64,000 bases of DNA, from the NCBI GenBank assembly GCA_016748015.1, contig JAAOMT010000134.1:1-64000 (forward strand), written 5' to 3'. Below, piece by piece: positions 1-64,000 of this stretch (position 1 is its first letter; the number at the start of each line of letters is the position of its first letter). Under the pieces are notes generated by a model. That model was not told where the DNA came from. It searched no databases and saw nothing but the letters and a program-made list of their open reading frames with translations. A program made the position numbers and the translations under genes. This DNA is from Geosiphon pyriformis uo1 (Eukaryota; Fungi; Glomeromycota).

Positions 1-3000
1 GCCAATCAAAGCAATACTATAAATCTATTTTGACAAAAATTATACAATCAACATCTAAAAAAAATCACACAATTTACACAAATCAAAATCAACACTATAT
101 ACTTTTACAATCCCAAGCAATTTAACAACACTATCTGAAAACAGAAATAATAGATCATAGATTATTGGAGACATAAAATTATCCTATACAATCAAACAAT
201 TTCTTTTTATAAAAGTTCTGTACTGTAATCTTACCAATTATACCTCAATATAATGAATTATTCTTAAGTCTTATACCAAATTAACAATTTTTCTGCCAGC
301 AATTTTAGAACAGCCAAAAACAAACACAGTCTTTAAATATTATTTCTTAATTATAAAATCTTTATATACAGCAATATATATAACATTATTAAATACACAT
401 AAGAAAAACATTTATAAAACATAAAATAATGACAAGTTCAAGCCTAATATAAAATTTTATTGACCTAAATGTTTATTAAATAGATCCTTACAAACAGCAG
501 AATCTATTCACATGTAAAAAAGTAATTAAAAAGTTTTACTTCCTTATAATAAAAACATAATATACTAGAATACTCTTTATTATATAGACACTTATGTACA
601 ATAATTAACAAATAATAATATAAAATCTTTATGAAATATGAACATAAACCAATAATAGCTTTATATATAAAACTAAAAGTTATATACAAGTCAGAATACC
701 AAACTAATAATGTTTAAGTCCAGTTCACATCTTTAATCATGTTTTTATTAATAGTATTAAATCTAAATTCAACTTTTCAATAAGCATGACAAATAGTTCT
801 AAAAACATTTTGAATAAAATAGTAAGTATTTCCAAAAACTGTTACTTTTTTAGCTTTAATATACTTCTCTTTAACACAAATAGAAAACACCAAATTTAAA
901 TGTAATGCTAAGTCAGCTAGCTTATTAATATACTTATTATTGAAGACATCTAAATGATTTTTTACTTTGAACCAAAAAACAACAAGTTTTTTATATTTGA
1001 TAAAATTTATAATACTGTATCTTTTAAGCCAGCAACAATTGCAAAAGTCTAAAAAGAGCATATTTAATTCTGCAACATAGGCATTTAAAGTGGTTTGGCT
1101 ATTTAAGTATATAATAACAATATTAAAAGCTAGAGCACACTTTAAGGCTAAAGCTATTGTCTATAACTCTACCAAAGTAAAGAAGACCAAACCACTAATC
1201 TTAACATCTATACTCAAATTCAGATTAGCAAAAAACACAACTGTACTGTACCTCAAGTTATGTATATTTAAATTTTTTAATAATTCATTAGTATAAATCT
1301 CTATAACATTCAACAAAACAACACTTTACTATTAAAAGATTACTGGAATTAAAAATATCCAAAAGCCATATATTACTATTGAATAAACAGTTAGCAAAAT
1401 ATAAGACAACTTTAACCAAATAATTACATATCAATTTAAATCAAACAGGAACCAGATCTTTAAAATTGAGTTTTTTTCAATAACAAAAGCTCTTTTAATT
1501 AAAAATTAACTTTTTTTTATTGTATAGTTATTTAACAAAAGCAATACCAAATCTTTTAAATAAGTAAAAAATATTATAAAACATTGAATTTTTTAAAACA
1601 GAAGACATTAAAGTGCCACCAAAAAATTGAAATACAGAAGACAAATTGTTCACAAAAGATATATTATAATCCAAAAAAATTTTTACTATACCAGCCAAAA
1701 AATTGTTAATCAGATTAATTTTCAACTTTACAGAACATTGCAAAGGATTAATAGGAAACCAACTTAATACTTGCAAATTCAGAGCTCTATAATTAAACAA
1801 GTAATTAAAAACACTATTAGCATTTGAAAAACTTAAAACAAAAGTTATTTTACTCTTTACTTGTATTTGTTTAAATGTTTTTAAGTTATATAATAACAAA
1901 TAATAAAGAGCTTTATTAAAAAAATCTTTTAACAAGTTAGTTTTTATTCTCAAATCTTTTTTGATTAGCATATTTTACTTGTTGTACATACTTCTAAAGA
2001 TAAAACTAAATTAAGTTTTATAACTAATAATAGATTGTAATACAGTTAAGACTAAATAAAAAAATTGTTTGTCCAAAATAGTTTTTTTTAGAATTATGTT
2101 AATAAAAAATCTAATATTCAAATAAGCTTTTATTAAACTTGGTTTAGATAAATCTTCTAAAGACAAAAAAATATCCAAATATCTATAAGACTCTTTTTTC
2201 TATGTAATAAAGATTGGCAGACTACTTATTAACAAAAAAACATTTCTAACTTTTTAATTAATAAAAATTACTATAGTTTTTTTATTGTTAATTAAGATGT
2301 TATTAATCTTGAAAAATTTACTTACAATATTTAAAATATATTAAATAGTAGTCTAACTTCTCCTTACTCAAATTATATTATTAACAAAAGCACTAGCCAT
2401 TAAGTAGAAAGTCAATTTAGATTAGTTTTTTATTTTGTCAATCTGGCAATAAAATTAGTATTAATATAATAACTCTACAAGTTTTTATGTTTTTTAACTT
2501 TATATAAAAGAGAGTTATAAAAAATTCTTCAAAATAAAAAAAAAAAAATTTTATTCTAATTTAGACTATTATGTACCTGGTATTCATTAATATGTTTATA
2601 ATTTGTTATAATCTAATTAATTCTATTATTATAGATACTACCAAAAAATTTAATAAATTGCTTACACATTTTTATCTTAATCAAACTATTTTTTAAGTAA
2701 TACCAACCAACAGAATTATAGGCTTTTCATATATTTTGCAAGACTAATCAAAGTTCATAATTCTTTTTCAATACTATTTTTATTACTAAGCCTATTATAA
2801 AAATAAAAAACTGAATAATAGTATCCTTAAATACAGAAAAACTGTTATTATAAAGAACATTAAATCTATTGCAAACTAATAAAATTCTATTTAAAAGTAA
2901 TTTTAAAAATTTTTTTCAAGTAGTTTCAATTAAAGCAATTGATTTGGTATTTGTTAAAACTTTTTTTTCATTTATAAGATTTAGAATCATTAATACTTAG

Positions 3001-4275
3001 ACCTCTTTTTAAGATTAAAGTATAGATTTATATACTAAACAAAAATTTAGAAGATTTAAGAGCATTACAAAAACAGAAGCATTGTAATGTTTTTAAAGTT
3101 TATTAGTAATATTAAACAAATCAGCAGCTTTTCTATTTGGCAAGTTTTTAATTATCTGCAATATATTATCATAAATAATAGTATTTATAATATTGAAGAA
3201 AACATTATTATTAACATAAGCTAATAGCAGATACTAATAACACTACATATTAGAAACATTGTTCAAAATCAACTTTTTTTATTCAACTCTCTATTATTAT
3301 ATTAATCTTAAATTTGACTTTATCAAAATTTAGAACCAATTTATTATTAACAACTAAATAGTTTAAAACTACCTTCTAAAATAAATGTTTCAATACACTT
3401 TTAATTGTATAACCCTTATTGACAGTAAAACTATTTATTTACTTGTTAGTAATAAACTTGATATTTAATTTTTTAGCTCTTAGTAATTTGGCAAGCTTAA
3501 AAGCATAATAGAATTTTCTTGTACTAGATAGAACAAACTTTACACAATTAAAATTAATACCAATTTTTAATAAAATTTAAAAACTTAAAGCCTTATCATT
3601 ATTCAAAACCATCCAGTAGCTTATCAAAAAAACTAACTTATTACTGGTTTTTATATATAAAGTCTTGACTATTTTTAACATTAAAACTTCTAACTTTTGA
3701 AATCTAAAAGATTTTTTAATATAAATATTATTAAAATTTTTGAATTATTTTTTTTTGAATGTTTTATTGGCCAATAAACTTATTATATTACAAATAACAA
3801 CTTATATTATATTTATATCTAAGAAACTTTTAGATATAACAAACTTATCAAAAAAAATTGCAGTATTAATTATCATAATATTCTTAAATCTGTCTTATTT
3901 TGTATTATTAGCACTTTTAAAATCAAACTTTCAACAGTTTTTGTTTGTTTGCTTACAAAAAAAGTTCAATTACACATCTAGCAAATCATCCAAACTCATA
4001 AAAACAGAAATGTTTAATAATTAGTGTTAAAGTGCTCCTCAAAATCCAAAACATTATAATCTATTATTACATTAATTAAATTTGAGAAAAAAAATATAAA
4101 TCAATTGTTTTTTTGGCACTTCTAGAATTTTTTTATGTTAAGAATTTTGCAACTAAGCTTCTCATTAAAGAATTAACCAGCCTTAAATCAAAGCATTTTT
4201 TAAAACTAACACACTTGTAAGAACTATTTTTATTGAAATTACCATCCAAAATTACAAATAAAATTTTATTTACAG
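1..4275 (-). mobile_element. LINE-a non-LTR retrotransposon, 3' part (ORF2 pseudogene: end of APE, RT, RNase H, C-terminal Zn finger); 3' UTR runs off left edge
   Basis: Fragments are collinear with better-preserved LINE-b, e.g. WFKVKNHLDVFNNKYINKLA (RNase H) and NLKTFKQIQVKSK. Positions 1-19 gccaatcaaagcaatacta match the ORF2-stop/3'UTR of LINE-b and LINE-c. Extremely A/T-shifted. Confidence 0.8.
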
Positions 4276-5265
4276 TGTTACCAGTAGAATTTTAGCTATT
4301 AATTAGCACGAAATTACTCTTATAATTCCTATTATCAATTAGCATATAGTATCATTATTTCGATTATCACTTATTATTTAATCAAATTATCAAATATTAT
4401 TACTCAATTAATAATCCAATTTGTACTCTAGAAATTAAGATGATCAAATTACACAATACTCTGAACTATTTAATATAGTTAAAATTCGCCGAAATTAATG
4501 AAAATTTGCCGAAATTAATGAAAATTGGCCAAAATAATCAAATAGTTCAGTAAAATAACTTGTAGTTTGCTGAAATGTATCTTTAATTCACCCAAATTGT
4601 AGCAAAAAGAAAAATACAAGTTCAAAGACTAGTACTACAACAAGTTGTATAAAAGAAGAGCTTCTCTTTTCAAAAAAATGTATCTTTTTATAGTATCTTA
4701 CTATAACATCCTACCTTAGATATCTTAATTGAAACAAATCACCTTTTATACATTCAAATAAAAATTAAATATTTGAAAAACAAATCCTTAAAATTATTAC
4801 ACTTGAAATTCTCTCAACACAACTAACGTTTTGAAATTGATTAGCTACCAATTTCAATAAACTGTTAGTGACTCCAGGCCTGAATAGAAAACATTTCTCT
4901 TAATAAAATTCTATTTCTTTTATATTTTTTTTATTTTTTTTTTATTTTTTTATTATAATTATTAGGGTAGCCTACAGACGAGATTCCTGTAGAAGAGTTG
5001 ACTTTTACAGCAAAGTAACTACACATTTTTAGTAAGCTTTCAGATGAGCAATTCTTGGAAAAGAATTAATGTTTACTACAATGTAACTATATAAAGTAAC
5101 TGGCAAGGAATTGGCCATTCCATTTATAAGCCCAGCAGTTCAAATTATAGGAGATAATTTGAAGATAAAAGTTATTGGAGGTCCAACTACTTTCTGAAAA
5201 TGTGAATTTACAGCAAATCAACATTAATAACATTTAAGAAAAGAAACCAAAAACCTCTGGTAACA
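4276..5265 (+). repeat. 5' LTR of A
   Basis: Direct repeat of 33155-34113 with TG...CA inverted termini, followed by TTTGGTGCTCTC. Confidence 0.95.
4648..4654 (+). promoter_or_regulatory. Candidate LTR TATA box (TATAAAA), conserved in all family-A LTRs
   Basis: gttgTATAAAAgaa lies downstream of U3 tandem repeats in the A, B and G LTRs. Confidence 0.5.
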
Positions 5266-5267
5266 TT

Positions 5268-5278
5268 TGGTGCTCTCT
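5268..5278 (+). promoter_or_regulatory. Primer-binding site of A (TGGTGCTCTC, probably elongator tRNA-Met)
   Basis: TGG starts 2 nt after the LTR end. The same core occurs in B, C, D, E and G. Confidence 0.8.
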
Positions 5279-5310
5279 CATGGAAATAACACAACAACAA
5301 CAAATTCAAA

Positions 5311-6099
5311 GTGGTGATTACACCAGACACAACAACTCTAGAGTATTATCAGTCAATCTATACATACTGCAAGCAAAGATTTAACATCTAAGACGAAATT
5401 GAAATTTTCAAGAAATCACTATACTAATACATTGAAAATTGCATCAACAACTATCTTTTTGGAAACTACAATATTTCAGAAGTCAGAAACAACCTCTACA
5501 ATAATTTAGTACACTATTCACAATTGGAAACAGAAGATTTAAACAGTGAAACACTTGCTACCTACTTCCAAGAACTTAATTTTAACATTATTGAGTATTG
5601 TGAAAAAAAATACCCAGTACAGCCCAAATACTCTCTTGACTTTGAATCAAAAACAGAAACAAGCAACAAAGACAAACAAAAAGTAAAACAATATTTAAGA
5701 ACGATTCCAAATACTCCAATACTACCAAAAACAACTGCCAAACACTTGCAAACACCTGAACAAGGAACCAGTATCAAAATACTACTTTCTATTATACCAT
5801 TTCTAATTTCACTTATTCGACCATAAACACCAAATTCACCACTCAACCATTTCTCCAGACCAAAAGATTTTCAGTCACCTAAAAATCCTATTCAATAGCA
5901 GGAACCAATATCAACCAGCACCAATATTATTGATTACCTACAAGAAAACAAAAGTAATTATTCAGAGAACTTGGAAAGTGAAGAAACTGAGTCAGAACAA
6001 AAAAAAACTACAGAAAATGAAGAAAAAATGGCAACTGCTTACATTGCGAAGATACTAGAATTCACTAGTAAAGACAATGATACCAGTCCTCAAGAATGG
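5311..6099 (+). pseudogene. gag: A ORF1 N-terminal extension and start of Gag capsid (continues at 26038)
   Basis: Collinear with the G ORF at 60757. SPQEW|LDKVQKAGDAN is rejoined across the B insertion. Confidence 0.85.
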
Positions 6100-7060
6100 T
6101 GTTACCAGAAGTTTTTGGTCTCTTCTTGTATGTTTGTTGTAATGCTGTTAATTCACAGCTATGGGAAGTGTTTGAACCTCTGATACTGAATTTTATCTTC
6201 AAATTATCTCCTATAATTTGAACCGCTGGGCTTATAAGTGGAATGGCCAATTCTGTGCCAGTTACTTGTGTAGTTACATTATAGTAAACATCAACTTTTT
6301 CCCAGGAATTGCTCGTCTGGAAGCTCACTAAAAATGTGTAGTTACTTTGCTGTGAAAGTCAACTCTTCTACAGGAATCTTGTCTATAGACTACCCTAATG
6401 ATTGTAAAAAGAAAAGAAAAGAAAAATAAAAAAAATATAAAAGAAATAGGATTTTATTAAGGGAAACGTTTTCTATCTAGGCCTGGAATCACTAACAGTT
6501 TACTGAAATTGGTAGCTAATCAATTTTGAAATGTTAGTTGGGTTTTGGAGATTTTTCAAGTACAATAATTAAAAAAATTTGGTTTTTCGAATTATTTGAT
6601 ATTTTTTTTTTTGTGTGTATAGGAATGGTTTTAAGAGATAAATCTAAAGTAAGATACATTTTCTCAAAGAGAGAAGCTCTTCTTTTATACAACTTGTTGT
6701 AACACTATTCTATAAACTTGAACTTTGCTATTTTCTATAATTTTGCTGAACTAAAGATACATTTTGGTAAACTACAAGTTATTTCTGTGAGCTATTAGAT
6801 ATTTTGGTAAACTATCAATTATTTCGGCAAATTCCTACAAATTTTGGCAAACTTTTTGAATGTTACATAGTTTGGGGTATTGTATGATTGATCATTGTAA
6901 TTAGGTTATATTTGTGTTATGTACAAATTGAGTTATTAATTAAATGATAATTTTGGATATTTTGCTAATGTAATAAGTGATAATTTGAAATGCAAATTAA
7001 TAATAAAAATTATAAAGGTAATTTCATGCTAAGCAATATCTCTAATTTTGTCTGGTAACA
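6100..7060 (-). repeat. 3' LTR of B
   Basis: Matches the split 5' LTR. Preceded on the minus strand by PPT aaggaggaggtta. Confidence 0.95.
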
Positions 7061-7706
7061 TAACCTCCTCCTTAAGACTGAGCTCCATTAAAGTCCAAGT
7101 ACTGTCTGTAATTTCCAGATAGTAATCCAAGATTATTGAAGAAATTTGGTCTGAAAATTTTTGAAATTCCAGTTCTGTAAGCTTTCTAATATATTGAATC
7201 TTCAAGGATTGTAAAATTGGGTTTTGTAGGATGTTTTCACAGGTATGAAATAGGTCATAAAGTCTAAGAGCAGCTCTTAGTTTATAATAACTGTTTGTAG
7301 GTTCAGCTGTTGTCTTGAATTTGTTATAGAGTTGTTTCCAAATAGCTTCTTTTGTGAGATTTGCTGCTGTAAGCTCCCATTTTTGTTCGTGAAGTGTTTT
7401 TCCAATGTAGAAATATCTATATATTGGAGTATAGTCATAGTTTTCTTCATTAAAACACAGTTGAAGTTTTTGTTGAATAGTAGCATTTGGTGGAATACTA
7501 ATAGGAGTGAGCATTAAGTTTTCTCTTAAAGCAAGCTTTAAAAGTTTTGGCAGGTGAATTCCAGAATAACTTCTTGTATTCTTCTTATATGAGTGATATT
7601 TTCATGAATTTGGGACTAAATTTGTAATTACTTCTGTTTGGGTATAATTAATGTGGTTTCCAGTAACAGTAATAGATAATTCGGGTATTGTTTTTAAAGC
7701 TAACAT
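7029..7706 (-). pseudogene. B ORF3, ~220-aa protein of unknown function downstream of integrase
   Basis: ATG MLALKTIPELSIT at 7706. Homologous to A 32509-33174 and C 16041-16700. Confidence 0.75.
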
Positions 7707-7868
7707 TAGTTTTTGGGATAATTGTTGAATGTTTTAAGGAATAGTCATTATAAGAGATTTGAAAATAAAAGAAAATTATTTTTTGGTGTATGGGTTTTTA
7801 TATTATTTTTGCTTTGTTTTTGTGAGATTGTTTCTAAATTATAAGGAGATAATTATAATAAATTTAAG

Positions 7869-9251
7869 TTAAGTGTTCAAGTTGGGAGGTTGTTTAATAA
7901 CAATGATTGGTTTTAAATTTCGAAGAATATTTTTGGGATTGATTAAAGAAGAATGACCAATTTGTAAAATTAATGGTTCAGAATTGTTTTTGGAATTATA
8001 GTGTTTCAAACAATCTCCATGTGCAACTTTTGCTAGGATTTTGTCATCAAGTCTTAGCTTGTATGATCCATTGCCTAGAACTTTATGAATAAAGAATGGT
8101 CCATCCCATTTATTTTCAAATTTCCCACTCCATTGTTTTTTAGCTTTAGTTCTGTGTAAGAGAACTTTGTTTCCAATTTTAAATTTATTGGTGACTGGTG
8201 GCAATTTGTTGTCATGCCATTCTTTTTGTTAAGCTTGGAAGTATTCAATATGGGTGGCTGCTATTCATCATTTTCCTTCTAGTGTGCTAAGCAGAGTGTA
8301 GGCTCTTCATTGAAATGTTTTCTGGAAATTGTTTTTATTGATTGGTTGTGCTGGGTATGTTTCTACTGTGAAATTAATTGATAATGTTGCTGTCCTTCTG
8401 TAAGTTAAATCAAATGGTGTGTGTTTTGTGGTATCTTGTTTTAGTGTCCTATATGCTAGTAACACTGATGGAATAAAAATATCTCATTCTTGCTCAAAAT
8501 CAGTTGAGACTTTGGCTAATAATTCACACAGTGTCCTATTAAAACGTTTCACAAGCCCATTTGTTTATGGATGGTAGGGCGAAGATAATAGTCTCTTAAC
8601 ATTAAATCATTCACAAATTTCCTGGATTAAATTGTTCACAAAATGTGTTCCTTGATCAGATAAAAGTTCTATTGAGCATCCATGTCTACAAATGATGTTT
8701 TCGTAGATAAAGTTTGCTACTAATTTTGCATCTGCTCGTTGAATGGCTTTGGCTTTAGACCATTTGGTGAGATAGTCTACAGCTACTGCAATATAATGGT
8801 TTCCTTGATTTGTGATAGGTAGTGGTCCAACTAAATTGATACCAACTTGGTCAAAAGGCTGTCCAACTTTGATTGGATTTAAAGATTCTGTAGGGCGTGT
8901 TCCTCCTCTTCTTTGACAACTATCACAAGAGTCAACATATTAATGTATGTCTCTTCTTATTTGGGGCCAAAAGTAGTGTTTTAATGTTCTTTGGGTGGTA
9001 TTATCTTTTTCTAAATGTGCTGATGAAGGATCTGAGTGCATGTTGTATAAGATAGTTTCTTTTTCATGTTCTTGTATTAATTAGAGTGATTTGTTTGGAT
9101 TTCTGGAGTTTTGATAATAAATGATGTTGTTGTGTAGGAAGTATTGTTTGGCTTGTTGTTGTAACCAATGTTTTTCATTTGGGGACCAATCTGTTGGGAT
9201 TGTTAATGTCTCCAAATATTGTTTAAGATTGTTGTAGTTTTCGGGGTTCAT
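7869..9251 (-). pseudogene. B integrase (separate ORF: HHCC, DDE core, GPF/SH3-like C-terminus)
   Basis: Starts MNPENYNN. Contains H..H..CDSC, IDLVGPL, SDQGTHF, GLVKRFN and WDGPFFIHKVLGNGSYKL. 461 codons with internal stops. Confidence 0.88.
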
Positions 9252-9300
9252 TGTTTGTCGTTTTGTTGCTGTTATTTCAAATGGGTGTTGGTTTTGTGTT

Positions 9301-10560
9301 CTAATCTTGTCTCATTCTTGAGAGACAATCAATGTTGGTGTGGAGTTTTCCTGGTTTATGGTGTACAATATATCAGTAGTTGGCTAAAAATCCTGTCCAT
9401 TGGGTTTGTTTGATGTTCAGCTGAGTGTTTTTGTTCTGAAGCCATTTGAGTCCAATATTATCAGTGATAATATTAAATTCCTTTGGCCAGAGATAAAGAT
9501 TGAAATGATGTAGGGCCCAAATTACAGCTGCTGTTTCCAATTCAGTGGCAGGGTAATTTTTTTCAGCTGGTTTTAATGTTCTGCTGGCATAAGCAATTAC
9601 TCACTCATTTCCTTGGTTATTTAATTGTGACAAAATGGCACCAAAAGCAGTATAAGAAGCATTAGTGGCTAGTCAAAACCGGTTATTGAAGTCTGGGTAG
9701 GCAAGAATTGGAGCTGTTGTCAGCTTTTCTTTGAGAATTTTAAAAGCTTTTTGGTGTTCGGTAGTCCATTTGTATTCAACATTTTTGGTGGTGAGCTGGT
9801 TGAAGGGTTTTGCAATTTTCGAGAATCCTTTAATAAACTTCCGATAGTAGAATGCTAATCCGATAAATCCTCTTAGTTCTGTGGTATTTCGAGGAGTTTT
9901 GAAATTTTTGACAGTGCTGATTTTTCTGGGATCAGGTTTAATTCTATCTTTGCTAACAATGTGACCAAAAAAAGCCAAACTTGTTTTTCCGAAGTAGCAT
10001 TTTTTGATGTTCAGTTTCAATCCTGCTTTCCGTAATCATTGAAAAACTTCTCGCAGGTGTTTTAAGTGTAGTTTAAAAGATGGTGAATAAACATCAGTAT
10101 CATTGAGATAGACAACTACTGATTTCCAAAGAAGGCCTTTGTAAACAACATCCATGAGTCTTTGGTGTATTGCATAATCTGAAAGGCATTATGTTGAACT
10201 CATAGTTTTTTTTTTGAATGGTAAATGCTGTTTTGGGGTGATCTTTGGGATCTATGACAACTTGCCAGTATTCACTCTCTAAATCTAATGTCAAGAAGTA
10301 TTTGGACTTCCCAAGGGCATCTAACATGTTATTGATTCAGAAAAGAGAGTAGGCATCTCTAATGGTGATGCTGTTAAGTTGTCGATAATCAACACAAAAT
10401 CGTATTTTTCCATTTTTCTTTTTAACTAGGACCACAGGTGAAGCCCATGGACTCATTGATGGTTGAATAAGCCCATTGTTAAGCATTCATTGCACTTCTT
10501 CTTGGATAAATTAATGACTTTCTGGAGCAACTCAGTAGGCTTGTTGTCGCCTTGGTTTGG
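9301..10560 (-). pseudogene. pol: B reverse transcriptase and RNase H
   Basis: [23 protein letters not shown], mutated YLDD, LRGFIGLA.YYRKFI, TNAS, ELETAA. Ends SRMRQD*. Confidence 0.9.
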
Positions 10561-11129
10561 CATCTCCTGTGTAGATTTGGTGTTGAACCAAATTGGTTCT
10601 TCTTAAGTCATTGTTGTTTTCAGCAAAAATATCGGCAAATTCTGCAATTAGTTCTTTGAGCTGGTTCTGTTGTTGTGGTTCAAGTTGTTCTATGTTAATT
10701 CAAGATAGTTTTTCTATGACAACATGGTAGTTTTCAGAGCTGGGGTTTGGGTTGATTTTTGGTAGTGAATGTCCAATAATTTCAGAGAAATCGGAAACTG
10801 TTTGGGGTAATTCTGATTAAAAGATATTACTGTAAATAACTCCAATTTCTAAGTTATTTAATAAAACTATAGGGAAATTGTTGGGATTGTAAAAATTAAC
10901 TCAGATTTTCTTTGTTTTTTTTGGAATATAAATGTTTGGAATCGAGATATTATGTTCCAAGCAGATTTGTTCATTGGACTCAAAAATTTGTTGTGTGGTT
11001 GTTGGCTTTTCACAAGTGTAAATTTCAGGGTGTTCTCCAAAGAGTGAAATGGTAATTGGTTGTGGAAGTCATAAAATCTGGTGAGATTTTTTCTGTTTGT
11101 TGAGAGCTATGTTTACTGAAACTGTGAAT

Positions 11130-11560
11130 CGTTCAGTTAAACCAAAACTTTGGGTTCCTCTTTTGCTTTTTTCCAATAGTTCTCTTTGATTGACTAATTG
11201 TAAACCTGAAATGTTGATTAAGAGTAAATAAATGGCTTGGGCAATTTTCTCGGCATGTTCAATCTTAAATGGCTTGTTAATTTCATTTTGGAGTATTACT
11301 GTTATGTCACCAGTATATCCAGCATCGATTATTCCTCCTCTGACATTGATTCCTTTGCTTGCCAGAGAGAACCGGGAGGCAATTTGAATCATTGCTCTTG
11401 GTGGAATTTCGAGAGCAATTTTGAGGTTGATTTTTGTAAAAGATTTGGATTTGAGAACAAGAGTATCCTTGTCTGGATATCTTAGGTCATATCCAGCATC
11501 AATTTCGTGTGCTTTTTCAGGTTTTATTTCTTGTCTGTTGTTGTTGAAGTATTTGAGTTG
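11130..11560 (-). pseudogene. dut: B dUTPase domain within ORF1 polyprotein
   Basis: Motifs AGYDL, ASR(F)SLA, GIIDAGYTG, KIAQAI and RGTQSFG. Confidence 0.9.
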
Positions 11561-11669
11561 TAAGACAGACTGATTTTTGATAAGATAGATGGGTGTTGTT
11601 TCAATTTCTTCTGTTGCTTCCAGTTCTCCAAATTCAATTTTGTTCTCATCACTTTCACTGGGCAAGAGG

Positions 11670-12310
11670 ATACTAAGAGCATAGCATTCAGGACACCACT
11701 GTTCATCACAAGGCATAATGCATTCTTCACATAGCCTAATGTTCATTTGCTCTAATCATTGAATTTAAGCTTCTTGGATTGGGTAGATGTGACTTGCAAT
11801 TTGGTGGTAGACTTCTACTTTATCTTTATAATCAAATCCAGCTAATTCCATGGTGTATTCAATGTATTCTGCTTCCTTTATTTGATGGACATCTTCTTTG
11901 GTAGCTCCATTAATTAATGCCATTGCTAGGTCAAAAATCATCTCAGCATCATGGAAGTAGTGATAAAGTTTGTTGAGAGCACTGTTGTATGCCGCATTAA
12001 AGGGTGTTTCTCTTTTTACTTTTTCTGAAATTAATAAAGCATATTGGCAGGTCTGATTGCAGACTCCTCCTCTTATTGCTATGTTAATTCAATTGCATTC
12101 TTCCGGTAGCATATCTCCACAAGTCAAACAAGAGGTGTTGTCCCATTTTCCGCTTCTTTTTATTAGATGACCCCATTGTTCTTTGTGGCAAGCCTTGCAG
12201 TAATAACAAGTATGATTTTCATATTCTTCTTTAGGTGAAATGCAGGCTCCCATTGATGAGAGTTTCTTGTGGCAATCTTTGCATTTGAGTGGAATGTAAG
12301 GGCATTGTTT
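11670..12310 (-). pseudogene. B Cys-rich (multi-CxxC) domain between protease and dUTPase
   Basis: CKDC...CYYCKAC...CLTC...VCNQTC...CEECIMPCDEQWCPEC, in frame with PR and dUTPase. Confidence 0.7.
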
Positions 12311-12529
12311 TCATGGTTCTGGTTTTGAATAAGAAATATTCCATCCAGTTGTCACTGGTTTTTTTGTTTCAAAAGAATCATTTGTTGAAAAGTATTGTTG
12401 TTCAGTTTCATCAGCCCAATTGGAGATTGATCCAAGTGCCATAAATGTTTCAATGATGGGTTTTTCTTCTGGTTCGAATTCAAAAGCTGGGGCTTTTCCA
12501 GAGCATTTGTTGAATGTACCACAAGTAGC

Positions 12530-12890
12530 AGGTACTTGGGCATGTTGTTCTTGATAGGAGAGTTGTAATTCTTGGGTTTTCCAGTCTAATTTTGCATTGG
12601 CTTTTTGAAACCAATCATTTCCGATAAGGGCTTGATACTGGGATGCGTCCATTACAAGAACTTTAACTAGAATAGTAATTTCATTTAGAGTAAATGGAAA
12701 ATTGTCAATTTCTCCTACTGGAGTCTTTTTCATGCCATCAGCAGTAACGATTACTGTCTGAGCTGGTCGATCAACATTTCTCTTTAACTGTTGCATCAAT
12801 TGGTAGGTAATGATGCTTCCGGCAGATCCACTGTTTAGGATCAAGTGAATTGTCTTTCCTTCAACTTCTGCTTCAGTGTACATAGCAGTG
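12530..12890 (-). pseudogene. B aspartic protease
   Basis: LIL(D>N)SGSAGSII and ALIGNDWF. Confidence 0.88.
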
Positions 12891-13199
12891 ATTGCTTTTT
12901 GTTTATTGGCGGCTGCATTGATAAGCAGGAATGATGACTTATTTGCTTTGAACTCAAAAGGGAATATATCTGAAAGGTTGGCATTTTTAGCAATTCTGGC
13001 TGGTGGGATTGTGGTAGGAGTATAAGAAGAGTTTTGTTGTCATGCTGCAGCTCTACCTTCCGAAAGTGCAGTATAGTGAAAATCTTGTTTTTCAGGTATT
13101 ATAAGATAGCTAGATTGAGTATGATAATGAGAAGGTTTTGGTTGAGCTGGATTTCAGAGAACTAATTGGTTATTTGGGTTGATTCTGTTGTTGTTTATT

Positions 13200-14919
13200 G
13201 CAAATCAGTTTTATGGTGCAAATTGGTATTGTTGAACCAATCTTCAAGCAGGTACTTGGTAATAGTGAATGGATTGTCGATACTGTTGTTGCATTGGTTG
13301 TAGAGCAGGTTGATAGTAGTCAGTTTAATATTGTGGTCTTGGTGGATAGTAAGCTGGTAGTAGTGGTGGTTGGTAATAAGATTGTTGTGGCAAAGAGTAA
13401 TGTTGATTACTCTTGTTTTGTTGGTCTCATTGTAGCTTTTTGCAATCTCTTTTCCAGTGGCCAGGGATTCCACAGTAATGGCAATTCTGAGGCTGGTTAT
13501 TAGAGGATGATATGAAGTTGTTTTGATTCCATCTTTGGGGTAGTTAATATCTTTGGGGTTGCTGTTGTTGTTGGTTGGTAAAATAGTTTTTGACTTTTTT
13601 TGTGAGTTGGTCAATTTTCTCTTCAGCTGCTGAGCTGGTCTTTCCAATGGCTAAGTTCATGAGTTTTGTACAATTGGCTTCTTCCATAGCCATTTCATAT
13701 CTTTTTGCTTGCTAAATAACAGAGTTTAAATCTTCTGGGACATGTGAGCAAATCTTTTTAATCAGTTTATCCTTTAAACCAGTGATAAATTGATTTAAGA
13801 TTTGAGCATCGGAATAATAATCATTAGTTTTAAGTTGGTGAATTTGTCTGAAAAGTTTGTTGAATTTCCCAATATAAGTTATAACAGATTCGGAAGGTTC
13901 TTGTTTGATATTGTGAAAATGATTTCGAAGTGTGATTGAAGTGTTGTTATCGGTAAATTGTTCTAAGAAGGCAGTTTTGAAAGCTGTCTAGTTATTAAAA
14001 GGGGTGGTCAAGTTTTCGAACCATTCGCCTGCTGTTCCTTTAAGAAAGTAAAAAATTGTTCTTAACATTCTGGCAGCATTCCATCCATTTGCATCTCCAG
14101 CTTTAATAACTTGGTTAAGCCATTCTTGGGGACTGGTCTCAATGTCTTCTCCATTAAATTCAGGGATTTTTGCAATATATGCTATCATTTTGTCTTCTTT
14201 GTTTTTACTGTCTATTGATTCTTCTTCAGATATTTCAGAGTCATTTTCTTTGTTCACTGCTGTCTCAGAGTGTTCACTTCAATTTTTAGCTAGAAAGTCA
14301 AGGAGATTGAAACTAGTTTGAAGGGGTTCTTGTTGTCTGGTAGAACTTTTGGGTAATGTAAAATCTTCTAGTCTTGCAAATCGATTTAAGAGTGAATTAG
14401 GTGTTTGTGCTTGTACAAGTGAAGCTAAAAAAGGTGTGATAGTAAGTGGAAGTTTTGAACTGGTTCCTTGTTCAGGTGTTTGTAAGTGTTTGACAGTTGT
14501 TTTTGGTAGTATTGAAATATTTAGGGTGGTTTTTGAGTATTGCTTCAATTTTTGTTTGCCTTTGTTGCTTGTTTCTGCCTCTGATTCAAAATCAATAGAG
14601 TATTGAGACTGCACTGGATATGTTTCTTTATAGTACTTGATAATATTAAAATTAAGTTCTTGAAAGTAAGTGGCAAGTGTTTTACTGTTAAGATCTTTGG
14701 TTCCCAACTGTGAATAGTGTACTAAATTATTGTAAAGATTGCTTCTAACTTCTGAGATATTGTAATTTCCAAAAAATAATTGTTGATGTGGTTTTTAATG
14801 TATTGGTATACTGATTTTTTGACAACTTCAATTCTATCTGGAATGTTGAATCTTTGCTTACAGTGGGTGTAAATTGACTGGTAATACTCTAGAGTTGTTG
14901 TGTCTGGTGTGGTCGCCAC
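13200..14919 (-). pseudogene. gag: B gag (N-terminal extension, capsid, CCHC knuckle, Q/P-rich tail)
   Basis: IAKIPEFNGED..QEWL, FLKGTAGEWF, KQEPSESV and CHYCGIPGHWKRDC. Confidence 0.85.
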
Positions 14920-14964
14920 TTTGAAGTTGTTTTTGCTGTGTTGTTTCTGTGGGAAAGCACCAAA

Positions 14965-15156
14965 TGTTACCAGAGGTTTTTGGTCTTTTCTTGTATGTTT
15001 GTTGTAATGCTGTTAATTCATGGCTATGAGAAGTGTTTAAACCTCTGATACTGAATTTTATTTTCAAATTATCTCCTATAATTTGAACTGCTGAACTTAT
15101 AAGTGGAATGGCCAATTCTGTGCCAGTTATTTGTGTAGTTACATTGTAGTAAACGT
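14965..15156 (-). repeat. 5' LTR of B, U5-side piece
   Basis: Matches 6100-6291. Cut by element C. Confidence 0.9.
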
Positions 15157-16027
15157 TGTTACAGATGATTATTTCTGCTGTTGAATTAAATAACAACCTG
15201 TAACTTGGTGCTTAAAAGCTACTTCCATGGATGAGGTTTTGCAAAATGTTGTATCTGAAGGTTTTTATAAAATTCTTTGTATAATGGACAGAGATTTAAT
15301 AGTGTTAATAGTAGGTGTATCTTTCTAAGAATTTTCCCAATTTCTTTCTTAGCATGGTGGCCAGATTTAATCTGGCAGTTGTGCTCTTCTGGTAAGCTAT
15401 CCAATAATATATATAAAATCCTACCCTTATTTCTGGGTCTTTTACCAGGCTATCCTTGATGTCAATAACTCAGTGCTTAATCCTTTTTTCAATTAGTATA
15501 CACAATAATTAAATCAAATAAAATAAAGAAAAGAAATAAAAGAAAATAAAAAAAGAAAATAAATAAGTCCGGGCAGTTTGGCAGATTAGTATTCCGTTAA
15601 TAGCTGTGATCAAGAGCTATTGTTCTAGTATAGTTAAGTATTAATTACAATCAACATGAAGTGTTAATAGTGGAGAGTGGATTGAGATGTGGAATAATTA
15701 TTTATTTGATGATTTTGTTTTTTGGCTAAGTATTCTGTGGTATCAATTCTGTCTTTTCTATTTCTAACACTACCGCTATATATACATAATTGGGATTCCT
15801 TAATTCCTTGATTCTTCATGACAGGAATCCTGGAATTCCTGGAATCTTGCGATTCCTTTAAGAGGAATTCTGGAATTTTGGAATCTTGCAATTCCTTGTC
15901 AGAGAATCCTGAAATTTCTGGAATCCTGCAATTTCTGAGAGGAATCCTGGAATTCCACATTTACTATGCTTACTTCTGATTGGCTAATAAGTATGCTAAT
16001 ATATTTCTTATATTTCTATAAGTAACA
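15157..16027 (-). repeat. 3' LTR of C
   Basis: TGTTACA...GTAACA, direct repeat of 24450-25264, with extra GGAAT(T/C)CT repeats. Confidence 0.95.
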
Positions 16028-16040
16028 TTATTCCCTCTTT

Positions 16041-16700
16041 TTAATATTGAGTTCCATCAAAATCCAACTCATGTAATTCCCCCTCTTGAAGTATTTCCTG
16101 GATTTTGTTTTTGAGAATTACTTGTGTTATTTGGGTCTGTAATTCTTCAAATTGAGCATTGGTGATTTTTTCCAATTGATTACTGGTAACCATATCTATT
16201 GCTTTGTTGAGCAATATTTCTGGTTTATCCTGAAATGCTGTGTGTATTCGGTATATGGCTCGAGCTTGTGTGGATAAGTTGTTCTTTCCCACAAAATGTT
16301 CTAATTGTTGTAGTATTCTTTTGTCAAATAATCGCTTTGTTTTATCCATATATAGATTCTGGATATTTACGTGTTGTCCCAAGTAAAAATAACAATAGTT
16401 TTGTGGAAATTGTTGTATCCACTAATTCCAAGTTTCTTTAGTCAATTCTTGATATAATGACTCTTTTGTCAATTCTTTTATTGCTAATTTTATTTTCACC
16501 ATGATTTTGTCCACCATATTTTTAGTTTTCTTCAGTGTTCTGAGTTGTAATGTCTTTCTAGTATCTTGATATTAAATGGTTTGTTAATTGATTGTAATTT
16601 CTATTTTCTGGTGTTGGATTAATTAAAAGAGTTGTTGTGCTAGTGTGTGAATGTTGTCTGTAATTTCCATTTTTCTGATATTTCCTGTCGCGTCTACCAT
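16041..16700 (-). pseudogene. C ORF3, unknown function
   Basis: The ATG at 16700 is in frame with ORF 16041-16382. IEITIN, NYCYFYLG and RAIYRI align to the A/B ORF3. Confidence 0.7.
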
Positions 16701-16724
16701 GTCTTTATATATTTTTTTGATTGA

Positions 16725-18107
16725 TCAATTTAATATGTTGTTGTTAATAAGAACAATTGGTTCCAGATCTTGTGGAATCTCCTCTGGTCGGACTAGTATT
16801 CTCTGTACTCCTAATTGTGGAATATTACTGGTAAATGGTAGTATAATATCACGATATGGCTTCAGTCAATCTCTATGCACTGCTTTGGTTAAAATTTTGT
16901 TATCCAATCTTAATTTGTAAGCTTCATTTTCTAGAATTTCTTCTATGTGAAATGGTCCGTCCCATTTGGGGTCAAATTTTCCACTCCACTGTTTTTCTAC
17001 TTTGGTACGATGTAGTAATACTTTGTCTCCAATCTTGAATTCAACTGGTTTGTCTAGTAGTTGACTATTATGTCTTTTTTTCTGTTTTTTTTGTGACTTT
17101 TGAATATTATTAGCTGCTTTTTTTCGTTTGTTTTCCAATGTTTTTATTAAGTCATATGTTCTTCTTAGCAATGTTTCTTGAAAATTTTCTTCTGTTATTG
17201 GTTCAGCTGGATATGTATTAATTTTTCTCTCTACTGGTAACATTGCTGTTCTCCTATATACTAATTCAAATGGTGTTGTTTGTGTAGTATCTTGTTTCAT
17301 TGTCCGATAAGCAAATAGTACTGATGATATGAACAAATCCCAATTGTTCTGGTTTTTTTGGCTGAGCTTAGCTATTGCTTCACACAGTATTCTATTGAAT
17401 CTTTCTACTAATCCGTTGGTTTGTGGATGGTATGGTAATGATAATGATCTCTTGATTCCAAATCTTTGGCTCAATTCTGTTAATGTTCTGTTCACAAAAT
17501 GAGTTCTTTGGTCTGATAATAATTTTTTTGGACATCCATGTCAACAAATCAAATCCTGATGAACAAATTTGGCAACGGATTCTGCATCTGCTCTTTGAAT
17601 TGCTTTTGCCTCTGGCCATTTAGTGAGATAGTCCATGGCTACTACTATGTATCTGTTTCCTCTGCTGGTAATTGTTAATGGTCTGACTAAATCAATTCCA
17701 ATACGGTCAAATGGTTGTCCCACTTTGATTGGTCTTAATGGTTTACTGGGTCTTGTTCCTCCTTTTTGCTGACAAGCATCACAATTTTGAACATATTGAA
17801 TGATGTCTGGGTACATTGATGGCCAATAGTATCTCTTTCTGGTTCTTTCCATGGTTGCTTCTTTGTGAAAATGTCCTGCTGTTGGATTTGAATGCATGTT
17901 GAATAATATTGTCTCTTTTTCTGGCTCCGTAATTACTCTGGTTGGTTGATCTGGATCCTTTCTATTTTTTTGATAAAGTATATTTTGGTGAGTGATAAAA
18001 TATTTTGATTGTTGTTTGATACTTTTTTGTTTTGTTTGAGATAAATTCTCCTTGAACTGTTGAGTGTTTATATAATGTTGCAATTGTTGATATTTTTGTA
18101 TGTTCAT
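16725..18107 (-). pseudogene. C integrase (separate ORF)
   Basis: MNIQKYQQ..., HSNPTAGH..CDAC, IGIDLV, YHPQTNGLVERFN and WDGPF. 461 codons. Confidence 0.9.
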
Positions 18108-18168
18108 CTTTTGTTGTATTTTTCATTGCTATTGTTCTGGTTTTGTTATATTTTGGGTTGAAATGTTC

Positions 18169-19440
18169 TTAGATTTGTCTCATTCATGATAAACCGTCCA
18201 TATTTCCATTGTCTTTTCCTTTTTTATAATATATAGTATACTTATATGGTGCGAGTGCCATTTTCCATCTTAACTGTCTTCCATCTCCAAATTTTTGTTT
18301 TTAAAGTGATGTTAATCCTTTGTTATCTGTGTACACTTCAAACTTCTGGCTCAAATATTCTTTCCATTTCATAACTGACTAGTATATTGCTAAGTGTTCT
18401 TTTTCCAGTGTTCCATAGTTCTTTTTGGCTGGTATTAAATCTCTGCTGGCATATGCCACTGGATGTTCTTTGCTATCTGATTCTCTCTAAGATAGTACTG
18501 CTTCTAATGCCTGGCCTGATGCATCCATGGTAATGATGAATGGTTTGCTGTAATCTGAATAGATCAGTACTGGAGCTTGTATAAGCTTTCTTTTTAGAAT
18601 ATCAAAAGCTTCTTGTTGACTTTCAGTCCATTCATATTTTGTATCTTTGTTTTGCAGTTGGTTAAGTGGCTGTGCTATCTTGGAAAAGTTCTTAATAAAA
18701 CATTGATAGTAGCTGGCAAATCCCAAGAATGATTTCAGTTCTGTTATATTGGTCAGCACTGGAAAGTTTTTTACTATCTCTATTTTCTCTGGATCCGTTT
18801 TGATGCCATCTTTGCTGACTATGTGTCCCAAGAATTTTAGTTCTATCTTGCCGAAGAAGCACTTTGTTGCATTTAACTTTAGTCCTGTTCTTCTTAGTCT
18901 TTTGAACACTTGTTGAAGATGATGAAGATGATCATCAAACATTTTTGAGAATACATTGGTGTTGTCTAAGTATACAATTACTGATTTCCACAATAAACCA
19001 GTATAAACAATTTTCATTAGCCGCTGGAAAGTTGCTGGGGCATTGGTTAAGCCAAATAGCATTACTTCAAATTCGAAATTCCCTTCTCTAGTAGTAAATG
19101 CCATCTTCTCTTTGTCAGCTGAATTCATGGTTACTTGCCAGTAACCACAGTCCAAATCTAATGTTAAGAACTATTTGTTCCCACCGAAAGCATCAAATAA
19201 TTCCTGTATTCGTGGAGTTGGATAACTGTCTCCTCAAGTTATACCATTGAGTTTCCTGTAGTCTACACAAAACCGGATTTTTCCATTCTTCTTATGGACG
19301 AGTACCACTGGTGATGACCATAGGCTCATTGATGATTGAATTAGCCCATTGTTAAACATTCTGTTTATCTCTTGATGAATGATCTCATGGCTGGCTGGCG
19401 GCATTCTATATGCTCTTTGTTTGATTGGCATTGCATCTCC
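18169..19440 (-). pseudogene. pol: C reverse transcriptase and RNase H
   Basis: RFCVDYRKLN, GYWQV, FGLTNAPATFQR, YLDN (from YLDD) and MDAS. Ends LS(R)MRQI*. Confidence 0.92.
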
Positions 19441-19999
19441 AGTCTTGATCTGATGCTGGATGATGTCAGTTCAGCCAAACTCATTTTCGCTGGCAAAGAT
19501 ATTGTTGAAATTGTTGAGTAATATCTTAAGCTGCATATATTGGAGTGGATCTAAGTTTCCCATGTTCATTTGTTCCAATTGTTCTGGTTGGAGCAAATAA
19601 CATTCGTCTCGTCCATAGATTGGTTGTAATGTAATGTCAACATATTCACAAAGTTGTGAAAAGTCTGGAATGGGGTTGGGTGGTTGGTCTTCTATTTCTG
19701 TGGTTAAATATCCGATGGTGGTTTCTTCTGGTATGTTAATGACATTGCCAGTGTTGTTGTAGATGGAAATTTTTATGCTGCTATAGCTTTTGGCTTGTAT
19801 GTGGAGATTGATCAACCCAATTTCTCCTGATTCACAAAGGTTTGCTTTAGCTTCAAAAATTTGTCCTTGCTCCTTTTCTTTCTTTCCTATTGCTAACATG
19901 TACTGGCTATATGGTAGAATAGAAATAGCTTGACCAGTTGAGATAATTTCTTCTTGGCCAACAATTTCTTCCTCTGCCATATTGACTGGTACATCTATT

Positions 20000-20420
20000 C
20001 TACTCGTTAATCCAAATCTTTGTATTCCTCTCACTGTTATTCCTAATTCCTCCCTCTTTCCCACTGACATTAACTGAGCTACTCTAACCAGAGGCAGGAA
20101 TATTGCCTGTGCTATCTTTTTGTTGGGCTCTATTATATAGGCCTTTTCGGAGTCATTTTGTAGCATGACAATGATATTTCCCATGTATCTCGCGTCTATT
20201 ATTCCTCTTTTTATATTGATCCTTTTTTTTGCTAAACTACTTCTAGATGCTAATTGAACCATTGTTGTTGCTGGAATTTCTAGTGCTATTTTCAGATCAA
20301 TGCAGGTGCGTGAATGTGGTTCCAATTTGATGGCCTCTTTTTCTGGATATCTCAGATCAAACTCTGCATCCGTATTATGCACACATTCTGGCATAATACC
20401 TTCCCCATTGTTACTATATC
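20000..20420 (-). pseudogene. dut: C dUTPase domain
   Basis: DA(G>E)FDL, ASRSSLA, GIIDARYMG, KIAQAI and RGIQRFG. Confidence 0.9.
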
Positions 20421-20669
20421 ATTTCAACTCTTGTTCCTTGGAAAGATCTAGTAATGCAATGTATTGTTCATAGTTTAAATTGGAGTTTGAATCTGAGTTG
20501 GAATCAATATTGTTGTTGTCGCCATATTGAACGGAGCTGGGACTGGTGTTTTCATTGTCATCATTGTCAGAGTTTGAATTGGGATTGAAAATTGATTCCG
20601 ATTCTAATGCATATCTGCTGATTGGTTTTTCCTTTTCAAGGATTGTATAGATCATGCATAGTGGTGGAT

Positions 20670-21300
20670 TGTAAATGAGGTCACACTTATCACAATACTG
20701 AAAGTCACAGGAAATTAGGCAGTGTTGACATAGTTGAGCATTTAACTGCTCTAACCATTGTTCTTGTTCTTCTCTTGTGGGTGCTAATTTTTGGTAGTGT
20801 TCGTAGAATTGTTCCGGATCCAGGAGATTTATGATGAGTTCTGCATCCCAGTCAAGTTCTAAAGATTCTGGGGGGTTGTCTTTGATTGTTTTTATTTCCT
20901 CAGGTGATGCCTCTTCAATTTTGGCAAGTGCCATTCGCCAAATCTTGTTGTTGTCATGGGGACAACTGTCCAGTCGCTGTACAGCTCTTCTCTAGGCTGC
21001 TTTTATTGGGGTTCCTTTCCTTACCCAGTTGCTTATTAGAATCGTGTATTGACATGATACGTCGTATGTTCTTCTATGTTCTAGGATGTTGTTCCACATC
21101 TTTTCATCCAGAAGAGTTTCTCTACAGGCTATACATGGCATATTATCCCATTTTTCCATTCATTTTGGTCTTTCAAAACATTTGATATGACATGCGCAGC
21201 AATAGAACTTGGTTGCCATCTGATATTTTTCATCGTCACCACAGCATGCACCCATTGATGACAATTTCTTGCCGCAATCAATGCATATCAGTTTGGGTCA
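20670..21300 (-). pseudogene. C Cys-rich (multi-CxxC) domain
   Basis: CIDCGKKLSSMGAC...CCAC...KWDN.PCIAC...CQY...CQHCLISCDFQYCDKC, homologous to the B domain. Confidence 0.7.
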
Positions 21301-21649
21301 GCAATAGGTTGATGGTTGTTGTTGACTGTAGGTGTATGGGATATAAACATTGTTGGCTTGAGTGTTTTTTTCCTCTCTCTCTTTCCCTTTTTCTTTTTTT
21401 TCTTTGTTTTCTTCCCATTTCCAGCTTAAAGTTGGTTCGCTCTCATCGTTGTTGGTCCAGGTCAAGTCATCAGTTTCCCAGGTAAGTTCTTCCTTTTGTT
21501 TCTCTTTTTCATTGTCATTGTCATTCCAGGGGAGTATTGGTGGCAGTTTGTTGTGCTCTTCATTAGTCCACGACACTTGGTAGGCTTCCCAGGTAGGTTT
21601 TTCTTTCTCCTCCTCTAGTTCAATTAATAGTTTCTCTCTTGGAGGAGTC

Positions 21650-22030
21650 TTGAAGTGGCCACACGTGGCTGGTACACGTATGTGTTGGCCTTAATGTGTT
21701 AGTTGAAGTTCCTGAGTGTTCCAGTCTAACATCGTGTTGACTTTGAATAGCCAGTCATTACCAACAAGAGCTTGGTATTGAGTGGCTTCCATTACTAGAA
21801 CTTTAATGGGAGTCACGATGTCATTGATTTTGAAAGGAAAGTCATCGATTTCACTGATTGGAGTTTTGGTCACTCCATCAGCTGTGATGATTTTGGCACT
21901 GGCAGTTTAATCAACTCGGCAACCTAATTGGTCCATGAGTTGCCATGTGATAATACTGCCTACTGAACCACTGTCAAGAATAAATTTGATGGATTGTCCC
22001 TCGACTTTGGCATCAGTGTACATTGTGGTA
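21650..22030 (-). pseudogene. C aspartic protease
   Basis: FILDSGSVGSII and QALVGNDWL. Confidence 0.9.
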
Positions 22031-22599
22031 ATTGGTTTGGCTTCAAGAGCGGCTTCACTAAATAATAGCATTGCAGCTGTTTCCTTGAATTCAAATGAGA
22101 AGATAGCAGCCAAGGACTTGTTTTCGGTGATAATAGCAGGTGGAATATTACTGGTGAGTGGTTGTTTTTGGGTAAATGCCAAGTTATTGGTTGAGGCGTC
22201 TTCTGGGGTGACCAAGAGACTTAAATAGTTCTGGGAATTCGGGCTCTGGGTTTGACCAGTACCCGAATTCCACTGGCGTAATCCAGATGATTGCTGTGAA
22301 AAACTGGAGATTAGTTGATGGACTATTATTGCCAATCTCCAGCTCTGTTGAGTCATTCTCGGTCTTTGGGTTCTATTGGATGGTAAGCTTTGGGGTGGTG
22401 TTTGGATTTGGGGTTGATAGATTATTTGTGGCTGCAGTTGTAGATAAATCACTTGTGGCTGTGGTTGATAGATTAAAGCTTGGTATACCAGAGACTAATA
22501 GATGGATGACTGCATCACTGGTAGATAAGTGGATTGGTTTTGATTTGGGTACTGATTTGGAGTTTAGAACAGACAATTGGGGTTTTGATATTGATTTCT

Positions 22600-24387
22600 T
22601 GATCATTGGTTATTTAAACGCTGATGACAGTCAATTTGGATGTGTTTTTGTTTACCACAATAGTAGCAGATACACATTTCTTGTTGCCACCATTAATTGG
22701 TTGATAAAGATGGCCGTGGCTAATTTTGGGCATGATTAAAGTTTCCTTGATTATTGCGTCATTGTGGAGGCTGATAAATGGCATGATTGTCAGCTAAGTA
22801 TCTTTCCAATCTCTTATTAATTGATTCACTGAATTTCTCCAATTTGGAATCCAATTCAGATGATCCGTTTATTATTAGATTAACAGCTTGGGTGTGGTTA
22901 GCCTCTGACTCAGCGGATTCAAAATCTCTGGCATGTGTAACTGCATTTTGAAGGGTACCTAGATGCAACGGACGTACATGTTGCAAGATGCTGCTGTGCA
23001 GGCCACAGATAAACTGATTGAGTATCTGTGGTGCTGTGAAATAGTTGGCATCAATTGCTTGAATTTGGTGTAGGTTTCAATGGAAGCGTCCCAGGTAAGT
23101 AGTAACTGCTTCAGTTTCTCCTTGTTTCATGGTGGTGAATGCATTGACTAGGCAATTGATGCTGTTATTGTTGCTGAAGTATCTTAGGAATTTCGCTTTG
23201 AAGTCATTAAAATCTTGTGGTTTATTAATCAAGCTCTGGTACCATAAATTGGCAGTGTCCTTGAGAAAGTAGGGAATGGCTTACATTGCTCAAGCATCAT
23301 TTCATCTGTTGGCTGCGATGGCCTTTTCTATATCATTCAACCATACTTGAGCATTATCCTCTTTGCCAGTAAAGTTGTCAAGTTTTGCGATTGGTGCGTA
23401 GGCCATTGGATTTAAGTTAGGTGGTTGTGGTGGCTGTTGAAGCAGTTGTTGTTGTACTGGTTGTTGGGGTGGTAGTTGAAGTGGCTGCTGTATGAGTTCG
23501 GCTATGAAATTAATTGGTGGTTGACTGATGACAATTACTGGAGGTAAGTTTTGTTGATTAATTAATTCAGAGTTTGGATTGTTTTGCCTTTGATGATTCG
23601 GAGTTTTGATTTCTGAATTTTCTAGATCTGGATTTTGCTGAGTTTGAAAATTCAGGGTTTCAACTTCCCAGTTTTCAGTGATCGGGCACTGGTAAGTGAA
23701 TTCTTGATCTTCTGATTCTTTTTCCTCTTTTTCTGATTCTGCTGCTTCCCACGGATCAGAGATTCCAAAATCTGGTGGAAGCAGTGGTAATCAAAGTCCT
23801 GATGGAGTTGATGATCGCGAATTAAATCCCTCAAAGTATTCGCCATATGGTCCTAACAATTCTGTTTTTCTTTGTCTACTTTGGAATGGGAATCATCCAA
23901 ATGCTAATGTCACAGTTGATAAGAATGCATCTGTTGATAATATGTTGATGGTGCTTCTAGGTGTATAGTAGTAGAATGGGTTGCCTGGGGATTCAACTCT
24001 GTTTTTCTTCCAAGCAGGTGGCTGTATTTTTCTGGGTGTTACTGCTGGTGTTTGTAATTTTCTCTTGCCTTTACTAGTGTATGTAATTGGATATCTTTGT
24101 TGAGTGTGATGTTCAATTTCTTTGTTGATCTTAATGATGATAGATACAAAATTATGATTTGTTAGTAGATTGGTGTTTTGAATTAATTTTTTATAGAAAG
24201 TTTCTCTTGCTGATTCAGTATTCACTGGTGTTCCTAATAAAGAGAAAATCTTTTCATTGACATAGAAATTAAAGGCTGATTTGGCAGATATATAATTGTA
24301 GTTTAATTCCAAGTATTGACAATAGTGTTGAAATAAGAATTTTGCGAATCCTAAATAGTTTGCTCTTATATTTTCTGATTCTGCCAC
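22600..24387 (-). pseudogene. gag: C gag (N-terminal extension, capsid, CCHC)
   Basis: MAYAPIAKLDNFTG, IPYFLKDTANLWY, ILNQFICGL and CYYCGKQKHIQIDC. Confidence 0.85.
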
Positions 24388-24431
24388 TTTTGGTTTGGTG
24401 TTGTCGGTGCTGGTTCTCTGTAAGATTATAT

Positions 24432-24447
24432 CTCACAGAGAGCACCA
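24432..24447 (-). promoter_or_regulatory. PBS of C, TGGTGCTCTCTGTGAG (complement of a tRNA 3' end ...CTCACAGAGAGCACCA, elongator tRNA-Met-like)
   Basis: Adjacent to the 5' LTR and identical in D. CTCAC is a T-stem typical of eukaryotic tRNA-Met(e). Confidence 0.75.
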
Positions 24448-24449
24448 AA

Positions 24450-25264
24450 TGTTACAGGTGATTATTTTTGCTGTTGAATTAAATAACAACCCATAACTTG
24501 GTGCTCAAAAGCTACTTCCATGGATGAGGTTCTGCAAAATGTTGTATCTGAAGGTTTTTATAGAGTCCTTTGTATAATGGACAGAGATTCAATAGTGTCA
24601 ATAGTAAGTGTATCTTTCCAAAAGTTTTCCCAATTTCTTTCTCAGCATGGTGGCCGGATTTAGTCTGACAGTCGTGCCCTTCTGGTAAGCTATTCAATAA
24701 TATATATAAAATCCTACCCTTATTTCTGGGTCTTTTACCAGACTATCCTTGATGTTAATAATTCAGTGCTTAATCCTTTTTTTAATTAGTATACACAACA
24801 ATCAAATCAAATAAAATAAAGAAAAGAAATAAAAAAAAATAAAGAAAGAAAATAAATAAGCCTGGGCAGTTCGGCAGATTAGTATTCTGTTAATAGCCGT
24901 GATTAAGAGCTATTGTTCCAGTGTGGTTAAGTATTAATTACTATCAACATGAAGTGTTGATAGTGGAGAGTGGATTGAGATGTGGAATAATTATTTATTT
25001 AATGATTTTGTTTCTTGGCTAAGTATTCTGTGATATTGATTCTGTCTTTTCTGTTTCTAACACTACTACTATATATACATAATTGAGATTCCTCAATTCC
25101 TTGATTTTTCACAACAGGAATCCTGCAATTTCTTGTCAAAGAATCCTGAAATTCCTGGAATCCTGCAATTCCTGAGAGGAATCCTGGAATTCCACATTTA
25201 CTATGCTTACTTCTGATTGACTAATAAGTATGCTAATATATTTCCTATATTTCTATGAATAACA
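24450..25264 (-). repeat. 5' LTR of C
   Basis: Direct repeat of 15157-16027. Confidence 0.95.
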
Positions 25265-26037
25265 ATGTCAACTCTTTCCCAGGAATTGCTCGTTTGGAAG
25301 CTCACTAAAAATGTGTAGTTACTTTGCTGTGAAAGTCAACTTTTCTATAGGAATCTCGTCTGTAGGCTACCCTAATGATTGTAAAAAAAAATAAAATAAA
25401 ATAAAAGAAATGTAAAAGAAATAGGATTTTATTAAGGAAAACATTTTCTATCCAGGCCTGGAGTCACTAACAGTTTACTGAAATTGATAGCTAATTAATT
25501 TCGAAATGTTAGTTGGGTTTTGGAGATTTTTCAAGTACAATAATTAAAAAAATTTGGTTTTTCGAATTATTTGATATTTATTTCTTTTTGTGTGTATAGG
25601 AACAGTTTTAAGAGATAAATCTAAAGTAAAATACATTTTCTCAAAGAGAGAAGCTCTTCTTTTATACAACTTGTTGTAACACTATTCTATGAACTTGAAC
25701 TTTGCTATTTTCTATAATTTTGCTAAACTAAAAATACATTTTGGCGAACTACAAGTTATTTCTGCAAGCTATTAGATATTTTGGTAAACTATTAATTATT
25801 TTGGCAAATTCCTACAAATTTTGGTGAACTTTTTGAATGTTACATAGTTCGGAGTATTGCATGATTAATCATCACAATTAGGTTATATTTGTGTTATGTA
25901 CAAATTGGGTTATTAATTAAATGATAATTTCGGATATTTTGCTAATGTAATAAGTAATAATTTGAAATGCTAATTAATAATAAAAATTATAAAGATAATT
26001 TCATGCTAAGCAATATCTCTAATTTTGTCTGGTAACA
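25265..26037 (-). repeat. 5' LTR of B, U3/R-side piece
   Basis: Matches 6288-7060 and ends CTGGTAACA. Confidence 0.92.
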
Positions 26038-29000
26038 ATGGCTTGATAAAGTACAGAAAGCAGGAGATGCAAATGATTAGAATGCAGCAAGAATGCTCAA
26101 AGCAATTCCATATTTTCTCCAAGACACTGCAAAAGAATGGTTTGAAAACTTAGAAGAATCATTTGAAAACTGGTAAGCATTCAAAGATGCTTTCTTACAA
26201 CAATTTACTAACAACAATATCTTTATCACTCTCTGCAATCACTTTCACAATATTAAACAAGAGACATCTGAAACTGTTATAACCTATCTTAAAAAATTTA
26301 ATAAACTTCTTCAATGAATTCAACAATTGGAAACCAATGATTACTATTCCAATGCTCAGATTCTGGATCAGTTTATAGCAGGATTAAAAGACAAATTGAT
26401 AAAAAAAGTTTATCCACATGTACCAGCAGACTTAACAACTGCCATTAGACATGCAAAAAACTATGAAATAACAATGGAAGAAGCAAACCACATCAAACTT
26501 GTCAACCTGGCTATTGGAAAAACCAGCTCAGCAGCTGAAAAAAAGATAGACCAACTCACAAAAAAGGTTGAAAGCTACTTTACAAATCAACAACAACAGC
26601 AGCAACCACCACAAAGATATCAACCTCCACAACAATGCAATCAAAATGGCTTTGGATTACTATCTAACAACCAATCTCAAAATTGTTATTATTGTGGAAT
26701 TCCAAGACACTGGAAACAAGATTGCAGAAAATTGCAAAGAGACCAACAAAACAGGAGTAATCAATATTACCCTTTACTACAACAATCTTATTACCAACTT
26801 CTACCACCAACTCATTATTCACCAAGACCACAAAATTAAAACAATTACTATCAGCCAGCTCCACAACTAATGCAGCAACAATATCAGCAATCTTTATCAA
26901 TTTAGCAATATCAACCACTTACTCCACAATATCAAGTACCAGCCAGAAGACTGGTATAACAAAACTAATTCACACCACAAAACCGTTTTTTAACAAACAA
27001 CAACAGAATCAATTTAAATAACCAGTTGGTTCTCCAGAATTCTGGTCAGCAAAGACCCAATCACTATTACACTCAGCCCAGTTATTTAACAATGCAAAAA
27101 GAATCGGATTTTCAACAACCTGCACTTTCTGAAAGTGAAGTTATAGCACCAAGATCAGACCCTTCCAACAACACCATTTCACCAGCCCAAATTGCCCAAA
27201 ATGTTAACCTTTCAGATATATTCCCATTCGAATTTGAAGCAAATAAATCACCATTCTTGCTTAGTAATGCAGCAGCTATGAACAAAAAGCTATTACTGTC
27301 ATGTACATTGAAGCCACAGTAAAGAGAAAACTTATTCGATTAATTCTAGACAGTGGATTAACTAGAAGTATCATCACATACCAATTAATGCAACAACTTG
27401 ATTGAAATGTTGACAGACCAGCCCAAACAGTAATTGTGACAGCAGATAATATAAAAAAGACACCAGTAGAAAAAATTAACAACTTCCCATTCACCATTGA
27501 TGAAATCACCATTCCAGTTAAAGTTTTAGTTATGGATACACCCTAATACTAAGTTCTTGTTGAAAATGATTGGCTTCTTAAGGCCAATATAAACTTAGAC
27601 TGGGAAACTCAGGAATTAAAAATCTCATACCAAAGACAATACACTATAATACCTGCTACTTGTAAAACTTTCAACAAATAATCAGAAAAAGCCTCAGTGT
27701 TTGAATTTGAAGAGGAAAAAAAAATGCCATTCACTAAAACCTACATGGCTTTTGGATTAACATCCAATTGAGCTAAGAAAACAGAACAAGAGATTTTTAA
27801 AGAATCAAGAAGATAGAAAAAAGTTAGATATTTTACACCTGAACCATGAAAAAAACCACAATACATTTCACTAAAATACAAAGATTGCAAAAAGAAGCTT
27901 TTATCTATGGGAGCCTGTATTTCTCCAGAAGAGGAATACAAAACTTGCACTTGCTACTTCTGCAAAACATGCCATAGAGAATGATTTGGATCCTCAAAAA
28001 AAAGTAGAAAATGGGACAACACACCTTGTTTTACATGTGGAGATATGCTATCAGAAGAATGCAATTGGATTGATATTGCAATGAGAGGAGGGGTATGTGA
28101 TCAAACCTGTCAATATGTCCTATCAATTTCGGAAAAAGTCAGAAGAGAAACACTATTTGATGCAACATACAACAATGCTCTCAATAAACTCTACTACTAT
28201 CCTTATGATGCTAAAATAATTTTTGATTTGGCAATGACATTAATCAATAGAGCCACCCAAAAAGATGTCTGCCAAATAAAAGAAGCTGAATATATTGAGT
28301 ATACAATAAAATTAGCTGGATTCAACTATGAAGATAAAGTGGAAACATACCACCAAATTACAAGCTACACTTATCCAATCCAAGAAGCTCAAATTTAATG
28401 ATTAGAGCAAATGAATATTCAATTGTGTAAAAAATGCATCATGTCTTGTAATAACAAATAGTGTTCAGAATGCTATGTTCTTAGCATTCCTCTGCTCAGT
28501 GAAAATAACCAGGAAGAAATCGAATTTGGGAAACCAGAAACAAAGAATAAAACCACAACAACACCAATCTATTTTACTGAAAACCAGCCTATTATACAAC
28601 TCAAATACTTTGACAACAATGGGCAAGGAATAAAACCAGAAAAAGCTCACGAAATTGATGCAGAATATGACTTCAGATATCTTGACAAAGATACTTTAGT
28701 TCTTCAACCAAAGTTCTTAACAAAAATCGACCTCAAAATTGCCCTTGAAATTTCATCTGGAACAATAGTTCAAATTGCATCCAGATTATCATTGGCAAGC
28801 AAAGGAATTAACATTAAAGAAGGAGTTATAGATGCAGGATATACTGAAGACATTACTATCATGTTGCAGAATGAAACAGACAAACTATTCAGGATTGAAC
28901 ATGTTGAAAAAATTGTCCAAGCAATTTACCTACTCTTAATCAACATTTCAGGTTTACAATCAGTTAACAACAGAAAACAATTGGGAAAAAGTGAAAGAAA

Positions 29001-30873
29001 AATGCAAGGTTTTGGTTCAACTGGATGATTTACAGTCCCAGTAAACATAGCTCTTAATACACAGAATAAATCTTACCAGATTTTTCAACTTTTCCAACCA
29101 ATTACCATTTCACTTTTTGGTAAACATTACGAAATTTACACTTGTTCAAAACCCATCACTACCCAACAAATCTTTAAATCCAATAAACAAATCTGTTTAA
29201 AGCATGAAATCTTAATCCCAAACATTTATATTCCCAAAGGAATGAAAAAATTTCAAGTTATATTCTACAACCCCAATAATTATCCTATTGTCTTATTGAA
29301 CAAATTGGAGATTGGAATTATACACAGTAATATCTTTCAAAATGAAAACTTTTAAATTGTCTTTGATTTCATCGAAATTATAAGATATACACTACTTCCA
29401 AATCCAAACATCATTCTTACTACTAAAAACTACCATCTTTTGGAAGAAAAACTCTCTAGAATCAACATGAGTCTCTTAAAACCCCAACAACAAAGACAAT
29501 TAAAACAGCTAATAGCTGAATTTGCAGATATTTTTGCAAAAAACAACAATGATCTTGAAAAAACTAATATTGTTCAACATCAAATCCACACAGGAGATGC
29601 TCTGCCAAAATGACAACAAGCCTATCGAGTTCCACCTGCTAGCCACCAGTTTATCAGAGAAGAGGTTCAAAGAATGCTCAATAACAAATTGATTTAACCA
29701 TCAAGAAGTCCTTGGGTCTCATCAATAATACTTATTAAAAAGAAAAACAGAAAAATCAGATTCTGTGTAAATTACTATCAGCTCAACAGCATAACAATTG
29801 AAGATGCCTATTTTCTTCCAAGAATTGATAATATGTTGGATGCCTTAGGAAAAGCCAAGTTCTTCTCAACTTTGGACTTGGAAAGTAGATACTGACAAGT
29901 TGAAATGGACCCAAAAGATCGACCCAAAACAGCATTCACCACTCAAGGAGGGAATTATGAGTTCAATGTTATGCTTTTTAAACTTTGCAATACACCAGCA
30001 ACATTCCAACAACTCATAGATGTTGTATATAAAGGACTCTTATGGCAATCAGTAGTTGTTTATCTTAATAACACTAATGTATACTTACCAAGCTTTAAAG
30101 CCTATCTTATCTACCTGCAAGAAGTTTTTCAATGATTATGAAAAGCAGGATTGAAGTTGAACATTAAGAAATATTACTTTGAAAAAACAAGCTTAATTTT
30201 TCTTGAACACATTATCAGCAAAGATGGAGTCAAACCAAATTCTAGAACAATCAGTGCTGTCAAAAACTTCCAAACACCCAAAAATACCACAGAGCTGTGA
30301 GGATTTGTAGGATTAGCCTCATATTATCAGAAATTTATTAAAGGATTTTTAGAAATTGCTAAACCACTCAATTATCTCATCAACAAAAATGTGTCATACA
30401 AATGGACTGAAAAACAACAGAAAGCTTTTGAAATTCTTAAAACAAAACTAACAACAGCTTTAGTTCTTGCTTACCCAGACTTTAACAAATGATTTCAACT
30501 AATCACTAATGCTTCACACATAGCATTTGGTGCTATTCTATCACAATTAGATGAAAATGGCTAGAAACAAGTCATTGTCTATGCTAATAAAATACTCAAA
30601 TCAACAAAACTCAAATATGGTTCAACTGAATTAGAAGCTGCTGCAGTCATTTGGGCTTTTAAACATTTTCAACAATATCTGAAGAATGGAAAAGAATTTG
30701 ACATTATAACTAACAATATTGGCCTTAAATAGCTCAATAAAAAGAAAACTGAACAAAGTACCAAACAGTCTCGATGGAATAACTTCCTAGCAGATTACAA
30801 ATATATTGTATACTACAAACCAGGAAAATTACACACAAATGTTAATAGTCTCTTCAGAATGAGACAAGATTAA
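26038..30873 (+). pseudogene. pol: A ORF1 remainder: capsid, CCHC, protease (~27290-27670), CxxC domain (~27860-28500), dUTPase (~28600-29030), RT, RNase H
   Basis: CYYCGIPRHWKQDC, LILDSG, VIDAGYTE..QGFGSTG, KTAFTT..PATFQ. Ends RMRQD* at 30871-30873. Confidence 0.9.
28600..29030 (+). pseudogene. dut: A dUTPase domain
   Basis: DAEYDF, ASRLSLA, GVIDAGYT, KIVQAI and QGFGSTG. Confidence 0.88.
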
Positions 30874-30929
30874 TAACACCAACAAATCGACTATAACTTA
30901 CCAACCTACCAACAAATAATAAAGCAACA

Positions 30930-32315
30930 ATAAATTCCAGAAATTACAACAATTTTAAAAACTATTTGGAGACTCTTATCATACCAGAAAATTAGTTCCC
31001 AAGTAAAAAACATCGATTACAACACCAATCCAAACAATATTTTATACACCACAACAAAATCTATTACAAAAATCACAGAAATCCAAACCAACTACTCAGA
31101 TTAATACAAGAGAATGAAAAAGAAACAATTCTATACAACATACACACAGATCTTTCTTCAGCACATTTGGGAAGAGATGGAACAATTCAAAGAACTCTTA
31201 AACATTATTTTTGGCCTTACATGCAAAAAGACATTCAACAATATGTAGAATCTTGTGATAGTTGTCAAAAAAGAGAAGGAACTCATCCCACAGAATCTTT
31301 AAATCCAATCAAAGTTGGACAATCTTTTGACAGAGTTGAAATTGATTTAGTCAGACCATTATCTATCACAACCCAAGGAAATCATTATATTGCAGTTGCA
31401 GTAGATTATCTTATCAAATGGCCTAAAGCTAGAGCCATCCAAAAAGCAGATGCAAAATTAGTAGCAAATTTCATCTATGAAAACATTATTTGTAGATATA
31501 GATGCCCAATTGAACTTTTATCTGATTAAGGAACACATTTTGTAAACAACTTAATACAAGAAATTTGTGAATGATTCAATGTCAAAAGACTTTTATCATC
31601 ATCTTATTACCCTCAAACAAATAGACTTGTAGAACATTTCAACAGAACATTGTGTGAATCTTTAGCCAAAGTTTCAACAGATTTTAAACAAGAATGGGAT
31701 ATCTTTATTTCATTAGTGTTATTAGTATACAAAACACTAAAACAAGTTACTATAAAACACACACTATTTGATCTTACTTATGGAAGGACAGCAATATTAC
31801 CAATTAATTTCACAGTAGAAACATACCCAGTACAACCAATTAATAAAGAAAACTTTCAAGAAACACTCCAAAGAAGAGCCTACACTCTCCTTAGTACATT
31901 GGAAGGAAAAAGACACATAGCAGCCTCTCATATTGAATACTTTCAAGCCTTACAAAAAGAAAAGCATGACAACAAACTGTTACTAATTACTAACGAATTT
32001 AAGATTGGAAATAAAGTTTTCTTACACAGAACTAAGGCTAAAAAACAATGGAGTGGAAAATTTGAACATAAATAGGATGGACCATTTTATATTCACAAAA
32101 TTTTAGGCAATGGATTATACAAGTTAAGACTTGATAACAAAGTACTAGCAAAAGTTGCACATGGAAATAGATTAAAACACTATCATTCCAGAAACAATCC
32201 TAAACCATTAATTCCACAAATTGGTAAATATTCTTCTTTAGTTAATCCTAAAAATATTCCCCGAAATTTAGAACCAATAATTATAATTGAACAACAACCA
32301 AACTTGAACACTTAA
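30930..32315 (+). pseudogene. A integrase (separate ORF, start decayed to ATA)
   Basis: Collinear with B integrase, with HHCC, DDE and GPF. 462 codons in one frame. Confidence 0.88.
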
Positions 32316-32508
32316 TTTAACATAATTTTACAATAGTTCTTTTAATAATACACAAAAACAAAAATAATAAATAATACAAAAACACCCAAACCCAAAAACA
32401 AATAAAAATCCCATATTCAAAAATAATTTTCTTTATTCTTCTTTCTATTAGTTAACCATTTTTATTATAATTATTTCCCAAAATATTCAACAAATATCCC
32501 AAAAATTA

Positions 32509-33174
32509 ATGTTAGCCTTAAAAACACTTCCTGACTTATCCATAACGATTAATGGAAGTCAAATTAATTACATTCAGAAAGAAAACACAGCTCCAATAGT
32601 AAATAATTCTCAAAACTATCATTCCTATAGAAAAAAAGCAAAAGGTCACTTTGAAAATAGGTTACCAGAACTTTTGAAGCAAGCACTAAAAGAAAACCTT
32701 TTAATTGCTTCTATTGACATTCCACCAAATGCCACAATACAACAAAAACTTCTACTATTTCTTAATAAACAGAACAATAAACATACTCTTATATATAGAT
32801 ATTTTCATATTGGAAAAACACTTTATGAACGAAAACTGGAATTTAAAGCAACCAATATCACTTCTGAGGCTATATGAAAACGAATTCACAATGAATTCAA
32901 GACAGCAGCTAGACCAACAAACACTTGTTACAAACTTAGAGCAGCATTTAGACTTTATAATTTATTCAATACTTGTAAAAACGTCTTACAAAATTCAATA
33001 CTCCATTCAATGAAGATTCAATATATTGAAAAGCTTACAAAACTGAAATTTCAACAATTTTCAGACCAGATTACTTCAATTATCTTGGACCATTATCTTA
33101 ACATCACAGATAGTGCTTGAACTTCGACAGAGCTCAGTCTTGAGGAGGAAATTATGTTACCAGTAGAATTTTAG
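32509..33174 (+). pseudogene. A ORF3, unknown function
   Basis: MLALKTLPDLSITING...YRYFHIGKTLYERK...LRAAFRLY. Confidence 0.75.
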
Positions 33175-34113
33175 CTATTAATTAGCACAAAATTACCCTT
33201 ATAATTCCTATTATCAATTAGCATATAGTATCATTATTTCGATTATCACTTATTATTTAATCAAATTATCAAATATCATTACTTAATCAATAATCTGATT
33301 TGTACTTTAGAAATTAAGATGATCAAATTACACAATACCCTAAACTATTTAATATAGTCAAAATTTGCCGAAATTAATGAAAATTGGCCGAAATAATCAA
33401 ATAGTTCAGTAAAATAACTTGTAGTTTGCTGAAATGTATCTTTAGTTCACCCAAATTATAGCAAAGAGAAAAGTGCAAGTTCAAAGACTAGTACTACAAC
33501 AAGTTGTATAAAAGAAAAGCTTCTCTTTTCAAAAAAATGTATCTTTTCATAGTATCTTACCATAGCATTCTACCTTAGATATCTTAATTGAAACAAATCA
33601 CTTTTTATACATTCAAATAAAAATTAAATATTTGAAAAACAAATCCTTAAAATTATTACACTTGAAATTCCCTCAACACAACTAACGTTTTGAAATTGAT
33701 TAGCTACCAATTTCAATAAATTGTTAATGACTCCAGGCCTGGATAGAAAACGTTTTTCTTGATAAAATTCTATTTCTTTTATTTTTCTTTTATTTTGTTA
33801 TCATAATTATTAGGGTAGTCTACAGATGAGATTCCTGTAGAAGAGTTGACTTTTACAGCAAAGTAACTATACATTTTTAGTGAACTTCCAGATGAGCAAT
33901 TCCTGGGAAAAAGTTGATATTTACTATAACATAACTACATAAAGTAATTGGCAAGAAATTGGCCATTCCACTCATAAGCCCAGTAGTTTAAATTATAGGA
34001 AATAATTTGAAAATAAAAGTTATTGGAGATCTAACTACTTCTTGAAAACGTGAATTTACAGCAAATCAACATTAATAACATTCAAAAAAAGAAACCAAAA
34101 ACCTCCAGTAACA
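33155..34113 (+). repeat. 3' LTR of A
   Basis: Direct repeat of 4276-5265, preceded by PPT gaggaggaa. Confidence 0.95.
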
Positions 34114-34117
34114 ACAG

Positions 34118-35444
34118 TCTTTGCAATTAGCAAATTAATTTCTTCAGCTTAAACCAAACATATTATTAAAGCAGTTTTAGTATATAGCTCCAATATTAAA
34201 ACAGAGAGTTTATTTTTAAAAGGCAGTTTTATAGACAAAAGCTTACTAGTAATCTCTAAAACTTTGTATATGTGTTTAATTAAACCAATATTTATAATAA
34301 TTACAACACCAAAACCCAAATAATCATGTTCTAAATTAAAGATAAACACTTAAATATTCTTAAATTTGTTAACAATTTATGAATGAACTTTTCTCTTTAA
34401 TTTTGTTTCAATAATAATAAAAATCAAATTGTTCATTTCTTTTTATGCCAACAAATAATATCCTCTTGTTTAACAGAGTTTTTCATATTTTTAACATTGT
34501 ATTTAGCAATTTTCCAAATCAAATTGGTTATTGTTAGATAAAAGTGTTCAAATTTAAACTTTTATTGTCTATTTTGGCCAGCAGACTTATAACTATAATT
34601 GATAAATTGTTTATTTTATTTTCAAACCTCTTAATAATTGACTAATCCAAAATTTTTGCTTTTGTAATAGTCTTACTACTAGTGACTGCACCTAAATTTT
34701 CACTTATTACTATATTTGCTTTTTGATTTTGTAATAAAAAAATTACCAATAACTGATATTTAAGACTAAGTTGAAAAATTATTAATCTAAATACATCCAA
34801 CTTCTTAGCTAGCTTACTTACTTGTTCTGTAAAACTAGTAAGATTACATTTAAGAACAGTAAACTTATTATTTATTTCTTTAAATATGAGTGGAAGAGAC
34901 TTTACTTTCAATAAAGAGCCATAATTTACTCAACTATTTTGCACAAAAAGAAGAAAAAATAAGAATTTACCAACAATTTTAGCCTAAAAAATATTACCAA
35001 AAAAAACAGAATACATAATAAATACCAAATATTTGGCATAAAAGATGGCCAGTTTGTTTTTATCTTTTTCTAAAAAAACTTTATAAGATAAACTACCAAA
35101 AAAAACTTTCCTATTTACAGCACAATTTAATAATATATGATTCAAATTCTCACACTTTGCACACTTGGTAAAACCCAAACAAGACCAGTACAAATTGGCT
35201 CCTCATAACACAAATGTAGTTCTCATAATAGTATCTAATAACTCAACAAAGTTAAAACAAACTACAATACATCTGGTCCAGACATATATAATTGGATAAT
35301 AATTTATTGTACATATTTTTTTACTCACAGATTTAATAAAATTCCAAATATTATAAACATTTGTTTTTATTAACAGTATATAAAGCAGTACTCTATTATA
35401 ATTTCTTGTATTCTATGTTTTTTGTTTATATCAGTTCTAATAAT
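34118..35444 (-). mobile_element. LINE-a continuation (APE N-terminus and ORF1 C-terminal half with CCHC)
   Basis: LIWKIAKYNVK, LLSIKL.FKNKLSV and CAKCENLNHILLNC. Confidence 0.8.
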
Positions 35445-35576
35445 TTTTTTTTTATTACATTTAATGAGTGAAGTCCAAACATGGCCTAGTATCATACATT
35501 ATATAAATGATCTAAACTAGGTGCAAATCATGCATTATCAACATGTAACCAGCCACTTAGGCCAATCAAAACAACA

Positions 35577-38500
35577 CTATACACCTATATTAACAAAGAT
35601 CAAATTCTCGATACTCAAAAAAAACAAACAAGATTTACAAAACCCAAAACCAACACCCAAAGCATCTGCAATTTCTAACAACCTAATCACACCAGCCGAA
35701 AACACTGAAGAAAGGCCAGCAACTAAAACAGGAATGGAACCATCATGTAGAATCAAATTGTTCTTCTCCATGAAAGCCCAGTGTTTGACATGAACTAACC
35801 AAATATCCTCCCAGAAAACAAGACAAAGCTCACACACAAAATTCACAATATTGAGACTTGTAATTTTTGAGTCCTTGAAAACAGCAACAGATTCACATTA
35901 CCATTTATTGAGAACAAAACTCTTACACAGAGCAGAGCCAACCTTCATGTCAGCAGCACAAGTGGCCAACAACTGCACAATGCATAAAAAAGAACAAAAC
36001 AAACCAGAACGCACCAACCAAGCAAAAGCATGAGCATCCAACAGCTGAATGTGTGCAGCAGCATTGAAAGAACAAGAAAAGATGTGGTCTGAGACTTCAA
36101 TATCACCACAGAACAAACATACTACACTGGGATAACACTTATCATAGAGTCTTTTGCATACAGCAACAGGAAGCTGACAATGTAGGACCTTTATAAAATA
36201 CATCTGGAAGTCAGCAGTCTGCATGCTAGTAAAACTAGCAGCTAAGTGAGAATCCAGGTGCCAAACCAAAAATGATTTATACCAATCAATATCAGCACAC
36301 AAGCTGCCCACCATGACCCAGAAACCAGAACCAACTTCATAACATGCTCAATAAACAGACCTAAAAACATCATGAATGAAATGTCTAGAGTTATCAGAAA
36401 CTGCAGTACCACCCACCTTTAGAAAACACTCACCAATCAAATGAGGCAGAAACCAATCCAAAAACACAGCATTCTTAGCCAGTTTATTAGCATGCTCATT
36501 GCCCAAGACACTTGAGTGATCTTTAACTTTGACCCAATTAACAACTAAATTCTTACAATGGATAACATTCAAGATGTGGTAACGTTTGATCCAACACCAA
36601 TTTCTAAAATCTGAACAAACCAACAAAGATTCTGTCTTGCATGCATCCAAAGCAGCTTGACTATCTGAGAACAAATCCCCATAATGAAAAAGAAGAACAC
36701 ACTCAAAAGCCAAAGCAATAGTCTGCAATTCTATCATGATAGAAGAAACCAAACCAAACACCCCTACACTCAAACCTAAACTCACATCCTCGAAAAAAAC
36801 AGCAGCACTAGCCTTCATACCTAAAGTCTCCAACTCATTAAGAGACCCATCCATATACACAAACAGACAACCAGCATCAACACTCAAGAGACTATTACTA
36901 ATAATACCAAATCCATCAGACTGAAAAATGTTAGAAGAGAAGCAGTCATCCAAAAGCAGAGGGTAGACAGATAAAAAATCCACCCCAACAAAAAAACAAA
37001 CCAAAAACTCAAACCACAAGGAAACTGGGCCACAAAGATTTAACCACTTCCAATACTTGAATATTTTCTAATCAAAAACAACACTGTTCTGGTCATGCAA
37101 CTGCTCCATAAAAACAATTCCATAATGCTAAAGGAAAATGACATATTTACAATAAACAGGCTCACTAAGAACAAAAAACAAAGAAATTCTATCATGGAGA
37201 TGAAAAGCACTAACCAGAGAGCCACCCAGAAACAAATTACACCCAGAAAAAATACAGACCACACCAGCCAAAAAATTGTTCAAAAAATTTACTCTAACAC
37301 AAGCCGGAAACTATAAAGAGTGACGAGGGTTCCAGCTAAAAACTTGAAGATCATGAGATTTGTGAGAGAACAACTGGCCCAAAATTCCAGCTGAATTTGC
37401 AAAAGAAACTGTAGAAGCAGATTTGCTCTCAGCCTGAATTTGCTCAAAAGATTTCAAATTGTATAAAAACAAATGATGAAGTGCATCACTGGGGAAATCA
37501 TAAAAGAGATCAGATTTAGACTTCAAACATTTGCAGATCAGAGTGTCCCACTTATTACACACACTGAGATAAACATAACTAAACTGAATCCTATAGCCAA
37601 TAATTGAAAACAGGACTGCTGACACCAAATAAGCAAACTGCTTATCTAAGATTGTCTTTCTCAGAATAAAATTAACAAAAAAATGCACATCCAAATAAGC
37701 TTTAGCCAAACTAGACTTCAACAAACTCTTAGTTGATAAAAAAATATCCAGATAATAGTGAGGTTTATCTTTCTTTACGATAAAAATTGGTACACCACTA
37801 ATAGTCAGATGTGGAGATGCTACCTGACAATTAATGGGAATGGTCACAGTTTTGTTATTGTTTATAGAAATGTCATTAAATCTAAAAAATTCACCAGCAA
37901 TGTTGAGAATGTGTTGTATAGCAGCCTGGCTATTACCAACTCAAATAGTATTATCAACAAAAACATCTGCAGTGAAAAATGACATCAATTTAGCTTGAGA
38001 CTCTGCCCTGCCATTTTTGAAAACAAAATGAGAATTCAACCTGTATCTACACATACTCTCTTGTCTCTTGACCTTACACAAAAGTGAATCATAGAAAATG
38101 TGCCAGAGAAAAAGTGAGAAAACCTCCCTCTGATCTAAATCATTATGAACATGATACCTATCAGTTAAACCAAAGTCTGTCATCACTCTGTTAACATAAC
38201 CATTGTGAATCTCACCAAAAAATCTAATGAACCTGTTACACATCTTAATCTTAACTAAGCTTCTTTTGAGATAAATTCATCCAACAGAATCATAGATCTT
38301 ACACATGTCTTGTAACACCAGCCACAGCTTCCAGTTCTTTTCTAAAGCATCCTCAATCACAGAACCAATGGCAAAAATGGGAGATTGTGTTGATGTACTT
38401 TTCAAGACAGAGAAGTTGTCTTTATGAAGAATATCAAAAGTGCTGCAAGCTGAAGAAATTCTGTTTGAGAGAATCTTAGAAAGAATTTTGTGGGCTGTTT

Positions 38501-40254
38501 TTATCAATGCAATGGGATGGGTGTTCATAAAAACACTCTTCCACTCATATGGTTTAGGAATCATCGAGACCCAGGCTTTCTTTCAAGGACCAGTAACAGC
38601 CTCGTAAACCAAACAACAATTCAAGAACACCAAAAGCATATCTAAAACTGATTTGTCACAGCACTTTCATAATTCATTCAAGATGCCAAAAAGACCAGCT
38701 GCTTTCCCATCTGGCAGATTTAATACTACAACAAACATCTCATTAAAATCAATCGAGCTCATAACATTAGAAAAAGCACCATCAAAGACATAATCCAAGG
38801 GCTGATATTGATGAGTCCAATCTTCTGAGATATTAGTCACCACCTTACACTTCCTAGTCCATTCCTCTATTATCACATCTACCTTAGACTTGACCAACTC
38901 AGGCTTCAAGACTAGCTCATTGTCTACAACTAAATGGTCCAATATCACTTTGCAAAAAGAATGCTCCAACACACTTCTGATGGTATGGTCTTTATTCAAC
39001 TCGAAACTCTCCATTCTTTTATTAATAGCCTGCTTGATAGAGGACTCCTCAGCACATCTGGATTCTAGCAATTTGAAAGAGCAGTATAACTTTCTTGCCT
39101 TGGCCAGTATAGAACAAATAAGACCAAAATTAAAATTTAAGAGAAAAAGAGATCTTACTGCTGATGCATTAGTAGAATCAAGCCTATTTTATACCTCCAG
39201 CAAAGAAGCAAAATCATCACTAAAGACTGAATGCAAAGTCTTAACCAATTTAGAAACTAGCAATTCCAGCTTATAAAATCTGGAAAACATCTTGGTAAAA
39301 ACACCTTCAAAACTCTTGAACCACTTTTTTCTGAATGTTCCATTTGCTGAAAAAATTATGATCTTGTGAATAATGTCTCACATAGCATCCAAATCTGAAA
39401 ACCTACTGACCGAAGAGAAATCATCCAAAAACATGATAGCATTGGCTGCCATAGATGCATTAAACTCACACTTTTTAGCATCATTCATATTTTTAACATT
39501 AAATTTTCAACAGTTCTTATTCACTTGTTTGAACAGCAAATTCAGTCAAACATCAAGCAAACCACCCAAACCCACAGAGACAGAAACAGCCATGTGATCA
39601 GTATCAAAATGGTTTATGACATCAGCCACACTACAATTCACAATAGCATTAACCAAATTCGAGGAGACAAACACATAATCAATCATTTTTGAAACACCAC
39701 AAGAATTGCATCAAGTGAGCACTTTCCCCATTTAAAAAATTCATCAAGCCCAAAATAAAACATTTTTTAAAACTAACACACTTTTGAGACCCATCCTTAT
39801 TAAAATCACCACCGAGAACAATAAAAGAAGACTCATTAATGGCTTTTGCAATGAGAGAGTTGATTTCACTGGCTTAAGAGAACCAAACCAATGCAGAGAC
39901 ACCAGCATAAAGACCCAAAATTGACACAGAAAGTTTATTTTTGAACAACAGCTTAATAGACAGGAGCTGACCAGACACCTCAGAAACTTTATAAACATGT
40001 TTTGTTAAAGAATTGTTCATAGCAATAGCAATCTCAGAACCCATGTGACCAGAATCCAGGCCAGATGTGAACATCCAAACTCTATTGAATTTGTTAACTA
40101 TTCACAGGTGAATCTTACTTTTAAGTTTTGTCTCAGTGAAAATTGAAACCAGATTGTTTATATCTTTGTGCTATCAAATAATATTAGCTTGTTTGGCTGG
40201 GTTATTTAAGCTCCTTATATTACACGTTGCAATTTTCCAGACAAGATTACTTAT
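35577..40254 (-). pseudogene. LINE-b ORF2: AP endonuclease, RT, RNase H, C-terminal CxxC/HxxC
   Basis: WKIATCN, TETK, GDFN, IDY..SDH-like, LQDMCKIYDSV, QRE..SL, FVDN (from FVDD), VYMDGSL, WVKVKDHSSVLGNEHA and CLFC..DHIFSC. Confidence 0.88.
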
Positions 40255-42209
40255 TGAGAAGAAAACAAAGCCGACAAACCCAAACCTGAGCACAAACAGT
40301 CCAGTTTTTTCAAAACAGACTCAACTGAAACTTCTAAAGCCACTATTTTGGATTCCAAATCACCTACTTTGGACGTCAAAACTTTAGAACTACTCAGACC
40401 AAGGTCAGAAACAGGGTCAGTAACAATCAACAGAGATGGAAAGAAAGACACTGGTGTAACATCCAGAGCCATATCTGAGTCCAAATTGGGTGCAACAGAT
40501 GTGAGAACAACCAGAGGAGGGATAAGAAGTTTGGACACCAGAGGCACCAATTCCATGAAACTCAATTTTTTCATAATACCAGAAATCTGATCTGTTAAAA
40601 GCTCCAAAAAGCATTTCAGAGAAGCCAACCAATCAACCAAATAAGAATTACTAAAAAAATTAGAGTCTATTGGCACAGACTTTGTGCCTAAAAATAAACT
40701 AGATTCTAAAGAACCCGACAAAACTACACAAGAGAAAGAACTACCAGCAACCTGAGTCCAAGTTTTTTTACCAAAAAAAACTGGACAAATAATTAGCATC
40801 TGCTTCTTTTTATATATGTTGGCCAAACAAATCTGATCCTGAAGAGTGACCACCCACTTACCATGAACACCAGAATTCCCATCCAATAAACACACAGTAG
40901 AGATATGACCCAATTGTTTATACTTAGTGCAACAAGCCAGAGAAAGACCAGCCCAGCACAAATTCACATTTTTATAAACTGGAATAGACCCAATAGCAGC
41001 CAATTTGGATGCTTTATTCTCAAAACAGACTACTGCACATCTGTCACATACATAAAAACCAAAATTACAACCAATAAAACAAGTTCTCCCATCATATGAT
41101 TCAAGTAAACCAGACAAATTGTGAGCAGTAGTACCAACTGGTAAAGTATAGAGCAAAGCCCTATACTGATTCCTAAATATCCAAGATTGTTTATCCTCAA
41201 TTGCCAAAGCAACTCATACAGAATCCTTTCCCATAAAAACTGACTACTTGGAAGCAACTGAACTAGCTACTTCAGATGATTCATATTTAACCAAAGCTTT
41301 TTGCCACAGGCCAATCAATTGTATCTTGATTGACACAATCTTTTCAAACTTAGAAAACACAGATTTTACAGCTGATCTAGAAAGATCGATTGGGATTTCC
41401 TTAACAACAATTATCTGATCCGAATGTTTGTTTACCTGTCTAACATCATCATTTATCACAATTTTTTTATGAATTGCTAATTTTCTAGCCTTTTTCAGAC
41501 TCAATTCAGATGTAAAGAAGGATCTGATGATTCCAGAAAATTTTGAGAGAGTTGATGCTCCTCCAAAACCATCAATTCAATAAAAGATTTTTTTTACTGT
41601 TATTAATTTATCACCATTTGTCTTTCCAGACACAGCAGCCAAATTCACATTCAAAGTGAACAATCTAACTGGCTCAAAGCTACGACTTTTCAAAACTTGT
41701 GATTTGGCTGATGGCAACCGATTGGACCCAGCAAACTTAGACTCAGGAAGCACCAACTTAGCATCATCATTACTCAAGTTTCTGAAAGAAGGTGTTTTTG
41801 GTGGTGGTTCCAAAATGTAGGTCTTTGTTCATGTTTTTCTAGGCATTGCATCGTCCTCCATATCATCAGTTTCAGAAGTGTTGGAATCCATATAACTAGT
41901 TTTTTTAGCCACCATGTTGCCCATGTTTTTAACATCAAACACCTCACCAACGCTGCTATCTTCACTCTCAATCTCGCTGCCCCAAGACACTTTGTGTTCA
42001 CCACAGCCTGTTTGTAATATATTTCCAGGGATAAGTCCAGCTGATGAGTCCACCACAACTCCAGTAGTAACAGGTTTTTTTGATTTTTTGTATAAAAGAT
42101 CCCAAGCATAAATACTTTCAACTCACACTTTTTTCTTAGTCCTAGACTGGGATCTCAACCCAGCCAAACCAGTACCAGAACCACCAGCAGAAGAGCCTAC
42201 TGGTTTCAT
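40251..42209 (-). pseudogene. LINE-b ORF1 (RRM-like segments, CCHC knuckle, C-terminal coiled coil)
   Basis: MKPVGSSAGG start, IVVKEIP..FSKFEKIVSIK, CTKYKQLGHISTVC, heptad C-terminus. Confidence 0.8.
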
Positions 42210-42307
42210 TACAACAAAATAGGGTATGTTAGAAGAAATAACTAAAGATAATAAGGAGGAAGGGGAAAAGAAAAAGCTAAATTTTTGGCAATACAAATGC
42301 TCTCTTT

Positions 42308-44190
42308 TAATAATATGTATAACATTTTTTTCAATTAGAATAAGTTACTTTGCTACAACCAAATCAGTATGATTTAATTAATCAAATTCAATTACAGTCT
42401 TTTGTTACAATTCTATCAATTGTATTTTAATTGATTTAATAATGCCAAACTCAGAAAACACAACATTTATAATCTCAGTTAATATCCTAATCAAAAATTT
42501 TTTTACTATTACAGCCTAATCTAAATGCACTGCTAATTTTTTGAGATCAGTATTTATCAAGATTTTTGCATTCCTAGCCTTTTCAAACATCTGTGCCAAG
42601 CTTAATTCAAAAGTAAAAGTTGCTTTGATAATTCCAGCAAATTTTAAAAGAGTAGATGTTTTTCCAAAATCATTGATTTTTGAAAACAATTTTTTGACTA
42701 TGATAAATTTATTTTAAGAAAACTTTTTAATATTATTATTCAAGCTAATATTTAGAGCAATAACTTTTTAACAAAAACATTAACCAGATTTTTTAGAAAA
42801 AAAAAAAAGCTGACAGAACATTTAATAAGACATCATTATTATTATTACTCAAGAAATTAATTTTCTCCAAAAATATTCTCAGTGCTTTCTTGGTCTTTAT
42901 TCATGAATTTTTTGGTGTTTAATTGGAATTGTCCTTATTAAAAGCATTTTTTTTACCATTGTTACAGATAATTATTTGGGGTCTCAAATCAAATAACAAA
43001 CTCATAACTTGGTGCTTGATTGATAATGTTGTTGGTAATATCTGAAGATATTGTTTATCTGAAGATTTTGTTGTGGAGTCTTTTGTATAATGGGCAGAGT
43101 TTTAATGGTTGTCTTTCCAGTAGCCTCCCAGAATTACAATTCCATCAAATTTTTTTCTCAGTATGATGGCCGGTAATCTTGGCAAAAATGCCCTTCTGGT
43201 AAGCTATCCTTAAATTCTCAATTCCTATACTCTTCCTTTGGGGTCTTTTACCAGGCTATCTGTAACATCAATAATTCAGCACTTAATCTTCAAGTAATTA
43301 GTAAAACAAAAGAAATAACAGAAATAAAAAAAATTTAAAAGAAATAAGCCAAGGCAATGAATATTAGTATCCCATCAATAGCTGTGATTAAGAGCTATTG
43401 TTTTAATGTAGTTAAGTATCAATTACTATCAACATGAAGTGTTGATAGTGGAGAGTAGATTTGAAATTGTGAGAATAATTATTTATTAATATTTGTGAAT
43501 TGGAAAGTTGCTTAGATTAAATCTAAACCGAGAAATCTCTAACTAAAAAGATTCTGTCCCTTTCTGCTTTTAATATTACTGCTATATATACATAATTAAG
43601 ATTCCTCAATTTCTCAATTCTTTATACCAGAAATCCTGGAATTTCTGGAATTCTGCAATTTTTTTTAAGAGAAATTCTGGAATTCTGAAATCCTGTAATT
43701 CCTTGTACGAGAATTCTGAAATTTCTAAAATCTTGCGATTTCTCTTAAAAGGAATTCTGGAATTTCATATTTACTATAGTTACTTTTGATTGACTAATTC
43801 ATATGCTAATATACTTCCTATATTCTATGAGTAACACCATAATTAACATTGATTTCTTTTACTAAACACTTTTTTTTTATGTTAATACTATTAAATTTAG
43901 TAATATTACCAGTTTTAAAGTCTTAAAAATAACTACTCAAAGTTTTAACAGAAATTATCTTGTCACTAATACTGTTTTTCAAAGTACCACTTTTTTTTTT
44001 TAAAAAAAAAACTTGTTTGTTATTACTGCCAAAACCAAAATTCTTAATAAATTTCTTTATAATAACAACATTAGAACCAATAATAGTCTTATAATTAAGC
44101 AAAAAAAGTTTGAATTTATTATACTGAATAATTAAAAACTTTTTTTCAATAAATATATTCTTTGGTAGGTTTTTGGATATAAGAGAAAAA
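42308..44190 (-). mobile_element. LINE-a 5' part (ORF1 N-terminal half, 5' UTR), split by a solo LTR; 5' boundary approximate
   Basis: IKIQLIEL.QKTVIEF and STLLKFAGIIKATF are collinear with LINE-b ORF1. Confidence 0.7.
42960..43836 (-). mobile_element. Solo LTR, family C
   Basis: TGTTACA...GTAACA flanked by TSD CCAT (42956-42959 and 43837-43840). No PBS, PPT or internal sequence. Confidence 0.92.
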
Positions 44191-46740
44191 AAGTGTATTT
44201 TTAATAATTTTATAATATTAATTAATTATAATACTTAATTTTGTATTTTAAAAACATTATTGGTTTTGGTAATATTTAAAATTATTAAAAAATTTTGTTT
44301 TTTTAATAATATTTATATTGTTAAAAATAATTTAAAATTTAATATTTATATATAATTTTAAAATTTTGACCTAATTTTATTATTGTAATATATTTTTAAT
44401 GTTTTAAAAAATGCTGTAAATTTATATTTAAATTTAAATATTTTAATTCTTAATTTTTAATAAATATTAAAGTGTTTTTATTTTTAAATTTTTAAAAAAT
44501 TCATTTTTTTAAATAATTACAATATTACTTATTTTGAATTATAATAATATATTTATAATAAGTAATTAAGTAACTGTAAACAAATTAATTTAAACAAAAA
44601 TATTATTTTGTTAATAGTATTTGATTAAAAAATTTATTTTTTTAAATTAAATTTATTTAAATATATAAAATTATATATAAAATTATAATTTTTTTATATA
44701 TATATTTATAATTACAATTAAAACAATTGATAATATTTTTATTAATAAAATATTTACAATTATAAAAACTACTTAATAATATTTTATTATTTTTTATTAT
44801 TATGTGATTTACAAATGAAGTCTAATTGTTATTTAGTACATAAAACCAAACTAAATAGAACACACTAAATACAGCTTATGCATTTATTATATGTGGTCAG
44901 TCATTTAGGCCAAACAAAGCAATACTATGTACTTATACTAATAAAAGTATTATCATTTAAACCAGAAAAAAAATGACATATTCTGCATCTACCAAAATTA
45001 ACAACAAAAGATTCCAAGATACCAAGCATATGAATCATTCTATCTGAAAATATAGATACCAAACATTGAAACAAATCTAAAACCACACCATTATTTTTGA
45101 TCAAACCAGCTTTTTCTATATATGTTTTGTGCTTGGATCTAATAAGCCATATCTTAGTGCAAAACAATTTGACCACAAACCTAACATAATTAACAAGAAC
45201 CAAAGCAGCCCTTTCTTTTCTCTCAAAAACCAAAGTAGTTTCAGCATATCAATTCTTTAACACAAAACTCTTACAGATAGCAATATACAGATCTATATTT
45301 AAAAAACACATTAAAAATAAATGCAAAATAACTGATACAGGTGAACAAAAAAAACTCACCAATGACACTCATTTTTTAGCAGCTTTAGCCAAAATGTTTT
45401 TACAGAGCCCAATGTCACCAGAACAAACAAAAACATGATCAGACAACTCCATCTTATCATACAGCAAGCATAGCACCCCAAGATAATTCTTGTTATACAA
45501 TTTTTTCCTAACTGCTACTGGCAACTGTTTATGTACTGCTTTCATCAAATAAGTGTGTATATTGGCTGAGCTTTTGCTAGTAAATTCAGAGAGCATGTGT
45601 AAATTAAGATGTCACAACTTAACAGTAGTAGTTCAATCTATCTTCTTAATTATGGCACCTAAAACAACATCATAACCAGAACCAGCTTTCCAATAAGCAT
45701 GGCAAACTGACTAATACAGATTATGAACAAAATAATAAATATTATCAGATATGGCAGTATTTTCAGCAACCAAAAATTGTTCTCAAATCTCAACTGGTAA
45801 AGAAAGTAAGAAGAAGACAGCTTTTTTCATCAGCTTATCAGTTTTAATATTGCCTGAAATCTCTGAATGTCTCTTAACCTTTATTTATTTAACCAAAATG
45901 TCTTTATTCCTAATAAGATCAACAATATGTGATCTTTTGATCCAGCATTGATTGTGGAAGTCAAACACAATAAATGAAGTTTCTGACATACAAACACCAA
46001 TAGCAAATTGACTGTTTGAATACAAAACCACAGCACAAGAAGACAAAACACATTCTAAAGCCAAAACAATAGCTTGTAATTCAGTCAAAATAGAAAACAG
46101 AAGCCCATATACTCTAACTCTAACACTCATGTTAATAGCTAGAAAATAAGCAGCCATATTATTTACAACCTTAGCAGAACCAGCACTTTTTAAGGACCCA
46201 TTTGTGTAAACCTTAATACTATTAGACCAAACCTCTATCAGACTATCACGAATACCAGAGAATATTTCAGAATCCAAAACACTCAACACTGGCAGCCTAA
46301 GAGAATCAGCAGACTTGATTCTCAAAGAAACTTGCTTGTTCATAAACTCAGCTGCCAGAGTAAATCAGTAAGGTATAAGATCTCTCGGATCTAACTTCTT
46401 CTATCATTGAAACATTTTCCAGTCTATTATCTTTCCCTTTTTGCTCAAAAGCCTATCACCAAAAGCAATACCAAATTGTTTCAAAAAAAAAACAAAATCA
46501 TAATACAAGAAATGTTTTAAGATATCAGACATTAAAAATTTGCCAGACCCATAAAAAGTACTGGACAAATTATTCATCAAAAACAGCTTATTCTCAAAAA
46601 TATTTTCATCACACCAGCCAAAAAATTATTCACTGGACTAATTTGCAACTTGACAGAATGCTGTAAAAGATTCAAAAGAGACCACTCCAAAACTTGTAAA
46701 TCCAAAAATTTATGTTTAAATAAATGTCCAAAAATGCTGT

Positions 46741-49700
46741 TGTTATGAGCAAACTTGGTAGTATATAGTAATAATGTTTGGCACTCAAAATTTGGGTTTC
46801 TAGAGAGCTTTTAAGAGTTTTTTTTTGGTAGGCTGGTTTGTTGTGTCAGTGTTATCAATCTCTGAAGATTTTTTGAATTGTTATGAATTTACTTATGAAG
46901 TTCTTTAGTTATAAAGCACAGAGATTTGGCTTTTGCTAATTACAACTTTTTATAAATGTGAACTATCTTTTCTAAGCTAACAAGTGCAGTCATTAGGGTC
47001 TGATATTGTCTTTTTGCCTTTCTGGTAAGCTACTAAAATAATGTTAATATCCAAAACTTAGGAGAAGCTTTTTTTTTTTACCAGGCTATTACCAAGTTTA
47101 TTTTCAAACAGTCAATTTTATTATGTTGCTACTTCACAAGAGAAAATAAAAAAAATAAAAGAAAATAAAGAAATAAAGAATATAAAAATAAGAAATAAGT
47201 GTTTTGTTAATAGCCATAATTAAAAACTATTGTGCCAACAGGTTAAGTAGTAAATAATAACATAGATTTAAAGAATTAAAAAGATATTTTATTGATATAA
47301 TTCTATTTCAGTTAATAGCAACTATTCTTGAAAGGAAAAGTATTTAATAATTATGACCTGTGAGTTTAATTAACTTTAAAAGTCTAATTTTTTTGGATGT
47401 TTTTCTAACTTCTATAGCTACTTGTTTTTATACATTCTTTTGGTTTTATAGAATTGCTTTCTAACTGTTTCATTATTGTTAACTATTGCTTTACCATTTC
47501 TGTAATTGCTTCATTTTTCTATATTATTACTAGTTATTTTATGTTATAATATATTATCTGGTATAATTACATGTTATTACATATTATTCTGTATTATTTT
47601 ATATTATAATGTATTATTCTATGTTATCCTAATTTATAATATGTTATTTAACACTATTGCATGTTATTCTGTGTTATGTCACATTTTTTCATAACTTTGG
47701 ATTGGTTTTTCTACTCAGGTAATATTATCCCTCTCTTTTAGAATTGAACTCTTGCAAAATCATAAATTTTTTTTTGTATCAATGTTGTTGCTGTAATTTC
47801 TATTGTTATTTTTAAATCTAATTTTATACATGACTGAAATTTTTTAACTATAGTGGTCTGTTCAGAATATTCAAGTTTAAATCTTGCATCTGTATGTTCT
47901 CATTATTATCATTAAATTAAGTTAATTTCTGCTCTATTGTAAGATTTAGAAGCATAATATATTGTTTGGTGTTTGAAACAGAGTTTGAATTGTTGTTAGT
48001 AGAATTTAAATTGTCATCATCATTAACAGAGTTTGAATTATTGTTATCATTAGTGGAGTTTAAATCAGGATTAAGTTCCAATTCCAATTCCCATTTGTTT
48101 TTACTAATTGGCTCTTCTTTGAATATATAACACATGAAAGTGAATTGTGACTACATCTCAATATTCTGACTCAAAGCTGTTAGATGAGTTTTGCTGATTT
48201 ATTGGTACTGTGAGAATTAGGTTTTATTGGTAAATTTTCTTGTATGATAGCAGGATTTGGAATTTATTAGACTTTGAATGTTTGGGTTTTTGAATAATTT
48301 CTGGAGTTTAAATTGCTAAAGGTTAATAAGTTTTATTGATGGTAAGTTTTTTTGTATGATAGTGAGGTTGGAATTATCAGGTTTCAAATGTTTGGGTTTT
48401 TGAACAATTGAGTCTTGAATAATTGAAGTTTTAATGAGTTTTAATGAATTTATCAAAGGTAAGTTTCGAATATTTAGAGTTTTAATAATTGGGTTTTAAA
48501 TGATCAGAGTTTTAATTTAATAAGTTTTAATGAGTTTATTAATAGTAATTTTTGAATATTTGGGGTTTTAATAATCAGATCGGAGTTTAATGAGTTTTTG
48601 ACAAATTTATTAAAGGTAAGTTTTAAATGTTTAGGGTTTTAATGATCAGGTTTTGAATAATTGGAGTTTTTAATTTAACAAGTTTTAACGAATTTATTAA
48701 TGATAATTTTTGAATGTTTGGAGTTTTAATGATTGGGTTTTGAATAATTAAAGTTTTAATTTAATAAATTTTTAACAAATTTATCAAAGGTAAGTTTTGA
48801 ATATTCAGAGTTTTAATGATCAAATTTTGAATAATCAGAGTTTTTAATTTAATAAGTTTTAACAAATTTATCAACAGTAATTTTTGAATGTTCAGAGTTT
48901 TAATGATCAGGTCTTGAATAATCGAAGTTTTAATTTAATGAGTTTTTAACAAATTTATTAAAAGTAAGTTTCAAATGTTTGGAGTTTTAATGATCAGATT
49001 TTGAATAATTGGAGTTTTTAATTTAACAAGTTTTAATGAATTTATCAATAGTAATTTTCGAATGTTTGGGGTTTTAATAATTAGGTTTTGAATAATCAGT
49101 ATTTTAATTTAACAAGTTTTTCAAAGGAAATGCTAAAATAAAGATTTTGTGAATTCTAAGTGATTTTTCTCTTGTTTTCTCTTGGTCTGTCTCTTTTGTG
49201 AATTTCTGGAGTGCTCTGTCTCTGTGGATTTTATAACCTCACAGAGAGCACCAAATATTATGGATAAACTTGGTGGTATATGATGGTAATATTTGGTGCT
49301 CAAAATTTGGATTTCTAGTAAGCTTTTGAGAGTTTTTTTCAGTAAACTGGTTCATTGTGTCAGTGTTATTAGTCTCTAAAGGTTTTTTGGATTGTTATGA
49401 ATTTACTTGTGGAGTTTTTTGGTTATAAAATACAGAGGTTTGGTTTTTACTAATTGCAACTTTTTATAAATGTGAGCTATCTTTTCTGAGCTAATGAGCA
49501 CAGTTATTAGGGTCTGATATTGTTTTTTTGCTCTTCTGGTAAACTATTAAAATAATGTTAATATTCAAAACTTAGGAGGAGCTTTCCTCTTTTACCAGGC
49601 TATTACGAAGTCTATTCTCAGATAGTCAATTTTATTATGTTGTCATTCTACAAGAAAAAATAAAGAAAATAAAAGAAAATAAAAGAAAATAAAGAAATAA

Positions 49701-50230
49701 AGAAAATAAAAATAAGAAATAAGTGTTTTGTCAATAGCTGTGATTAAGAGCTATTGTGTTAGCAGATTAAATAATAGATAATAACATGGATTTAAAAAAT
49801 TGAAGAGATATTTTATTGATATAATTTTATTTGAAAAGAAGAGTATTTAATAATTATGATTTGTAAGTCTAATTAACTTTGAAAGTCTAATTTTTTCTGG
49901 ATGTCTTTCTAATTTCTATAGCTACTTGTTTTTATACATTTTTTTGGTTTTACAAGATTGCTTTCTGACTATTCTGTTATTGCTAACTATTGCTTTGCTA
50001 TTTCTGTAATTGCTTTATTTTTCTATATTATTACTAATTATCCTATGTTATAATATGTTATCTGGTATTATAACATGTTATTTTGTGTTATTTTATATTA
50101 TAACACGTTATTCTGCATTATCCTAAATTATAATGTGTTATTTAATATTATTGCACATTATTCTGTGTTATGTCACATTTTGGTCACGTTTTTTTATAAC
50201 TTTGAATTGGTTTTTTTTACTCAGATAACA
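46741..50230 (-). mobile_element. Element D, non-autonomous LTR retrotransposon (family-C-related deletion derivative)
   Basis: LTRs at 46741-47724 and 49256-50230, PBS 49238-49253, PPT near 47728-47740, TSD CTGT/CCAT (ancestral CCGT). The 1.5-kb interior has no RT or IN. Confidence 0.88.
48400..49120. repeat. 87-bp tandem repeat with 174-bp alternating higher-order unit inside D
   Basis: Equivalent positions at 48617, 48704, 48791, 48878, 48965 and 49052, alternating ggtaagttt and a(g)taatttt variants. Confidence 0.9.
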
Positions 50231-53039
50231 CCATAAGCATTGAAGAAAGAAACCAGTAAAGCTAACTTCCTTTTAGATTGCATTTGCTTGAAAGATTTCA
50301 AACCATACAAAAAAGAGTAATGTAAAGTCTTATTGGGAAAATTATGTGGCAAATTAGTCTTAAATCTAAGACTTTTTCTGATTATAACATTCCACTTGCA
50401 ATATAAATTTGATGAAATAAAACCAAATTGCATCTGATAACTAACTATGGGCTGGAAAACTGCTGAGATCAAATAAGAAAATTGTTTATTTGTAATAGTT
50501 TTTTTAAGCACCACATTTGAGAAAAACCTAACATCTGCATAAATCTGGACCAAACTAGGCTTAGAGAAACTCTCTGTAGACAAAAAGCTGTCTAAGTATC
50601 TGTGTAATTTACTCTATTTAACAATCAAAATCAGTAAACTATTAAGCAAAAATAAGACAGTTTTAACTCCTTGATTAATCGGAATAGCCACTGTTTTATT
50701 ATTATTGATAGAAATATTATTGATAACAAAAAACTCATTAATAATATTTAAAATATATTGTGTAGAAGTCTGATAGCATCTGACCCAAATAGTATTATCA
50801 ACAAAGGCATCAGCAGCCAAAAAAAAATTCTTCCCCCTAACAGTCTTAACTCTGCCAGTTTTTGCCACAAATTTTGTATTAATATGGTAGCCATACAAAT
50901 ATTCATGTCTCTTAACTTTACACAAAAGTGGATCATAGAATATCTATCAAAGAAATGGGAAAAAAACTTTATCTTAATCCAAACTATTATAGATCCTATA
51001 ACTATTTAAGAGGCCAAAATCTGTTATTATTCTGTTGATTCGATTTTTATGAATGCTGCCAAAAAACTTGATAAATTGACTGCACATTTTAATGTGATAT
51101 AAACTAGTCTTTAAATGATGCCAGTTTACTGAATCATAAGCTTTATACATGTTTTGCAACACCAACCAAAGTTCTTTATTCTTTTTCAAAGTGTTTTCAA
51201 CAATTGAACCAACAGCAAAAATAAGAGACTGAGTTAAGGTACTCTTTAATACCAAAAAATTATTACTGCAAAAAACATTAAATTTGCTGTAGGCTAACAA
51301 TATCTAATTAGAAAAGATCTTAGACAAGATTTTCTAGGCAGTCTCAATTAATGCAATAAGTCTAGTATTGGTTAAAACACCATTTTATTCATAGAGTTTT
51401 GGAATCATTAAAACCCATGCTCTCTTTTAAGGAATTGAAACTGCACTCAAAGACAAGCATAAATTCAATACCTTTAAGAAACAAGCCAACACCTTATTAC
51501 TGCAGTGCTTCCAAAATTCATTAGATATCTCTGATAATCCAGCAGCCTTATTATTTGACAAATTATCAACAACCAAAGACAGTTCTTTTATATTAATCTC
51601 TTTTATTACATTAAAAGAAGCATTATTATTAACATAATTCAGAGACATATATTGACAAGACCAAAGATTGGGCATTTTTGGAAGCATTGTCTGTTTTTTT
51701 GTCCACTCTTTCATAATTTCATCTATCTTAAACTTTATCTTATTAGGCTCAACCACCAACTCATCTTCAATTACCAAGTAATCTAAAACAATCTTGCAAA
51801 ATGAATATTTAAGAATAGTTTTAATTATCTGCCTCTTGTCAGAACAGAAATTTTCCATGCATCAGTCAATTATCTTCCTAATAGCTGTGTTCTCAGATGT
51901 TTTTGACTCAAGATACTTAGATTTTTAATACTTTTTTTTAATTATTGACAAATATTTGACCAGATTTATCAAGCTTATACCAATTAGAACTATATTAGCA
52001 ACCTTAGATACTTTAACTTTATTAATATTCAATCAAACTCCAATGAGACAGTCAAAATCCAGAAGATTCTTAAAATTCCAAATTTTCACAATCCTTGCAA
52101 CAAGCAACTCTAATTTAAAAAATTTCAAAGATTGTTTGTTTCTTAAACAATTATATTCACTATATCAATGTTTAGAAAACATTATATTAGCAGTTTATAT
52201 CATGATATCTTTTAGCATCATCTACATCACATCCAAATTATCATCATTTTTTGTATCCTTAAACATGTTTGATTTTATTAACAACTCAGCAGAAAATTAC
52301 TCCTTAAAACACAATCAATAAACTTTATCTGTGTATTCTAACCTAAACTTTCACCAATCCTAATTGGCTTGTTTGTGAGCACTGTTAAGACAAGTATCCA
52401 GAAGTTCTCCTAAACTAATCACAACCAAAACTGCTTTATGATTTGTATCAAAAAACTTTAATACACTATTAATTTTATGTGATGCAATAATATTTTATAG
52501 AAGTATTTTTTTAAATAAAATAGTTAAAAACCAGCTTTTTACTAAATTCAAAACACTTTTTTCAACTTTAAATAAAAAAACTTTTATTTAAAGTTTTTTT
52601 AAGTAATAATCTTAATATAATTGTTATTATTATAAAAAGTTTTAAAATTTTTAATAGTAAATTAATAATTAAATTATTTTTTTATATTAACTTAAATAAC
52701 TAAAAAAACAATTTTTTTTTATAATTGCTAATTTTTTAAGATATTTAAAAAAGTTTTTTTTCTTAGTATTTTCTAAAACATTATTTAAATTCTAAAATTT
52801 ATCTTTTATATTAATCTTATTATAACTGTATTAAATAATATTTAATCTAAATTTGGTTATAAATAATAGTTTTTTTTAAATAATAATAATAATAGTAATA
52901 TATTTGTTAAAATTTAATTAATTATTAATTATATTATTTATTATATTAATTTTTAATTAATTTTTATTGATTAAAAATTAAAAAATTTATGTTTTTATAT
53001 ATGTTTATATCTAATTAAACAAATATTTCTCTTGTTAAT

Positions 53040-54859
53040 TCCCTGACCATAATGAAAACAAAAGATTTTTTGGAAAAATTGCTTTTTTTTTTTCTTTGTT
53101 TTCTCAAGTCATTTTTTCTAACACACCTTTTTTTGTCATGATAAAACCAGTGGGTTTATCTGCTAATGGTTCTGGTTCAGTTTTGGCTGGGTTGGAGATC
53201 CAGTCTGATAATAAAAAAAAGCATATGTTGAGAGTATCTACTCTTATGATCTCTTATTCAAAAAAACAAAAAAACCTGAAATTTCTGATATCATAATAGA
53301 TTTGTTGGCTGGTCTTTTGTCTGTTAACATGTTGTAAGTTACTGGTAATAATCATACTAAATCTTGGGATAGTAAAATAGACAGTAAAGAAAACAGTATT
53401 AGTAAAGTGTCGAATATAGAAAACATAAAAAACACAGTTATTGAAGAAATGAGCTATATTAATTTCAATGCTTCTGAGACAAATAACATGATAGATAACA
53501 TTACTCCAAAAAAAATATGTACAAGAACATATATCTTGAGACAACCACTAAATCTGTTTTCTTTTGATAATTTGAGTAACAATAGTGCTGAATTAGTGCT
53601 TCCAGTACTTAAATTTGTGGGATTCAGAAAATTGTTATTGATTGAATTGCATATTAGGAATATCTGAAATTTTGACTTAAAAAAGTTTTTTGCATTAGAT
53701 GTTAAACTTTCTACTGTATTTGGCAAAACTTTTAGTAATGAGTTGTTGTTTATTAAAAAAGTTTTTTATTAAATTGATGGTTTTAGAGGAGCTTCCACTT
53801 GCTCAAAATTTCTGGAAATTATTAAATCATTTTTTACATCAGAATTTAGTTTAAATAAGGCAAAAGAATTGGCAATCTGTAAAAAAATTCTTGTTAATAA
53901 CAATCTCAAAAAGGTAAACAGTTATTCAGATCAGAAATTAACAATTAAAGAGATTCCAGTTGATCTTCTAAAGTCAACTGTAGAGTCAGTCTTTTCTAAA
54001 TTTGGTAAAATTGTATCAATCAAGATGCAATTGATTGGTCTTTGGCAAAAAACCCTGGTAAAATATGAATCATCTAAGATAGCTGATTTGGTTACAGCTA
54101 GATAGTTTGTGTTCATGAAAAAGAATTCTGTTTGTGTGGCAAAAGTGATTAATAATAAACAAATGTAAGTGTTTAAAGATCAATATTGGGCTTTATTGTA
54201 TACTTTATCTGTTGGTATTACTGTTCATGATTTTACTGGTCTATTAGAATCTTATGATAGAAAAACCTGTTTTATTGGCTGCAATCTAAGTTTATATGTG
54301 CATAATAAATGTGCAATGATTTGTTTTTCTGATAAAACATTCAAGTTGACTGCTATTGGTTTTGTTTCAATTTTTAAGGATGTGAATTTGCATTGGACTG
54401 GTCTTTTTTTGGCTTACTGTGCTCAATACAAACAATTTGGTCATGTTTATAATATTTGTTCTGTGAGTGAGAATTCTGGTATTTATGGTAAGCATGTGGT
54501 AACTATTTAAGATCAGATTTGTTTAGCCAGTATATATAAAAAAAAGCAGGCACCAATTGCTTATCTAGTGTCTTTTGGTGGTAAAACTTGGGCCCAGATT
54601 GTTGGTAGTTCTATTTTTCATATGGTGTCTTTGGTCTCTTCTAGTGTTGGTTTGTCTTTAGACATTCTATCTTTTTTGCTGGTTTCTGTGGAAATAAATA
54701 ATAGGTTTGCTACTTTTAAGTACAGTCTTGTTAGTTTTGCAAAGAAAGTGAATAAGCTGGCTAAGAAGTTGGATACACTTAAACCAATGGTTTCTTAGCT
54801 TAGCTCTGGATGTCTGCCATTGGTGACTTCTTTATTACAGAATTAAGGAGCAAATACAG
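53040..54859 (+). mobile_element. LINE-d 5' end (5' UTR and ORF1 pseudogene), interrupted by E
   Basis: MIKPVGLSANGSG, KEIPVDL..FSKFGKIVSIKMQLIGLWQK and ALLYTL are homologous to LINE-b ORF1. Confidence 0.82.
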
Positions 54860-55705
54860 TATTACTCATAGAATTATAGGGAATATATATTAGCATAGTT
54901 ATTAACCAATCAGAAGTAAACATAGTAAATATGGAATTTCAGGATTCTTCTTAGGAATTACAGGATTCTAGGAATTACAGGATTCTCATGAGGAATCACA
55001 GGATTCCAGAATTCCAGGATTCTTTTTAAAGGAATTGCAGGATTCCAAGAATACCAGGATTCTTGTTGTGAAGAATTGAGGAATTGAGAAATCTCAATTA
55101 TGTATATATAACAGTAGTATGAGAAGCTGAAAAAACAGATCTTCCAGTTTAGATTTCATCTAGACAACCTTCTAAACACAATAAATAACTATTTGGTATC
55201 TCAAACCTAATTCCATTATCAACACTTTATGTTAATAGTAATTGATACTTAAACACACTGGAACAATAGCTCTTGATCATGGCTATTAATGGGATACTAA
55301 CTTGTAAAACCGCCTTGGCTTATTCATTATTTTTTTTTATTTCTTTTTTTTATTTTTATTTTTTATTTTATTGTTATGCACTAATTGGTTGAATAAAGCA
55401 CTAGATTACTGACATCAAAAATTGCCTGGTAAAAAACCCCTGCGAGAGGGTAGAACACGTACAAAAGATACAGAATACTTACTAAAAGATTGCTGGCTAT
55501 TATGCCAAGAGAAGAATTGACAGAATTGCAATTCTGAGAAGCTATGGATAAAACAACTATTGAATCTCTGTCTATTATACAAAAAACTCAAACCAAAACT
55601 TTCAGATACAAAACCTTCAGATTATTAACATCAACACGAATAACTTTTAGCACCAAGTTATAGATTTGTTATTTGATTAGAGACCCCAAATAATTACCTG
55701 TAATA
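54860..55705 (+). repeat. 5' LTR of E
   Basis: Reverse-complement homolog of the C and solo LTRs, with termini decayed to TATT..TAATA. Confidence 0.85.
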
Positions 55706-55766
55706 TTTGGTGCTCTTTGTGAAGTATAATCTTACAGAGAACCAGCACCAACAACCCCATCCAAAA

Positions 55767-58700
55767 GTGGCAGAATCAGAAAACATCAGAGCAAACCATC
55801 TAGGATTTGTGAAATCCTTATTTCAACATTACTATTAATATTTAGAATTAACCCATAATCACATATCAGCAGAATCAGCTTTCAATTTCTATGTCAACAA
55901 AAGGATTGCCTATCTGTTGGGAACATCCATGAATATTGAATCAGCGAGAGAAACTTTTTATAATGAATTAATTCAAAACACCAGCCTACTTACAAATCAT
56001 AATTTCGCATTCATCATCACTGAGATCAACAAAGAAATTAAACACCACACACAGTAAAGATACCTAATTACTTACACAAGTAAAGGCAAAAAAAAACTAC
56101 AAACACCAGCAGTAATACCTCAAAAGATACAACCACCCACTTAGAAGAAAACTAGAGTTAAGTCCCCAAACAACCCATCTTACCACTATACTCTTAGAAG
56201 TGCCATCAATATATCATCAACAGACATGTCCACATCAAATGCAACATCAGCATTTGGACGTTTCCCATTCCAAAGTAAACAAAAGAAAAAGGATCTACTA
56301 GAACTATACAGCGAGTATTTTGAAAAATTTATATCTCAATCACTAATGCCATCAAGATTTCGATTACCACCACCTTAACCAAATTTCAGAATTGTGAGTT
56401 CTTGGGAAATTACTGAATTGGAAGAAGAACAAGAAATAGAAGAGGAAGAAGAATCTGAGGATCAAGAATTTACTTACCAAAACCTGATTCTAGAAAACCC
56501 GGAAATTGAAACTCTGAACTTTCAGACCCAGCCAAATTTGGACAATCAGGAAAATGATACTCTGAATATTCAAACCCCACCAAATCAGAACAATCTAAAC
56601 CCTGAAGTAATTAATCAACACTTACCTCCAGTTATCGTCATTGATTAACTATTCATTGAACCAATTGGCCAGTCTATTCAACCACTGAACCAACAAAATC
56701 AACAACTACCATCAGTATTGCCTCAACAACAACAACAACTTCTACTACCACAGCAACAACAAATGGCTTATGCACCCATCACGAAACTTGACAAATTCAA
56801 TGATGAAGAAGATAATGTCCAAGTCTGGTTAAATGACATAGTCAAAGCCATCACAGCCAATAATTGGGATAATACTAGAGCAATACAAGTGATTTCTTAT
56901 TTTCTCCAGGATACTGCTGATGCATGGTATCAAAGCCTTGCTGTCAAACCCCAAAATTTTAATGGATTCAAAACTGAATTCTTGTGGTACTTTAGCAACA
57001 ATAATAGTATTAACAAATTAACTAACATCTTTACAACTATCAGACAAGGAGACACTGAAGCAGTCACTACCTACTTGGGATGCTTCCATAGAAATCTATG
57101 CCAAATACAAGCCATCCAAGCCAACTATTTCACAGTGCCACAGATTTTAAATCAATTTATTAGAGGATTGTGCAGTAGCATCCTATAATGAGTACGTCTA
57201 ATACATTCAGTGGACCTTCCAACCATAGTCACTTATGCCAGAGATTTTGAAGCAGCTGAACTAGAAGCTAATCACACTTAAGCTGTAAATCTAGCAATGA
57301 ATGGATCATCTGAATTGTAATTCAATTAATCAGAAATTAGAGGGATACTTAGCTAACAATCACACGATTTATCAACCTCCTCAATGGCATAACAATCAGA
57401 GAAATGCAAATCATTTCCAAAATCAGTCACGTCTATTATTATCATCCAATCAGTCATGGCAGCCAGAGATGTGCATCTGTCACAACTGTGGTAAACAAGA
57501 GCACATCAAAGCCAACTGCCATACTTATAGTAATTCATGACCAGAAAATCAATATAAAAACTCTGATCACCAATTCCAGACTCTGAACCATCAACTGAAT
57601 CAAGACCAATACCAACCTAATTATCTGCCTATAATGCACCAACCAATTTATCAACCACCAGTTTATCAAACTCCAGTTTATCAACCACAGTTACAAGCAA
57701 TTTATCAGGCACAACCATAAGTAATATATCAACTGCAGCCACCAGCAATCTATCAAACACCCACCATTCAAACACCACCAGCAAACCCAGCTCAAATGAC
57801 ATCAGAGAACCCAAGATCGAGGATCACCCAAAACTGGAGATCAGCAATGGTTGTACATCAACCAATCCCCAGCTCTTCCCACCAACAGTCAAAATCTTGT
57901 CAGTGGAATTCGGGCATCAGTCCCACCCAAAACCCGAATTCCCAATACTATTTAAGCCTTCTGATAACTCCAGAAGATGCCGCATCCAGCAATCAGGGAA
58001 TCGAACAACAACAACTACCTACCAATAATATCCCATCTGCTATAATCACCAAAAATAAATCTTTGGATGCCATCTTTCCATTCGAACTTAAAGAACCATT
58101 AGATATGTCATTATTCAGTAGAGCAGCACTTGAAGAGAAACCAATCACTGCCATATATCTGATGCCAAGATTGATGACCACTCCATCAAATTAATCCTTA
58201 ATAGTGGTTCAGTAGGCAGCATCATCACATGACAACTCATGAATCAATTAGGTTGCCAAGTTGATTGTACTGTCAGCACCAGAATTATTACCACAGATGG
58301 AGCCACCAAAATTCCAATTGGCGAAATTGATAACTTCTCAATTGAAGTTAATGGCATCATAGTATCTATCAAAGTTCTGGTGATGAAAACCACCTAATAC
58401 CAAGCTTTAGTTGGTAATAACTGGCTATCCAAAACCAATGCCATGCTCGATTGGATGATTTAAGAACTAGTACTCAGCCAGAATGGTCAACACACACAAG
58501 TACCAGCAATGTGTGGTTATTTTAAAGCTACCAACACCACAGCACCACTAATTGACTTTGAAGAAGAAAAACCAAAACCTACCTGGGAAGTGTATTAAGT
58601 CTTATAGGCTGATGAAAAACACAACGAGCTGCTGCCAATACTCTTATGGGATGACAACAGCAAAGAAAAACAGAAGGGAACAGAACTTACCTGAAATGCT

Positions 58701-59012
58701 GACCAAGCCTAGAATACCAACCACGACTTAGAAGAATTACCAAGTTGGGAATGAGATAAGAGAGAAAAAGGGAAAAGAAAAGCGAAGGAAGAGGAGCCAC
58801 TACCAACTGTCAGTTACACTTCTTATACAGATATACCACCACAATTATTGAGCTATTGTAAACCAAAGCTCATATGCATCGATTGTGACAAAAAATTGTT
58901 GTCAATAGGTGCATGCTGTAGTAATGACAAGGAATACCAGATGGCAACTAAGTTTTATTGCCATGCATGTCTCGTTGAATGCTTTCAAAGACCAAAACGA
59001 GTGAGAAAATGG
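55767..59012 (+). pseudogene. gag: E ORF1: N-terminal extension, gag, protease, start of CxxC domain
   Basis: Collinear with C 24387-21150. Confidence 0.83.
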
Positions 59013-59775
59013 TGTTATAGTTAATTATTTGGGGTCTCAAGTCAAATAACAAATCCGTAACTTGGTGCTCAAAAGCTATTTCTGTTGATAATGTTCTGAA
59101 AGTATTATATCTGAAGATTTTGATGGAGTTTTTTGTATAATGGACAGAGATTCAATAGTGATGATGTTCACATGTTCAGCTGTTTTCCAATTTCTTTCTC
59201 AGCATGGTGGCCAGATTTATTCTGGCAGTTATGCCCTTCTGGTAAGCTAATTGATAATATATATAAATCTACTCTTATTTCTGGGTTTTTTACCAGGCTA
59301 TCTGTGACATCAATAACTCAGCACTTTAATCCTTAATCAATTAGTATACAACAATGAAATCAAAGAAAAGAAAGAAAATAAAATAAAGAAAATAAAAGAA
59401 GTTAAAAAAGTAAGCCAAGGTGATTTGCAAGTTAGTATCCCATCAATAGCTGTAATCAAGAGCTATTGTTCTAGTGTGGTTAAGTATCAATTTCTATTAA
59501 CATAAAGTGTTGATAGTGGAAAAAGAATTGTAGTAACAAATAATTATTTATTAGATGATTTGGAATTGGAAAGTTGTTTTGATTAAATCTAAATTGAGAG
59601 GTCTGTCCTTTTAGCTTCTAATACTACTGCTATATATACATAATTGAGATTCCTCAATTCCTCGATTCTTTATGACAAGAATCCTGGAATTCCTGGAATT
59701 TTGCAATTTCTTTGAGAGGAATCCTGGAATTCTGGAATCCTGCAATTTCTTGTGTGAGAATTCTGTAATTCCTGG
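59013..59775 (-). repeat. Family-C LTR (element F or solo LTR), cut by element G
   Basis: Starts TGTTATAG after ATGG and matches the C and solo LTRs up to the GGAATCCT repeats. Confidence 0.88.
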
Positions 59776-60755
59776 TGTTACCAGACGAAATTAGAGATAT
59801 TATTTAGCATGAAATTATCTTATAAATCCTATCATTAATTAGCATATATTATCATTTCAAATTATCACTTATTACATTAGCAAAATGTCTGAAATTATCA
59901 TTTAATTAATAACCCAATTTGTACACAACACAAATGTAACCTAATTGCGATGATCAAATCATGCAATACCCCGAACTATGTAACATTCAAAAGTTTGCCG
60001 AAATTTGTAGAAATTCACCAAAATAATTGATAGTTCACCGAAATATCTAATAGTTTGCAAAAATAACTTGTAGTTTGCCAAAATGCATCTTTAGTTCAGC
60101 AAAATTGTAGAAAATAGCAAAGTTCAAGTTCATAGAATAGTGTTATGACAAGTTGTATAAAAGAAGAACATCTCTCTTCAAAAAAATGTATCTTACTTTA
60201 GATTTATCACTTAGAACTATTCCTACACACACAAAAAGAAATAAATATCAAATAATTTGAAAAACCAAATTTTTTAAATTATTGCATTTGGAAAATCCTC
60301 AAAACCCAACTAACGTTTTGAAATTGATTAGCTACCAATTTCAGTAAACTGTTAGTGACTCCAGGCCTGAATAGAAAACGTTTTTCTTGACAAAATTCTA
60401 TTTCTTTTACATTTCTTTTATTTTTTTATTTTTTTTTATTACAATTATTAAGGTAGCCTACAGACAAGATTCCTGTAGAAGAGTTGACTTTCACAGCAAA
60501 GTAACTACACATTTTTAGTGAGCTTCGAGATGAGCAATTTCTGGGAAAGAGTTGACATTTACTACAATGTAACTACATAAAGCAACTGGCATGGAATTGG
60601 CTATTCCATTCATAAGCCCAACAAGTTCAAATTATAGAAGATAATTTGAAGATAAATTCAGTTACTGGAGGTCCAACTACTTCCTGGAAACGTGAATTCA
60701 CAGCAAACAGGCATCAACAACATTCAAAAAAGGAGACCAAAAACCTTCAGTAACA
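59776..60755 (+). repeat. 5' LTR of G
   Basis: TGTTACCAG...CAGTAACA, reverse complement of the B LTR. Confidence 0.93.
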
Positions 60756-60801
60756 TTTGGTGCTCTCTTATGGAAATAACACAACAACAACAAAATTCAA
60801 A

Positions 60802-63800
60802 GTGGCGACCACACCAGACACAACAACTCTAGAGTATTACCAATCAATTTACATCCACTGCAAGCAAAGATTCAACATTTCAGACGGAATTGAAGTTGTC
60901 AAGAAATCAGTATACCAATACATTGAAAACCACATCAACAATTATCTTTTTGGAAATTACAATATCTCAGAAGTTAGAAGCAACCTTTACAATAATTTAG
61001 CACACTATTCACAGTTGAGAACTGAAGATCTTAACAGCAAAACACTTGCCACTTACTTTCATGAACTTAATTTTAACATTATCAAATACTGTGAAGAAAC
61101 ATACCCAGTGCAATCTCAATATTCTATTGATTTTGAATCGAAAACAGAAACAAGCAACAAAGGCAAAAACAAATTAAAGCAATACTCAAAAACCACCCCA
61201 AATACTCCAACACTACCAAAAACCACTGCCAAACATTTACAAACACCTGAACAAGGAACTAGTTCAAAACTTTCACTTACAATCACACCTTTTCCAGCTT
61301 TACTTGCACAAGCACAAATGCCTAATTCACTCTTAAATCAATTTGCAAGACCAGAAGATTTTACATCACTCAGAAGTCCCATCAGACAACAAGAACCCCT
61401 TCAAACTAGTTCCAATCTCCTTGACTTTCTAGCTAAAAATCAAAGTGAACACTCTGAGACAGCAGTGAACAAAGAAAACGAACCTGAAATATCTGAAGAA
61501 AAATCAATAGACTGTGAAAACAAAGAAGACAGAATGACAACATACATCACAAAAATCCCTGAATTTAATGGAGAAGACATTAAGACCAGTTCCCAAGAAT
61601 GGCTCAACCAAGTTACTAAAGCTGGAGATGCAAATGGATGGAATGCTGCCAGAATGTTAAGAACAATTCCCTACTTTCTCAAAAGAACAGCAGGAGAATA
61701 ATTTGAAAACTTGGCCACCCCATTCAATGATTGGAACGCTTTCAAAGCAGCCTTCCTTGAACAGTTTACTGACAATAATACCTCCATCACCTTTCGCAAT
61801 CATTTTCGAAATATCAAACAAGAACCCTCCGAATCTGTCATAACTTATATTGGGAAATTTAACAAACTTCTTAGACAAATTCGCCAACTCGAAACAAACA
61901 ATTATTATTCCAATGCTCAAATCTTGGATCAATTTATCGCTGGTTTAAAAGATAAACTAATTAAAAAAGTTTGCCCACATACACCAGAAGATTTAAACTC
62001 TGTCATACAGCATGCGAAAAGATATAAAATGGTCATGGAAGAGGCCAATTGCACAAAACTTGTAAATTTGGCAATTGGAGAAACCAGCTCAGCAGCTAAG
62101 GAAAAAATTAACCAACTCACAAAGAAGGTTGAAAACTATTTTACCAATCAACAACAACAGCAACCCCAAAAATATCAACCACTCCAAAGACGAAATCAAA
62201 ATAACTTTGCACCACTTTCCAATAACCAGCCTCAGAATTGCCATTACTGTGAAATCTTTGGCCACTGGAAAAGAGATTGCAGAAAGCTACAATGAGACCA
62301 ACAAAATAGGAGTAATCAACGTTACCCTCCACCACAGCAATCTTATTATCAACCACCACCACCAGCTTANNNNNNNNNNNNNNNNNNNNTCAGTTTAAAC
62401 AACCAATTAGTTCCCCGAAATTTCACTCAACCAAGACCCAACCACTACCACACTCAACCCAGTTATTTAACAATGCCAGAAGAACAGGATTTTCACCATA
62501 CTGCACCCTCAGAAGGTAGAGCTGCAGCACAACAACAAAACCCTTCCTATACTGTCACCACAATTCCACCAGCCAGAATTGCTGAAAATGCTAATCTTTC
62601 AGATATATTCTTTTTTGAGTTCGAAGCAAATGAGTCACTATTCCTGCTTAGCAATGCAGCCACCAATGAACAAAAAGCAATCACGGCTATGTACACTGAA
62701 GCAGAAGTCAAAGGAAAGACAATTTGCTTGATCCTAAACAGTGGATCTGCCAGAAGCATTATCACCTACCAGCTAATACAACAGTTGAAGAGAAATGTTG
62801 ACCAACCAGCTCAAACAGTAATCGTCACTACTGATGGCATGAAAAAAACCCCAGTAGGAGAAATTGACAATTTTCCATTTACTCTTGATGGAATCACCAT
62901 TCCAGTCAAAGTTCTTGTAATGGACACACCCCAGTACTAAGCTCTTGTCAGAAATGATTGGCTTCAAAAAGCCAATGCTAATCTGAATTGGGAAACACAA
63001 GAGTTAACAATTTCCTACTAAGGACAACACGTCTGGGTACCTGTCACTTGTGGTACATTCAACAAATGCTCTGAAAAAGCCCCGGCTTTTGAATTCAAAC
63101 TGGAAGAAGAAAAACCCCTCATTAAAACATTCATGGCTCTTGGATCAATGTCCAACTGGGCCGATGAAACAGAACAAGAACATTTTACCCCACACTTTGA
63201 ACCCAAAACCTCTGAATAGAATATCCCTTACTCAAAACTCGAACCAAGAAAACAATGCCTCTATATTCTCCTTAAATGTAAAGACTGCCACAAAAAACTA
63301 TTGTCAATGGGAGCCTGCATTTCACCTGAAGAAAAATATGAAAATTATACTTGTTATTACTGCAAGGCTTGCCACAGAGAACGATGGGGCCATCTAATAA
63401 AAAGGAGCGAAAAATAAGACAACACCCCTTGTTTGACTTGTGGAAATATGCTACTGGAAGAATGCAATTGGATTGATATAGCCATGAGAGAAGGAGTCTG
63501 CAATCAGACCTGCCAATATGTTTTATCAATTTCAGAAAAAGTAAAAAGAGGAACACTCTTTAATGCAGCATACAACAGTGCTCTTAACAAACTTTATTAC
63601 TACCCCCATGATGCCGAGATGATTTTTGACCTAGCAATGGCATTAATTAATAGAGCTACCAAAGAAGATGTTTGTCAAATGAAGGAAGCAGAATACATTG
63701 AATACACCATGGAATTAGCTGAATTTGATTACAAAGACAAAGTAGAAGTCTACCACCAAATTGTAAGTCATACCTACCCAACCCAAGAAGCTCAAATTCA

Positions 63801-64000
63801 ATGATTAGAGCAAATGAACATTAGACTATGTGAAGAATGCATTATGTTTTGTAATGAACAGTGGTGTCCTGAATGCTACGCTTTTAGCATCCCCTTGCCC
63901 AGCAAAAATAATGAGAATGAAATTGAATTTGGAGAACCTGAAACAATGGAAGAAATTGAAACAACACTCATCTACCTTATCAAAAATCAGCTTGCCTTAC
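60802..64000 (+). pseudogene. gag: G ORF1: N-terminal extension, gag, protease (~62690-63050), CxxC domain (~63250-63885)
   Basis: ORFs 60757, 61711, 62473 and 63433 are all in one frame. Contains CHYCEIFGHWKRDC and LILNSGSA. Confidence 0.87.
62370..62389. other. Assembly gap (20 N)
   Basis: Run of n in the Q/P-rich gag tail. Confidence 0.99.

Follow-up and report, generated by a model that had tools for sequence, protein, structure and literature searches.

The integrase (IN) of an LTR element is normally delivered as part of Pol, and the locus analyzed here raises the question of how IN is made when the polyprotein ends before it. The window (the whole stretch of 64,000 nucleotides) contains three such elements, and the earlier note on it had proposed that their IN is encoded apart from Pol. 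We conclude, at a probability of about 95%, that these elements belong to a lineage whose polyprotein terminates directly behind RNase H, with IN encoded by a gene of its own that has a separate start codon. What we count as established for this purpose is the LTR anatomy, the conserved stop, the conserved start of IN itself, the intact split relatives and a tree group without fused members. The wider statement, namely that this is a split lineage, that the window copies are its decayed, Gypsy-like fungal members and that their IN is made by restart across an A/C-rich spacer, stands at roughly even odds when taken as a whole.

Three nested LTR elements in the window

The window is AT-rich eukaryotic DNA, dense with decayed LTR elements. 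Three of these are complete and nested, with element C lying inside the 5' LTR of element B, and B inside element A:

4276-34113, plus strand: element A
4276-5265, plus strand: 5' LTR of A
33155..34113, plus strand: 3' LTR of A, 93.1% identity to its 5' LTR
4272-4275/34114-34117: target duplication of A, ACAG/ACAG
6100-26037, minus strand: element B
about 14965-26037, minus strand: 5' LTR of B, interrupted by element C
6100..7060, minus strand: 3' LTR of B, 94.1% identity to its 5' LTR
6096-6099/26038-26041: target duplication of B, CCAT/CCAT
about 15157-25264, minus strand: element C
24450..25264, minus strand: 5' LTR of C, TGTTA..TAACA, then a PBS-like ttTGGTGCTC
15157..16027, minus strand: 3' LTR of C, preceded by a polypurine tract, 92.4% identity to its 5' LTR
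15153-15156/25265-25268: target duplication of C, ACAT/ACGT
19471..20418, minus strand: dUTPase stretch of C between protease and reverse transcriptase (RT), in the frame of gag, protease and RT (PF00692, E 3e-20)
18172..19569, minus strand: RT and RNase H of C (RVT_1 and RT_RNaseH_2 matches)

LTRs with TG..CA ends, a PBS-like TGGTGCT, a purine tract and a 4-bp target duplication are common to A, B and C, and from this combination it follows that each was integrated by an integrase. The duplicated sites are each compatible with a present or decayed central CpG, and a search for a priming tRNA found no tRNA gene in the window. The differences within LTR pairs are nearly all transitions (61 of 62 in element C) and the observed/expected ratio of CpG is only 0.13-0.31 in the window copies, which together indicate that these copies are dead through deamination.

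The domain order protease, RT, RNase H, IN by which Ty3/Gypsy elements are recognized is present. A domain scan of an intact relative (L010) found Ty3_capsid, Retrotrans_gag and zf-CCHC, while two gag fragments from the window had no match to a gag family when scanned and share 21-25% identity with the gag of L010. Among named proteins, the nearest are those of mycorrhizal-type fungi, namely Geosiphon pyriformis (58-74% for a part of IN) and Rhizophagus, which makes a Glomeromycotina host likely. All three window copies (19471-20418, 11069-11755 and 28462-29028) and P0128 have a dUTPase between protease and RT; in P0138 it is instead placed after RNase H.

Elsewhere in the window, 54856-59012 and 59775-64000 hold two further LTR elements, both partial, that are related to C and B, with no IN match in either of them within the window. 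There is also a tandem array of 87-nt units at 48218-49204, and decayed ORFs that by eye resemble pieces of non-LTR retrotransposon RT and RNase H at 36348-41213 (minus strand), 45885-46364 and 50674-54640.

A stop after RNase H and a separate integrase frame

The junction between RNase H and IN has the same layout in the three elements:

18169..18171, minus strand: TAA of C, closing the Gag-protease-dUTPase-RT-RNase H frame
18108..18168, minus strand: 61-nt spacer of C, A/C-rich (59% A, 8% G), predicted unstructured (MFE 0)
16725..18107, minus strand: stand-alone IN frame of C from ATG 18107, with HHCC, DDE core and GPF motif; 2 premature stops
9252..9303, minus strand: TAG of B after RNase H (9303-9301) and 49-nt spacer without ATG
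7869..9251, minus strand: stand-alone IN frame of B from ATG 9251; 9 premature stops
30871..30929, plus strand: TAA of A after RNase H (30871-30873) and 56-nt spacer without ATG
30930..32315, plus strand: stand-alone IN frame of A, with ATA at the aligned start 30930; 4 premature stops

The earlier note had placed the RNase H end and its stop at the same point in A, B and C; its coordinates are correct, with each stop sitting four codons past the RNase H end motif H/N-x-N-x-D-x-L-S-R. The spacer lengths of 56, 49 and 61 nt (A, B and C) and the three IN starts that it gave were likewise confirmed, and the ATA of element A is likely a decayed ATG. Other parts of its argument stood only in part. 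The IN frames do have the proposed 461-462 codons, ending at codon 462 in A and 461 in B and C, but they are not open, given the premature stops listed above. The spacers shift the frame by +2 in A and +1 in B and C and are thus not multiples of three, as claimed, but this carries little weight, since the spacers of two relatives (L002 and L014) are in-frame. In element B the IN frame also overlaps the end of Pol by a few codons. Finally, the shared stop had been held to speak against random decay. Premature stops occur not only in IN but also in RT-RNase H (9 in A, 7 in C), so that the window alone could not exclude decay; the argument holds through the relatives described below.

At the junction of element C (18095-18195), 597 aligned contigs, under filters that can hide variants, show no alternative letter in the TAA. 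These contigs derive from one DNA run that is possibly the window's own source, and are hence not independent; 40 of 173 variants were listed. A form of the C spacer longer by one base makes up about 69% of the aligned depth in this single run. The spacer also contains an upstream out-of-frame ATG (18126-18124), at which about two thirds of the aligned depth of related copies has a non-ATG letter.

The split is conserved in intact relatives

We examined 80 metagenome and 79 genome-collection loci, which yielded 13 split junctions with both the upstream stop and the IN start. When the RNase H-IN junction was aligned across copies and relatives, as the earlier note had suggested, a stop followed by an ATG-started IN was found in all 13 of these non-window junctions (metagenome/MAG contigs). 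Their spacers measure -8, 30, 62, 63, 74, 82, 89, 110, 163, 278, 308, 365 and 727 nt and fall in all three frames. IN is full-length and free of stops in 11 of the 13 (L001, L002, L003, L006, L008, L010, L014, L020, L024, L030 and L085); in the remaining two it is cut by the contig end (L016) or damaged (L021). The Gag-Pol frame of L010 is open for 1479 codons and ends 62 nt before IN, whereas the upstream ORF of L006 comprises a tail domain only, its RNase H lying beyond the contig. Fused RNase H-IN frames do occur in more distant loci. The intact relatives retain the stop, and no conserved intron or frameshift restoring a fused Pol was found among 16 junctions (the 13 relatives plus the three window copies), so that neither of the two findings named beforehand as fatal to a separate IN, the other being an open RNase H-IN frame in young copies, materialized.

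Protein searches agree with this layout. Among 108 matches of the N-terminal half of IN to proteins of 330-2000 aa, 104 are shorter than 500 aa and lack an RT domain, and the four long fused matches show 34-38% identity. By a strict pattern 69 of the 108 have Met at the aligned start, and many of the others were called from a later Met. A search with RT-RNase H gave 1597 matches; of these, 120 were listed, and the top ones, at 55-59% identity, end for the most part 1-13 residues past DALSR and include whole Gag-protease-RT-RNase H proteins of 1193-1321 aa. Rhizophagus irregularis has intact IN genes belonging to this group. RNase H and IN are joined in a single automatic gene model (P0089), which looks chimeric, as it runs on into unrelated gag sequence. 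Viral and prokaryotic genome collections contained distant matches and two contaminating split elements only. Fungal-type split elements (L085 and L086) sit on bacterial MAG contigs, apparently through contamination.

Some relatives show further peculiarities of their own. An in-frame stop separates the protease-containing frame from the RT frame at a similar place in L008 (870-872), L021 (1585-1587) and L020 (3358-3360), and is possibly a readthrough site or a second split. In one subgroup (L010:3500-4441, L020, L085:2-943, P0153 and P0155) a tail of 250-590 residues follows RNase H in the usual place of IN; it is acidic, and Cys/His-rich in L010 and P0153. The long spacer of L030, an outlying split element, has two near-identical hairpin-like units of about 40 nt (1078-1230).

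In a FastTree phylogeny of 158 RT-RNase H sequences, built without named reference elements or other families, A, B and C fall in a group of 62 rows (SH 0.989), of which 57 are stopped after RNase H, 5 are incomplete and none is fused. Among the 57, the stop comes within 18 residues in 53 and after tails of 160-586 residues in four. The 96 rows outside this group comprise 75 fused, 12 incomplete and 9 stopped ones, the last including L030, which has a split junction with its own ATG. In an IQ-TREE subsample of 62 rows picked from the FastTree, 29 of the 30 split rows cluster together (SH-aLRT 94) and P0138 lies outside. A single origin of the split is likely on the strength of these trees; it falls short of proof because L030, on a long branch, is not placed in the group by either tree and P0138 drops out of it in the subsample. 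The window copies group beside fused Gypsy-order Pols, and in a tree without named references their placement in Metaviridae is limited to that.

These data bear directly on the reading that the stops arose by decay, through C-to-T hypermutation in dead copies. The heavy deamination of the window copies and their many premature stops would fit it, but the same stop closes Pol in intact relatives with open Gag-Pol and open IN, and none of the 62 grouped rows is fused; the 13 of 13 stop-then-ATG junctions together with this absence of fused rows exclude chance. We regard decay as already refuted by the intact relatives and give it the lowest standing of any explanation considered, next to none. 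The split trait is thus real and lineage-wide, and the core proposal of the earlier note holds: the stop and the separate start of IN are both ancestral traits, and cleavage of Pol cannot release IN. The contribution of the window is the long-spacer form of the split (49-61 nt).

How the separate integrase would be translated

The earlier note had left a choice between reinitiation, internal entry and a subgenomic or spliced RNA. We rank first a restart after the Pol stop, which is the likeliest route, though its probability falls a little short of one half and subgroups may differ. Ribosomes would terminate where the polyprotein ends, traverse the short A/C-rich spacer with a short scan and restart at the AUG of IN, in a termination-reinitiation of the kind used by LINE-1. 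IN would then stay with the RNA that made it and be packaged via RNA or Gag contact, like foamy virus Pol. As the earlier note argued, IN would require a separate route into the particle; alternatively, IN could meet the cDNA after the particle opens.

The context of the IN starts supports independent initiation. The start is ATG in 25 of 28 cases and ATA in three, all of them decayed copies. A purine occupies -3 in 23 of 28 IN starts vs 97 of 164 internal ATGs, and G occupies +4 in 22 of 28 vs 48 of 164, the latter partly due to a conserved second residue; this amounts to a strong Kozak context. The last 60 nt before IN contain 5 ATGs against 20 expected (23 loci, P=0.0005), while over whole spacers there is no clear depletion (24 vs 31 expected, P=0.1). 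The window spacers, being short, A/C-rich and predicted to be unstructured, resemble the 63-nt spacer of LINE-1. Two overlaps point the same way, favoring restart: stop and start overlap in L021 as ATGGATAA, and the IN stop of L009 overlaps the next ORF as ATGA. In element C the stretches from gag to RT share one frame, so every translating ribosome would reach the stop, and even inefficient restart could then yield IN at a usefully low ratio. Against restart, 4 of 16 junctions (L008, L020, L030 and L085) have spacers of 278-727 nt holding 3-12 ATGs, which scanning ribosomes would have to pass, and stop and start overlap at only one junction in 16. The ATG-free zone before IN (median 112 nt) fits the 5' leader of a subgenomic RNA equally well.

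Such an RNA is the main competitor of restart. Retroviral env and foamy virus pol are read from subgenomic RNAs, and IN might similarly have an mRNA of its own, produced from an internal promoter near the RNase H end or by splicing of a 5' donor to an acceptor before the IN AUG. We hold this possible, yet on balance unlikely. It would explain why the ATG-rich long spacers end in 82-151 ATG-free nt (L008, L020 and L030), would account for the strong Kozak context and free spacer length, and would make it easier to reach the third separate ORF that follows IN in most members. Splicing, however, finds no shared acceptor: there is no YAG from the stop to ATG+30 in L002 and L016, the only YAG of L014 is the stop codon itself, and copy A has none ahead of its start. 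The acceptor or start site may lie within RNase H, further upstream. The overlaps in L021 and, for the third ORF, in L009 are better explained by coupling than by extra RNAs.

Internal ribosome entry at the IN AUG could be mediated by a bulged stem-loop in one subgroup or by the A-rich unstructured leader in the window families. Ten loci (L010:4467-4503, L006, L009, L011, L017, L019, L023, L029, L086 and L005) have this stem-loop just before the IN ATG, at a distance of 3-40 nt. It consists of a bulge side G-U-G-A-A-A-G-C, a 6-bp stem and a CANNGUGA loop. In the eight loci aligned first, 96.9% of cells pair, two-sided changes occur in 5 of 8 pairs, and the covariation score was reached by none of 500 shuffles; the structure was read from the same sequences, which biases this comparison in favor of the stem-loop. 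We nevertheless consider internal entry improbable, as a search of the window and 32 further loci did not find the stem-loop (the best match in the window, E 0.76, lies away from any junction), and as it could equally tether ribosomes for restart or bind IN. Rfam gave no match at E<=1 in 18 loci, including 8 of the 10 with the stem-loop, and the pattern was absent from the viral contigs searched.

A fused Pol-IN might still be made by recoding (frameshift or readthrough) or through a small intron that removes the stop. The in-frame spacers of L002 and L014 and the overlap of the IN frame with the Pol end in B are compatible with recoding, and chance GT..AG pairs would yield open fusions in 7 of 16 junctions. 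Yet the spacers are spread over all three frames, in 14 of 16 junctions the IN frame is not open from the Pol stop to the ATG, and the sole slippery heptamer (L003) is not followed by an open IN frame. Likewise, a strong donor is lacking from the final 60 nt of Pol in all 16 junctions, and the possible fusions lie at differing positions. A fused product would give no reason to expect a conserved initiator Met, and we judge this route very improbable.

A further ORF after integrase

Most split elements, including A and B, carry a separate ORF after IN (ORF3):

7029..7514, minus strand: ORF3 of element B
32725..33105, plus strand: decayed ORF3 homologue of element A, span matched by the ORF3 profile (44.9 bits; A is not in the profile)

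It also occurs in L001, L002, L003, L004, L006, L009, L010, L011, L027 and L085, with a length of about 120-175 aa, and was not seen in L008, L013 and L022; a candidate in element C did not score against the ORF3 profile. The family has 529 representatives at E<=0.001. Three members scanned had no Pfam match. Structure prediction gave a confident helical model (pLDDT 90.8), for which Foldseek found no match at E<=0.001 and the best structural match reached Z 4.9.

Relationship to known systems

With Ty3/Gypsy elements (Metaviridae; e.g. yeast Ty3) the lineage shares LTRs, PBS, polypurine tract, the order gag-protease-RT-RNase H-IN, an HHCC/DDE/GPY-F integrase, a Ty3-type capsid in an intact relative and an RT-RNase H grouping beside fused Pols. 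It differs at all 16 split junctions, where pol is closed behind RNase H and IN is given a start of its own; further differences are the additional ORF that usually follows IN and the dUTPase between protease and RT of the window copies. The ICTV profile of Metaviridae places integrase inside pol (PMC7879559), as does the accessible part of an account of canonical Ty3/Gypsy pol (PMC3248453). With IN outside pol, we file the elements as a Ty3/Gypsy-like variant and not as canonical members.

For restart, the closest parallels are non-LTR elements: in the available portion of PMC5972666, restart is described for LINE-1 over a spacer of 63 nt and for SART1 at an overlap. The likeness is a second cistron behind a stop, with a short spacer or an overlap, and reinitiation, described for those elements, is by analogy what we propose here; in contrast, their downstream cistron is an endonuclease-RT and there is no capsid to enter. 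The termination-reinitiation of caliciviruses and influenza B (TURBS) resembles L021 in its overlapping stop and start, with restart reported up to about 63 nt downstream (PMC5972666), but most spacers here do not overlap. We rejected a TURBS-type system, since the UGGGA core (TURBS motif 1) lies within 110 nt before the stop in 1 of 16 junctions and is missing in 15, and an overlap likewise occurs in one.

For delivery of IN, foamy viruses (Spumaretrovirinae) may serve as the nearest model, as their enzyme is also made apart from Gag. Their Pol, as far as the accessible text of PMC3705302 goes, is packaged through RNA signals (PES) and Gag contact, and only the PR-RT-IN precursor is packaged. 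The cut differs, however: foamy virus Pol is split from Gag and keeps IN, whereas here it falls between RNase H and IN.

Ginger elements are not known to carry gag, RT or LTRs and consist of an integrase-type transposase alone. Sections of two papers (PMC12440569, PMC5751038) describe Ginger1 DNA transposons as having a stand-alone Gypsy-type integrase with a GPY/F motif. Identity with Ginger1 was rejected, as RT-RNase H lies directly upstream of IN and LTRs flank the unit; annotation by integrase alone could nonetheless misfile IN genes of the split lineage as Ginger. Troyka is also an LTR element with the Gypsy domain order. According to the part of PMC12440569 that covers it, Troyka has CG..CG ends, 3-bp duplications and one Gag-Pol including IN, without GPY/F, and is confined to animals; with TG..CA ends, 4-bp duplications and a split IN in the window, it was rejected as a precedent. 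So were Odin, Kuafuorterviruses and DGLT-A/Tj1, which keep IN in Pol, and Tat elements, in which only an extra RNase H is separate and IN is in Pol. The literature that we searched, with Repbase Reports, most subscription papers and supplements outside its range, contained no account of an LTR retrotransposon with IN in an ORF of its own, nor did the accessible portions of two papers on mycorrhizal transposable elements (PMC11952901; 10.1101/2021.03.30.436303) describe a split IN.

Implications

A large and diverse lineage gave up Pol-fused IN and yet integrated, as the 4-bp duplications, nested copies and intact relatives attest; there must hence be another way to make, dose and deliver IN. 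One picture, quite unlikely to be right in all its parts, is that of a polycistronic lineage (Gag-Pol, IN and ORF3) in mycorrhizal-type fungi, in which IN would be translated on the genomic RNA and loaded into the particle in cis. Here the stem-loop might be a ribosome tether or an IN-binding site, ORF3 might be a translation helper or an IN adaptor, and the freeing of IN could have been a step towards stand-alone transposases of the Ginger type. The lineage also supplies natural sequences on which restart behind a very long ORF can be tested in fungi. According to the accessible text of PMC11952901, as much as 41% of a single mycorrhizal fungal genome is covered by LTR elements. The split affects annotation in these fungi, where split IN genes are named free-standing transposases and intact elements look broken.
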